A stretch of 53,503 nucleotides of DNA, the filler included. It is 4 parts of 4 records of this genome, joined end to end, with 100 filler letters (N's around TTAATTAATTAA, not from the genome) between each part and the next. Parts side by side here need not be neighbours in the genome. Positions count along the whole stretch, not along the records: positions 32,340 to 53,503 come from SRR20825006_3113; 3 more parts are not named here. One strand, written 5' to 3'. The notes under the pieces are model-generated. The model saw nothing but the letters and a program-made list of their open reading frames with translations. It searched no databases and was not told where the DNA came from. The translations under genes and the position numbers were made by a program. Of the stretch, positions 1-53,503 are shown one piece after another (the first letter of the stretch is position 1; each line of letters starts with the position of its first letter).

Positions 1-69
1 ACAAGGCTTTGCGGGTTTCGGTCCGGGTGCTTTTGTCCCGTTGACTTGACTCTTGTGACACAATTAAAA

Positions 70-84
70 GAACAAATCAAGAAC
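70..84. promoter_or_regulatory. Alphaproteobacterial LexA (SOS) box, probably for a gene lying left of the window
   Basis: GAAC-AAATCAA-GAAC is an exact match to the alphaproteobacterial GAAC-N7-GAAC / GTTC-N7-GTTC consensus, in intergenic DNA. Confidence 0.65.
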
Positions 85-257
85 TTTTTTCAGGAAATCT
101 GATAATAAAAAGGGGTGGCAGTTTCATTTTTATGTGCCTGTTTTTCGTGGTCGTCCCAGTGCCCTTTGCTCCACCACTTTGCCAATGATTTTGACGATTT
201 CATCAAAAACCAGTAATTGCCAGTTAACTTGAGAAAGTAAATCTTTCCCATTTTTCC

Positions 258-587
258 TTAGACTTTGGGAACTATTGAAAAGCCCATCTTTTTTTGAGGG
301 TATTTTAAAATATAATTCCTAGCTTCTATTATGCTTCTTTTCATAAAATGCGAGTCATTCTCGTCATATTTTTGATCGCAGTACCAACTGTCATAAGTCT
401 GATAGATTTTCCCGTCTTCAATTTCGAATACATCGCCGCCAAGTACTGGAATTCTCAAGTTCTCAAGCTGAGCGATTGCCCGAATAGCTTTTTCCCGATC
501 TAGAACCCAGTTTTTTATTCCTAAGTGGTTGGCAGAAAATCCAACACTCAAAATCGAATCTATTTCCGTGGACCAAATAGGGCACAT
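258..587 (-). CDS. cdiI: CDI immunity protein, Imm40-like
   Basis: 109 aa, starts 6 bp after the cdiA stop. Carries NW..., VLGGDV and YDSWYC motifs typical of Imm40. More AT-rich than the cdiA body. Confidence 0.8.
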   Translation of the reverse strand: MCPIWSTEIDSILSVGFSANHLGIKNWVLDREKAIRAIAQLENLRIPVLGGDVFEIEDGKIYQTYDSWYCDQKYDENDSHFMKRSIIEARNYILKYPQKKMGFSIVPKV

Positions 588-593
588 AAATCA

Positions 594-3500
594 TTATTCC
601 ACATTTTGTTTGAATAGTCGGTGATTAATAGTTCCGTCAGCTTCTTTAATGAACTCAAAAACGCCTTTCTTTCCTCTGTATTCTCCGGGAATCTTCAACA
701 TGTCACGCACGACACCATCGCCTCCAGTAATTTTCGTCACATGTCCTGCCTCTTGGAATGCAAGAACACTATCCGGAAAAGCATGATAATCACCTGTTTT
801 GATCTGATTTATCACTTTTTGTGAGTACTTAGCTCCCGTGAAGAAATCATTGATGGTATCAATATTTTCCTTACCTGTTGAAATTCTCTGCATCGCCTGC
901 TTCGCAGCAGCAGCAACGTTTTGGGCAATTGTTTTGCCGCTTGCACCAATCGCTGCGGGATTATCCAGCATGTTCCTGACGATGACTTTGCCAAGAACGG
1001 CAAGTTCCTTGCTGGCGACTTTGAGAACCCCTGTTGCACCACCCGTTGCAAGGTCAAAGATAAGGCCCGGTGCTTCAATCGGAACATCATTGTCAAAAAC
1101 CTGATCCATCCGGGTGTAGCTGTAAACTGGCTGACCATTCTCAAACGTCATGACACCGGATGCTGCGGCAAGAACAGCCATCTGCTTGGGATAAAGATCC
1201 CACAGGTTTTCGATCATTTCCGCATATTGTTGACTTTCCGGATCAATGGCTCCCGTCGTGGCACCGCACTGGACGATCTGGCAGCTCACACGATCCAGAA
1301 GTTCGCGTTCCTGGAATGGTGTGCGTCCACTCTCCTTGCTCATCTCTTCTGCGAGCAAAATGTTGAGTTGTTTTTCTTCCCGATGGAGTTCTCGGTTATA
1401 GGTCCAGGCCGCATTGGCGATCTCAGAAGCGGTATTAACCTCCTCTGCATCCCCGCCCGTCAAGGCAACGGCAATCGCACCGGCCAGACCGGCAATCTGT
1501 GCGCGAGTTGCTTCGTCGTCGGACATCGCGTCAATCTGATCACCCAAAACTTCCTGCAGGCCTGCACCAATGGCTCCAGCAGCGCAGCTCTGACTTGAAA
1601 GTTGCCCCACGCCACATCCGGCAATGGCATGCATAACGACTTTTCGGATGTCGCCTTCTTCAAGGTTCCATTGATCGGTGTTAGACAAATCGCCTATCTG
1701 CTTGGCGAGCTGGGCGGACGCAATACTGGCGACGGAGCTGATAATGTTTTCTTTAAGTGCATCGCCAAGGTCCGCGCCATTGATCGCGGTTTTTACAACC
1801 GTGTCTGTCAGGGCGCGGATTGACTGATATGCAATCTGGTCACTAATTTCCGCAGTTTTTCCAAGTTCAATTACGGTGCCATCAGCGTTGATACTGCCAA
1901 TAATTCCAGCCGTAACTCCCGCGGTCACCATGCTGGTTGCGAGTGAGCGCAGGGTGGCAGAGGAGCCGAGTTCTTTTAGAACGGCACCAAGGTCGCCTTT
2001 GTTGTTAACCAGTGAAATGGCGGCCGTGCTTGCTAGGGCTGTGAAGCCAGCGGATACGGCGGCACTGACGCTGGAGGCAATAGCCCCTGCTGTACCCATG
2101 CCATTGGCCGCCAAGGCGCCTAGGGCGGCTCCCGCACCCGTGCCCATGCTGATGGCCGTAACTGCAATCGCAATAACCGCAGCCCCTGCACCACTTAGGC
2201 CTTCGGCCTTATAATCCCAGTTTTTATGAACCTCTTGAACCGCGTGCCACGTTGCGTCGTCACGTTCCATCATCTCGCCCATCCATTCAAGACCGGGCGT
2301 TGCAGCAAGGGCTGCGACGGATTCCTCGAGATTTCCGGTATCGCGATATTCGATAACGACACCGTTACCCGCATTGACGATCAGGCCGCCATCTGCGGTG
2401 ATTTCAGTCATGACAACGGTTTCATCGATATGGCCGGTGTCGCGATTGCTGAACCATGCGAAATTTGATGATTCGCGGATTTTATGTTCGTAAAGAGAAT
2501 CCGTATTCGAAAGCAGGGCAACCTGGCCCTCTTCGGCTGAAAGCGTTGTTTGCTCTTTGCTCGAAAGTTTGGATGCCTTGATCAGAACATCGCCATTTTC
2601 CGAAACGACATTAAGGGTTCCACCGGCCTGCAGTGAGGAGATGACAGATGTCAGGGCCTCACGCGTGCCTGAGTTAAAGGAATTGCTTTTGCGTCTTTCG
2701 CTGTGCTGGTAATCGTAATCCTGAAGGGCAACGACATGAACATTGCCATCTGCTTCAAGATCAAGGTTGCCGCCTGCTGAAACCTGACTTCCGGCAACGG
2801 TCACATCCCCGCCGGATTTGATTGACAGATTGCCGCCAACGGTAACGTTCGAACCCTTATTATGGGTGCTGCGTCGCTCCAGGCTGAAACCGGAGGTGTC
2901 ATAGGCAACATTTCGCGAAATTTCAGTTGCGGCGAAGGTGATGTCATCGCCTGCTTGCAGTGTTGCGTTGCCACCAGCCGCGATATCAGCACCTTCATTG
3001 ACAATATCGCGACCGGCTTCGACGGAAAGTGTGTTTCCTGCCGAAATACTGCCTTTGGAAATCAGCATGTCCTGATAACCGTCACTACCGCTTGCCCGGT
3101 CTGTGACGGACATATTGATGACGTCACCGGTCGCAGCAACAAGCCGCAAATCTTCGCCTGCGCTTAGAGTTCCGCCGACATTGATAATCGATCCCAGTGC
3201 TGTCAGAGATAGGTCTTCGGTTGAGGAAATCTTTCCAGAATTGGCGATGGAATCTGCGACCATCTGGATGTCATTGGCGGCAATGATTGCGCCTTGTGGT
3301 GTCAGATCGGTTTTGTCACTGCTTGCCAGATAAAGCTTGGGTACCAGAACCGTCTGTCCGTTCACTTCCTCTTCGACATACCAGATAATGCTTTCGGTCA
3401 GGGCTGCTATCTGTTCTGCTGAAAGGGCTGTGCCAACACTAAGCCCCACCCCCTGTTTCTGGGCCGCTGCCGCCTCGATAAGTTGACGCATTTGCGCTGC

Positions 3501-6173
3501 GTCATTTTCGGCGTTGCCGAGGAACCGTTTTCCGGTCTCGGCCAGAACCTGCTCGCGCACCAGTCGTGTATCAAAGAACGCATCACCAAGTCGTTTGGGC
3601 AAGTCTTCGATAATCGATTGATCGACATCTATCTGATCAAAGAAGTAATCGGATCCATAGAATGTGCCGAAATCGGTATACTCAAAGCGGGTTTCGTAAA
3701 CGTAATCCTGATCCTCGGATGCTTTTTTAAATAATCCGGGTGTTGGCGGAACATAGGTGCCACCTTCTGGGACTGCGGTTACCGGGATGTTTGCCGGGTC
3801 GGGAATTGCGTTGACCAGTTCATCGACATAGGAAATGCCGCCGGACGGCAGGCTTGCAGCCCCTTGAACGATTGTGGTGTTATTGACTTGCCCGGTGAAG
3901 GAGCCGCTGAATATTCCGCCTGCAACGATTTGAGCGTCATGGCTGGCGATGACTTCGGATTCTCGAAGTTGTGCTGCATGGTTGAATATAAACCAGCCAC
4001 AATTTCCACCATAGCATCTAACAACGTTGTCATTCACAGAGCTGGAATGATAGAGGCGCCTTGTTATTTGTGCCCCGGTGTTCTCAAGGGTTGTTCCGGT
4101 CAGAGTAATATTGCGGGCAGCCTGAATATCGCTTTTGTCATTTTTAATGGTGCCACCGTCAACGAAAACATCCTGTCCTGCAGAGATAACGGATTTGGCG
4201 GAGTCTTCCGAAACGACATTTTCATAGACACTGACGGTGATGCCGCCCCCGCCAAATACAGAACTATAATAGCTGGTGTAATTGCTTTTCCAGGGATGTG
4301 GAACATAGGCGATTGTCCCGCGCGAGAAATAGGCGCAACCTTCGGGTGATATTCCTGCTCCCGGAACACTGTTACACCCTGGATGCGTTGTATGATTTGC
4401 GGCGTAGTATTGATTAAAAGTTCTCTGATCAGACATCGCAAAGCGGAGCTTGCGATTAAGCAATTGATCCGCTTTGATATTAATGTCGCCTTCAAGGCTT
4501 TCGATTGTCGATGATACATTGTCAAGCAATGCCATGCGCCCATCATCAAGGCCTTGCAAGGTGATATCTCCCCCTGCAATCAATGTCCCTTCGTTATTAA
4601 AAAGGGTGTCGCCGACAAAGAATGAAAGATCGCCCGCGGCAAAAACAAGATCGCGATTCTCGAAATTGTTGTTAACCGTCAGATAAAGGTCATTGGCGAC
4701 CTGAAACTCACCATTGTTGAGAAGGTTTTCAATTGTTCCGGAAAGATCGCCAGCAATCGAAAGTTTGCCATTATTGACCAGTTGACCGCCGACCGTTAGC
4801 TCCGCCGGGCCAGCGGCAAAAACTTCTTCGCTGTTAATGGTGAGGTCGTTTGCGGCCCTTAATATAAGCCTGCTACCGCCGCTCAGAACGCCGCCGACGA
4901 CCAGATCACTGGTACTTGTGATCTCGAGTTTTCCTCCAGATTCCAAGTGGCCCTCATTTGCCAGAGTGCTCTGGATGGAGGTATTGGCATCCGATTTGAT
5001 TAGTCCGGTTTCCTGATTGTTTAAAGTTGCTGAAACAATCGAAACATCGCCAATCCCGATGATCGTTCCGGCGTTATCAATATGCGTGGTTTCAATTGTT
5101 GTTTGCTGTCCACCTTTGATTTTCCCGGCATTGTTCAGTCTTGCTGCTTGGATGTCTATTGTGTCACCGCTAACAGCTGCGTTTGCCCCGACATCAATGT
5201 CCTGATCTGTAGCGATGCGGGCGGTTTGAGCGGCCTGGAGGGTGCCACTTACGTCGACGACATCGGATGTTGACGCGATATCAATATTCTGTTCGGACGC
5301 AACATTATTAACGCTGATCTTGCCATCAGCTGATATTGTCAAACCGCCGCTGGATGCGGCCATATCGCCTGCTACCGTAACTCCAACCCCCTTTTCGGTG
5401 CCAATTAGTCGGATACGGTTGGCATACATTCCGCCAAGAATGCTGGAATCGATCGAAACACTTGGCTTCGTGCTGATATCTGCTTTTGCAGTTACTTCGC
5501 GCGTTTCATAGTTGACGCTATTGCGTCCTGTAATGATGGACAAATCCGCAGCGTGCAGATCTGCATTGACTTTTGCCGTACGACTTATGATGTCAAAATA
5601 AGCAGTATTGTTGGCATTAAGACCTGCACCATCAATCAGCACATCGCCGGTTTCAACATCCAGTCCAAGTAAATCCCCGGTACCATCAAACTGTGGTCTG
5701 CCGGTGCTGAATGTGGCGCGTGGCGTGTTGATAAAGCCGCAGCCGTTACAGGTGATGCCGTTGGGGTTTGCCAGTACATATTCTGCGCTCTGGCCAAAAA
5801 TCTCCTGATAGCCAAGAAGGTTAGACCTGTTTGCGCCGGTAACTTCGTTAAGTATGAGGCGAGCTGTGCCGGACTGTAGGTTTCTATTGCCTGCAATTAC
5901 ACCACCAAGCTGGGATTGCCCGACATTTCGGCTGTTGTTAAGGATCAGGCCTTCCGATCCAACATTGAAATCTGAGAATTTGTTATGTGAAACGCCCGCG
6001 CCATTCGGTGTGGCAATGTTGACAATTGGCACACCGTTCGGAGCAGCTCCAAGAGATGCCTGATTGTTTGATGCGGCCTGACTATCGACCGAAACCTGCG
6101 CCATGACAGGCTGTATCACAATAATTGTGCTAAGAGTTACACTGAGAAATTTCGTAGCAAGTGATTTGAGCAT
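594..6173 (-). CDS. cdiA: CdiA-type filamentous hemagglutinin exoprotein with DUF637-like region and C-terminal toxin
   Basis: Signal peptide, TPS domain (NEV...ANPNGITCNGCGFIN), FHA-1 repeats, YP-like region (YGSDYF...KRLGDAFFDTRLVREQ), FHA-2 repeats, DUF637-like segment (WDYKAEGLS...NNKGDL), then a YNRELH junction and a variable C-terminus. Confidence 0.9.
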   Translation of the reverse strand: MLKSLATKFLSVTLSTIIVIQPVMAQVSVDSQAASNNQASLGAAPNGVPIVNIATPNGAGVSHNKFSDFNVGSEGLILNNSRNVGQSQLGGVIAGNRNLQSGTARLILNEVTGANRSNLLGYQEIFGQSAEYVLANPNGITCNGCGFINTPRATFSTGRPQFDGTGDLLGLDVETGDVLIDGAGLNANNTAYFDIISRTAKVNADLHAADLSIITGRNSVNYETREVTAKADISTKPSVSIDSSILGGMYANRIRLIGTEKGVGVTVAGDMAASSGGLTISADGKISVNNVASEQNIDIASTSDVVDVSGTLQAAQTARIATDQDIDVGANAAVSGDTIDIQAARLNNAGKIKGGQQTTIETTHIDNAGTIIGIGDVSIVSATLNNQETGLIKSDANTSIQSTLANEGHLESGGKLEITSTSDLVVGGVLSGGSRLILRAANDLTINSEEVFAAGPAELTVGGQLVNNGKLSIAGDLSGTIENLLNNGEFQVANDLYLTVNNNFENRDLVFAAGDLSFFVGDTLFNNEGTLIAGGDITLQGLDDGRMALLDNVSSTIESLEGDINIKADQLLNRKLRFAMSDQRTFNQYYAANHTTHPGCNSVPGAGISPEGCAYFSRGTIAYVPHPWKSNYTSYYSSVFGGGGITVSVYENVVSEDSAKSVISAGQDVFVDGGTIKNDKSDIQAARNITLTGTTLENTGAQITRRLYHSSSVNDNVVRCYGGNCGWFIFNHAAQLRESEVIASHDAQIVAGGIFSGSFTGQVNNTTIVQGAASLPSGGISYVDELVNAIPDPANIPVTAVPEGGTYVPPTPGLFKKASEDQDYVYETRFEYTDFGTFYGSDYFFDQIDVDQSIIEDLPKRLGDAFFDTRLVREQVLAETGKRFLGNAENDAAQMRQLIEAAAAQKQGVGLSVGTALSAEQIAALTESIIWYVEEEVNGQTVLVPKLYLASSDKTDLTPQGAIIAANDIQMVADSIANSGKISSTEDLSLTALGSIINVGGTLSAGEDLRLVAATGDVINMSVTDRASGSDGYQDMLISKGSISAGNTLSVEAGRDIVNEGADIAAGGNATLQAGDDITFAATEISRNVAYDTSGFSLERRSTHNKGSNVTVGGNLSIKSGGDVTVAGSQVSAGGNLDLEADGNVHVVALQDYDYQHSERRKSNSFNSGTREALTSVISSLQAGGTLNVVSENGDVLIKASKLSSKEQTTLSAEEGQVALLSNTDSLYEHKIRESSNFAWFSNRDTGHIDETVVMTEITADGGLIVNAGNGVVIEYRDTGNLEESVAALAATPGLEWMGEMMERDDATWHAVQEVHKNWDYKAEGLSGAGAAVIAIAVTAISMGTGAGAALGALAANGMGTAGAIASSVSAAVSAGFTALASTAAISLVNNKGDLGAVLKELGSSATLRSLATSMVTAGVTAGIIGSINADGTVIELGKTAEISDQIAYQSIRALTDTVVKTAINGADLGDALKENIISSVASIASAQLAKQIGDLSNTDQWNLEEGDIRKVVMHAIAGCGVGQLSSQSCAAGAIGAGLQEVLGDQIDAMSDDEATRAQIAGLAGAIAVALTGGDAEEVNTASEIANAAWTYNRELHREEKQLNILLAEEMSKESGRTPFQERELLDRVSCQIVQCGATTGAIDPESQQYAEMIENLWDLYPKQMAVLAAASGVMTFENGQPVYSYTRMDQVFDNDVPIEAPGLIFDLATGGATGVLKVASKELAVLGKVIVRNMLDNPAAIGASGKTIAQNVAAAAKQAMQRISTGKENIDTINDFFTGAKYSQKVINQIKTGDYHAFPDSVLAFQEAGHVTKITGGDGVVRDMLKIPGEYRGKKGVFEFIKEADGTINHRLFKQNVE

Positions 6174-6188
6174 GGTTCCCAGTGCTCC

Positions 6189-7910
6189 CTAAAATGCCAA
6201 ATTGGCTGAGAAATAAATTTCAGAATTGCGCCGGTTAACAAAGGAAGGTGCATCAATGGGGCGGGCATAGGTTAGCGCCAGATTGAGATAGGGGCCTCGA
6301 ACCTTGAACCCTGCCGACCATCCAGAAATTCTGCCGCCTTCAAAGAGTTCTGAGGCGTCTTGGGATATGACACCGTAGTCAAAGCCTACAAATGGTTGGA
6401 TTTCGCTAGCAATTTGCGAGAGCTGGGGAGATGAAATCGGGAAACGAAGCGCCAGTTCATTTCTGATAAAGCCACCGGTGTCACCGCTTACGGAACTTTC
6501 TTTGTAACCGCGTACCGTTCCAAGACTTCCAATCGATATGCGCTCGTTGCCGTAGAGCGTATCTGGGCTCCATTGCCCACGCATCCCGCTGGTTACAGTG
6601 AATGGTGTTTCCAGAACTTCAAAATTCTGAATGACTGTAAGGTCTGCGGTGTATTTCTCGAATTGGGCTTCTGGTGAATCTTGTGCTCTGTCATCATCTT
6701 GCTTTGCACCAAGGGCCTTGATGCCAGCTTCATAACCTACAGAAGCTGAAACCAGTCCTGGCCCAAGTCGACGGCTGTGATTGATATTCAAGCCAAGTAT
6801 CGTAAGGCGTCTGCTGCTGACCTCTAGCAAAACGTCTTCAATGTAGTTCTTTGTTTTTTTGTGGGTGAATGACGATGACAGCGTTGTTTTGCTCGTCTGG
6901 TCACGATGTAAAACACGCGCAAGGTCTGCGCGCCATGTGGTTGAAGTGCCCGAACTTTTGAAGTCCTGTACGGTGCCTTCAATCTGGTTTCTGTACTCGA
7001 AGTAGTTTGCTGATAATGATAGCAGCCAGTATCCGTATGGAACCGAGAAGAAACCGGTTTTGTTTCTGCTTGCCTTCAGAGATGAGGCAGGTTCCGTGTC
7101 TTGTCCGTAAGATAAACTTAGAAGGTCATTGAACCCCAACCAGTTGTAGGCTTCGCCACTGTAAGTTTGTTGTAATTCTCCGGTTGCTTCACTGCCGGAA
7201 TTGTCAAGGCCAGCGCTAACCCTCCAGCTTTTATCAATCGTGTTATCAATAACCGCGATTGACTGCCCTTGCTTCGAGCCGGGTTCAAACTCCACTGTCG
7301 CACTGGAGTTTGGCAGCCTGTTTATCTGATCTAGGCCCTGTTCAAAATCTCTTAGATTCAGTCTTTGTTTTTCTAGCCCCGGAAAGGCAGTAACAATCTG
7401 ACCATTTGATAAAACATTGGGAGTGGAGGGTTTTATATTTTCAACTTTACCCTCAATAACAGTCAGCGTGAGGATTCCGGAGCTTAGGTCTTGGGCTGGC
7501 ACATAGGCTCTGGTCGTTACATAGCCATTCTCGACAAAATGATCTGTGAGAAGCTCTAGCATTTTGTCGATGTCGGCTTTGTTGATGCATTGCATCTCGA
7601 ATTGGGAAATCAAAGGGCGAAGATCGGCTTCCCAGCCGTCGATTTCGATACGCTGAATATTAAAACACGGATACTTTGTGCTACCTCCGGTTTTGTTCGG
7701 CGGTACTGGCTTCTCATACCCCGGAGGTAACTCCTTGGGAATCAACGGATCTTCAGGTCGAAAACGTTCTTCCTGTTGCCGCAGAATTTGCTCTTGTTGT
7801 CTGATAATCTGGTCGCGTTGTGATGGTGTTTGTGCGCACGCAGCAACGGAAAGTTCTCCTTGCAAAACCCCCGTAAGCAAGAATAACACGGCAAATTTTC
7901 TGCCTCGCAT
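6189..7910 (-). CDS. cdiB: TpsB/CdiB (ShlB/FhaC/HecB family) outer-membrane transporter
   Basis: POTRA segments (GYVTTRAY, LNLRDFEQGLDQINRL), LDNSGS, VRGY loop-6 motif, C-terminal Phe. Lies directly upstream of cdiA. Confidence 0.93.
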   Translation of the reverse strand: MRGRKFAVLFLLTGVLQGELSVAACAQTPSQRDQIIRQQEQILRQQEERFRPEDPLIPKELPPGYEKPVPPNKTGGSTKYPCFNIQRIEIDGWEADLRPLISQFEMQCINKADIDKMLELLTDHFVENGYVTTRAYVPAQDLSSGILTLTVIEGKVENIKPSTPNVLSNGQIVTAFPGLEKQRLNLRDFEQGLDQINRLPNSSATVEFEPGSKQGQSIAVIDNTIDKSWRVSAGLDNSGSEATGELQQTYSGEAYNWLGFNDLLSLSYGQDTEPASSLKASRNKTGFFSVPYGYWLLSLSANYFEYRNQIEGTVQDFKSSGTSTTWRADLARVLHRDQTSKTTLSSSFTHKKTKNYIEDVLLEVSSRRLTILGLNINHSRRLGPGLVSASVGYEAGIKALGAKQDDDRAQDSPEAQFEKYTADLTVIQNFEVLETPFTVTSGMRGQWSPDTLYGNERISIGSLGTVRGYKESSVSGDTGGFIRNELALRFPISSPQLSQIASEIQPFVGFDYGVISQDASELFEGGRISGWSAGFKVRGPYLNLALTYARPIDAPSFVNRRNSEIYFSANLAF

Positions 7911-8243
7911 CGTCTCAAGATCGCCCCTAGTCTCGGCTTTTTGCTTTTATAGTTTGTTTCAAAAACCAAGAGAGTAGAGCGAACGTATGAGAATTTTTTG
8001 TGCGGCGCAACTTCTGCAAAGGAGTAGTTTAAATAGACATATGGTCAGTTGATTTCATCTATGTGGATATAAATTCTAATATTATCCTATCCTTTTGGCT
8101 GGGCTATATTCAGTAATGTCTGTGGGAAAGGCGGTTTAAGTTTAACTGTTGCCATATAACTTGCATGGTGGGTGCTTTTAAAATTTATCGAAGCGCGGCA
8201 AGTTAGTCTGCACATGCGTTCATCTCAGAAATGTAGGCGTATT

Positions 8244-8424
8244 TTAAAGTGCCGTATGCATCCGGTATCCCGGCGCAAACACCAGCCGGGCGGCAGTGAT
8301 GCCTTTTTCGCCTTCCCAAGTGGTCCGTTCAATCAGGAAAAGCGGGGCGTCTTTGTGGGTGCGTAATATTCTGGCTTCGTTTTCGGATGCCAGTACGGCG
8401 GAAAATGAAATGTCGCCCTTGGTG
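8244..8424 (-). CDS. 3' fragment of a GntR/HutC-family regulator (UTRA domain), cut by the contig edge
   Basis: Not in the ORF track. Manual translation gives ...TKGDISFSAVLASENEARILRTHKDAPLFLIERTTWEGEKGITAARLVFAPGYRMHTAL*, which resembles a HutC UTRA C-terminus. Confidence 0.7.
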
Positions 8425-8524
8425 NNNNNNNNNNNNNNNNNNNNNNNNNNNNNNNNNNNNNNNNNNNNTTAATTAATTAANNNNNNNNNNNNNNNNNNNN
8501 NNNNNNNNNNNNNNNNNNNNNNNN
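8425..8524. other. Artificial contig spacer
   Basis: N44-TTAATTAATTAA-N44 (stops in all six frames). Base composition changes sharply across it. Confidence 0.98.
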
Positions 8525-11500
8525 TCAGGATCAGTTGCTCCATAAATTTTTGATGTAACCTGACTAGTAATGGTTAGTGATGCTTTAGTTACAAGCAGGG
8601 TTTGTTGTACATTTTTGGCTGAATTTGTTTGATTATTACCCGCTTGTGATGCCGTTATTGTTGTACTCCCTGCTTTTAATATAGTAGCTTGATTGCCTGA
8701 TATTGTTACTATATCTGGATCTGTAGCTGTATAAGTTACGGTAAGTCCTTGATCAGTTTTTTCATCTCCTAAGGTAAAAGTAGCATCCCCATATGTTTTT
8801 GTTGGAATGCTTGGAAAAGAAATAGTCTGATTTGTCTTAATGGGTCCCATAAAAGAACTTTCTTTTGAAATTCCCATAATAATTCCATCATTTGGAGAGA
8901 CCTCAAAACTGATATATTTTCCAGTATCTACCGTTTGTAACGTATAGTTGTTGGTAGTAGCTCCAGATATTACAGTTTTTCCATTCCCTAATTTATCCTC
9001 AGACCTATACCAAGTATAGGTAGAACCATTCTCTACATCTCCGTCTGCATCTGTATATGTATAAATTCCTGTTAGCTGTTCTCCAATAGTGGGCATCCCA
9101 CTAATGGCAACATTACTAACTGTTGGGGTCTCATTGGTATTTTTGATACTCGTAGCTGTTGTTAAAGCTCCTATATTTCCTGCTAAATCTTCTAATACTA
9201 CAGAAAGTGTTATAGTTCCATCTGCTAAACTGCTTAAATCGACCCCTGTAATTTGTTCTTTGAGGTTGCTTATAGTTCCTGAACCACTGATAGCTATACC
9301 ACCTTCTGAGCTTGAAAAAGTATAGCTATACTTAGTAGCTATTTCTGCTCCTTCAAAAGTAAAACTAACTACATCTTGATTTGCTCTATTAATTGGATGC
9401 TGATCTATAGCTACAGTATAACCATTAGGCGCCGTTTTATCTAACGTAGAAGCATTATCTGAGACCAAACTTCCAGTGTTTCCACTTTTATCTGTTAAAG
9501 AAACCTTTACCGATAAGATGCCGTCCTGCAAACTACTAACATCTAATTTTATAGTCTCCGTTCCATTCGTTATTGTTTGTGCATTTGTTATGGTTGCAGT
9601 ATTACCATCACCACTACTAGAGACTTCATAATACATTTCTGTATTTTGTTCAGCATTAGAAATAGTGAAGGAAGCTTCCTGAGCTTCTAAATTATTAATC
9701 ATTATATCATCCCAATCAACAAGGTATCCCGTAGGAGGTAATACATCTTTTTCTACTTTGTCTGTTACATTATTTCCTTTATTATTAGCATTATCTGTTA
9801 AGAATGCAGACAAAGTAATAGTGCCATCATTTAAACTACTCAAATCAATTCCAGTAATTTGTTCTGTTGCCGTAATTACTGTACCAGACCCCGTAATATT
9901 AGTCCCTCCTCCTGTACTTGAAAACGTATAGTCATAACTACTACCTATCTCAGCACCTGAAAAAGTGAAGCTAATGGTATTTTGATTTGTGGAGAAAATA
10001 GGGTCTTGATCTATTGAAACACTATATCCACTAGGTTTTATACCGTCAATTTCCAATTCTTTATTAGCTCCCAAAGAGTTGGCTGTTCCTGGAGTTGGTA
10101 AGGTTAAAATTGCATCTAAAGAATTTCCTCCCTTTATAGACCCTGCGTTTAAAGTTAAGGCATTTGTAGATAAATAATCTAAATCATTGCTTGTATCTCC
10201 CTCCTGAATAGTGTAATTAAAAATTAAAGAATTACTACCACTTCCACTTATATAATCAATCAAATGGTTTGTAGCCCCAGATGCTAATGTTAATTGTGGT
10301 GTACCAGTTACAGAAACTTCTTTACTAAAATCTATCTGAATTTCAATAACATCACTTTCCCCATAAAGTCCATTTGGGGTAGAAGATGTTACATTAGTTA
10401 CAGCAGGTGGAATCGCTTCAATAGTAATTGGGATAGTTTTAGTATTGGTTTGTGCTCCTCCTTCTCCAGTATTACCCAGATCGTTTGCCTCAATAGCTAA
10501 GCTAGCCGATCCAGAATAATTTATAGTGGGGGTGAATAATATATCGTCTAAAGCCAAATTTATGTCATTTTGTGAGCCTTCAAAAGTCATTGTCGCATCT
10601 GTAGTACCATCACCAACAGAAAAAACTAGTCCTGTTGTAGAACTAAGCGTTATAGTCCCATTTGTTCCACTAAGACTGACTTGAATAGGAGAAGTGCCAG
10701 CATCTGCATCAGAAATGCTTATACCAGATAACGACTCTGGGGCATTCTCTGTAATTAAAACAGAAGCAGGTGTATTTATCTCAGGTGCTTTGTTTAGGTT
10801 AATTACTTCAAGATTAAAAGAAGGTAAAGAAGATTTTAAATCCCCATCATAAACAGAAATAATTAAACTAGCATATAAACCAATGTTACTTTCCGAGGGA
10901 GTTCCATACAACCTACCTGTTGACCTATCAAAACTTGCCCAAGAAGGCTTATTAATGATACTAAAAGATAATTCATCTCCCTCCACATCTGAAGCAGTTG
11001 GAGTAAAGGAATAAGGTGATTGCTCTATTGCAATTTTATTAGGCGTTCCACCAATAATGGGTGCATCATTTACAGATATTATATCAAAGGTTACAGACGC
11101 TCTATTTGAATTGCTCATACCATTATTGCTGACAAATGAAATGGAACCAGCATTGACTCCATATAAATTTGAAGAAGGTTGGAATTTAGCTAAATCTAGA
11201 GCTGTATTTATGTTTGCTAAAGTTCCAGCCGCCGTAAAGCTATCTGACCCATTTCCATCTCCTCCAAAAGTAATTCCAGAAGTTCCAAGCGTTAATGTCC
11301 CACCAGTAACTGTAAAAGTAACTGTCTGATCTCTCCCATTTGCATCAGAAATTTGAATATTATCCGCTAGTTCTACCTCTGTATCTTCTTGAACTACAGG
11401 CGTTGTTGGAGCAATGGCTACTGACGGCGGTATTTCATCATCAGAAGAGATTATTATATCATCTATCCAAAAATTGTAATTAGCTGGAAAAGAAATACTG

Positions 11501-12096
11501 ACGGAAGTAACCTTCAAATCTTTCGTAATAGTATGGATGGAAGTAGTAGAATATCCTGAACCTAAAGAAGTATTATCATTAAATGTTTCTGTAGTTCCGT
11601 CGGTTTTATAAAAAGTAATTGTATAAAGTGGAGGAAGCGTTACCCCATCAATATCTGCATAGCTATTTATAGCCTCTTCTTTAATCCAAAATCCAAAAAA
11701 ATTAAAAGGGTTTCCATCTACACGTTCTAAAGTAAATGAATCGCCACCAGCAGACGGCTTTTTTAAACATGCGGTCCCACCATTTCCTTCGGAAGTTTTA
11801 TACTCAAAGCTTCCATTTCCTCCTGTTGTAAGTACATAATCAATCCCAGCAATGGTGATGGTTGCTTCGGTATTCCAGGACCAATCGGGAGTAGGAAGAG
11901 GATTTGTAATTGTTGGCGGTATAGAAAAATCATATTTGTTTTGTGCCTCTGTAACACAAATAATTCCCAATAAAAATACAATTGTTAGTAACTTACGATT
12001 GCCCAAAATTGTGGCTATCGAATTAACAAAAATAGACATAGTTAGTAGTTTAAGTTGGTTTATAAAAAGAATCCTCTTTATAAAGAAACCTAACAA
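8525..12096 (-). CDS. Large secreted/surface adhesin-like protein (cadherin/He_PIG-like, Ig-like and MBG-like repeats), 3'-truncated; likely start MSIFV at about 12039
   Basis: Signal peptide ending TEA-Q, VNDAP/NKAP junctions, YSFTPTASDVEGD...KPSWASFD..TG.L.GTP, three related Ig-like repeats, and NQTISF...KTYGDA / KIYGATDP MBG-like starts. Confidence 0.8.
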
Positions 12097-12133
12097 AAAC
12101 TATAAAATAAATAGCTTTGCTTGGTTTCAATCA

Positions 12134-12180
12134 CAAAACTACAATACCATCAAGGAGGGAAAAATAAGTACCCCTACGTA
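12134..12180 (-). promoter_or_regulatory. Bacteroidota -7 promoter element plus candidate NarL/LuxR-type operator for the adhesin gene
   Basis: Minus-strand TAGTTTTG (TAnnTTTG) at 12134-12141 and imperfect palindrome TAAGTA-CCCC-TACGTA at 12165-12180. Confidence 0.45.
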
Positions 12181-12195
12181 GCGATATGACTACAA

Positions 12196-12825
12196 CTATA
12201 TAAAGCTATCTATGTTTTTTTGTACCCATAGTACTAAAGAATGCGAACTACTATTTAAATTTAATTTTTTCACCACATTACTGCGGTGTTTTTCTACAGT
12301 TCGTTTGGAGAGAAATAAACTATCTGCAATCTCTTTAGAAGTCATATTTTTAGCTATTAACCTAAGTATTTTCACTTCTGAAACCGTTAAGTCTTTTATT
12401 GTATGATTTTTAGGATTAAATAAGTCAGTATTTCTTATAGTAGAACTTACATACTGTTCATCTAATAAAAGTGTGTCAATACATGTTAATAGTTCTGACA
12501 AGGCATCGTCTTTTAGAATATAACCATCAATATACTTTCCAATTTGCTTCAGTATATCTTCACTTTTATGTAAAGACAATATAATTATTTTTGTAGCAAA
12601 TTGTTTTCTTTTTGATTCTCTTGCAACTTCAATCCCATTTAAAATTGGCATATCCATATCTAAAATAGCAAAATCTGGTTGTTCTTTACATAGTAGATTA
12701 TAAGCCTCATTCCCATTAGTAGCTACCCCTTTTATAATAAATCCCTTTTTACTCAAAAAGGTTGAGTTCCCTTCTAGTATTAGAGGATGATCATCTGCTA
12801 AAATAAATGATACTGTACTATTCAT
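12196..12825 (-). CDS. NarL/FixJ-family response regulator (REC + LuxR HTH)
   Basis: LADDHPL, ILDMDMP and C-terminal IADSLFLSKRTVEKHRSN...KL. Confidence 0.93.
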   Translation of the reverse strand: MNSTVSFILADDHPLILEGNSTFLSKKGFIIKGVATNGNEAYNLLCKEQPDFAILDMDMPILNGIEVARESKRKQFATKIIILSLHKSEDILKQIGKYIDGYILKDDALSELLTCIDTLLLDEQYVSSTIRNTDLFNPKNHTIKDLTVSEVKILRLIAKNMTSKEIADSLFLSKRTVEKHRSNVVKKLNLNSSSHSLVLWVQKNIDSFI

Positions 12826-14911
12826 GTTTCGGAACCTTTAAATGTACTAAAGTACCGTTGTTTAATGTGCTTGTAATTTCTAATGAGGCATTTATTATTG
12901 CTGATCTCCCTCGCATAGTTTTCATTCCTAGAGAATTACTTAAATTTTTATATTTAGAAACCACAAAGCCTTTCCCGTTATCCTTTACAAAAAAGTTTAT
13001 ATAATTAACATCAGCTTTTATATCTAAAAAACAAGCTTTGGCTTCTGAGTGTTTTATAACATTATTTAGTGCTTCTTGTATAATCCTAAAAATCTGTAAA
13101 TGTTTCTCAATATCTATAGTTGAGACTAAATTTTCTTCTTCATTAATTTCTTCTGAAAAAAAGATAGCTGTATTTTGTTGTAAAACTTTTATGGTGTTTT
13201 TAAGAGATGCTAATAAACCTATTTTTTCAAATTTATATGGGTGAAGGTTTTGAGAAATATCTCTAATCCCTTTAATTGTATTGTCTACTACCGAAACATC
13301 TTCATTTTGATCTTTAAGTAAAAATTTATTTTTAATTACTAAGAGATTTTGGCCAATACTATCATGCAAATTACTCGCTATATCTTTACGTTCTTTTTCT
13401 ATTGAAAAGAAAAGATTTTCATAAAACTCCTTTTGAAGCTTTTGATTTCGTTTTTGAAATGCTCTAGAGCGAAGAAGATAAATTACCAAAAAAATACTAA
13501 TCAAAGAAATACCACCTATAAGTATCCATTGCGATTTAAGCTTGTTTTTAGCTCCTAAAAGAGAAATATATTGCTTTTGTTCTGCAATTTCTAAATCTTT
13601 TTTTTGCAATTCAAATTTATTCTGAACATAAGCAAAACGTTTTCTTGAAGTGCTCTTTTGAATTGAGTCCTTCAAAGTCATATAATTTTTAAAATGCGAT
13701 AATGATTTATTTATATTTCCAATTTCCTCGTAGTTTTGTGCTAATAAAAATTCATAAGCTAATATATTTTCTGGTTCTCTAGCTTGTTTTACCGTTTCAA
13801 ATACATCTAATAAATAGGCTACCGATCTTTTATAATTTCCATGAGCATAAGTATTCTGACCTATGGCTAACGTATAATAAGTGTTTAAAAAAGCATTCCT
13901 CTGTTCATGCTCCATTAATCCTTTCAATTTTTTTAAATGCGCATCAGATTCTTTCAATAAGTTATGCCGTGCAAATATATAGGTAGCACAAGCTCTCATA
14001 AGTATTTCTATTACTTGTTTTGATTCTGATGCCATTTGATCTGCCAATAACAACGCCTGTCTAGTATGGTAAAGTTCTTTATCAATGGCATTTTGAGAAG
14101 TTGCTTCAATGGCGGCAGTAATATGAGCCATAACAACTACTTCAACCTCACTAATTTTATTTTTCCATAAAAAAATAGGGTTACGAGCTTCAGCAGCCTC
14201 ATCAAACAATCCATTATTTCCCAAGAGTCTACTTAAACCGTTTTGAGACCACAAAAAAGAAATTGTATCTTTTTGCTTCAGAAAAATTTCTGAGGCCCTC
14301 TTAAAATAAGTAACACTCTTTATTAAATTATTTACTTTAGAACTATTTTCACCTGCTTTTAAATAGAGGTACGCATATTTTTCAATTACGGAATCTTTTT
14401 TTGGCTCTAAAACCGTTAAGGCTTTGTCTATAATTTGTAGTGAAGTTTCATACTTTTCTAAATAGGTTGCAGCTTCTGCATAGGCTATATAATATTTAGC
14501 CACCTCTTGGATATCGGTAATTTTTGAAATGTTTTGTTCAAATAGCTGTAATGAATCGTAAATAGTTTTATGATTCATCTCATAATAAATATCGTAATTT
14601 GCTAGATAGTTTAAAATTATAATTGCAGATTTCCAATCTTTATTTTTTTTCGAAACTATTAAAAAGTCTCTTAAAGATTTTATAGCAGCTGGACTATTTG
14701 TATACGAATCTGATTTTATTTTAGAAACTACTTGTTCAAGGTTCTCTTGTAAGGTTTGAAAACGATCTTTATCTGTAGCTGTTTGTTGTACCTTCTCTTG
14801 AGCAAAACAAAAAATAGTTGATAGCACTAGAAGAAAACAAAGAGTTCTTTTTAATCTTTGTTTGCATTTATACGTAAAACTAAATAAATATCCTCCGAGG
14901 AGTATAAACAT
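12818..14911 (-). CDS. TPR-containing membrane sensor histidine kinase (HisKA_3 type)
   Basis: TPR-like periplasmic region, one TM helix, H-box ERKDIASNLHDSIGQ, QEALNNVIKHSEA and DNGKGF. Overlaps the response regulator start. Confidence 0.92.
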   Translation of the reverse strand: MFILLGGYLFSFTYKCKQRLKRTLCFLLVLSTIFCFAQEKVQQTATDKDRFQTLQENLEQVVSKIKSDSYTNSPAAIKSLRDFLIVSKKNKDWKSAIIILNYLANYDIYYEMNHKTIYDSLQLFEQNISKITDIQEVAKYYIAYAEAATYLEKYETSLQIIDKALTVLEPKKDSVIEKYAYLYLKAGENSSKVNNLIKSVTYFKRASEIFLKQKDTISFLWSQNGLSRLLGNNGLFDEAAEARNPIFLWKNKISEVEVVVMAHITAAIEATSQNAIDKELYHTRQALLLADQMASESKQVIEILMRACATYIFARHNLLKESDAHLKKLKGLMEHEQRNAFLNTYYTLAIGQNTYAHGNYKRSVAYLLDVFETVKQAREPENILAYEFLLAQNYEEIGNINKSLSHFKNYMTLKDSIQKSTSRKRFAYVQNKFELQKKDLEIAEQKQYISLLGAKNKLKSQWILIGGISLISIFLVIYLLRSRAFQKRNQKLQKEFYENLFFSIEKERKDIASNLHDSIGQNLLVIKNKFLLKDQNEDVSVVDNTIKGIRDISQNLHPYKFEKIGLLASLKNTIKVLQQNTAIFFSEEINEEENLVSTIDIEKHLQIFRIIQEALNNVIKHSEAKACFLDIKADVNYINFFVKDNGKGFVVSKYKNLSNSLGMKTMRGRSAIINASLEITSTLNNGTLVHLKVPKHE

Positions 14912-15202
14912 TCTATTTTTTTTAATTAGTACCTCAAAACCATCCCTAAATGGAATGAAGTAAAATTACTGAACATTTATTATTTATAGTAAAAGTTAAA
15001 CAAAAGTTAAGTGAAAAAATTAAATGGACACTTCTTCAAAAGGTTTTTGTTATGATATACTATACTGAAACCATCGCCTATTTCTGGATATTAATAAATT
15101 TCTCTGATTAGATCCCACATAAATTTTAAGCCCTTTAATTCTGATAGGGCAATTTCATCAGCTGTCATCTTCTTGGTAATTAACTTATACACTTTTAAGC
15201 TA

Positions 15203-15552
15203 CTACTTTCTTAGCGCATTACAAATTGAATTCAAAAAATTAACCTGATTCCCTTTATTGCTTTCATAAATGAAGTTTTTTGAACTTTCGCTCTCATATT
15301 TTGTAAAATCACCTATGATAGTTATAGGCATACGATATTGAGAAAATTTTTGAAGAATGTCTCCCGCCATCTTGTTTTTTAAGTCAAAAAGTCTGGCGTA
15401 ATATTTTTTTGATGAATAATTATTTTATCAAAACCTCGGTAATAAAGATTGCCCAACAAATCCAAAGCACCATCAGTGTTTTGAATTATTACTTCATTGG
15501 AAATAACTTCTGCAATTTTTATTTCATTTAAATTATGTTCTTTAATCTCCAT
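15203..15552 (-). pseudogene. DUF4180-family gene split by a 1-nt frameshift (real lesion or sequencing error)
   Basis: MEIKEH...ITPDF continues in another frame as DLKNKMAGDILQKFSQYRMPITIIGDFTKY...FIYESNKGNQVNF...RK*. One extra T in the T5 run at about 15386-15390 restores the frame. Confidence 0.8.
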
Positions 15553-15604
15553 TTTATTTATTATATAATACACTCCGCTAGCAATGGTTTAAGCAAGTAT
15601 CCCT

Positions 15605-15961
15605 TTAGATTTCATTCAATTTAACCTGTTTTTTAATCAGTTTTTTTATTTCTGACGTTGGTACTTTTTGATCAAACTTAATTTGGATGGTCTTCTTACC
15701 CGTTTTATATCCTTTTTCTTCGAGGACTTTACGGATATCTTCGGTTAATGAATCGATGCCAAAGCTCACGTGTTTTTTAGCCAGTGAGAACCCAGCAAGA
15801 ATTCCATTATACTTATAGATAGGAACATTCCAACTGATTCCGCCTTCTGCATTTGGAACAGTAATTTCTATGAGTTTTTTAAGAGACCTCATTACCTCCT
15901 GCGATTCCTCCAGAGAAGCATTTATAAACTCGTCAACAATTGTTGGTTTAAAGTCTTTCAT
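15605..15961 (-). CDS. DUF1801/YdhG-like protein
   Basis: VDEFI...ISWNVPIY...KKHVSF...GKKTIQI pattern. Confidence 0.75.
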   Translation of the reverse strand: MKDFKPTIVDEFINASLEESQEVMRSLKKLIEITVPNAEGGISWNVPIYKYNGILAGFSLAKKHVSFGIDSLTEDIRKVLEEKGYKTGKKTIQIKFDQKVPTSEIKKLIKKQVKLNEI

Positions 15962-15962
15962 T

Positions 15963-16346
15963 TTAATTCTGAATTAGCTTCCTACTATTTGGTCTAAAAT
16001 ACCAAGAAATAATTGTTAATGCTACTAATAAAATAGGACCGAAAAGGGTGATAATTTCATCTCCAACTATTAAATGTGAAATGGCAGCCCCCGTCATTGC
16101 AAAAAAGAATCCAGCATAAGCCCATTCTTTTAGTAACGGAAGTTTAGGGAGTAAAACTGCTATAGTTCCTAAAATTTTCCAAACACCAAGAATGGTTAGT
16201 AAATAGGTAGGAAAACCTAATGCGTTAATGACTTCAACTTCTTCTTCCAGCTTTATTAACTGTACAATCCCTGTGGATACCATTCCTAAAGCAAGCCAAA
16301 TCGTGGCGATCCAATAGATTATTTTGTTGCGTTTTGTTGCGCCCAT
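15963..16346 (-). CDS. DoxX-like membrane protein
   Basis: IIYWIAT, LGFPTY...LGVWKILG, LKEWAYAGFFF and four TM segments. Confidence 0.85.
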   Translation of the reverse strand: MGATKRNKIIYWIATIWLALGMVSTGIVQLIKLEEEVEVINALGFPTYLLTILGVWKILGTIAVLLPKLPLLKEWAYAGFFFAMTGAAISHLIVGDEIITLFGPILLVALTIISWYFRPNSRKLIQN

Positions 16347-16348
16347 AA

Positions 16349-16819
16349 TTACTTATTTAAATTATTTATAATATCTTCTAATCGCTGATGCGCCATATCA
16401 AGACCAATAGCAAAAGGTTTCTTTAATAACTCGTTTCTAATTTCAACCGATTTAAAAATGATATGCATTGTTAATTTGCTTGTATCATTTGTAATGGTTT
16501 TAAAATTCAAAAATTCGAGTTGTGGGGGAAAAGAAAACACATCCATTTCAAACGTTCTAACAATCATTTCATTGGGTATAAACGTGTGAAATGTACCCTT
16601 ACCGCTAAACATAAGATCTCCTTTAGGACTTCGTGTTTCAAAATGATACTTCCCATATTCCTTAAACTCAAAGTGCACTAACTTGGTTCCCATCCATTTT
16701 TCAAACAATACTTTATCTTTATAAGCTGTAAAAAGAGATTCCACAGGCAAATCAAACTCCCTTGTTATAAGTAATTCCTGTTTCCCCTCTTCCGCTGTAA
16801 TTTTTGTTTTCTGTTCCAT
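16349..16819 (-). CDS. SRPBCC (AHSA1/START-like) domain protein
   Basis: ELLITREFDLP...LF.AY...KWMG, IVRTFE. Located just after an ArsR gene. Confidence 0.85.
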   Translation of the reverse strand: MEQKTKITAEEGKQELLITREFDLPVESLFTAYKDKVLFEKWMGTKLVHFEFKEYGKYHFETRSPKGDLMFSGKGTFHTFIPNEMIVRTFEMDVFSFPPQLEFLNFKTITNDTSKLTMHIIFKSVEIRNELLKKPFAIGLDMAHQRLEDIINNLNK

Positions 16820-16866
16820 TGTTTATTTTGTTTTGATTGATGCTTTTTACTCACTGATTGTTCATT

Positions 16867-17196
16867 TTATTCTTTGCCTTCGTGAATCTTTGATTTCATA
16901 ACAGCTTCCAAGGTATTAAAGCGGTCGTCCCACATTTTCCTAAAAGGCTCAATAAAATCAGCTATTTGTTTCATCCCATCGGGATTTAATTGGTAATAAA
17001 TCTCTCTCCCCTTTTGTTCTTGTTCCAATAATTCACATTCGGTAAGAATTTGAATGTGCTTGGAAATGGTTTGCCTAGAATAGTTAAAGTTTTCTGCAAT
17101 TGCACTTGGTGTCATAGCACTTGCTGCAACCAATGTAACTATTGTTCTCCTTGTTGGGTCGGCTATGGCTTGAAAAACATCCCTTCTTAATTTCAT
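16867..17196 (-). CDS. ArsR/SmtB-family transcriptional regulator (start reassigned to MKLRRD)
   Basis: [32 protein letters not shown]. The track's upstream extension coincides with the operator palindrome. Confidence 0.9.
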
Positions 17197-17198
17197 AA

Positions 17199-17242
17199 TG
17201 CAGTTATTTGACTGCAAATATAAGTGCAGTTATTTAGTTGCG
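17199..17242. promoter_or_regulatory. Tandem palindromic operators, probably ArsR autoregulation
   Basis: TGCAGT-TATTTG-ACTGCA (17199-17216) and near copy TGCAGT-TATTTA-GTTGCG (17225-17242), immediately upstream of the ArsR start. Confidence 0.7.
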
Positions 17243-17355
17243 CAATATTTTAAAAGGAAAAGTACTTTCTAAATTATGTTTTGAGGTACGAGCGAACGAA
17301 AAGAAACTACGGTAGGCAAATAGATGTACGGTAAATAATAGTCTTTATCATCTTA

Positions 17356-17604
17356 CTAAATTATAAGTTCTATTTTAATATTGTTTAATTTTCCAAAGTT
17401 GAGAACTCCTAATATGTCAATAGAGTTATTACTTTCAATCCTTAATACTTTATCACAATCTTCTAAATCGAAATTGATTTGGTAATCGGAATATAACTGA
17501 TTAAGATCAGACACTATTTGGTTTGCCAATTGTTGATTGTTTACGCTAGTTTTGAAAATCTCAACTATGGCTTGTGGTGTCTTTATAGGTTCATTAACTT
17601 TCAT
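17356..17604 (-). CDS. Small conserved Bacteroidota hypothetical protein
   Basis: 82 aa with FKTSV...INFDLEDCDKVLRIE motif, co-oriented with its neighbours. Confidence 0.65.
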   Translation of the reverse strand: MKVNEPIKTPQAIVEIFKTSVNNQQLANQIVSDLNQLYSDYQINFDLEDCDKVLRIESNNSIDILGVLNFGKLNNIKIELII

Positions 17605-17666
17605 TTTCTTCAGGTCTCATAATTATAAAAGCATCTTGTTTTTATAATGATTACTTTGGAAATGAT

Positions 17667-18044
17667 TTATACTTCCATACAATACGAGGTTATGCTTTTT
17701 ATTTTTTCTCCTTTTGCACTTTGAAAGACATAAAAATCTGAAAACGCATATTTTTTTCCGTTTACCATTGTCATCCATCCATTTGCTGCACCTTCTTTAC
17801 CGTGAGATAAGATTTGGTCTAATTTCAATTCAGATGCTTTTACGGCTTGCATTTCTTCTAATTCTTTTACAAAATTTTCCTTTCCTTCAATTTTTTTATC
17901 CCCAATAACATTCCATACTATGTCATCTGTTACATTTTTAGTTAAAAAGGCAACATTTCCTTCAGCAAAAGCAATATTATATTGTTTTAAAAATTCCATT
18001 TTAGGTGAGTTCCCACAGTTTGGGCTTGATACTATTTTAGTCAT
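17667..18044 (-). CDS. SnoaL/NTF2-like protein
   Basis: CGNSPK, AFAEGN...VTDDIVWNVIGDKKIEGK, HGKEGAANG. Confidence 0.75.
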   Translation of the reverse strand: MTKIVSSPNCGNSPKMEFLKQYNIAFAEGNVAFLTKNVTDDIVWNVIGDKKIEGKENFVKELEEMQAVKASELKLDQILSHGKEGAANGWMTMVNGKKYAFSDFYVFQSAKGEKIKSITSYCMEV

Positions 18045-18061
18045 TTTTATCGCTTTTAACC

Positions 18062-18478
18062 TTACATATTCTCATTATACAATAAGTTAAATTTATGTCC
18101 ATCTGGGTCGGTAAAAACACAAACATAAAAGCCATTATCATCATAAAAAGCTTTTCTGTCTTTATTAGAATCGAATAAAATTTCACCTCCTGCCCTGTAT
18201 ATTTCAGTTACACAATGGTTGTATTCTTCTTTGCTTTCTACAGCCATAGAAAACATTACTTCATTACCTTTTTTTAAATCTGCAGATTTGCTTTCCAGAC
18301 TCGACTCAAACTTTTCTTTTTTGAAAAAGTGAATCACAAAATTATCAAGACCAAAAAAGAAGCTTACCAAATTATTTGATGGGCTTCCATTTAACTGAAA
18401 ACCTAAAGTTTGATAAAACACTTTAGTTTGTTCAATACTTTCTACACCAAGGTTTGCCCAAATTTGTTTTGTTTTCAT
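18062..18478 (-). CDS. VOC/glyoxalase-family protein
   Basis: IWANLGV...FYQTLGF, C-terminal FTDPDGHKFN. Confidence 0.85.
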   Translation of the reverse strand: MKTKQIWANLGVESIEQTKVFYQTLGFQLNGSPSNNLVSFFFGLDNFVIHFFKKEKFESSLESKSADLKKGNEVMFSMAVESKEEYNHCVTEIYRAGGEILFDSNKDRKAFYDDNGFYVCVFTDPDGHKFNLLYNENM

Positions 18479-18562
18479 ATTATCTTATTTGTATAAACCA
18501 TTAGCTACATCCACGTCCTGAATCTGCTAATCTTTTCTCCTCAAGGTGTTTAAGAAAAAAAA

Positions 18563-18961
18563 TTACTCCAAATTCAGTTGCCAAGAAACCCCAAATCTAT
18601 CCTCTACAAAAGCAAATTGTTTACTAAACCCATAGCTATCCAAAGGCATTTTTACATCCCCATTTTCTGATAGTTTTGCATAAAGATGTTCAATTTCCTC
18701 TTTTGTGTTACATTCCACCCAACTTGAAACTGCAGGAGTAAAACTCCATTCGTGTTTAATAAAACTGTCGCTACATATAAACGGCGTTCCATTGAGTTCA
18801 AAAATTGCTTTTACAATTGTTCCTTCCAATCCCGGGCCATCTTTACCGTAACGCTGTACATTAATTACTTTGGAATTATCGAACAGTTCTACATAAAAAT
18901 TCATTGCTTCTTCAGCGTTGTTTCCCTGAAATGTTAGAAAAGTGGTGATTTGCTGTTTCAT
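18563..18961 (-). CDS. VOC-family PhnB-like protein
   Basis: ITTFLTF.G.AEEAMNFY, FTPAVS, MPLDSYGFS..FAFVEDRFGVSWQL. Confidence 0.88.
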   Translation of the reverse strand: MKQQITTFLTFQGNNAEEAMNFYVELFDNSKVINVQRYGKDGPGLEGTIVKAIFELNGTPFICSDSFIKHEWSFTPAVSSWVECNTKEEIEHLYAKLSENGDVKMPLDSYGFSKQFAFVEDRFGVSWQLNLE

Positions 18962-18982
18962 AGGTTTGTTTTAAACATAGGT

Positions 18983-19378
18983 TTAATTTTCGCAATACGT
19001 TTTTAATCGCAACAAAAACATCGCCCAATTATAATTACACCAACCGTAAAATTCGGTGCGTTTTTTCCAATTATAATGTTTTAACCTTAACGTTGTGGTA
19101 TTGTTTTTTTCAGTCAGCTCAAAAGACACTTTGGTTCCAATCCACTCTTTATCAGAAGCCGTACATTCCCACACAATTTTGTTGTTTTCTACAAGCTCAA
19201 TAATTTTAAACTTTGTGATATACCCTTCGTCAAAATCAAATTCATTAATAAAACCAACTTCAGGTTTCACTTTTAGTTTTTTTGTCCACACTTGGCCTAA
19301 TCCTTCTTCTGAAGTTAGTGTTTTATAAACCCTTGCTTTAGGTGCTTTTATGTAATTAATATGTTCTATGCTTTCCAT
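18983..19378 (-). CDS. SRPBCC domain protein
   Basis: YIKAP...VY..LT..EGL...W, EWIGTKVSFEL, W..FL..LK.YCE. Confidence 0.82.
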   Translation of the reverse strand: MESIEHINYIKAPKARVYKTLTSEEGLGQVWTKKLKVKPEVGFINEFDFDEGYITKFKIIELVENNKIVWECTASDKEWIGTKVSFELTEKNNTTTLRLKHYNWKKRTEFYGWCNYNWAMFLLRLKTYCEN

Positions 19379-19388
19379 ATTTATCTAT

Positions 19389-19772
19389 TTAATTCATTGA
19401 ATGAAATCCAATAGAATTTCCTTCGGTATCCTTGATAATGGAAACAAATCCGTGTTCTCCAATGGCCATTTTGGGTTGTATAATTTCAGCTCCATTTTCA
19501 ACAGCTCTATTTTCTAATACTTTACAATCCTCACAACCAAAATAAACGAGACTTCCATTAGTAGAAGGTTTTACTGCTTCCATTTTTACCAAAGCACCAG
19601 CTGCACCATAATGTTCCATATCGTTCGGGAAGCCCTTCATCTGAACAGATGGATTTGTTGGATCGCTCATAGCCTCCATTGAAATTTGAAGTACTTTTTC
19701 GTAAAACTTTGCAGCTCTATCCATATCATTTACGTATATCTCGAACCACACTGAAGGATTAAATTTTTTCAT
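19389..19772 (-). CDS. VOC/glyoxalase-family protein
   Basis: WFEIYVNDMDRA.KFY, LVYF, IGEHG...DTEGNSIG.HS. Confidence 0.88.
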   Translation of the reverse strand: MKKFNPSVWFEIYVNDMDRAAKFYEKVLQISMEAMSDPTNPSVQMKGFPNDMEHYGAAGALVKMEAVKPSTNGSLVYFGCEDCKVLENRAVENGAEIIQPKMAIGEHGFVSIIKDTEGNSIGFHSMN

Positions 19773-19835
19773 CCTTTGATTTTTTTAATTGATAGTATAA
19801 CAAAAATGAAAAAAGGAGATCAAAAAAAACTTGTC

Positions 19836-20429
19836 CTATGGCAAGTTTTCTGCTTTAGACATCACTTCTTTTCTTATCCTACTCAAAGACGTGTCCGTAA
19901 TTCCTAAATATGTAGCAATGTATTTTAAAGGTACTTCTTTAATAATTTCTGATTTTTCTTGTACCAAGTTTAAATATTTTTGCGAAGCACTCTGAGTGTG
20001 CATTGTAACGGCACGATGCTTTGCCATAAAAAGCTGGTGAGACATCCAAGTGCGACCCCATTCTGTAAAACCATCTATAGTGCTATACAAATTTTGAAAA
20101 TCGTTAAACTCAATTTTATAGACTTCACAATCCGTTAAAGCTTGAATGGTTTCTTTTGAAGGAATACGAAGAAATAAAGAAGCTACTTCAATTAAAATAT
20201 CATTAGGGCTAAAAAAGTCAGTTGTAATTTCATTTCCTTTATAATCAATAACATACGATCGGAATAAACCTTTTTTTATAAGATAATATTCGTTGCTTAT
20301 TTTTCCTTCACTGAGAATGGTATCATTTTTAAGAAACTCAACTTTTGTATGGGCATCAATAATGCTTGTATAGTCTTCCTTTTGAATGTTGGGGTGGTTG
20401 TATGTTTTTTCAAAGAAATCAGTTTTCAT
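19836..20429 (-). CDS. Crp/Fnr-family transcriptional regulator
   Basis: cNMP-binding fold (KGLFRSY, ETIQALTDC) and HTH VPLKYIATYLGITDTSLSRIRK. Confidence 0.9.
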   Translation of the reverse strand: MKTDFFEKTYNHPNIQKEDYTSIIDAHTKVEFLKNDTILSEGKISNEYYLIKKGLFRSYVIDYKGNEITTDFFSPNDILIEVASLFLRIPSKETIQALTDCEVYKIEFNDFQNLYSTIDGFTEWGRTWMSHQLFMAKHRAVTMHTQSASQKYLNLVQEKSEIIKEVPLKYIATYLGITDTSLSRIRKEVMSKAENLP

Positions 20430-20479
20430 AAAATTATGCTTTTGTATCGTTAATGTCCGAGTAAAAATACAAGACCACT

Positions 20480-20579
20480 NNNNNNNNNNNNNNNNNNNNN
20501 NNNNNNNNNNNNNNNNNNNNNNNTTAATTAATTAANNNNNNNNNNNNNNNNNNNNNNNNNNNNNNNNNNNNNNNNNNNN
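20480..20579. other. Artificial contig spacer
   Basis: N44-TTAATTAATTAA-N44, with an AT-rich to GC-rich switch. Confidence 0.98.
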
Positions 20580-20749
20580 CGGGAAATATTTCCCAGGCCC
20601 TTTTTCTTTAGCACCCAGTAAAGAAGCACCCCCTCACGTTGAGGTTTCGGCTGCTTCGCGGCCATAATAGCTACTCATCCTCACAACGAGACTAGAGGTT
20701 CTGAAAAACATCCCTATAATGCCGGTATTTTCTAATCAGGACTTTTTAT

Positions 20750-21772
20750 GTGATGTATGAGCTTATTCTACTGCTTGGGGTAGTTGCTGCGTTTGTGGCT
20801 GGTACAAAAGCGCAAGCCATTGGCGTGAGCCTGAAGCTGCTGGATGACCCAAAAGCTGAGGCGCATAAAGCGCATGTCAGTGCGGTTCCTCAAGTCGGCT
20901 CAGTGCTGCTGTTCGCAAGTTTGCTCGCAATTGCTATCGCTGCAGCCCTCTTTGGCCGTGGGCTGGTCTTTATACCTATCGTCCTGTGCGCGTCACTTGT
21001 CGGTGCGCTTGGTATCATTGACGACCGGCTTAAACTTTCCTGGGTCTCCCGATTTGTGGCGCTGTGGCTCATCATTGCCGTCTTGCTGGTCCTGTCGCCT
21101 GAGCTTCTCATTACCTCCCTGCATTGGTCCTGGGGGCAAACAAGTGATCTGGGGCTTGTGGGCGGTTCCGCTTTCACCGCACTTTGCCTTGTCGGCCTCG
21201 TTATCGCGCTTAACATGATGGACGGCTTCAATGGTGGCATCCTGTCTCAAGGAATCGTGTGGTCACTGACCTTCGCCTATCTCGCTACCGGCCCGGCTAC
21301 GACAGTTCTCCTCACTGTAACCGCAACGCTGTTTGTGATCCTTTATTTCAACCTGCCCAGCAAGCTGTTCATGGGCGATGGCGGCGCATACGCGCTTGGC
21401 CTCTTCATGGGCGCTTCGGCCATCATGATGTATAGCGCTGACACGAACGCCACGGTTTATGCCGATACCATCGTGGTATGGCTTGCCCTGCCAGTGTTTG
21501 ATTGTTTGAGGGTCATCTTCAGGCGGAAGCTTCGCGGCGAAAGCCCGTTCCTGCCGCAACGTGACCACTTGCATCATCTGTTGATGAAATCTGTTCACCG
21601 CCACGCAGGGCTGGTTTTCAGCTTCCTGTACACGGCGATATCCAGTCTCGCGGCAATACTCAAGCCCGAGGCCAGCTATATCATCGTGCTTGTTCAATTG
21701 CTCACGCTCGCCGTAGTTGTGGCAGTGACCTCCAGCAAACCAAAAGCTGTACCCCCAAGCCCGGCGGAGTAG
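20750..21772 (+). CDS. MraY/WecA-family polyprenyl-phosphate glycosyl-1-phosphate transferase
   Basis: Multi-TM protein with GIIDD, NMMDGFNG, FMGDGG and DHLHH motifs. Confidence 0.88.
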   Translation: MMYELILLLGVVAAFVAGTKAQAIGVSLKLLDDPKAEAHKAHVSAVPQVGSVLLFASLLAIAIAAALFGRGLVFIPIVLCASLVGALGIIDDRLKLSWVSRFVALWLIIAVLLVLSPELLITSLHWSWGQTSDLGLVGGSAFTALCLVGLVIALNMMDGFNGGILSQGIVWSLTFAYLATGPATTVLLTVTATLFVILYFNLPSKLFMGDGGAYALGLFMGASAIMMYSADTNATVYADTIVVWLALPVFDCLRVIFRRKLRGESPFLPQRDHLHHLLMKSVHRHAGLVFSFLYTAISSLAAILKPEASYIIVLVQLLTLAVVVAVTSSKPKAVPPSPAE

Positions 21773-21813
21773 ACCCGCCGGTCTTGTGCGCCCACAAGTG
21801 TTCGTGAATTCAA

Positions 21814-22131
21814 TCAAAGAACCTTTTGAAGCCACCGCGCTCCAAAGGGTGATAGAAGCCACAAAAGCACCCCCATATTCACAACAACCGTGGCCCAGAA
21901 CTGACGCCTGAAGGATAGTTTGCGCGTCTTGTGCCGGAACCCCTGCTGCGCGACAATGGCCCCGGGCCAGCCGCCCAAAAGGCCAAGCAGGAGCAATGTG
22001 CTCTCGCTCACCCGCCAAGAGCGACTTTCAGCCGCGAACTTGTCATACCCATAGGTAAGAAGGGTGATGAAACTGACCCCGCAGTACAGCATGGCAATAT
22101 TGATCAGCAGGCTATCGTAAAACTCAACCAT
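21814..22131 (-). CDS. DUF1294-family membrane protein (start reassigned to MVEF)
   Basis: YGYDK.AA...WRVSESTL...GGWPGA..AQQ.FRHKTRK. GAGGAG lies upstream of 22131. Confidence 0.85.
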   Translation of the reverse strand: MVEFYDSLLINIAMLYCGVSFITLLTYGYDKFAAESRSWRVSESTLLLLGLLGGWPGAIVAQQGFRHKTRKLSFRRQFWATVVVNMGVLLWLLSPFGARWLQKVL

Positions 22132-22187
22132 TTTGCTACGCTCCTCGATGGGGGTACAGGCACCACCTGACCCGTCCGACACATATC

Positions 22188-22697
22188 TTATGGGGTACTG
22201 TCGTCCGGCGAGTGATGATCATAGCTCAGCACACGTTTGAGCGTCCATTTCTCACTGTCGAGCACCCATACATGGGTAAACCGTGCACTTGAGGTGTGAC
22301 GAAGCGGCTTGTCTTCTTCGCGTAGGAAAAACTCATGCACACCTTCCTGAATAGCGCCATAGAGCACACCGGCTCCAGTACGAAGCGGGTAAACCTTCAG
22401 GCTACCGGGCACCAGTTTCCGGATAGGTTTTACCGCCGGATTGCCGCAAATGTTCTGCTCGACGGTGGCCATGAAATTCGCCTTTGAGTTCTCAAAACCA
22501 CCCGTGTCGTGATAAAATTCAAAATCCTCGGGGATAAGCTCAATCAGTTTTGAGTGATCACACTGATTGAAGCTTCGATCAAAAATCGCGTCATCAAGGG
22601 ACTTCAAGGTCTTATAGAGATCGCTGTCTTCAGCTACCTGGGCTTGAGCAGCATGGGGGAGCGCAGCCAACAGGCACGCAAAAATTGCGGTTTTCAT
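22188..22697 (-). CDS. Exported DUF4440/NTF2-like protein (start reassigned to MKTAIF)
   Basis: Signal peptide, FNQCD, FEFYHDTGG, GAIQEG.H.F, ARFTHVW, RVLSYDH. Confidence 0.82.
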   Translation of the reverse strand: MKTAIFACLLAALPHAAQAQVAEDSDLYKTLKSLDDAIFDRSFNQCDHSKLIELIPEDFEFYHDTGGFENSKANFMATVEQNICGNPAVKPIRKLVPGSLKVYPLRTGAGVLYGAIQEGVHEFFLREEDKPLRHTSSARFTHVWVLDSEKWTLKRVLSYDHHSPDDSTP

Positions 22698-22777
22698 GAT
22701 ATTTCCTCGCTGTGTTTGTTTTTTATGCGAGTATGATACCATAGGCCTGCCGGATAGAAAATGACCCTCAAAGCCAG

Positions 22778-23980
22778 TTATTTAGCCCCTGTACCATCCA
22801 CCAAAGTGCGAATGGCGGATACACATTTCCTGAGTTCATAACGGTCCAGCACCAGAGCCCGCGCGGCCTCTTGCACGCTGGTATGGGCCGTGGGTGATCC
22901 GACAATCTCAGTAATGCGCTGCGCGACAGCTTCAACATCACCTTCCGGAACCAGATAACCGGTTTCACCGTCTGTGATCACCTCCCTGACGGGCGCGTTA
23001 TCAGACGCCAGCACCGGCAGCCCGACGCTCATGGCATTCAATAGCGACCAGGAAAGCACAAAGGGTTGGCTCAAGTATACATGCAGCCAGGAGACTTGCA
23101 GCAACTTCACAAACTCTACTTCCTTCACAACCCCAAGGAAGTGCGTGCGGGCCGGATCATAGTCCACCTTCGCCTCCGCCCAGGCCTTGAGCCCAACACC
23201 TTTCGCACCGGGGTCATAGCAGATGCGGTCAGCAGCTGCGATCAGCACTTCAAGCGCAGGGTCTGCCTTCTGCGCCAGCGCTATCGCTTTCATGAAGGCC
23301 GGAAACCCGCGGGTATGCTCCATACCGCGCGCGGCATAGGTGACCACCTTGTCCTTGCGGGTGAAAGTGCGGCCAGCAAATTCAAACCGGGCATCAGGGT
23401 CGGGCTGGTACAGTTCTGTATCAATACCGTCATGCAGCACGTTGATGCCAGGCTGCCACAAGGCAGGAAACTGCGCGCGCTGGGTATAGGTGGGCGAAAG
23501 CGCTGCGTCCGCGAGCGCAAACTCCTGCGTCAACGCCATATTCAGCAGGTGGGCCTTGTTGTGACGGGCGATCTCAACCTGCTCAAGGCCTTCTTTTGAA
23601 TTGGTCGGCACATACCATTCCAGGTAGGTAACAAAACGCGCGTTGGGGAACAGGTCGCGGATGAAATATCCGGCCCCGCGCCCCGCATGGCTGACAATCA
23701 CATCGGGCCGAAAGCCTGAAGCCCACAGGGGCCTGAGCGCTTTGTAACAGGCAAGACCCAGCGTAACGGCTTTTTTGCCGGGATCCGCCTTCGCGGCATC
23801 AACACCAGTGGGCAGGTCATACATTACCTGACGAAAAGGCAGTTTAGACGACGTGCTCAAGCGGCTAGCGCCGACAATGGTATGGCCCTCTCCGAGCAGT
23901 TCTTTCAGCAGATGCTTGAACTGGCCTGGCAAGGCGTCATGTATGAAAAGATAGTTCAAATCCGGTCCCCTGATCCTCAC
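22778..23980 (-). CDS. GT4-family glycosyltransferase
   Basis: LFIH..PGQF, GFRPDVIVSH, HDGIDT, ARGME..RGF, PFVLSWSLL.AMS.G. Confidence 0.88.
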   Translation of the reverse strand: MRIRGPDLNYLFIHDALPGQFKHLLKELLGEGHTIVGASRLSTSSKLPFRQVMYDLPTGVDAAKADPGKKAVTLGLACYKALRPLWASGFRPDVIVSHAGRGAGYFIRDLFPNARFVTYLEWYVPTNSKEGLEQVEIARHNKAHLLNMALTQEFALADAALSPTYTQRAQFPALWQPGINVLHDGIDTELYQPDPDARFEFAGRTFTRKDKVVTYAARGMEHTRGFPAFMKAIALAQKADPALEVLIAAADRICYDPGAKGVGLKAWAEAKVDYDPARTHFLGVVKEVEFVKLLQVSWLHVYLSQPFVLSWSLLNAMSVGLPVLASDNAPVREVITDGETGYLVPEGDVEAVAQRITEIVGSPTAHTSVQEAARALVLDRYELRKCVSAIRTLVDGTGAK

Positions 23981-24205
23981 ATCTTTTCAATAGCGCGAAA
24001 ATTCCGCCGCTGCCAGCACAACCATGCCACAAGAAATTGCTCAGTCTTGCCATCAGATTATCTGGTGTTATCGTATAGATTATCGAGGCATGGAAACCTG
24101 CTATGCCTCCAGGTTGAAAGGGTGGAAATCGGGCCACATGTTAATTTTGGTTCATCGTGTGGCCAACGTTGTTTGATGATCTATGAAGCAAAGATGGGGG
24201 AAATC

Positions 24206-25531
24206 ATGAACCATTGGGTAAAACACACTAGAACTTTCGCCAGTGCCTTGTTGGTCCTTGCGCTGGTCGCCTGTTCGGGCGGCAATGACCAACCAGGCGA
24301 AGAAGATATTAGAAACGCAATTGCCTTCAGCTTGCCCGGTGGACTGGAAGTGGCTGATGTCGAGATTCTCGTAACAGAAAATGCCGGTTCCGAAGTTGAG
24401 CCCCTGATCAGGAACCGGGCCAATGTCACGTTGGAGTTTTCTGATGATTTTGTCTCGGTTGTGGAGCGCTATGGCGACAAAGCCATCCTGAGCAAATTAT
24501 ACACCAAAGGTCAGGAGTTGAATGGCACCGCAATCACATCGGCCCGCCTTCAGGGAAACAGCTGGTCTGTCAACATTGACCGCTTCGACATCACCCGCGT
24601 GAAGGGAACAGCACTCGGGCAATTCGCCCAGGGCACCTATGCATTCGAAAACACGGAAGATGCAGCGATTTTCAAAAAATCGTATGAAGACAAACTCGCA
24701 AACCAAGAAGCCGAACGCCAGGCCGCCATCGCCGCAGCGGAGAAGGAACAAGCCGACCGGATTGCTGCTTTCCGTAGCCAAATCGCTGGAACCTGGGCCG
24801 CAAAAACACCCATGATGCGAAACGGCGGCATCTATATGGGTCGCGATAAAAAGACTGCTGGGGTCGAGATTACCTTTCCGGACGGCGACGAGGCTGCAGG
24901 TATCGCTCCCTTTACCTTGTACGTGACCGATAATCCGAACGACAAACTGACCGTAGACGCAGGGTTTACCATAGCTGAGGACGGCCAGTCTGTGAGAGTG
25001 CGCGCCCGCAGCAACAAGCACAAAACACTCAATATGTATTTGAATGAAACGTGGGTCATGGATGCGGACGGCCAACTACAGGCTGGTAATTCGCGCGACC
25101 GCTGGCAGGTACAGCTTGAAAAGGACGGCGCAGCCGTTGCGGAAAAAAGAGCTTTGGCCGAGAATTTGCAAAAACGCGACAAGGCAATTGAGGCGCTCGT
25201 TATCAAACACCAGGCAGGTCTGGCGCCAAGCCGGTTCCGCGATATGCGCATGAAGCGAAACACCTACACCCCGATGTTTGTGGAGGCCGTGCCCGATGCA
25301 AATCAAAAAATATTCGGCGACCAGACCTACGACGGCGATAGTAATATCGCGCTTGCGGCCATTCATAGTGGTGTCCTCGAACGGGGCGAAGCCGGGGTCG
25401 TGAAAGTGACATACCTCTATTCACAAGACCGGCAGGAAACTCTCGGTACTGTTAAAAACGGTGTCACGTCAGGTCAATACAGATCCTGGCATCACTACAC
25501 GATCGAACTGATCGAAAAACTTGCCGACTAA
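24206..25531 (+). CDS. Lipoprotein with C-terminal LCCL domain (start reassigned to MNHW)
   Basis: Lipobox LVA-C, coiled linker, and LCCL-like IFG..TY..DSNI.LAAIHSGVL...E.G.V.V. A purine-rich RBS precedes 24206. Confidence 0.72.
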   Translation: MNHWVKHTRTFASALLVLALVACSGGNDQPGEEDIRNAIAFSLPGGLEVADVEILVTENAGSEVEPLIRNRANVTLEFSDDFVSVVERYGDKAILSKLYTKGQELNGTAITSARLQGNSWSVNIDRFDITRVKGTALGQFAQGTYAFENTEDAAIFKKSYEDKLANQEAERQAAIAAAEKEQADRIAAFRSQIAGTWAAKTPMMRNGGIYMGRDKKTAGVEITFPDGDEAAGIAPFTLYVTDNPNDKLTVDAGFTIAEDGQSVRVRARSNKHKTLNMYLNETWVMDADGQLQAGNSRDRWQVQLEKDGAAVAEKRALAENLQKRDKAIEALVIKHQAGLAPSRFRDMRMKRNTYTPMFVEAVPDANQKIFGDQTYDGDSNIALAAIHSGVLERGEAGVVKVTYLYSQDRQETLGTVKNGVTSGQYRSWHHYTIELIEKLAD

Positions 25532-25540
25532 ACAATATTG

Positions 25541-25570
25541 GGACCGACACACCAACATTTGTGTCGGTCC
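25541..25570. terminator. Perfect 11-bp hairpin after the LCCL gene
   Basis: GGACCGACACA-N8-TGTGTCGGTCC, with no clear U-tract. Confidence 0.4.
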
Positions 25571-25783
25571 TCCCTGCCAGTTATTGGTTTTCTCTTCTTT
25601 CATGCGTGACCGGAACCAGCACAGGCTCCTTGGGCTAAATAGATGCAATTGCACTAAATTTTAACCAATATTATCAGCCATTTAGAGAAAAATACGCGCT
25701 AATCCTTAAGCCTGGATTCACATCTCTCTGCCAAAATAAGTCACAGGATCACACTCCGATCAGGCAAATTTTGGAGATGAACG

Positions 25784-26491
25784 ATGCGGATTATCGCCGT
25801 TACGTCACAAAAGGGCGGTTCAGGCAAAACCACCCTTTCCGGCCATCTGGCCGTTGCAGCAGAACGCGCGGGCGCCGGGCCCGTCGCCCTTGTTGACACA
25901 GACCCCCAGGGCAGCCTTTCCGACTGGTGGAATGAGCGCGAAGCCGAAACCCCCGCTTTCGCCCGCGTGAACATAGGTGCCCTTGCGCATGACCTGCAAA
26001 TACTTCGGGACCGCGGTATCAAGCTCGTGTTTATCGACACACCACCTGCCATCACCCGGTCCATCCGGGCAGTTATCCAGAAAGCAGACCTTGTAATCAT
26101 CCCGACACGGCCGAGCCCCCATGACCTGCGCGCAGCTGGCGCCACGGTGGATCTGGTCGAACGCGCGGAAAAACCGCTTATTTTTGTGGTGAACGGCGCG
26201 ACAGCACGCGCACGGCTGACGGGTGAGGCTGCGATTGCGCTTTCTCAGCACGGCACAGTGGCTCCAACCATCATCCACAACCGGCAGGATTTTGCCGCCA
26301 GCATGATCGATGGCCGCACGGTGATGGAAGCCGCAAGCGGCGGCCGTTCGGCGGAAGAGATTGAGGCTCTATGGGCTTATGTAGACGACAGGGTGAAACG
26401 CCTGCCTGTGAAGGCCACCTTCAAGGCAACGCCCATTCATCGCGGTGCTTTTGGCACCCGGGACGTGCCCGGCGTACAACACGCAGGCTGA
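25784..26491 (+). CDS. Orphan ParA-family ATPase
   Basis: Deviant Walker A KGGSGKTT, DTDPQGS, FIDTPP. No N-terminal HTH and no parB. Confidence 0.9.
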   Translation: MRIIAVTSQKGGSGKTTLSGHLAVAAERAGAGPVALVDTDPQGSLSDWWNEREAETPAFARVNIGALAHDLQILRDRGIKLVFIDTPPAITRSIRAVIQKADLVIIPTRPSPHDLRAAGATVDLVERAEKPLIFVVNGATARARLTGEAAIALSQHGTVAPTIIHNRQDFAASMIDGRTVMEAASGGRSAEEIEALWAYVDDRVKRLPVKATFKATPIHRGAFGTRDVPGVQHAG

Positions 26492-26527
26492 AGCTCACGC
26501 GACCGAAAGGATGAAAGGAAGTAAAGT

Positions 26528-26938
26528 ATGACAATGGCATCCTTAAGTGCATCGCTGCTCGCTCGTAAGGGAGACGCGCGCCCGGCCAACCGGGTCAAGG
26601 AAATGTTTGTACCCCGGAGCGCGCCACAGCCCCGTTCAACCGAGGCCCGTACGCCAGAGACCCATACGCCGTCGCTCCCTGTTCGGGCAACAAGCGAAAA
26701 GCCGGTACAGCTTCGTGAACACGGGACCAGCCCCGCACCTCAAACCAGTGTAGCAGCCCGAAAACAGAAATCCTTGCGGCTTGATCTGGTCACCGACCGT
26801 GCGCTGCGCATGCTTGCCGCACGGGACGGTGTGACGCAGCAGTCATTGATGGAAGCGGCGGTGAAAACACTGATTAATGAAAAATCTGATGAGGCGGGTT
26901 GCGTCTGCGGTCAGAACGGAGCGGTCGTTAGATCCTAA
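26528..26938 (+). CDS. Small ParA-associated protein with disordered middle and RHH-like C-terminus
   Basis: N-terminal ASLSASLLARKGDARPA, Pro/Thr-rich linker, then KSLRLDLVTDRALRMLAARDGVTQQSLMEAAV. Good RBS (AAGGAAG). Confidence 0.65.
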   Translation: MTMASLSASLLARKGDARPANRVKEMFVPRSAPQPRSTEARTPETHTPSLPVRATSEKPVQLREHGTSPAPQTSVAARKQKSLRLDLVTDRALRMLAARDGVTQQSLMEAAVKTLINEKSDEAGCVCGQNGAVVRS

Positions 26939-26961
26939 CACCTGAGGCGGTAAGGTCGCCT

Positions 26962-28074
26962 CTATTCCTCCACCGGGGGTTTGGCAAAACAGTCATGCCC
27001 GGCACGCTTCAGCGCCACACAGTGCTTGACCGCGCGCTGCATGCTTTCCACCGGGCCAAACACCAGCCGAAACATGCCAGGGCGATTGGCATTTTCAACC
27101 ACTTCGGAAAACAGGTCCTGCACATCGGTTTTCTCGTTCGCCATAATACGAGCCTGCACCCTCTCAATCTCCTCACGGCTCATGGCGAAACCCACTTCCA
27201 GGTGCCAGACCGTATTCCAGTCTTCGGGTTTGACCTTGTCACCTTTCGATTCTTCATAGCTTTTTATGATCGCGCTGGCGTCATCTGTCACCAGTTCAAG
27301 CGCGAGCGGCTTGTTATCAAACCCTTTGGTGCGCATGGTGGCGGCGTAAGCGAGGGCCGTTTCCCGCGCCTCATCGCTAAGCTGGGACTGCATCTCAGGC
27401 TCGGCCGTAACGGCAGGTGCATACTCAAGCTGGCTCGCGCGCCACACGAGGCCATAAGCGCGCACAGGATCAGGCAGGATCCCGTTTTCCCCGTTCCAGT
27501 AAACCATGCCAAGCAGGTACATGGCTTCAGGTTCACCCTCTAACGCATACTGCTGCCATATCTCTATGGCCTCATTCACGTCACCCTCGCCATTGCCTTC
27601 AAAAAATAAAAGGTTAGCCAGACTAAGTGATGCGCGGGTGTGGCCAAGCCGTGCCGCAAACCGGTAATACATCAAGGCAACCGGCTCAGTTGCCTCTTTG
27701 CCCGCGCCCAAACGGTTTATTTCAGCGAGATGGAAAAATGCGTTGGCGTTTCCAAGCTCGCCAAGCCTGCGCAGCATTTCCGTTCCGGTCTCAGGTTGTC
27801 CTTCGCGGATCAACTCAAGGGCGTCTTCCACTTCATCTTCCAGCATGGTCCTGCTGTTGGCATCCGTGCTGGACGTTTGCGGTGTATCTGCCTCATCCGC
27901 ATCCTGGGAAAATGCAGGAATAACAGGCATTACAAGCATGCACAGGGCAACTACAGCGCCGCAACAGCGCCGCACCGCGTGATCCCATCTCAGTCCCAGA
28001 AAAGGCCACTGCATGCCTATGTCCTTAATTTTAGACAACTTATTAGAAAATACCCTTAAAAGCCCACGGGTCAA
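26962..28074 (-). CDS. Exported SEL1-repeat protein with C-terminal SPOR-like domain (true start probably 28014 or later)
   Basis: SEL1 repeats (AFFHLAEI, AMYLLGMVYWNG, DPVRAYGL) and C-terminal FRLVFGPV...A...C..LK..G.DC. Confidence 0.75.
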   Translation of the reverse strand: MTRGLLRVFSNKLSKIKDIGMQWPFLGLRWDHAVRRCCGAVVALCMLVMPVIPAFSQDADEADTPQTSSTDANSRTMLEDEVEDALELIREGQPETGTEMLRRLGELGNANAFFHLAEINRLGAGKEATEPVALMYYRFAARLGHTRASLSLANLLFFEGNGEGDVNEAIEIWQQYALEGEPEAMYLLGMVYWNGENGILPDPVRAYGLVWRASQLEYAPAVTAEPEMQSQLSDEARETALAYAATMRTKGFDNKPLALELVTDDASAIIKSYEESKGDKVKPEDWNTVWHLEVGFAMSREEIERVQARIMANEKTDVQDLFSEVVENANRPGMFRLVFGPVESMQRAVKHCVALKRAGHDCFAKPPVEE

Positions 28075-28163
28075 TTAAAGCTTCTTTCATCTGTCTTCGA
28101 TATGGTCATTTCTGAATTTAGGCAATTCTATCAGGCAAACCAACGCTGAAAAGCGAGACTAAC

Positions 28164-29558
28164 ATGACAAGTAGAAACACCGTCAGGCACTTAATGGTCT
28201 GCACCATGCTTTGCAGTGGTGCCCTTGCAAGCGCTGCGTGCTCGCAATCCGGCGCGGGCATATATGCTTCCAACCCGGCCCCGCAAGCAGCAAATGGCGC
28301 GCCCCAATCGGGCGGGCTTCTCGCGATCGCAACCGAACTGGCGGCCAAGGGTGACCATGAAGCCGCCATCCCGCTTTACCGCCATGTGGCCACCACCACC
28401 CGGGCACCAGCCGCCGTCACCGCACTTGCGGTAAGCCTGAGCGCGCTCGGCAATCACGCAGAAGCGGAAGAAATTCTCGAGACGCTCGCGGCTCGGCAGG
28501 AGCTGGACGGCAACGGCTGGTACCAGCTTGGCAAAACCCGCATTGCGCTTGGTAAATTTGATGCTGCCCTTGCAGCACTGGATCAGGCCGCACCTCTCAT
28601 GCCCGGCAACAGCAAGCTTGCGTCCGCGCGCGGTATTACGCTCGCGGCCCTTGGTCGCACCAAAGAAGCGCTTGGTGCTTTCCGCAACACGGTCGACCCG
28701 GCGGGCCTGTCCAACATGGCACTTGTGTTTGCCATGACCGACCAGCCGGAAGCTGCGGTAAACATCCTTGAGCCGCTCGCCAAAAGCGGTGCCGCCGGTG
28801 TGCAGGCGCGGCAAAATCTGGCGCTTGCCTACCTGCTGGCTGGCCGTGACGAGGACGCCTTCAAGATGGCACGCCTTGATCTCGACCCCGCCAGCGTGAA
28901 CGAGACCTTCACCTTCTATCGCTCCCTCTCAAGTCTGCCAACAGACCGGCGCATGCAAGCCCTTGTGGCGGGTGTGGTAGACCCCTCATGGACCCGCGAG
29001 GAAGCGGGCAACCTCATGATGGCGGACAGCCAGCCATCCCGCGAAGCCGCCAAACGCATTGCGGCTGGCCCTGTGATCGCCAAACCTGTGATCGCCAAAA
29101 AAGAGCCTGAGAAACCCGCCACTATGGCCGAAGCCCCAAAGCCTGAACCTGCGCCAAAAGCCGATGTGGCCAATTATGAACTCACCGAAATCCCGCCGCT
29201 TGTGGAGCCCACAGGCTGGGCGCTACAAATTGGGGCTTACCGAAATGTGAAAGCATTGATGCGCGGCTGGACCATCTTGTTTCGGGCAAACGCAGACCTT
29301 TTAGCTGAAATCCCGCCCCGGCGCTCTGAGGTGGATTTTGGCAATCGCGACGGCAAACCAAAAGGTTTCTATTACCGCCTGAACGCGGGGCCCCTTAAAA
29401 CGCTGGCCGAGGCGCGCACGCTTTGCAAGGAGCTGAAAGCGCGCGGAACAGATTGCTGGATCAGACCGCCGGAGAAGAGCGAAGGCACCTTGCCGGACGC
29501 AAAACCAGAGTCTGAGAGCAAATCTGGTGTCACAACAGCGAGTCTGAGCGCAGAATAA
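28164..29558 (+). CDS. TPR-repeat lipoprotein with C-terminal SPOR domain
   Basis: AAC lipobox-like signal, TPRs (ARQNLALAYLLAG) and SPOR WALQIGAY...YYRLNAGP...ARTLC..LKARG.DC. Confidence 0.8.
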   Translation: MTSRNTVRHLMVCTMLCSGALASAACSQSGAGIYASNPAPQAANGAPQSGGLLAIATELAAKGDHEAAIPLYRHVATTTRAPAAVTALAVSLSALGNHAEAEEILETLAARQELDGNGWYQLGKTRIALGKFDAALAALDQAAPLMPGNSKLASARGITLAALGRTKEALGAFRNTVDPAGLSNMALVFAMTDQPEAAVNILEPLAKSGAAGVQARQNLALAYLLAGRDEDAFKMARLDLDPASVNETFTFYRSLSSLPTDRRMQALVAGVVDPSWTREEAGNLMMADSQPSREAAKRIAAGPVIAKPVIAKKEPEKPATMAEAPKPEPAPKADVANYELTEIPPLVEPTGWALQIGAYRNVKALMRGWTILFRANADLLAEIPPRRSEVDFGNRDGKPKGFYYRLNAGPLKTLAEARTLCKELKARGTDCWIRPPEKSEGTLPDAKPESESKSGVTTASLSAE

Positions 29559-29591
29559 TTCCCGAATTTCGTCAATAAGAAGCGTTTTGAC

Positions 29592-29624
29592 CTTGAAGAA
29601 AGCGCATCTCATGCCCAAAATCTA
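29592..29624 (+). promoter_or_regulatory. Possible RpoH (sigma32) promoter of hsp20
   Basis: CTTGAA followed by CCCAAAATCTA. The -10 match is imperfect. Confidence 0.4.
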
Positions 29625-29696
29625 AAAACAGGCACGCGGCCATTTGGTGCGGCCTTTTTTTGGCGTTTGCGCGGCTCATAAGAGGGCGTGACCGCT

Positions 29697-29717
29697 GTTT
29701 CGCTTCCCGAAGGAGAC
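29697..29717 (+). promoter_or_regulatory. ROSE-type RNA thermometer, SD-sequestering hairpin
   Basis: GUUUC(G)CUU-CCCG-AAGGAGAC: the U(U/C)GCU motif with a bulged G pairs with the AGGAG SD, 4 nt before the hsp20 AUG. Confidence 0.75.
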
Positions 29718-29721
29718 ACCC

Positions 29722-30129
29722 ATGTCACGCATGTCCATTTTCAACAGCCCGTTTCTCCTTGGTTTTGACCAGCTTGAGGACGTGCTCGACAAAGTCTCAA
29801 AAAACGCGGGCGAGGGTTATCCTCCCTATAATATCGAGCATATCAGCGACCATATGATTCGCATCACCCTGGCGGTTGCCGGATTCGACCGTGAAGGGCT
29901 TGATGTCGCCCTTGAAGGCAACCAGCTTATCATTCGCGGCAAACAGGTTGAGGACGACGGCGACCGCGCCTATCTGCACCGCGGCATCGCCGCACGGCAG
30001 TTTGTGCGCAAATTTGTGTTGGCGGACGGCATGGAAGTGGCCGACGCCCATATGGAAAACGGCCTCTTGAACATCGACCTCGAGCGCCCGCAAACGCAGG
30101 AACTGGTCCGCTCGGTCCCGATCCGATAG
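29722..30129 (+). CDS. Small heat-shock protein (Hsp20, IbpA-like)
   Basis: GYPPYNIE, LAVAGF, YLHRGIAARQF...F.LA, NGLL.IDL. Confidence 0.93.
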   Translation: MSRMSIFNSPFLLGFDQLEDVLDKVSKNAGEGYPPYNIEHISDHMIRITLAVAGFDREGLDVALEGNQLIIRGKQVEDDGDRAYLHRGIAARQFVRKFVLADGMEVADAHMENGLLNIDLERPQTQELVRSVPIR

Positions 30130-30136
30130 GGCTGGG

Positions 30137-30556
30137 ATGCGCCAGGCAACTGTAAGGCTGACAGTCGATACCCATGGGGAAGGGCTTTATGAGTTCACCC
30201 GTCAGCTTAAAAGCTGGGTGCAGGATACTGGTATCCATGAGGGCTTGCTGACGGTCTTTATCCGCCACACAAGCGCGTCGCTTACAGTGCAGGAAAATGC
30301 AGACCCGAACGTACAGGTCGATCTGCGTGATGCCTTCGACCGCATTGCCCCCAAAACACCCGGCCTTTATATCCATGACGACGAAGGGCCAGATGATATG
30401 CCCGCCCATATCAAATCGGCGCTGACAGATGTTTCCTTGTCCATCCCCGTCACGGATGGTGCGCCGGCCTTCGGCACATGGCAGGGCATTTATGTGTTTG
30501 AACACCGCACGGCACCGCACCGGCGCACGGTGGTTTGCCACCTGATGGGGGAATAG
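30137..30556 (+). CDS. yjbQ: YjbQ/UPF0047-family protein
   Basis: HTSASL..QENADP.V..DL, H..EGPDDMPAHIK, GTWQGIY.FEHR. Confidence 0.9.
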   Translation: MRQATVRLTVDTHGEGLYEFTRQLKSWVQDTGIHEGLLTVFIRHTSASLTVQENADPNVQVDLRDAFDRIAPKTPGLYIHDDEGPDDMPAHIKSALTDVSLSIPVTDGAPAFGTWQGIYVFEHRTAPHRRTVVCHLMGE

Positions 30557-30601
30557 CACCAGGGAAATCTATACCCACTCCCACGCCATTTTTATCCCAT
30601 A

Positions 30602-30615
30602 TTGACCAATATCAA
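30602..30615. promoter_or_regulatory. FNR/FixK (anaerobox) site
   Basis: TTGAC-CAAT-ATCAA, one mismatch to TTGAT-N4-ATCAA, upstream of the cbb3 oxidase genes. Confidence 0.78.
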
Positions 30616-30672
30616 ATCCAAGCCAAACCATTTGCTTTATGAACCTAGGCATAGTCGGCGCAGAGGTTCGTT

Positions 30673-31404
30673 TTGGAATATTTTGTTACACATTGCCAGA
30701 TCCTGCTTGAGGAACATGGCGGGTTGCTTTTCACCCTGTTTTTAGGCGGGTTGATGGGAAGTGCCACGCACTGCGTTGGCATGTGCGGGCCTTTTGTTGT
30801 GGCACAAACCGCCCATTTGCCGACGGGCGGCACCATGATGCAACGCGCGCGCGGCTTTGCGCTTATACCTTATCATCTGGGACGAATGACCACGTATGTG
30901 GCCCTCGGCGTGATGGCCGCCAGCCTCTCAGGTCTTGTGTTCTCGGTGCCCATACAGCGCAGCATCGCCTTTGTGCTTCTGAGCCTTGCCGGGCTTCTCT
31001 TTCTCCTGAGTGCTGTACCCAGCCTGAAAGCCAAGGCGGTGATGCCTTTCTGGCACAAGGGTGTCGCGCGTTTTGGGCACAAGGTGGGGCGTATTGCCAA
31101 GCCGTTTTTCAAGGGCGCCACGCCGCTTTATCGTTATGCCCTTGGCATCACACTCGGGTTTTTGCCCTGCGGCCTTCTGGCTGCTGCCTTAATGGCGGTT
31201 GCAGCCACTGCAAGCCCGCTATCAGCTGCTGCCGGTATGGCGGCTTTTTGTGTGGGCACCATGCCCGCGCTTTTCCTTTCCGGCATCGGTGGGCGTTTTG
31301 CGCTTCGCCGGTTGCCTATTCAATTTGAGACGCTCGCACAGGGCGTGATGGTTTTTAACGGGCTCAGCCTCTTCGCCATCGCTGGGGGCATGATGTTACC
31401 ATGA
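30673..31404 (+). CDS. TauE/SafE-DsbD_2-like membrane protein associated with cbb3 oxidase assembly
   Basis: [21 protein letters not shown] and F..GT.P motifs. Directly upstream of ccoN. Confidence 0.82.
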
Positions 31405-31435
31405 AATATGCCAAAAAAAATGTAGGTGCAGGTCA

Positions 31436-32239
31436 ATGACTACTCTTGCTGACAAACCAAATTATAACGACGAGATCGTGAAGCTCTTCACGATCGCCAC
31501 CATTTTCTGGGGCGTGGTAGGCTTTACTGTGGGCGTGTTTATCGCGTTACAGATGGCTTTTCCCGGCCTGAACTTCGGTGAATATCTCACCTTTGGCAGG
31601 TTACGGCCGGTGCATACATCCGCCGTTATCTTTGCCTTTGGCGGGAACGCACTGTTTGCCACCAGCTATTTTGTTGTGCAGCGAACCTGCCGCACACGGC
31701 TGTGGGGCGATAACGTGGCAACCTTCACATTCTGGGGCTATCAGGCCTTTATCGTGATGGCGGCGCTTGGCTATGTGCTTGGGGTCACCCAGGCCAAGGA
31801 ATATGCCGAACCAGAATGGTACGCCGACCTATGGCTAACCTTCGTGTGGGTGGCTTACCTCGTTGTTTTCATGATGACGCTGAAGAACCGGCGCGAACCG
31901 CACATCTATGTGGCCAACTGGTTCTATCTCTCGTTTATCGTCACTGTTGCCGTGCTGCACCTCGGCAACAATATCGCCATTCCGGTATCCTTCACGGAAG
32001 TGAAAAGCTACCCAATGTGGGGCGGTGTGCAGTCGGCACTTATCCAGTGGTGGTACGGCCACAATGCCGTGGGCTTTTTCCTCACCGCCGGTTTCCTTGG
32101 CATCATGTATTATTTTGTGCCCAAACGCGCAGAACGCCCGGTCTACAGCTACCGACTTTCCATCCTGCACTTCTGGTCGCTGATCTTCATCTATATATGG
32201 GCGGGGCCACACCACCTGCATTACACCGCCCTGCCTGAT
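31436..32239 (+). CDS. ccoN: cbb3-type cytochrome c oxidase subunit I, 3'-truncated
   Basis: [55 protein letters not shown]. Confidence 0.97.
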
Positions 32240-32339
32240 NNNNNNNNNNNNNNNNNNNNNNNNNNNNNNNNNNNNNNNNNNNNTTAATTAATTAANNNNN
32301 NNNNNNNNNNNNNNNNNNNNNNNNNNNNNNNNNNNNNNN
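32240..32339. other. Artificial contig spacer
   Basis: N44-TTAATTAATTAA-N44. Confidence 0.98.
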
Positions 32340-32694
32340 CTGACCGATTTTTTAACAGTTCTGAGAGCTAAAAATCTTCGGTTTTTTGGACTGTAAAAGT
32401 GCTTGGATTTTAAACCTTAACATTTACAAATTACGCACTTAAGATTCTGTCTTTCAGTATTTTAAAAAGTTTTCAAAAGAATCGTTGATAAATCGTTGAA
32501 AACCTTTTGAGCCACACTTCAAATTGTATTGAACAAAATTTAAACTTTACAAGTAGTTAAAAGATACTCACACTCAATTTTTTAGTTGCCTGTTTTTAAG
32601 ACGGGTGTCGGCTTTTTAGTCGGTGCTGACGTGAGGATTTTTGACTTCAATTTTTACGATATAAGCGTTTCAATAGACATTTTAAGGAGATATC

Positions 32695-33978
32695 ATGAGT
32701 TCACAAGAGATTAAAAAAATTATCAAAAGGGATTACAGCACGGCACCTTTTGTATTAGAAAAAATTACGAATGCGATAAGCAATGCGATGGCAGCTTTAG
32801 GACACGGGTCTGAGCAAGATGCTAAATTGATCTCAATGCAGGTGTATGAGGCTTTGTTGATCAATAAAGACAGTGAAGCAGACTATATCCCAACGGTAGA
32901 GCAAGTGCAGGATATGGTTGAAGAAAAGCTGATGAGCAGTGAATTTCATGATGTGGCTAAAGCGTATATCATCTACCGTAACAAACGTGCGATGGAGCGC
33001 AAAACCAATATTTTTGAGAAGCGCATTAACCTTAAACCATACGAGTACCCAGAGCTGAATGAATATGTTGCTGCGATTAGACACTCTTATTGGATTCATA
33101 CCGAATTTAATTTCACCAGCGATATCCAGGATTTTAAAACCGGTCTAAGCGAAGTAGAGCGTAGCGCGATCAAAAACACGATGCTTGCTATTTCTCAGAT
33201 CGAAGTTGCAGTGAAAACCTTCTGGGGAGATGTGCACCATCGTTTACCAAAACCTGAGATCGCGGCTGTAGGGGCGACCTTTGCAGAAAGTGAAGTAAGA
33301 CATCACGATGCCTATTCCCACCTGCTTGAGATTTTAGGCCTTAACGAAGAGTTTAAAGAGCTTAAAAAGAAGCCGGTAATCATGAAGCGTGTGCACTATT
33401 TAGAGACTTCGCTCAAGCACGCTAAAAGTGATGATGATAGAGAATACACAGAGTCTATTTTGCTCTTTGCTTTGTTTATTGAGCACGTATCGCTGTTCTC
33501 TCAATTCTTGATCATTATGGCGTTCAACAAGCATAAAAATATGCTTAAGGGAATTTCTAATGCAGTAGAAGCGACTTCAAAAGAAGAGCAGATTCACGGA
33601 GATTTTGGTGTAGATATCATCAACATCATCAAGAAAGAAAATCCAGAGTGGTTTGATGAAGACCACAACAACTTGATCAAGGACATGTGCTTGAGATCAT
33701 TTGAGGCAGAAAGCAAAGTGGTAGATTGGATTTTTGAAAAAGGCGAACTAGACTTCTTACCAAAAGCAGTGATCAATGAGTTTGTTAAAAACAGATTCAA
33801 CAAATCGCTTGAAGCCATCGGTCTTGATAAACTCTTTGATATCGATGAAGCATTACTTCAGGAAACCGAATGGTTTGATGATGAAATTATAGGAACCAAG
33901 CACGGCGATTTCTTCGTAAAACGCTCGATCAATTATAGCAAAAGAACACAAAGTATAACCAGTGACGATTTATTTTAA
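32695..33978 (+). CDS. nrdB: Ribonucleotide reductase beta subunit (class Id type) with N-terminal ATP cone
   Basis: First ~100 aa form an ATP cone (IIKRD...F..EKI..AI..A...VEQVQDMVEEKLM...VAKAYIIYR). The R2 core has QIEVAVK, ESEVRH..AY, IEHVSLFSQF and KEEQIH. Confidence 0.95.
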   Translation: MSSQEIKKIIKRDYSTAPFVLEKITNAISNAMAALGHGSEQDAKLISMQVYEALLINKDSEADYIPTVEQVQDMVEEKLMSSEFHDVAKAYIIYRNKRAMERKTNIFEKRINLKPYEYPELNEYVAAIRHSYWIHTEFNFTSDIQDFKTGLSEVERSAIKNTMLAISQIEVAVKTFWGDVHHRLPKPEIAAVGATFAESEVRHHDAYSHLLEILGLNEEFKELKKKPVIMKRVHYLETSLKHAKSDDDREYTESILLFALFIEHVSLFSQFLIIMAFNKHKNMLKGISNAVEATSKEEQIHGDFGVDIINIIKKENPEWFDEDHNNLIKDMCLRSFEAESKVVDWIFEKGELDFLPKAVINEFVKNRFNKSLEAIGLDKLFDIDEALLQETEWFDDEIIGTKHGDFFVKRSINYSKRTQSITSDDLF

Positions 33979-33981
33979 GCC

Positions 33982-35787
33982 ATGAGAGAAAACACTACAG
34001 ATTTCCAAAACACAACAGAGACCCAAGTTCAACCTTCAAAAGAAAGCGATCTTTTAAAAGCACGTCGTGACGCATTGCACGATGCTACCGAAAAGACCGA
34101 AGAAACAGAAGGATCATTTAAATGGCTTACAGAGCACAGCCGTAGCTTTTTAGCGGCAGGTTACCTTTCTGAAGGGGTGAGCGCAGAAGAGCGTATACGT
34201 GAGATTGCAGATCGTGCTGAAGAGATTTTAGAAATGCCTGGTTTTTCAGATAAGTTCTACAAATATATGGGCGAAGGCTATTTCTCATTGGCTTCTCCGG
34301 TTTGGTCAAACTTTGGTAAAAAGCGTGGTCTCCCTATCAGTTGTTTTGGGTCGCATATCGATGATGATATGGGTAACATTCTATACACACAGTCTGAGGT
34401 GGGTATGATGTCAAAACTTGGTGGTGGTACTTCTGGGTATTTTGGAAAAATTCGTCATCGTGGTGCTGCGGTGAAGAACAATGGTTATGCAAGTGGAGCG
34501 GTACACATCATGCAACTGTTTGATAAGATGGTTGATGTAGTGAGTCAAGGTTCTGTGCGTCGTGGTAGATTCTCTCCTTATTTGCCAATCAGTCACCCGG
34601 ATATCAAAGAATTCTTAGAGATTGGTACCGAAGGGAACTCGATTCAGCAATTGACACACGGGGTTACTGTAGACAGCACTTGGATGCAGGAGATGATCGA
34701 TGGAGATACAGATAAGCGTGAGGTTTGGGCCAAAGTATTACAGCGTCGTGGCGAGATGGGTTATCCGTATATTTTCTATACCGATAATGCAAACAACGGA
34801 AAACCGGATGTTTATAAAGATAAAGGGCACGATATTTACGCAAGTAACCTTTGTACTGAGATCATGTTACCTTCTAGTGATGAGTGGTCTTTTGTATGTG
34901 TACTTTCTTCAATAAACGTATTGCATTATGATAAGTGGAAGAATACAGATGCTGTAGAAACTATGGTGTGCTTCCTTGATGCAGTACTTACCGAATTTAT
35001 AGACAAACTTGAAGAGTATCGTGATTCAGATAATCGCGATCATCGCCAGACTTTCATGTTTATGGAGCGTGCATATAACTTCGCAAAATCAAACAGAGCT
35101 TTAGGTCTAGGAGTATTAGGATGGCACTCGTTACTTCAGTCTAAGAGACACGCGTTTGATAGCCAAGAAGCTTACGACCTGAATAGTGAGATCTTTAGAG
35201 AGATCAAGCAACGTTCCTATAAAGCTTCAGAAGAACTTGCAGAGAAGTTTGGTGAGCCTGAAGTTTTAAAAGGCTACGGAAGACGTAACGCAACGCTTAA
35301 TGCTATTGCACCTACTACTTCTTCAGCATTTATTTTAGGACAGGTTTCTCAAGGTATCGAGCCGATCTGGTCTAATGTGTATGTAAAAGATATCGCTAAG
35401 ATTAAGACGACCATCAAAAATCCATTCTTAGAAGAGCTTTTTGAAGAAAAAGGTATGAATACTCCAGAAGTGTGGAGAAGCGTACGTGATAACGACGGTA
35501 GCGTTCAGCATCTTGAATTCTTAACGGAGCAGGAAAAAGACGTATTTAAAACCTATGCAGAGATCGATCAGATGGCGATCATTTATCAAGCTGCAAACAG
35601 ACAAAACCATATTGATCAAGGACAATCAATAAACCTTTTAGTGCATCCTGATATGCCTATTAAGGAGATCAATAAAATTCATATCACCGCCTGGAAACTA
35701 GGTTTGAAGTCGCTTTACTATCAGCACAGTATGAATGCTGCGCAGAAGTTTAAGCAGAAAAAAGAGTGTGTAAGCTGTGAAGCTTAA
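33982..35787 (+). CDS. nrdA: Ribonucleotide reductase alpha subunit lacking an ATP cone
   Basis: PISCF, SNLCTEI (thiyl Cys), APTTSS, KSLYY and C-terminal CVSC. Only 601 aa. Confidence 0.95.
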   Translation: MRENTTDFQNTTETQVQPSKESDLLKARRDALHDATEKTEETEGSFKWLTEHSRSFLAAGYLSEGVSAEERIREIADRAEEILEMPGFSDKFYKYMGEGYFSLASPVWSNFGKKRGLPISCFGSHIDDDMGNILYTQSEVGMMSKLGGGTSGYFGKIRHRGAAVKNNGYASGAVHIMQLFDKMVDVVSQGSVRRGRFSPYLPISHPDIKEFLEIGTEGNSIQQLTHGVTVDSTWMQEMIDGDTDKREVWAKVLQRRGEMGYPYIFYTDNANNGKPDVYKDKGHDIYASNLCTEIMLPSSDEWSFVCVLSSINVLHYDKWKNTDAVETMVCFLDAVLTEFIDKLEEYRDSDNRDHRQTFMFMERAYNFAKSNRALGLGVLGWHSLLQSKRHAFDSQEAYDLNSEIFREIKQRSYKASEELAEKFGEPEVLKGYGRRNATLNAIAPTTSSAFILGQVSQGIEPIWSNVYVKDIAKIKTTIKNPFLEELFEEKGMNTPEVWRSVRDNDGSVQHLEFLTEQEKDVFKTYAEIDQMAIIYQAANRQNHIDQGQSINLLVHPDMPIKEINKIHITAWKLGLKSLYYQHSMNAAQKFKQKKECVSCEA

Positions 35788-35802
35788 CTAATTGAAGCAA
35801 CT

Positions 35803-35832
35803 AAAAAACCCGCCAATTGGCGGGTTTTTTTT
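35803..35832. terminator. Bidirectional intrinsic terminator
   Basis: AAAAAACCCGCC-AATT-GGCGGGTTTTTTTT between convergent genes. Confidence 0.9.
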
Positions 35833-35963
35833 ATATAGATTTTTTAGTGTTTTATACCGTAACTGAATAGAAAAACTTAATGTTGATAAGCTCGAAACAT
35901 TGAATTTACTCGACGATCTTAATATAAGTGGAGGTTTAGGCTTTGCTATCTTGTTTTATCTGC

Positions 35964-36950
35964 CTAAAAACCAGTAATCTCAAATTCTATATACTTAAAT
36001 GTGCTTAGATTATAAGTCGTATTTGTGTAGACATAACCGTAGTAATACGTGCCATTCTCCCAGGCCTTATTTCCCGTTACGGGATTAGAATTTGGTAAGT
36101 TGTTATCTGTGTCTGCACCTATTTTGTACGCAGCGCCATACATATAATGATTATTGAAGTTTGTGTTATAACTATTTTGAAATGCTCTAATTTCTTCATA
36201 ATCTGAGTGTTTTTTCACATCAGTAACAATGGTTTTCGAGAAATCTATGTCTTCAACCGTTTCGGGTTTGTGATCAAAGCTCTTTTTGATCAATAAACCA
36301 TACATGATTCCATCGCCTTTTATATTACCAATTTGAACTGATGCCCAGATAGATTCATCCTTTCTAAATGAGGGGTTTTCAGTGTTTCTAAACTCCCCGT
36401 TGTTATAGAAGTTATTGAAGCCTCCTTTTCCATCTACGTCAATTTTGTCTACTCCAAAAGCGCTTACGTGTGGGAAAACATCAGGATAGTCTTCAATGTC
36501 AATCAAGCTGATCTTCCTTGTTTCCTCCAGACTCGTCCCGTTCATATCCTCAACGGTAATTTTAAAATCGTAGAGCCCTTTAGGAGCCTCTTCAGGAATG
36601 TCAAAATGTCGATGTAGCGTTGCGTTCTTTAATCCTGCGATTCTTTCAGTAAAAATCACTTCAAGCGTCCACTCATCTTCATAGGTTTCCTCATCCCTCT
36701 GTACAATGTTTATTCTAACAGCTTGAAGAAGGTCGCCTGCTAAAACTTCGGCATTAAAATGGAAATCACCGCCAACAACACCAATTTCATTATTGTGAAG
36801 ACCAACTTCAATATCTGAAATGGTAGGCTCTGGTTTAGGACCTTCTATATTAGTTTCGTCCTCACTACACGAGGTAATCATCAGGCTAAAAAAAGCTGAA
36901 AAAAGGAAAAGGATAATTCTCGTTATAAAGTGTTGATTTATAATCTTCAT
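35964..36950 (-). CDS. DUF4625-like lipoprotein with an extra C-terminal domain
   Basis: Lipobox ITS-C, GGDFHFNAEV.AG, LHRHFDIPEEAPKGLY.F.I.V.D.NG. Confidence 0.72.
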   Translation of the reverse strand: MKIINQHFITRIILFLFSAFFSLMITSCSEDETNIEGPKPEPTISDIEVGLHNNEIGVVGGDFHFNAEVLAGDLLQAVRINIVQRDEETYEDEWTLEVIFTERIAGLKNATLHRHFDIPEEAPKGLYDFKITVEDMNGTSLEETRKISLIDIEDYPDVFPHVSAFGVDKIDVDGKGGFNNFYNNGEFRNTENPSFRKDESIWASVQIGNIKGDGIMYGLLIKKSFDHKPETVEDIDFSKTIVTDVKKHSDYEEIRAFQNSYNTNFNNHYMYGAAYKIGADTDNNLPNSNPVTGNKAWENGTYYYGYVYTNTTYNLSTFKYIEFEITGF

Positions 36951-36961
36951 TTTTGTTTATG

Positions 36962-37438
36962 CTAATCTGTTATTTTAATATCTATGGAGGTCCTGCTTTG
37001 CCATCCGGTTTCATCGGTAACAGAATATGCACAGTGGTAATCGCCGGTGTCAATATCTTCAGGAATGCTCACTTCAATTTGAATTTCATATTCCGTAGGT
37101 CTGTTATCTAAACTGAAGTTTTCCATGTAGATCAACGGGTTTACCGCAGTTTTTACGGGTTCCAGATCACAAGTAGCCCCTTGGTCGTCGTGTGTGTGAT
37201 GGTCAAAGTTATGATGTAAATCAAGGCTGTATGAAGCCAGTGCGAGATTGTCTGTTACTCTTGCAGTAAAGGTGTAAGTCTCCCCACGCTGTAGGGTTTC
37301 ACAACCTTGCGGAAAACCGGCACTGTAGTCTACTGTAATGGTTGGTCGTTCTTCATCTCTAACCGAATCATTATCTGACGAACACGATGCGATAAAAAGA
37401 CTGCCAAAAATGAGTGTTATTAAAGCTATTCTTTTCAT
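36962..37438 (-). CDS. His-rich DUF4625-like lipoprotein
   Basis: Lipobox IAS-C, DNLALASYSLDLHHNFDHHTHD, IPEDIDTGDYH...VTD.TGW. Confidence 0.8.
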   Translation of the reverse strand: MKRIALITLIFGSLFIASCSSDNDSVRDEERPTITVDYSAGFPQGCETLQRGETYTFTARVTDNLALASYSLDLHHNFDHHTHDDQGATCDLEPVKTAVNPLIYMENFSLDNRPTEYEIQIEVSIPEDIDTGDYHCAYSVTDETGWQSRTSIDIKITD

Positions 37439-37536
37439 AAAAATTTATTTTTTCTCAATGATTGAGTAAGGTTTACTGAGCATAAGCTCAGGCTAATGCT
37501 ATGTGTGGCTCAAAGCCACAAAAGCGATTAAAAACT

Positions 37537-37563
37537 AAATGCCTGCAACACGCAGGCATTTAA
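37537..37563. terminator. Intra-operon hairpin after the first lipoprotein gene
   Basis: AAATGCCTGC-AACAC-GCAGGCATTT. Confidence 0.5.
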
Positions 37564-37575
37564 TTTTAATACAGT

Positions 37576-38352
37576 TTAGGCAGTCACGTCAAGATGCGTG
37601 TCAATTTCAGAGATGTTACCTTCTTCATCTTCAATAGTGATAACCATGTGGTATTCACCTACTGGCGCAGTAGCAGGAACATCAATATGCTCGTGAAATT
37701 CTACTGAAGTTTCCCCGTGGTAACCTTCTTCAAAAATTTGCTCAAAATCCCATTCTGCTTCACCTTCTCCTACGGTGAGTCCGTGCGCGTGAATGTCAAC
37801 GGTGATGTTGTGTACTCCGTGTACCGCTTCGATCAAAAATTCAGCGTGAAAATCAGAACCGCGCGCTACGCTTTCATCAATTGAAAGATTGCTGGTAGTA
37901 ACAGGATCTAATACTTGAATGTGACCTTCAACTTCTGTGCTGTTTCCGTTAGTATCAGTAACAGTCAGTGTGATGTGGTATTCTCCCGCCGGAGCTGTAG
38001 CAGGAACATCTACGTGCTCGTGAAAAGTAGGGTTGATTACCAGATAGCTTTCATCTGTAAATTCTTGCTCAAAATGCCATTCTTCTTCGCCTTCACCAAC
38101 TTCAAGGTCGTGTGCGTGAATGTCTAAAGCAATACTGCTTACAGTAGCTTCTGCAACGATCTCTGCTTCTAAGTGAATGTCAGAACCTTTGTAAGCTACC
38201 TGCTCATCGCCGTGCGTGCTTCCTTCTCCAAACTCAAAATTTGAGATGAGAGGAGCTTCTTCTACAATGACATCGGTGTCATCATCACTACACGAGCTTA
38301 AAGTAATACCCGCAAGTACAAATAGTGCTAAGTGTTTCATGTTTAGTTTCAT
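37576..38352 (-). CDS. His-rich lipoprotein with two tandem DUF4625-like domains
   Basis: Lipobox LSS-C, two copies of GSD.H.E...DIHAH.L.VGEGE.EW.FEQ.F...FHEH.DVPATAP.GEYH. Confidence 0.8.
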   Translation of the reverse strand: MKLNMKHLALFVLAGITLSSCSDDDTDVIVEEAPLISNFEFGEGSTHGDEQVAYKGSDIHLEAEIVAEATVSSIALDIHAHDLEVGEGEEEWHFEQEFTDESYLVINPTFHEHVDVPATAPAGEYHITLTVTDTNGNSTEVEGHIQVLDPVTTSNLSIDESVARGSDFHAEFLIEAVHGVHNITVDIHAHGLTVGEGEAEWDFEQIFEEGYHGETSVEFHEHIDVPATAPVGEYHMVITIEDEEGNISEIDTHLDVTA

Positions 38353-38394
38353 AAAATTTAGATTTAGTGTTTATTGATTAATTAATAAAAGAGT

Positions 38395-40755
38395 TTAAAA
38401 AGGCAGGGTTAACGAAACCGATAGGTTCCTTCCGGCTTCCGGCACGTCGATGAGCCTGTAGAAGCTGGTATGATCATAATATTCTGTATTGAACACATTG
38501 TTGAGTTTTACGCGCAACAATGTGGGGTTTTGATTGTTAAACAGGTTGAGTTTGCTCATCACCGCGAGGTTGAGCATTTGGTAACCTGCTGTGATTTCTT
38601 CGGGGGGTACGATATCTGTCTGCGCTGCCGCAACACGCAAGTCGGCATTAAGATTCACGTCTTTAAAAAGGCTCCAATTGCCCAGGTTATAATTTGCGGA
38701 AAGCATCCCGATTAATGGGGGAGAAAATGGAATCGTAAATCCTTCTTTGGGTCCGCTCGTTTGTCTTGAATACACATATTCTGCGGAAGCGTCTAAACGA
38801 AAATCTTGAGAGACCTGCATTCCTGCGGTTACTTCACCACCGGTCCGGAATACTTCAGCCTGTGTGTATTCATACACCTGAAGCGTTTCAACATAATTTG
38901 AAGTTGGGTTGAGGTAGATGTAATTTTCAAAGTAGTTGAGAAACGGACTAACCCCAAAATTGAATCTGCCGGCAGTATGGGTTACTTCGGCGTCCAGTTG
39001 ATACGAAGCCTCCGGGTCCAGATCAAGATTTCCGCGCTCGTAGCGATACATATGATAATTCACCCCATCTGAAGCGAGTTCGTGCGCGAGCGGCATTCTA
39101 AAGCTCTTTCCGGCGTTCAGTTTATAGGTGGTGTTCCCGTGAATGTAACTGATGCCCACCGAACCGCTAAAACTTCCAAAATCAAGAGTTCTGTTTTCGG
39201 CGCGTTGCAGATATACGTTTGAGATAGACCCATCAGGGTTGTCCCGTGGCGAGCGGTACCAGTCATAATGCGCTTTGGTTGCTACGCGTCCCGCATCAAA
39301 CCGTAACCCGCCTTGCAAGTGTATGTCTTCGGTTAATTCAAAATGATCAAATAAATAAGCTCCGGCAGTGTAGCGGTCATACGCCGGAATCAAGAATCCC
39401 CAGCCGCCAATATTGTTGTTTTGTAATTCGGTATTGATTCCGGCAGAAAGGGTGTGATTTTCAACTTTAAAAATATCTTTCGCGTTTAGGGAATATGTGT
39501 TTTTTGTAAATACGCGTTCTCTACTGTTAGGCGGTGTAGGCATATAACCGTGAGGCACCGGCTCAGAATGTTCTTCACGCTGGTTATTTTGATAACCCAG
39601 GTCAAAATGCAAGGTGTGCTCATCTAGATTTATCGTGGTATTATTGGTGACTTTAACGTGATTTACTTTATGAAAAGGCAGGTCGATATCACGATTTGAG
39701 ACGTCATAATCAATGGTTGAAGAACGCACTTCAAGTCCGTGCGCATTGGCGAAGAATCCGTTTTTTGCATTGACGTTGCTTACAAAGGTTTCAGACCTGA
39801 AATTTTCGCTCACATAACCAAAACTGAAACTTCCGTTAGCTTCGCGACCGGCGGTATTTCTCAAGTCGTTATCATACAGCTCAAAGACATAATTCTCATA
39901 ATTAATACGGTCAGTAGGTACTTTGAAATCGGCATAATCACGATAGGTAAGCCGCGCCCGATAATACCACTTTTGTTTTCTGCCTTGTACTCCTGCTGAG
40001 ACTGCGAGAATGTCATTATTGGTTTCACCTAAAACATTGACTTCTCCGCCAAACGAATTGACCGCAGGTGCTTTTGAAGGCTGAATATCTACCACACCGG
40101 CAATGGCATCAGAACCGTACATTAAGGAAGCTGGCCCTTTAATAATGCGAATGTCTTGTATGCCGTATTGGTCGATCTCAAGGCCGTGATCGCTACCCCA
40201 TTGTTGCGCCTCGTGCTTGATCCCGTTTTGCACCACGCTTACCCGATTAAATCCAAGTCCTCTGATCGTAGGTTTAGATTGCCCCGAACCAATGGTCATC
40301 GTGCTGACGCCGGGTATTTTTCTAAGGGTTTGCATCAGGCTGTTTTCGCGATTGGCATGAAGAAATTCTTCATCTACGGAAACGGAAACAGTAGCCGATT
40401 CTTTCTCGATACGCGAACTGGTCTTTCCTTGTACCGAAACTTCGTCTAGCGAGGTACTGCTAGGCTTGAGTTTAATGACTAAAGGTGTGCTTTGATTGGC
40501 GTTAAGTGTGAATTTCGCGGAAGCGTAACCCAAATGCGAAACTTCAAAAACCGTTGAATTTTTAGGACTTTTCAGTCGAAAGGCACCTAAATCATCAGTC
40601 ACGGCATACGTGTTTTCGCCCAGAATGGTAACTCCGGAAAGTGGCTTTAATGAAACGGAATCTACAACAGAACCTTTAATGATTGAGGTTTGCTGCGCAA
40701 AGGAATATGTGCTAAGTACGAGACTTAGACATACAACCAGTAGTCTGAATAGCAT
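38395..40755 (-). CDS. TonB-dependent receptor with N-terminal carboxypeptidase-regulatory-like domain
   Basis: Signal peptide, plug motifs KPTIRGLG.NRV...QQWGSDHG and IIKGPASLMYGSDAIAGV, HSEPVPHG loop, terminal GRNLSVSLTLPF. Confidence 0.92.
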   Translation of the reverse strand: MLFRLLVVCLSLVLSTYSFAQQTSIIKGSVVDSVSLKPLSGVTILGENTYAVTDDLGAFRLKSPKNSTVFEVSHLGYASAKFTLNANQSTPLVIKLKPSSTSLDEVSVQGKTSSRIEKESATVSVSVDEEFLHANRENSLMQTLRKIPGVSTMTIGSGQSKPTIRGLGFNRVSVVQNGIKHEAQQWGSDHGLEIDQYGIQDIRIIKGPASLMYGSDAIAGVVDIQPSKAPAVNSFGGEVNVLGETNNDILAVSAGVQGRKQKWYYRARLTYRDYADFKVPTDRINYENYVFELYDNDLRNTAGREANGSFSFGYVSENFRSETFVSNVNAKNGFFANAHGLEVRSSTIDYDVSNRDIDLPFHKVNHVKVTNNTTINLDEHTLHFDLGYQNNQREEHSEPVPHGYMPTPPNSRERVFTKNTYSLNAKDIFKVENHTLSAGINTELQNNNIGGWGFLIPAYDRYTAGAYLFDHFELTEDIHLQGGLRFDAGRVATKAHYDWYRSPRDNPDGSISNVYLQRAENRTLDFGSFSGSVGISYIHGNTTYKLNAGKSFRMPLAHELASDGVNYHMYRYERGNLDLDPEASYQLDAEVTHTAGRFNFGVSPFLNYFENYIYLNPTSNYVETLQVYEYTQAEVFRTGGEVTAGMQVSQDFRLDASAEYVYSRQTSGPKEGFTIPFSPPLIGMLSANYNLGNWSLFKDVNLNADLRVAAAQTDIVPPEEITAGYQMLNLAVMSKLNLFNNQNPTLLRVKLNNVFNTEYYDHTSFYRLIDVPEAGRNLSVSLTLPF

Positions 40756-40918
40756 GCGTAAAAAGAATAAGGATTAAACTTCCTTAGAAAAAGGAAATAG
40801 GGAAATCAGAGGGTTATCCTTCTCATATAATACAAGTGGTCAATAGGAATCAATACCTAACGACAAGCCACAAGAGCGCTATGCTTTTGAGGTTGTATTC
40901 TAAAAAAAGAGGATAAGA

Positions 40919-41236
40919 TTATGCTGCCGGTGGAGGCCGGGAAAACAGGTGATAGGAATATGATGTTCCTTGGTAAAAAACAGCAGAAGTAATTGGCTGT
41001 TTTTCTTGATATTCCGGGTAAAAAGAATCAGGAACAAATGCTTCAGGCTCTTGCAAGATTACAGCAGTCTGATGTTCTGTTACCAAAACGTGACAAATCG
41101 CACAGTCGTCCTTTACGTCTGTATCTTCGTGAGTAAGCACGTGAAGACCGGCCATTTTCGTAGTAAGAAAAAAGGCTAGGAATAAAAGCGAGATGTACTG
41201 TTTTATTCGTGCGTTCATAGTGCGATACAATCCCAA
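40919..41236 (-). CDS. Putative metal-sensing leader peptide (DUF2946/CruR/CutF-like); start at 41236 or 41218
   Basis: Hydrophobic N-terminus, HVLTHE...DDCAICH, and C-terminal SRPPPAA*. Directly upstream of a TonB-dependent receptor. Confidence 0.7.
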   Translation of the reverse strand: MGLYRTMNARIKQYISLLFLAFFLTTKMAGLHVLTHEDTDVKDDCAICHVLVTEHQTAVILQEPEAFVPDSFYPEYQEKQPITSAVFYQGTSYSYHLFSRPPPAA

Positions 41237-41263
41237 TGCTACCTAAATACTGCGATAGCGCGG

Positions 41264-41307
41264 CAAAAATAGGAATTCCATCTCAACTTTATGCAACAAA
41301 GCTGCGT
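41264..41307 (-). promoter_or_regulatory. Bacteroidota promoter with overlapping palindromic operator (possible Fur/Zur-family site)
   Basis: Minus-strand TATTTTTG (TAnnTTTG) at 41264-41271 and imperfect palindrome ATGCAAC-AAA-GCTGCGT at 41291-41307 over the expected -33 region. Confidence 0.5.
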
Positions 41308-41385
41308 TAATTTGAATACGGAGTTCCGCGTGCTGGTTGTTTGATTTTATTTAGCAGCCACCAAAGAGAATACACTCGAGAGCTA

Positions 41386-44300
41386 TTACTGCTGGAGCTG
41401 AACATCTAAATAAACCGAATGTCTGTCATAGGTTTCAAAAAAGGGCTTAAAAGTTGTGCCATCTATAGTGAACTCCAGTGCTTTTGGATCTCCGGAAATG
41501 GTTTTTCCGAGATCTTCGGCGTTGAGGGTGATTGTTCTAAAATCGGTGCTTGGGGCTTCTTCTTGTGCCGCTAAAAGTACAGGCCCATAAAACAGACTTG
41601 CGATATTTTCTTGATCCATAATAGGATCTAGCCTAAAGCTAAATGGCATTTTGAGTGCTACAGTATCCCCATTTTTCCAGCTTCGGCTAAGCTTCAGGTA
41701 GCTGCCGGGTTTAGCATTTGTTTTTTGAATTTTTCCGTTGATTTTGACCTCGATGCCATTGGTTGCCCAACCGGGAATTCTCAAATGCAAATCAAACTTT
41801 GCTTTTCCGTTGATGATCAATTTGGTTTGATCTTCTCGCGGATATGCCGTCACTTGTTGAATACTGATCTGCTGTTCGCTCCACTGTAAAGTAGATGGAA
41901 CAAAGAGATTTACATAAAGCGCTTTATTATCCTGACTTTTAAAATAAATCGAATTTTGAAGCTTGGTGCTGCTTTCTATCGCGGTTCCGTTACAGCAGGT
42001 AAAACCACTCATATCTGCATTGCTAAACTGTTTTTTAGAGCCGGGACGCAACGGAATATGATACGTATTCGCCGGAGTATGCTCTGCCACCGATGCCAAG
42101 ATCTGATTATAAAGCGCTTGCTCATAATAATCCATCAACTCGGGTTGCTGATTGTAGAGAAATAAACCACGACTTAATTTGAGCATGTTGTAGGTTCCGC
42201 AGGTTTCGTTTTGACCACCAGCTGATAACCCATTTTCATACAAGGTAGCCGGCTGCGCGACAAAGCATTCTGCATTTGCCGGATTTCTAGCACCTGCCAC
42301 ACCGCCAATGCTATACATATAATCGTTTTTAGTTTTATACCAAAAATTATCGGCGATATGATAATAGGCAGCATTTTTAGAGTTTCGATATAATTCTAAT
42401 GCGCCCATAATCTGAGGAATGTGTTGATTGGCGTGCAGACCGCGATAAGTGTCTACATTTTTTGCGAGTCCGTGATTATGCTGAGCATCACCATAAAATA
42501 CCTTGATATTATCAAACAGCTGGGCTGCTTTCAGATAGTTTTCATTCTCGGTTATGCGGTATAAATGAGCAAGCGACTCGTTAATGCCGCCAAACTCTCC
42601 GGCGATATAGGTATTCCACATTGTGATCAGCGTTTCCGTAGGGAGTTGGCTTAGACGGGCATATACCCAACTCGCCATTCCCTCTGCGGTATGCAGCGCT
42701 TTTTCATTTCCGCTTACTTCATATACATCCAGAAGTCCGGCTAGAATTTTATGTAAGGTGTAATAAGGAGCCCAAACCTGTGTTTCCTGACCACCATATT
42801 TTGCGCCGTGCTCAAGCATTATAAATTGGTCTGGCGGATAGGCGCTAATGTACCCTTCACCCCAATTCCAATAATCTGTACGAATACCCGCTTCGCTTAA
42901 ATCTGATGAGTAAATCTCTTTATTTGGACCGGTAGGAACGGCAGTAGGATCGCTGACGAAAGTTGCGCTTGCAGTTGTTGGTTTTCCTGAGCGTTGTGAT
43001 AAATCATAAAGCGTATTTACCATATAGCTCATCTTTGCTTCAAAATTTTGCTGAAGCGTGTTGTCATAGCCTGTACTCGCATAGGCTTGGGCGATCGCGG
43101 TTAAATAATGCCCGGTTGCGTGGCCGCGAAGTTTTGTTTCTTGCGTATCCCAAACGCCAAGAGGCGTTGCTCCTTCAGGTTGAGGCTGCCCAAAAGCATT
43201 TCTAAACATATACAAAAACGAGTCAGGGTTGGTGCCAGCCAGTGTAGTGATAAACTTATCGCGATTCTCAATAAATTTTGATTTTTGGCCCAAACGGTTT
43301 GCATCAAGACTTACCTCATTTAAAGCAAACGCTTCAAGGGTGCGTTGCGGCGTTTCTTGGGCATTACCTTTTTTGACCACTACGGTCGCTTTAGGCTGAA
43401 AAGAAGTGCCTAATACTTGGCCTGTAATTTCATAAGTTCCCGGTTGCAGCACGCTGCTATTATCTGTTGGTGCTGGCCAGATCACACGAACTTTAGTCGT
43501 GTTTACCGGTATTTTATACGTTGCGTCAACAAAACGAGGCAAGCGCGGAAGTTGGCCCACGACGGTTTCTACTGTAAGATCTGAGACACCTGTTAAATAG
43601 TTATTATACAATTGCGGCACATCATCAGCAAACTGCGGAAGGTTGTCTTCAGGCTCGTGACGCTCATTGACCACACTTTCTTCTTTGCCGGTGGCGATGG
43701 CGTAAATGTTTTTTACTTGATTTTGACTCAGCGGTATTCGGTAGATTCTAAAATCGTGCAGCTTGGCTTGTAAGTTAGCCACAGAAGCAGCAAGTGATTT
43801 GCCTAAGTACAGGGTATTATTTTCAGTATTGATTATGGTGTTCAAGTCAAATGCGCTCAACGTTTTTTGAGAAGCCAAAGCCCCGTTGAGGTAGATTTCT
43901 AAGCGCTGAGCAGTAGCATCTACAATTACTGCAAGATGCGCCCAAGTACCACTATTTAATTTGGAAAAAGTACCGGTGAGAGCGTTAGCGTTTGATTTTA
44001 AAACAACATTTCCTGAGACCGGATTAACATAAAAATGCCGGGCTGAATCTTTACCAAAATCAAACAGTGTTTGGTTTTCAGTATTTTGATCGAGTTGAAT
44101 CCAAGTGGAGATCGACAAGGATTCCATACTGTTTAAGGTGGTTTTCGGGAGTTGAACGAACGCCGCGTCAGTTAAAGAAAGCACCTTATTAAAAGTGGAG
44201 TCAGTGGTAAATTCAGCATTTTCTGATAAAGTGGCGTGGAGATTATTTCGCGACCAATCTTTAGCATTTCCATCAAAAATATAGCGTGCAATAAGCGCAG

Positions 44301-44409
44301 TTTCACCTATTCCGTCAAGCATTTGATCCCCATTTTGAGCAACTAATGTGGTGCTGTTAAGGCTTAAAACAGAAAGTAAGAAAACATAAAATATTCTGGA
44401 GAACTTCAT
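41386..44409 (-). CDS. Secreted GH127/GH146-like beta-L-arabinofuranosidase with LamG and Ig-like N-terminal modules
   Basis: LRGHATGHYL, WAPYYTLHKI, EFGG, HANQHIP, ETCGTYNM, TCCNGT. LamG-like W.HLAV...IYLNG...DFRIY. Confidence 0.85.
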   Translation of the reverse strand: MKFSRIFYVFLLSVLSLNSTTLVAQNGDQMLDGIGETALIARYIFDGNAKDWSRNNLHATLSENAEFTTDSTFNKVLSLTDAAFVQLPKTTLNSMESLSISTWIQLDQNTENQTLFDFGKDSARHFYVNPVSGNVVLKSNANALTGTFSKLNSGTWAHLAVIVDATAQRLEIYLNGALASQKTLSAFDLNTIINTENNTLYLGKSLAASVANLQAKLHDFRIYRIPLSQNQVKNIYAIATGKEESVVNERHEPEDNLPQFADDVPQLYNNYLTGVSDLTVETVVGQLPRLPRFVDATYKIPVNTTKVRVIWPAPTDNSSVLQPGTYEITGQVLGTSFQPKATVVVKKGNAQETPQRTLEAFALNEVSLDANRLGQKSKFIENRDKFITTLAGTNPDSFLYMFRNAFGQPQPEGATPLGVWDTQETKLRGHATGHYLTAIAQAYASTGYDNTLQQNFEAKMSYMVNTLYDLSQRSGKPTTASATFVSDPTAVPTGPNKEIYSSDLSEAGIRTDYWNWGEGYISAYPPDQFIMLEHGAKYGGQETQVWAPYYTLHKILAGLLDVYEVSGNEKALHTAEGMASWVYARLSQLPTETLITMWNTYIAGEFGGINESLAHLYRITENENYLKAAQLFDNIKVFYGDAQHNHGLAKNVDTYRGLHANQHIPQIMGALELYRNSKNAAYYHIADNFWYKTKNDYMYSIGGVAGARNPANAECFVAQPATLYENGLSAGGQNETCGTYNMLKLSRGLFLYNQQPELMDYYEQALYNQILASVAEHTPANTYHIPLRPGSKKQFSNADMSGFTCCNGTAIESSTKLQNSIYFKSQDNKALYVNLFVPSTLQWSEQQISIQQVTAYPREDQTKLIINGKAKFDLHLRIPGWATNGIEVKINGKIQKTNAKPGSYLKLSRSWKNGDTVALKMPFSFRLDPIMDQENIASLFYGPVLLAAQEEAPSTDFRTITLNAEDLGKTISGDPKALEFTIDGTTFKPFFETYDRHSVYLDVQLQQ

Positions 44410-44585
44410 AATAGGCTTGGCGCATTGTGATTGTGTTGTAAATATATCGTATTGAATTACTTGCTTTTGCTCATAATTTAGTCAATACTGGTATTTTTTT
44501 AGCAAAGATGCCGGAAAGCCATTTTTCTGTTGCGGTTTATAGAAGTGATAAAAGGTTTTAATGGCTAGAGGTTATTGATCTAAAG

Positions 44586-44713
44586 TGGTTCGGTTGTATC
44601 CAAAGCGGGTAATTTTTACGCAGAGTAACTTCTGAATCAAATTGATATTTGTCTGTAAATTGTTGTTTTTCAGTTTTTTAAATTTTTCAAAGGTATTTCG
44701 GATAGCTTTTTGA
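44586..44713 (+). promoter_or_regulatory. Candidate enhancer site(s) plus degenerate sigma54 promoter for the 4HB-HK-RR genes
   Basis: CGGGTAATTTTTACGCA (44606-44622) matches the sites at 47826 and 47846. A weaker copy lies 20 bp upstream, and GG-N10-GA is at 44700-44713. Confidence 0.5.
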
Positions 44714-44758
44714 TTTTAAGCGTGTTGACGTTCATCACATTTTAAAATTTTTGAGTTT

Positions 44759-45340
44759 ATGGCACGTAGAATACATACATTTTTAGCGCTTTTGGTCGTG
44801 TTTTTAATGGTGTTAGCAACCAATAGAATCGATCAGCATCATTTTGAAAAAGCACAGGAAACCGTCAACGAAGTTTTTAAAGATCGTGTCTTAGTTCAAG
44901 GCTATATTTTCTCAATTGCCCAAGCTCTACACGAGAAAGAACTAATGCTGGCGCAGCAAACTTATAATCGATCTAAAACTACCAATACCGCTATTGAAGA
45001 TTTGATAGCCGATTTTGAAACTACAAAACTCACGCGTTCTGAGGCAGAACTTCTCAGTCAGTTTAAAAGTGATTTTGTCGCATTACAGAAGTTAGAGACA
45101 CGGTCATTACAGCCTGAAATGGTTGCTCAACAGCAACGTCAGATCACAGACTTAAAAGAGTATTTAAACAAGTTGTCTGAAATTCAGATCACCGAAAGCA
45201 GAAACCTCACAACTAGCGCGCAAAAATCGCTTGATATGAGTAATATGATCGCCAATTTTGAAATCTTCTTTCTCATTTGCATTGGGATCGCATTACAGAT
45301 CATTGTTTTTTATAAAGCTAAAAAGAGTGTCAAGGCTTAA
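44759..45340 (+). CDS. Stand-alone membrane protein with MCP-type four-helix-bundle sensor domain
   Basis: Two TM helices around a helical domain (VFKDRV...F.TTKLT.SE...L.EIQI.E). Only a short basic cytoplasmic tail. Confidence 0.72.
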   Translation: MARRIHTFLALLVVFLMVLATNRIDQHHFEKAQETVNEVFKDRVLVQGYIFSIAQALHEKELMLAQQTYNRSKTTNTAIEDLIADFETTKLTRSEAELLSQFKSDFVALQKLETRSLQPEMVAQQQRQITDLKEYLNKLSEIQITESRNLTTSAQKSLDMSNMIANFEIFFLICIGIALQIIVFYKAKKSVKA

Positions 45341-45409
45341 TTAATCGCACAGTCTTAGACGGCCGATTCTCATATTGTAAAAAGGTTAACTAACTTAGTA
45401 GAAATCTAA

Positions 45410-46495
45410 ATGGATTCAATGAGCACTATTGAGGCAGCGTTAAAAGAACGTATTAAAGAATTGACATGTTTGTATGAAGTTTCTTCAATTTTAGTTGATG
45501 CAGACCCTAAAGAACATATAAAAACATTTACGGCTATCGCGCAAAGTATAAAAGTGGGGTTTCAGTATCCTGAAGATACCGAAGTCGTGATTGAGCAAGG
45601 TTCGATACATGTTGCGACAGGAACTATTTTAACCGATAAATTTCTTTCCACAAAAATTAAAGTTTTTGATGCGGTTGAAGGATTCATCAAGGTTTATTTG
45701 AACAAGGAATCTTTAGACTTTTTACCCGAAGAGCAACCGCTTATTGATAACATTGGGATTAAAATTGGCGATTACCTGGATCGTGTAGCCAGTAAACAGA
45801 ATGCAGCACGACTACGGCAACAAATGGAACATGCTGACCGATTAGCGATCATTGGAGAGCTGACGGCTGGGATTGCGCACGAGCTCAACACGCCGCTGGC
45901 TAATATTTTAGGCTTCGCCGAATTGCTCAAAGAAGATCTGGAAGAAAATTTTTCGGTGGCTGCGGATTTAGATAAAATTATCAAGAACGCGATTTTCTCC
46001 AGAGAAGTGGTTAAAAAGCTTATGTTTTTCTCCAGAGCGATGCCTCAAGAAAAAACTTTGGTCAATATTGTGCCGCAGGTCAGAGAGGCGATGAATTTAC
46101 TCGACGCAACTTTTAGAAAAGAAAATGTGCGTTATACGGTGACCATCGCTGATGAAGAAATGTTGCTCGAAGTTGATACGGTGCAGCTTACCCAGATTTT
46201 GTTTAACCTGACCATCAATGCGATTTATTTTTCACCACCTGATGGCTTGGTGCAGATCAAAGTGAATCAAGATGCCGAAACGATTTATCTTGAAATTATA
46301 GATGAAGGTCCGGGCCTTTCAGATGAAGGATTAGAGAAAGTGTTTCAACCCTTTTTCACGACAAAGCCTACAGGTTCAGGTGCCGGATTAGGATTAAGCG
46401 TGGTTCACGGAATCGTAACTAGCCATAACGGAAGCATTTCGGCAAAAAATAATGAGGATAAAGGTGCAACCTTTAAAGTAAGTTTACCCAAATAA
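45410..46495 (+). CDS. Soluble NtrB-like sensor histidine kinase
   Basis: LKERIKELTCLY N-terminus, GELTAGIAHELNTPL, QILFNL..NA, DEGPG, PFFTTK, GAGLGL. No TM helix seen. Confidence 0.92.
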   Translation: MDSMSTIEAALKERIKELTCLYEVSSILVDADPKEHIKTFTAIAQSIKVGFQYPEDTEVVIEQGSIHVATGTILTDKFLSTKIKVFDAVEGFIKVYLNKESLDFLPEEQPLIDNIGIKIGDYLDRVASKQNAARLRQQMEHADRLAIIGELTAGIAHELNTPLANILGFAELLKEDLEENFSVAADLDKIIKNAIFSREVVKKLMFFSRAMPQEKTLVNIVPQVREAMNLLDATFRKENVRYTVTIADEEMLLEVDTVQLTQILFNLTINAIYFSPPDGLVQIKVNQDAETIYLEIIDEGPGLSDEGLEKVFQPFFTTKPTGSGAGLGLSVVHGIVTSHNGSISAKNNEDKGATFKVSLPK

Positions 46496-47814
46496 TGAGA
46501 TTACGTAAAGAAAATATATTGATCGTAGATGATGATTTGCACATTCTAGAGTTGCTGCAACGGCATCTGCACAGCTGGAATTATCATACGTACAGAGCGG
46601 TTTCTGTAAAAGAGGCGGTTGCGATCTTAAAGGATACGCACGTAGATCTGCTGATCACTGATTTAAAAATGCCTCAAATAGATGGTTTTGAACTCATCAA
46701 ATTTGTTACCGAGCATTATCCTGATCTACCTAAACTGGTGGTTACCGGGTTTCCTTCGGTGCAAGATTCTTTAAAGGCGATAAAGTCTGGCGTAGTAGAA
46801 TACCTCACTAAACCGTTTACCAAAGGTGAGTTGCAAGCCGCCGTAGCTAAGGCGTTGCCCAAGTCAAGTAAGGAGGTTGTCAAAAACGATACGGCAAAGC
46901 CCAAGCAACACGGGGAAATTATAGGTGCTTCAGAAAAGATAGAAGAAGTTTTACAGATCATAGACCGGGTAAAAGACAATAAAGCCACCATTTTTATCAA
47001 CGGTGAAAGTGGTACTGGTAAAGAGCTTGTTGCCCGGGCAATTCATTACGAAGGTAAGTTTAGCAAAGCACCATTTATCCCTGTCAATTGCGGTGGAATA
47101 CCTGAAAATCTTCTTGAAGCCGAATTGTTTGGGTATACCAAAGGAGCTTTCACAGGTGCAGATAAAGACCGAAAAGGAGCGTTTCAAGCTGCGCAAGGCG
47201 GAACTATTTTTTTAGATGAAATAGGTAATGCTTCGTTGGCGGTACAAGCACGACTGCTTAGGGTTTTGCAAGAAAAGGAAGTGGTTCGCGTGGGCGCACA
47301 AAAGCCCGAAAAAATAGATGTCAGGGTCATCGCAGCTACAAATAACAATCTAAGGGAAATGATAAAAAAACAAACCTTTAGAGAGGATTTGTATTACCGG
47401 CTGAGTGTTGTAGAGATTCCTTTGCCGGCCTTGCGCGAGCGTATGTCTGATATTCCGCTATTGGTAGATAAATTTCTATTTAAATACGGGGTAGAATATA
47501 AAGATCGTTTTATACGTATTGATCCAGAGGCACTCGAGATACTCAAGCGGTACACCTGGCCCGGAAATATTAGAGAATTAGAAAATATAATTCAGCGGGC
47601 GGTGATTATGTGTGATAAAGCCGTAGGCGTTAAAGATCTTCCTGATCATTTAAAATACAACCTTGAAATGCCAGAAAACAAATTGGTTTCTCTGGCAGAA
47701 ATGGAACGCGACTACATCAAAAAAGTGCTTCGATCTACCGGAAATAACAAAACGAAAGCAGCAGAAATTCTTCAGATAACCCGCAAAACCTTGCGACATA
47801 AATTAGATAATTAA
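46495..47814 (+). CDS. NtrC-family sigma54-dependent response regulator
   Basis: REC domain, GESGTGKE, GAFTGA, FLDEIG, FREDLYYRL, WPGNIRELEN and Fis-type HTH. Confidence 0.95.
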   Translation: MRLRKENILIVDDDLHILELLQRHLHSWNYHTYRAVSVKEAVAILKDTHVDLLITDLKMPQIDGFELIKFVTEHYPDLPKLVVTGFPSVQDSLKAIKSGVVEYLTKPFTKGELQAAVAKALPKSSKEVVKNDTAKPKQHGEIIGASEKIEEVLQIIDRVKDNKATIFINGESGTGKELVARAIHYEGKFSKAPFIPVNCGGIPENLLEAELFGYTKGAFTGADKDRKGAFQAAQGGTIFLDEIGNASLAVQARLLRVLQEKEVVRVGAQKPEKIDVRVIAATNNNLREMIKKQTFREDLYYRLSVVEIPLPALRERMSDIPLLVDKFLFKYGVEYKDRFIRIDPEALEILKRYTWPGNIRELENIIQRAVIMCDKAVGVKDLPDHLKYNLEMPENKLVSLAEMERDYIKKVLRSTGNNKTKAAEILQITRKTLRHKLDN

Positions 47815-47825
47815 GCAGTGAAAAT

Positions 47826-47862
47826 CGGATAATTTTTACCCGTATCGTGTAAAAATTATCCG
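47826..47862. promoter_or_regulatory. Two 17-bp palindromic enhancer (UAS) sites
   Basis: CGGATAA-TTT-TTACCCG (47826-47842) and CGTGTAA-AAA-TTATCCG (47846-47862), about 90-125 bp upstream of a sigma54 promoter. Confidence 0.7.
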
Positions 47863-47951
47863 AATGTATTCTTCAACTAAAAATGTTTATTTTTTATAAA
47901 TAACTGAAATTCAGTTTATTGAAAACTAGTATTGATAGGTTTTTATAGTGT

Positions 47952-47966
47952 TGGCACGTGCCTTGC
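47952..47966 (+). promoter_or_regulatory. Sigma54 -24/-12 promoter
   Basis: TGGCAC-GTGCC-TTGC is an exact consensus match. Confidence 0.85.
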
Positions 47967-48017
47967 CTTTATATAGGCAAGAAAATCAAATAATTAATAA
48001 CTATAAATATCAATACT

Positions 48018-48380
48018 ATGAGAACTTTATTTTTAATAGCCGCGTTGGCACTGGGAACTGTATCTGTACAAGCACAAGAAACATGTGAAACTCCAAAAGT
48101 TAAAGCAGGAGATGTTCTCAAAATTGCTGAGCCGGCGCACAGCTCTTACGATCATTTTAATTTTCCAAAAAGCAATTTTATCATCAAACGCGGCGGTATT
48201 GCAAATTACCGAGCGCTTATCAATCAAGAAGTTGAAGTGACCGATGTGATTATGGAGAATGGTTGTATCGCAAAAGTTGATGTAAAGCTCGCAAACGGAA
48301 AAAAATTCTTCAATACCGTAAACACAGTAAGTGTAGATTTTAAGGAAGCGCTTGCTGCCGGAGAGCTTAGGTTGAAGTAG
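48018..48380 (+). CDS. Small secreted protein of unknown function, sigma54-driven
   Basis: Signal peptide (VQA-Q), FPKSNFIIKRGGIANY motif, two Cys. Confidence 0.75.
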   Translation: MRTLFLIAALALGTVSVQAQETCETPKVKAGDVLKIAEPAHSSYDHFNFPKSNFIIKRGGIANYRALINQEVEVTDVIMENGCIAKVDVKLANGKKFFNTVNTVSVDFKEALAAGELRLK

Positions 48381-48620
48381 TGTTTAGTTAATTAGCCATA
48401 AACTAAAACTAAAAAGAGAGAAACATATAGTCAGTTAGTTAGTGTGCGCTTGTTAAGGCAGTTTGGAATCTTCTGTTATAACGGGCGCGTTTCTCTCACT
48501 TTTTACGAGCTCTTTGCTTAAAGCTTTGTTTTGAATTAAACCACCCATTCCTGACGGCGTGTTGTAGGGATTACCTGTCTGGGAGTGGGTTTCTTTTTGA
48601 ACTAGAAGAAAAGAATACTA

Positions 48621-49175
48621 ATGCCTAAAAAGACGGTAAAACGCACGTTTAGAATTTCGAAATATATTATTTACCGAGAAACCTTTGTGGATTACAAAGA
48701 GTATTTCTGGTCATTTCTAGGGGCTTTTATGGGGATTGGGATGATTGCTTATATTCAGTCGCATTATTTGCTAGAAGTTGAAAACATATTTTTAATAGGC
48801 TCATTTGGAGCATCAAGTGTGCTAGTCTACGGGGCGATAAATAGTCCGATGGCACAGCCGCGTAACCTTTTAGGAGGTCACCTGATTTCAGCACTTATTG
48901 GTGTGAGTGTAGCCAAGTGGATTCCTGATATTGTTTGGATAGAAGCACCACTTGCAGTTGCGTTATCTATTTTAGCGATGCAATTCACAAAAACATTACA
49001 TCCTCCCGGTGGAGCCACGGCGCTCATTGCAATTATAGGAACATCCAAAATACAAGAACTGGGTTATTATTACGCGCTTTCACCAGTATTATCCGGTGCT
49101 CTCATTTTATACCTCACAGCACTCGTATTCAACAATCTTACCAAGCATAGAAGTTATCCGCTTAAAAAGCGATAG
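48621..49175 (+). CDS. HPP-family membrane protein
   Basis: SFGASSVLVYG...SPMAQPRN..GGH and TLHPPGGATAL. Confidence 0.9.
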   Translation: MPKKTVKRTFRISKYIIYRETFVDYKEYFWSFLGAFMGIGMIAYIQSHYLLEVENIFLIGSFGASSVLVYGAINSPMAQPRNLLGGHLISALIGVSVAKWIPDIVWIEAPLAVALSILAMQFTKTLHPPGGATALIAIIGTSKIQELGYYYALSPVLSGALILYLTALVFNNLTKHRSYPLKKR

Positions 49176-49214
49176 TAACTAATTAAAAGCAAATTGATTT
49201 TTGTGGTGAATTTC

Positions 49215-49255
49215 AATAAAAAACGGGCTTTACCTTGCGGTAGCCCGTTTTTATT
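49215..49255. terminator. Bidirectional intrinsic terminator
   Basis: AATAAAAAACGGGCT...AGCCCGTTTTTATT between convergent genes. Confidence 0.85.
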
Positions 49256-49294
49256 TATGCTGCTAAGGAGCTAAAACTCGGAAGTTTTGTTTAC

Positions 49295-50284
49295 TTAGAG
49301 CATATAATTTAAGTGTAAACCTAAACGGTATTTGGCTTCGACGTTTCCGGCATTGAGATCTTGATGTACCGGAAGCATAACATTCACTCCGGTTCCTAAT
49401 TTTCCGAAAGAGATCTCTGCGCCTAATCGGGCAAACATAACATTCCCTTTAGTGTCAGCCACAGGCAAGCCGTAACTTTCATTTTCGGCGTAAACTTCGC
49501 CTGCTAATCCCGCATAAGGAATGATCTTATCAATACTTAAGGTGTTATATACTTTAGAAACATTGACACCATATGTAAATTGATTACCAAAATGATAATC
49601 CGCATTATTTTCGGTTTTAAAAGTATAATTGGCCAGAACGCCTAATCCCCAAGTCTCATATCCCACCGAATAATTTGCGGCAAGAATATAATCCCAACTT
49701 CCTGTACCAACCTGAAAACTTGGATTTACACTGCCTTCATTATTGGCGCGGTCGTAAGCGCCGGTAGGCATTTTAACACCACCACCAATCTCAAGCATAT
49801 GCTTAAAGGTGGTTTGCTGATTAGCATAAAGCCCGTCCATTTTTGGCGTGATCAAGGAGTAGAAAGCAAGAACACTAAGATCACCAATCCCATCGATGCT
49901 TTGCGAGGAGCCGTCAACAAAATTACGGTTATGAAAATGATAAGGTAAAATCGCGGTTACGCTTAACTTTTCGGTCACGGGAATTTTCCCCCAAAGCTGT
50001 AGCGTATTGAAATTCTCTTCAACCCAAGGCGAGTTATTAAAAATTCCGTCGCGTGATTGATAGCGCTGATAAATGTAACGGATACCGATGAAATTTTCAT
50101 TTCCGATAGTGCCGTAGCCCATTCCGCCACCGGTGCTTCCGCAGCCGCAAAAATCACATTCTTCATAATCATATTTGTAGAATGGGTTAGGGTCAGGGTT
50201 TGCTGGTTGTTTTATTTCTTTTGCCTGAACCAAAGCACTTGTGGCTAGTAATAGGCAGCTTATAATGATATGTTTTGTTGTCAT
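49295..50284 (-). CDS. Putative outer-membrane beta-barrel ('transporter' family) with N-terminal CxxCxC
   Basis: Signal peptide, ECDFCGC, GIGD, GVKMPTG, Q.GTGSWD and amphipathic strands ending LHLNYML. Confidence 0.7.
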   Translation of the reverse strand: MTTKHIIISCLLLATSALVQAKEIKQPANPDPNPFYKYDYEECDFCGCGSTGGGMGYGTIGNENFIGIRYIYQRYQSRDGIFNNSPWVEENFNTLQLWGKIPVTEKLSVTAILPYHFHNRNFVDGSSQSIDGIGDLSVLAFYSLITPKMDGLYANQQTTFKHMLEIGGGVKMPTGAYDRANNEGSVNPSFQVGTGSWDYILAANYSVGYETWGLGVLANYTFKTENNADYHFGNQFTYGVNVSKVYNTLSIDKIIPYAGLAGEVYAENESYGLPVADTKGNVMFARLGAEISFGKLGTGVNVMLPVHQDLNAGNVEAKYRLGLHLNYML

Positions 50285-50289
50285 AGGTA

Positions 50290-51327
50290 TTAATTTAGGT
50301 GTTGAAATTGGGTGTCTGTTAAAGTGTTTAAAAATGCTAAAAGTGCCTTTTTGTCCTGAGCTGATAAGGCAATCCCCACTTGGGTTTCAGATTTTAAAAT
50401 AGGATCTAAAAATTCTGAATCTTGTACTCCAGAATTATAAAACTCAAGTACTTCTTCTAGTGTCTCAAACCTGCCGTCGTGCATATAAGGAGCCGTAATC
50501 ATCACATTGCGTAAGGTTGGCGTTTTATACGCGCCAAGATCCTCTAAATTGCGGTTTACGCGAAATCTTCCTAAAAACAGTTCGTCGTGATCAGTGTTGT
50601 CAAAACTGGCATCAAGACCATTATTGTGATACGCATTATCTGTAAATAGATCGCTCGCGTGACATTGAGCACATTTATTAAGATAAATGGTATAGCCATC
50701 TTGTTCTAAAGCGTTCAATAGTACTTCATCTTCACCTCTTACATATTGATCATAAGTACTCTCTGCAAAAACCAGCGTACGTTGATATTGTGCCAAAGCC
50801 TGCATTACTAAATTGCTGCTGATCTCTTGATTAAAAGCTTCTTTAAATAGCTGTGAGTATTGAGTGTTTTGGGTGAGTTCTTGCTCAAGAAGCATTAAAT
50901 CTTGAAACATTTCATCTTCGTGCGCCAAAGGTGCAAAAGCTTGAGATTCTAGATTCTTGGAGCCACCGTCCCAAAAAAGCCCGTTATCTGCCCATGCTAG
51001 ATTGATGAGCGCTGGAACGTGTCTCATTAATGATTTTCCTGAAATTCCTTTTGAGCTCAGTGCGATTCCATCAGAAAAGGCCAATTCCGGTATGTGACAA
51101 GTCGCACAGGATACTTGATTATTTCCGGAGAGCATGGGGTCAAAAAATAATTTTTTTCCAAGTGCTACTCCAGCAGCCGTTAGGGGATTGTCTGGTGTCG
51201 TTGGAGGTTCAGGAAAATTAGAAGGAACCCGCAGTGCGTACTGCGGGTTTTCTACATATTCTGCTTCTTGGTTAGAGCAACCCATGTAAACCAAAATCAA
51301 TAGCGCTATTAAAGCTTTATTATTCAT
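50290..51327 (-). CDS. Di-heme bCcP/MauG-superfamily lipoprotein, MbnH-like (copy 2)
   Basis: CATCH and CAQCH heme motifs, FWDG, KTPTLRN..ITAPYMHDG, LEFY. Confidence 0.88.
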   Translation of the reverse strand: MNNKALIALLILVYMGCSNQEAEYVENPQYALRVPSNFPEPPTTPDNPLTAAGVALGKKLFFDPMLSGNNQVSCATCHIPELAFSDGIALSSKGISGKSLMRHVPALINLAWADNGLFWDGGSKNLESQAFAPLAHEDEMFQDLMLLEQELTQNTQYSQLFKEAFNQEISSNLVMQALAQYQRTLVFAESTYDQYVRGEDEVLLNALEQDGYTIYLNKCAQCHASDLFTDNAYHNNGLDASFDNTDHDELFLGRFRVNRNLEDLGAYKTPTLRNVMITAPYMHDGRFETLEEVLEFYNSGVQDSEFLDPILKSETQVGIALSAQDKKALLAFLNTLTDTQFQHLN

Positions 51328-52114
51328 TAGAGTCTGACTGAAGCGTAAAAGTTGTATTCTGAAAGTTATCGGCCATTACGGTCATTGCTTCGGGTGTAGA
51401 AGCCCCGATGATCGGTGTCTCAGCAAAATCGATTCCTTCTAACATACCGGTGATTTCGGAAGCAATGGTCACAGTATTGTTTGTGCTTCCGTTTACTGAA
51501 ATCGCTTCAGAAAAAGGGATCGTTAAGGTTCTATAGCTCGAATTAAGTCCGGTTTCTAATGTGAGTTCGGTTGCATTGTTTAGCATTCCTTTTACCGAAG
51601 CAAAAATGTAGCTTGTGTGCCACATCCAAGAAATATTGGTCATACCATTGAGTTGCGATAATTCACCGGCTTGTAAGCTTAAGTTGTCGTTGTACTGAGA
51701 ATCTATTCCTATTGAGAATTGAATATCTGTATATTCTCCTGCAGGAATGCCTGAAAGAGCTATAGATTCTCTCTGAGTTGCCGGATATTCATAGGCTCCA
51801 TCCTGAATGCTGATAGCACCGGTTTCTTCTATCAAAAAATAAGATTCTGGGAGGGCAACAGCCTCTCCAGCTTCATTGATTAAAACAATATTACTCACCC
51901 AGTACCGCAATTGATTTATAGTAATACTTTCCCCATTGATAGTGTAAGTTTGATCAAGAGTAAACGGCTCACCGGCTACCTGACTGTCAAAGGTAAGATT
52001 GATAGCTCCTGGTTCTGAGGCGGTAAGATCTGTAGTTGCAATATCATCATCGTTACTGCAAGAGGTGAATAAGGTGATTAAAAGAATTAAGATTGATATA
52101 TAGTTTGTTTTCAT
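51320..52114 (-). CDS. MbnP-family lipoprotein (copy 2)
   Basis: Lipobox FTS-C, LRYWVSNI.L, IPAGEY..I.F.IGID and the WxW motif SWMWHTSYIF...G. Confidence 0.78.
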   Translation of the reverse strand: MKTNYISILILLITLFTSCSNDDDIATTDLTASEPGAINLTFDSQVAGEPFTLDQTYTINGESITINQLRYWVSNIVLINEAGEAVALPESYFLIEETGAISIQDGAYEYPATQRESIALSGIPAGEYTDIQFSIGIDSQYNDNLSLQAGELSQLNGMTNISWMWHTSYIFASVKGMLNNATELTLETGLNSSYRTLTIPFSEAISVNGSTNNTVTIASEITGMLEGIDFAETPIIGASTPEAMTVMADNFQNTTFTLQSDSNE

Positions 52115-52127
52115 TTTTATGTTTTAT

Positions 52128-53177
52128 TTAATATTCTGCAAAACGCTCGTCTTCCAGAAACTCATTATCGGTAAGGGTATTTAGAAAAGCGATCAGTGCT
52201 TCTTGCTCACCTGTGGTGAGCGCAATTCCCAAACGTTCATTTTGTTTTAAAATAGGATCTAAGGTCTCAGATTCCTGTACTCCCGAATTGTAAAAATTGA
52301 GTACCGACTGTAAACTTCCAAAGCGGCCGTCATGCATATAAGGCGCAGTAATTGCTACATTGCGCAAACTGGGAACTTTAAATTTATAATTGTCTGCTGC
52401 GCTTCCGCTTACCTCAGCACGCCCAATGTCATCAATGCCCGGATAGGGTGGGAGCCCATTATTTCTAAATGAATTGTCAGTAAACAAATCGGTTGCATGA
52501 CAGGTAGCACATTTTGACTCAAAAACAGCGAGACCTTCTTTTTCCAAGTCTGAAAATTCGCCACCTTCTTCATTGCGTACATACTTGTCATACTTGGAGT
52601 TTGAAGAGATCATTGTTACCATAAACTGAGCGAGTGCTTTTAAAAAGTTTTCATTAGAAACTTCAGCATCTTCAAAAGCCGAAGCAAACAGGCGCTGATA
52701 TTCGCTATCTGCCTGCAGCTTGCTCAGCACATTAGTCATCGTTTCTCCCATTTCTACTTCGTTAGTTATAGGAATAATAGGAAACAGGTCAAGATGTGAG
52801 GTCGCGCCATCCCAGGCAAATTCGGTTTGAAATGCCATGTTCTGAATTGCCGGAGCGTTGCGCGTTCCTTCAAGATCATCGATCCCGTGACTAAATTGGT
52901 GCCCGTGATGCGTAAAGGCAAAACGCTGCTCATGACAAAAACCGCAAGAGATAAATCCGTTAGCTGAAAGCTTTCCGTCATAAAATAACTTTTTACCCAG
53001 TTCTACTCCGTTTTTGGTAGGCGGATTCGCGCTGAGGTCATAATTGATCTCCGGAAAATTATCAGGAAGCTCTAGCGCCAAAGCTTCGTCGATTGCAATG
53101 TATTCTGCGTCATCATTGCTGCTGCACGAAGCAAAAATGCATAGCAAAGCACAGCAGCTTATAAGCAATGATTTCAT
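52128..53177 (-). CDS. Di-heme bCcP/MauG-superfamily lipoprotein, MbnH-like (copy 1)
   Basis: Lipobox FAS-C, CGFCH and CATCH, THHGH.FSHG, AWDG, FKVPSLRN..TAPYMHDG, LNFY. Confidence 0.9.
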   Translation of the reverse strand: MKSLLISCCALLCIFASCSSNDDAEYIAIDEALALELPDNFPEINYDLSANPPTKNGVELGKKLFYDGKLSANGFISCGFCHEQRFAFTHHGHQFSHGIDDLEGTRNAPAIQNMAFQTEFAWDGATSHLDLFPIIPITNEVEMGETMTNVLSKLQADSEYQRLFASAFEDAEVSNENFLKALAQFMVTMISSNSKYDKYVRNEEGGEFSDLEKEGLAVFESKCATCHATDLFTDNSFRNNGLPPYPGIDDIGRAEVSGSAADNYKFKVPSLRNVAITAPYMHDGRFGSLQSVLNFYNSGVQESETLDPILKQNERLGIALTTGEQEALIAFLNTLTDNEFLEDERFAEY

Positions 53178-53223
53178 AGTATAACTTTAATTGAAACCTG
53201 TTTGTACAGGAATCTAGTTAGAT

Positions 53224-53503
53224 CTAATGCTCGATGTTTTCGCCGTTATGAACGTGGTCTACACGAAACATTCCTGTAGCATTCACCGCAATTTGCGGAC
53301 TCTTAACTTCATCGATCATTACCACTGCTTTTTCTGAAAGAAGAATTTTAGTATTTCCGTCTAGAATTTCGTTAGCATCTACAGCAAAGTGCACGATAGG
53401 ACTTAGCGATTCACTCACCAAAGCGGTTGTAGGTAGCTCAACAGTTACTTCTTTATAATTGTCAAGGCTGCTACCGTGGCTTCCCATGTGAATTTGAAAA
53501 TTA
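53224..53503 (-). CDS. C-terminal part of an MbnP-family protein (copy 1), 5'-truncated by the window edge
   Basis: The frame is open to the edge: NFQIHMGSHG...NY...FRVDHVHN. It lies directly upstream of a di-heme enzyme. Confidence 0.65.
   Translation of the reverse strand, partial: NFQIHMGSHGSSLDNYKEVTVELPTTALVSESLSPIVHFAVDANEILDGNTKILLSEKAVVMIDEVKSPQIAVNATGMFRVDHVHNGENIEH

Follow-up and report, generated by a model that had tools for sequence, protein, structure and literature searches.

Does the small open reading frame (ORF) that stands before a TonB-dependent receptor gene in a flavobacterial genome encode a working protein, or is it a leader whose translation controls the genes behind it? 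The question is raised by a locus on the minus strand of a stretch of DNA of 53,503 nt, filler included, referred to below as the window. The small ORF comes first and is separated by a 163-nt spacer from the gene of a ZnuD-like TonB-dependent receptor, behind which three His-rich lipoproteins with DUF4625 domains are encoded (Table 1). The host is a marine flavobacterium. A preceding sequence-only reading had described the small ORF, the receptor and the lipoproteins, and all of these coding features were found on the minus strand where it had placed them.

Table 1. Position and character of the features of the locus, numbered along the window
Feature	Position	Strand	Remarks
Promoter-like box TATTTTTG	41264..41271	-	Single match to TAnnTTTG; 53 nt before the leader ATG
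Leader ORF	40919..41218	-	99 aa + stop, from an ATG conserved in relatives; unnamed HxxxH-CxxC-LFSRPPP family
H26-V-L-T-H30 codons	41129..41143	-	Directly after the hydrophobic N-terminal helix
C39-A-I-C42-H43 codons	41090..41104	-	Putative metal site together with H26/H30
L91-F-S-R-P-P-P97 codons	40928..40948	-	Putative arrest motif; then two Ala codons + TAA
R1, 5' arm of long-range RNA helix	40893..40917	-	Begins 2 nt after the leader stop codon
R2, purine-rich segment	40800..40835	-	Core GAGAAGGAUAAC at 40813-40824; pairs with R1 or, putatively, R3
R3, pyrimidine-rich segment	40763..40787	-	Ends 8 nt before the receptor AUG; putative alternative R2 partner
TonB-dependent receptor, 786 aa, ZnuD-like	38395..40755	-	CarbopepD_reg_2 + Plug + TonB barrel (Pfam)
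258-aa lipoprotein	37576..38352	-	Two DUF4625 domains, each HxH...HxH; DIHAH and FHEH each twice
158-aa DUF4625 lipoprotein	36962..37438	-	LHHNFDHHTH; loop HxNFDHHTHDDQ invariant
328-aa lipoprotein	35964..36950	-	N-terminal DUF4625 domain + ~180-aa C-terminal half without domain assignment

Conservation and length of the leader peptide

The ORF of about 100 aa with a hydrophobic N-terminus, HxxxH and CAICH is present as described earlier (H26VLTH30; C39AICH43), with a length of 99 aa, or of 105 aa if an alternative TTG start at 41236 is used (40919-41236). The RPPP that had been called terminal is there as R94PPP97, but it is not strictly at the end, since Ala-Ala and TAA come after it. Lack of conservation of the ORF had been named as a finding that would refute the earlier interpretation, and the frame proved to be conserved in 15 protein relatives, with identity down to about 35% across the full length, at 34 genomic loci and in 528 representative clusters, all of about 77-130 aa, found by a profile search at E ≤ 1e-3. 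The 34 loci were collected by the patterns ...LFSRPPP and ...HVLTH, so the invariance of these motifs among them is partly built in, and the profile behind the 528 clusters likewise rewards the LFSRPPP motif.

The family signature starts with a hydrophobic N-terminus; HxxxH and CxxC come next, then a linker that varies but keeps a nearly constant length, and (H/Q)LFSRPPP stands two to three codons before the stop. Among 37 leader sequences, H26 is invariant and H30 is kept in at least 90%; HxxxH occurs in 139 of the 142 top profile hits that carry R-x-P-P. C39 and C42 are invariant in alignments of the leader relatives, and the commonest CxxC forms of the top profile hits have Asp, Glu or His next after the second Cys. 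L91-P97 (LFSRPPP) are invariant in alignments A1 and A3. RPPP is found in 142 of the 149 top profile hits and NKPPP in five.

Residues 55-90 vary freely in the alignments, while the length of the linker stays fixed. The window and 28 of the 34 loci have a gap of exactly 51 aa between CxxC and the Arg; the gap is 49 aa at three loci and 43 aa at two acidobacterial ones, and in distant members carrying R-x-P-P it is 50-52 aa (137 of 142). In the window two residues follow PPP; among the 142 top hits with R-x-P-P, 123 end in a tail of 2-3 aa. Across the loci, Leu and Arg of the motif are each encoded in six ways, Ser by TCN or AGC, and Pro by all four of its codons. This synonymous variation in LFSRPPP indicates selection on the peptide and not on the DNA.

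Residues 8-20 of the leader are hydrophobic, with Lys on both flanks. AF2 predicts a helix over residues 3-29 (pLDDT ~90) and a short helix at 40-48, the remainder being of low confidence; the putative export signal was judged by eye and from the AF2 helix. The low-confidence model beyond residue 48 agrees with the CruR leader of Bordetella pertussis, which the accessible part of PMC9426467 reports as poorly structured. An export-like N-terminus and conserved Cys and His residues, in an ORF that always adjoins metal-handling genes, might also be expected of a mature accessory protein that binds metal, is exported or held in the membrane, and acts as a chaperone or as a partner of the receptor; its PPP tail would serve structure or binding and would cause no stalling. 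Such a protein is quite unlikely, given residues 45-90 that vary freely and yet are fixed in number, an AF2 model without a fold past residue 48, spacer RNA that covaries with the end of the ORF, and the same leader standing before unrelated partners in the cytoplasm (COG0523), the inner membrane (ABC) and the outer membrane.

The leader of the window matched no Pfam family at E ≤ 10, the PF11162 (DUF2946) model matched none of 37 family members at E ≤ 10, and no NCBIfam model reached its cut-off in any of 149 members. The Leptospira LIC10965 family was rejected as a candidate, with sub-threshold matches only (12 of 149, E 0.004-0.8, cut-off 130 bits). A look-alike Atlas cluster from Acidobacteriota (score 0.92, 154 shared features), in which DUF2946 is present in 54% of the members, is a lead only. 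Literature searches with SRPPP, RPPP motif and LFSRPPP, with DUF4625, with zinc-TonB in Bacteroidetes and with CutF-like/CruR nowhere returned a description of the family.

Spacer RNA and the region upstream of the leader

Bacteroidota start translation largely without Shine-Dalgarno pairing. The spacer between the leader and the next gene measures 57-640 nt at loci where the leader is intact and a gene follows it. In the window its R1:R2 duplex has an energy of -12.9 kcal/mol (z -2.94). At 15 of 26 loci R1 finds its partner 39-62 nt ahead of the receptor ATG, and two further loci show the pairing once the start codon is corrected; L024 and L014 do not fit. The mean duplex energy is -14.4 kcal/mol for matched segments as against -9.1 for mismatched loci, and none of 20000 permutations was as extreme, whether 22 loci or the 17 non-redundant ones were used. 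R1:R2 is a covarying long-range helix that begins just after the leader stop.

The alternative R2:R3 pairing reaches -15.3 kcal/mol in the window. Its pairs are present in 81.9% of cells with little covariation (75 of 500 shuffles reach its score), so that in relatives the covariation support for R3 as a candidate partner of R2 is weak. When R1 was blocked, the unpaired probability at -25 to -8 before the ATG became lower at 13 of 22 loci and higher at none. RNAalifold, applied to the 75 nt before the receptor ATG of 17 loci, found no consensus pairs; five Leeuwenhoekiella-type rows were excluded from this set because they align poorly. At Rfam gathering thresholds the spacers of the window and of six loci were empty, the single match being a tRNA in L022.

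Two other ideas about the spacer were rejected. A stalled-ribosome footprint ending 1-4 nt into the spacer had no consistent effect on start accessibility (11 up and 7 down of 28). R2 (TATAGGTTTTG) and R3 were also considered as an internal promoter, which was discarded because no consistent TAnnTTTG is found there and R1 covaries with R2.

The promoter and operator proposed by the sequence-only reading were not substantiated. The region upstream of the leader (41219-41390) contains no inverted repeat of at least 8 nt, and its sole promoter-like element is one box matching TAnnTTTG, the Bacteroidota -7 promoter consensus. This pattern is not enriched in the window, with 43 occurrences against 53 expected from shuffles; 21 of 33 related loci have this box nearer the leader ATG, at -12 to -16. 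A scan of 35700-41500 for sigma-70 promoters and intrinsic terminators gave counts at or below shuffle expectation and found neither element on the minus strand of the leader-receptor spacer.

These data bear on the view that control is transcriptional only, exerted at the promoter by a Fur/Zur-type repressor, the small ORF and the spacer structure being bystanders. In L016 and L017 a Fur-family gene is divergent to the leader with palindromes in between, and many leader ATGs of related loci are preceded, at a distance of about 40 nt, by conserved motifs resembling TTAACA and GTTAA-N7-TTAAC. It is nevertheless very unlikely that a repressor accounts for the whole arrangement: the invariant LFSRPPP, the 51-aa ruler and the R1:R2 covariation would be left unexplained, the window shows no operator-like repeat at 41219-41390, and a repressor and a leader can coexist as separate layers.

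In our judgement, the 99-aa ORF is probably a cis-acting, metal-sensing stalling leader, the metal probably being zinc, which together with an RNA switch in the spacer controls the receptor and the lipoproteins. It would act as a uORF and not as a working protein. The nascent chain would present first a hydrophobic export signal and then a Cys2His2-type site (H26, H30, C39 and C42, plus H43). With CxxC 51 residues behind, the ribosome would reach (H/Q)LFSRPPP, a presumed strong polyproline pause two codons before the stop; RPPP serves as a 'strong pausing', EF-P-dependent standard in E. coli. Metal occupancy of the exposed Cys/His site would set the dwell time at the pause, and the position of the stalled ribosome would decide how the 163-nt spacer folds. 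While R1 is free of ribosomes, R1 and R2 would pair; ribosomes reaching the stop would unzip R1, and R2 would then pair with R3, close to the receptor start. The fold would set translation of the receptor and the three lipoproteins, or Rho-dependent read-through into them. The most likely sign is that scarcity of metal gives a lasting stall, with R1:R2 intact, the receptor start open and uptake on, and that bound metal would release the stall and turn uptake off, as the accessible part of PMC9426467 proposes for CruR.

Downstream genes and the probable metal

The receptor was confirmed as TonB-dependent by its Pfam domains. Among solved structures it is closest to ZnuD of Neisseria, a TonB-dependent receptor for zinc (4rdr, E 3.7e-21), with OprC next (6e-9). 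The NCBIfam ZnuD model (NF038289) is also the best one, its 147.6 bits lying far under the cut-off of 950; the TonB-copper model gives 66 bits. The receptor differs from ZnuD in its N-terminal CarboxypepD_reg domain, which is of Bacteroidota type, and in having lipoproteins dedicated to it.

All three lipoproteins have a Cys after a hydrophobic leader (lipobox) and belong to DUF4625 (PF15418), with 192.9, 138 and 84.5 bits against a gathering cut-off of 27; their assignment and the His clusters DIHAH, FHEH and HHNFDHHTH agree with the earlier description. In the 258-aa protein the lipobox LSSC is followed by DDD, and all 16 orthologues compared keep 15 of its 20 His; no solved structure resembling it by sequence was found. 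AF2 models the 158-aa protein as an Ig-like sandwich (pLDDT 64.5, His loop below 50), and a Foldseek search with this model returned only generic Ig-like matches (TM ~0.4) that do not inform on metal binding. BT1419/BT1420 likewise include a DUF4625 'lid' lipoprotein encoded beside a non-SusC TonB-dependent transporter, the difference being that here there are three paralogues with four DUF4625 domains in all and invariant His clusters; in its accessible part, the preprint on the lid lipoproteins proposes no substrate (bioRxiv 10.1101/2023.03.17.533168).

A survey of neighbourhoods, suggested by the sequence-only reading, placed a TonB receptor directly downstream of the leader in 26 of 34 loci. 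Orthologous receptors make up 21 of these 26, and DUF4625 genes follow 19 of the 21. Of the 31 loci whose downstream gene could be read, all but L023 (DUF5829) have metal-uptake or zinc-starvation genes there. Behind a paralogous leader, L010 has a COG0523 gene with 569 bits against the ZigA model, whose cut-off is 600. The leaders in L013 and L022 are followed by CobW-family genes (Pfam), and some family leaders head sets of an ABC gene and two DUF3526 ABC-2 genes, like znuGHI of Caulobacter, which is Zur-regulated. Zinc is the likely cue because paralogous leaders head ZigA-like COG0523 and ABC-2 operons and the receptor is ZnuD-like. The Fur-family gene divergent to the leader in L016 and L017 also speaks for zinc. 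The earlier list of candidate metals (Zn, Ni, Co, Cu) is narrowed by these neighbourhoods and by the receptor, which favour zinc as the best guess.

The same leader might stall in response to copper (or Ni/Co) instead, the operon importing copper like CruR-BfrG. Every characterised DUF2946 leader senses copper, CxxC is given as a classic Cu(I) motif in the accessible part of PMC9426467, the receptor also matches OprC and the TonB-copper model, and an MbnP/MbnH-like copper-type cluster lies 8 kb from the locus; CutF-like clusters with other ligands have been linked to Ni/Co (PMC9973294, in its accessible part). We consider this unlikely, since the paralogous leaders head ZigA-like and ZnuGHI-like genes and ZnuD leads the structural relatives of the receptor by 12 orders of magnitude in E-value. 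The His2Cys2 ligand set would also suit Zn, and a survey of RAPP/RGPP arrest peptides found, in its accessible parts, that Bacteroidota lack uORFs before Cu-related genes (PMC12992588, PMC10987492).

A stalling leader could also report a cue other than metal, such as the thiol redox state or disulfide formation at CxxC, the load on Sec translocation or the activity of EF-P. According to the accessible parts of the same survey, RAPP-type arrest peptides monitor Sec/YidC, and RAPP uORFs also precede thioredoxin/DsbA genes (PMC12992588, PMC10987492); the L034 operon includes a thioredoxin-like gene, and PPP pauses depend on EF-P. Such a cue appears very unlikely, given that the genes downstream in 30 of the 31 readable loci are those of metal uptake or zinc starvation and not Sec, Dsb or EF-P genes, and the His pair is as well conserved as the Cys pair. 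Metal sensing, probably of zinc, remains our preferred reading.

Relation to known leaders and significance

As far as the accessible part of PMC9426467 describes it, CruR (Bp2923) is a DUF2946 uORF of about 145 aa with CXXC and, three residues from its end, RAPP, at a spacing of 45 that shifts by no more than 1-2 residues; the next gene, for a TBDT, lies behind a spacer of 162 bp, and CruR acts through Rho termination. Arrest by CruR was demonstrated in vitro (PMC12992588, PMC10987492, accessible parts). The likeness extends to a leader placed first in the operon, a putative export-type N-terminus, CxxC, a fixed-length linker, R-x-P-P near the stop, a spacer of almost the same length (162 bp vs 163 nt) and a TonB-dependent receptor as the next gene. 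The differences are no less clear. The present leader has no DUF2946 match, is about 100 aa long and not 145, carries RPPP after an invariant LFS in place of RAPP, has a spacing of 51 in place of 45 and possesses an extra HxxxH. Its host belongs to Bacteroidota and its cue is probably zinc, its spacer contains a covarying long-range helix whereas Rho termination is described for CruR, and DUF4625 lipoproteins stand where a PepSY_TM-type protein is found downstream of CruR (PMC9426467, accessible part).

CutF of Rhodobacter capsulatus is, in the accessible parts of PMC9973294 and bioRxiv 10.1101/2025.02.05.636593, a small protein with a Sec signal, a Cys/His site and a C-terminal PPP, acting in cis via RNA structure before the next gene, and in these respects the leader, as proposed, would resemble it. 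In CutF, however, copper binding causes a stall, by which a detoxifying oxidase behind a short spacer is activated, whereas here uptake genes follow a long one. The leader passes those CutF-like filters that can be applied to it (<150 aa, PP in the last 15 residues, a same-strand neighbour within <1000 nt). According to the accessible part of the CutF-like survey, 19% of its 5,334 proteins (40% after normalisation) are in Bacteroidota, with TonB-like neighbours (PMC9973294); the word zinc is absent from its main text. RAPP/RGPP arrest peptides (ApdA, ApdP, SecM-type) are small secreted proteins with a similarly placed Arg-x-Pro-Pro core, close to the C-terminus, and their uORFs likewise lie upstream of TonB-dependent receptors across Gram-negative bacteria; that survey, in its accessible parts, took RGPP and RAPP only, and the present core is RPPP (PMC12992588, PMC10987492).

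Judged from sequence, the leader appears to have, in form and position, every hallmark given for CruR and CutF leaders: CxxC, R-x-P-P two to four residues short of the C-terminus, a constant Cys-to-arrest distance, the leading position in the operon, a long spacer and a TonB-dependent receptor behind it. The idea of a Bacteroidota counterpart therefore stands as regards architecture; it does not extend to membership of DUF2946, whose model matched 0 of 37, or to a RAPP core. That no example of this arrangement had been characterised holds experimentally, but a computer survey had already counted CutF-like proteins in Bacteroidota.

A wider proposal is offered tentatively, as possible but on balance doubtful: that in Flavobacteriia and some Acidobacteriota envelope zinc is sensed by a nascent-chain ruler, with a Cys2His2 site 51 residues before LFSRPPP and a three-part RNA switch, and that one leader family serves the whole zinc-starvation set (ZnuD-like receptor with DUF4625, ZigA-like COG0523 and ZnuGHI-like ABC-2). 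On this proposal, translation arrest would for the first time be tied to the sensing of zinc, and for the first time be used in this way in a phylum with largely Shine-Dalgarno-free starts.

If the mechanism is true, metal-sensing arrest peptides would extend from copper in proteobacteria to zinc in Bacteroidota. With 99 codons and 163 nt, the leader and its spacer offer a compact object for testing how a metal outside the ribosome, and probably outside the cytoplasm, alters peptidyl transfer. The length ruler (51 here, 45 in DUF2946 and 43 in the acidobacterial copies) would let the spatial relation between ribosome, translocon and sensor be studied in quantitative terms. The DUF4625 'lid' lipoproteins, widespread in gut and marine Bacteroidota and so far of no known ligand, would gain a likely class of substrate, namely free transition metal.

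Operon layout and the leader peptide family

Five consecutive ORFs occupy positions 35964-41307 of the minus strand: a small ORF (the leader), a TonB-dependent receptor gene after a gap of 163 nt, and three lipoprotein genes. The GH127-type glycosidase gene upstream and the convergent ribonucleotide reductase gene downstream agree with the operon limits set in an earlier, sequence-only reading. The peptide motifs quoted in that reading are present, except that RPPP is not terminal, being followed by Ala-Ala before the stop codon. Position 41218, the ATG of the small ORF, is the start common to all relatives. Leader, receptor and GH127 gene are 98% identical to a Leeuwenhoekiella palythoae locus (L001), which assigns the operon-bearing part of the window to a Leeuwenhoekiella genome. 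Positions 1-53503 as a whole look composite. The GC content changes along it, from about 0.47-0.53 (1-8 kb) to 0.28-0.36 (8-20 kb) and then 0.46-0.58 (20-32 kb); the Leeuwenhoekiella part beyond 32.3 kb has about 0.40. The ATP-cone found at the N-terminus of the ribonucleotide reductase small subunit has reportedly been described for Leeuwenhoekiella blandensis NrdB.

Features of the window and of related loci (positions in related loci carry the locus identifier)
Feature	Position	Strand	Remarks
Small ORF (leader)	40919-41236 from TTG, or 40919-41218 from ATG	minus	99 aa from ATG
TonB-dependent receptor	38395-40755	minus	786 aa; CarbopepD_reg_2, Plug and barrel (Pfam)
Lipoprotein, 258 aa	37576-38352	minus	two DUF4625 domains (Pfam)
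Lipoprotein, 158 aa	36962-37438	minus	DUF4625 (Pfam)
Lipoprotein	35964-36950	minus	DUF4625 (Pfam)
Spacer arms R1; R2; R3	40893-40917; 40800-40835; 40763-40787	minus	
TAnnTTTG box	41264-41271		53 nt before leader ATG
Hairpin	37536-37562		11-bp perfect palindrome (TAAATGCCTGC...GCAGGCATTTA) separating the first two lipoprotein genes, which are 137 nt apart; possible internal attenuator or transcript stabiliser
Ribonucleotide reductase small subunit	32695-33978	plus	
MbnP/MbnH-like cluster	49295-53177	minus	
MbnP	51320-52114	minus	
Di-haem peroxidases, MbnH-like	50290-51327; 52128-53177	minus	
Outer-membrane channel-like gene	49295-50284	minus	within the cluster
Gene preceding the cluster	53224-53487		runs off the window
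Hemagglutinin-like ORF, two-partner secretion	594-6173		ShlB-type partner at 6189-7910
COX1-type ORF	31436-32287		ends abruptly at 283 aa, at the GC drop
Fur-family gene	L016:4238-4615; L017:6732-7109	minus	divergent to leader
MerC-family gene	L005:7548-7934; L006:4873-5259; L008:7362-7934; L034:4516-4902	same as leader	
Decayed leader	L030:4951-5199		
Acidobacteriaceae leaders (MAGs)	L032:7929-8312; L033:7902-8267		HLFSRPPP kept, but CHAHD...CPLC and 43-aa ruler

Neither Pfam nor NCBIfam matches the small ORF, even with an E-value limit of 10; on sequence comparison, it is a member of a conserved, unnamed family. A word-seeded search yielded 15 relatives of 99-113 aa, with identity down to about 35%, in whose alignment H26, H30, C39, C42 and L91-F-S-R-P-P-P97 are invariant and residues 55-90 vary freely. 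Scanning a single genome for each species found 34 loci, 32 in Flavobacteriaceae or other Bacteroidota and two in Acidobacteriaceae MAGs; because the queries were the patterns ...LFSRPPP and ...HVLTH, the presence of the motifs in them is in part a product of the search. A 37-member profile, run against 1.84 billion representatives without a word index, gave 528 matches at E<=1e-3 (184 at E<=1e-10), and the best 150 of the 528 all measure 77-130 aa. Among the 149 top new matches, R-x-P-P lies near the C-terminus in 142 (80 with LFSRPPP, the remainder with variants such as LFCRPPP and LFGRPPP), NKPPP replaces it in five, and two look truncated. The five (P0119, P0137, P0147, P0157, P0160) end in (L/I)(F/Y)NKPPP, with Lys at the position of Arg.

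All 149 stay below every NCBIfam cut-off, and none of the 37 profile members matches Pfam DUF2946, the family of the proteobacterial copper leaders, at E<=10. In the ESM Atlas, 29 of the 30 nearest clusters consist of unnamed Bacteroidota proteins; the other is acidobacterial, with DUF2946 in 54% of its members (score 0.92, 154 shared features), which is a lead, not proof, for distant kinship. Sub-threshold matches to the Leptospira model NF047702 ('LIC10965 family') occur in 12 of the 149 (E 0.004-0.8) and always extend to the C-terminal end of its 104 positions; this family may be a spirochaete counterpart.

The distance from CxxC to the Arg of RPPP is exactly 51 residues in the window and in 28 of the 34 loci. 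Three Flagellimonas/Allomuricauda loci have 49, and the two acidobacterial ones 43. The distance is 50-52 in 137 of the 142 profile matches with R-x-P-P, 123 of which have 2-3 residues after PPP. The stretch so measured is the least conserved region of the leader. Across loci all four Pro codons, six codons each for Leu and Arg, and Ser codons of both families occur in the motif, so that selection acts on the peptide and not on the nucleotide string. AF2, given a 37-row alignment, predicted only two helices, a confident one at residues 3-29 and a short one at 40-48 (mean pLDDT 62.8). The leader of L030 has decayed: CxxC is missing and RPPP has become RPSP. No gene lies within 2.8 kb downstream of it, which fits leader loss after operon loss.

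As described for Bordetella CruR (PMC9426467), this DUF2946 protein has CXXC and, three residues from its end, RAPP; the 45 intervening residues are kept within one or two in >2000 proteins, five added residues impaired copper control, and a 162-bp spacer leads to a TonB-dependent transporter. Its homologues are reported there from proteobacteria and a few Planctomycetes, Firmicutes and Deinococcus. In Rhodobacter CutF, copper bound in the periplasm is reported to cause a stall at the C-terminal PPP, by which a stem-loop ahead of cutO is melted (bioRxiv 10.1101/2025.02.05.636593), and RPPP served as the 'strong pausing' standard of an EF-P reporter study (bioRxiv 10.1101/2024.08.03.606492). 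The leader shares the design of CruR and CutF, but numbers and letters differ. Its novelty is limited by prior art. Öztürk et al. collected by rules 5,334 'CutF-like' proteins, 19% (40% after normalisation) from Bacteroidota, with TonB-like genes among the commonest neighbours; zinc is absent from the main text of that paper (PMC9973294). Fujiwara et al. described RAPP/RGPP uORFs before TonB receptors throughout Gram-negative bacteria, only these two motifs being extracted.

Upstream region, spacer RNA and the proposed switch

The promoter/operator assigned to the window in the sequence-only reading was not borne out: the single TAnnTTTG box upstream of the leader is not significant alone, and no inverted repeat was found there. 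In 21 of 33 related loci (L005-L031 and others) TAnnTTTG precedes the leader ATG by only 12-16 nt; with the geometry of such promoters, the leader mRNAs would be leaderless or nearly so. Many of these loci have TTAACA or a GTTAA-N7-TTAAC-like motif about 40 nt upstream of the leader ATG. Palindromes occur upstream of the leader in L002 (GCAACAnTGTTGC) and, between Fur-family gene and leader, in L016 and L017 (TTGCAATA...TATTGCAA).

The 163-nt spacer folds better than its shuffles (z -2.69). In 15 of 26 loci, arm R1, made up of the 26 nt that follow the leader stop, has its best partner, R2, at 39-62 nt before the receptor ATG; with a corrected receptor start L016 and L017 also fit, and the duplex z-score is <=-2 in 11 of the 26. 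The arms vary by lineage with complementarity kept: CUUAUCCUC with GAAGGAUAA in the window, CUUGUCG with CGACAAG in L003, UUGCAGGG with CCCUGCAA in L002, CCCGUA with UACGGG in L018 and CCCUAUACAU with AUGUAUAGG in most other genera. Matched arms average -14.4 kcal/mol against -9.1 for arms mismatched between loci, and 0 of 20000 permutations gave the observed value, both with 22 loci and with 17 non-redundant ones; L024 and L014 are exceptions. The R1:R2 helix is well supported. R2 can pair alternatively (-15.3 kcal/mol in the window) with R3, a conserved CAAAUCUUAUAGU-like segment, which in most loci ends 8-15 nt short of the ATG. Evidence for R2:R3 is mixed: matched pairs average -9.8 against -7.4 mismatched (p 5e-5), and 81.9% of alignment cells are paired against at most 58% when slid, but the alignment holds little covariation and RNAalifold predicted no pairing. 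When the first 16 spacer nucleotides were forced open, unpaired probability at -25 to -8 fell in 13 of 22 loci and rose in none; a shorter ribosome footprint had no consistent effect on start-site pairing. A switch from R1:R2 to R2:R3 is plausible. No earlier description of this RNA element was found in the literature searched.

In vitro, CruR arrests when the P and A sites hold the third and fourth RAPP codons (PMC12992588). With the same geometry, which places the second Pro in the P site, a stalled ribosome would extend with its leading edge about to the stop codon, just short of R1, whereas a ribosome terminating there would, judging from footprint sizes, cover about 10 nt of R1. A lasting stall would then keep R1:R2 intact and the receptor start accessible; ribosomes running through to the stop would open R1, so that R2 could pair with R3. 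Scarce metal would mean stall and bound metal release. The opposite sign of regulation is possible, as is Rho-dependent termination in the spacer; stalling when metal is scarce would be sensible feedback, since uptake genes lie downstream, and this sign matches CruR.

Genes behind the leaders and the metal sensed

An orthologous receptor (57-98% identity) directly follows the leader in 21 of the 34 loci, and DUF4625 genes come next in 19 of these, the other two contigs stopping within the receptor. In L028, L029, L031 and L034 the TonB receptor is another one (24-28% identity). In L028 and L034, which were Pfam-scanned, genes for an ABC ATPase and two DUF3526 ABC-2 permeases come after it; in L012 this ABC-2 set occurs without the receptor. 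A CobW/COG0523 GTPase follows in L010, L013 and L022, with a MacB/FtsX-type ABC pair after it in the first two. L023 has a DUF5829 protein, the acidobacterial L032 a CarboxypepD_reg and Plug protein, and two contigs end after the leader. In all four loci scanned, the leader is preceded at about 60 nt by the end of a gene for a MerC-family membrane protein, with a methyltransferase or pyridine-nucleotide disulphide oxidoreductase gene further upstream.

All three lipoproteins have a Cys after the signal and then acidic residues, which resembles the Bacteroidota surface-export signal. In 16 of 16 sequences, HxNFDHHTHDDQ is invariant in the 158-aa lipoprotein (otherwise 55-71% identical), as are 15 of 20 His in the 258-aa one, both HxH...HxH sets included. 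Structure prediction was uninformative on metal binding by the lipoproteins. A role as 'lids' of non-SusC transporters has been suggested for DUF4625 proteins, with cofitness of BT1419/BT1420 (bioRxiv 10.1101/2023.03.17.533168).

The L010 GTPase scores 569 bits (E 4e-171) against the ZigA zinc-metallochaperone model, whose cut-off is 600. In Caulobacter, the TonB receptor gene znuK and znuGHI, an ABC-2 ATPase with two permeases, are reported as Zur-regulated (PMC4176598). The closest solved structure to the receptor is ZnuD (E 3.7e-21), then OprC (6e-9), and ZnuD is also its closest NCBIfam model, at 147.6 bits far under the cut-off of 950. The ZigA-like GTPase, the znuGHI-like ABC-2 sets, the ZnuD-like receptor, the Fur-family neighbour and the His2Cys2 set together favour zinc, which is the best guess for the metal sensed; copper, the cue of CruR and CutF, is a serious rival. 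The window also carries an MbnP/MbnH-like cluster, and the gene preceding it is not a leader of the type studied. MbnPH-like genes are listed among the copper-linked neighbours of cruR homologues (PMC9426467).

The arrangement noted in the sequence-only reading is real, and its interpretation there, a Bacteroidota counterpart of the DUF2946-type leaders, is largely right in kind: by analogy, the leader would operate on the CruR/CutF principle, but outside the DUF2946 model, and it is probably zinc-directed.
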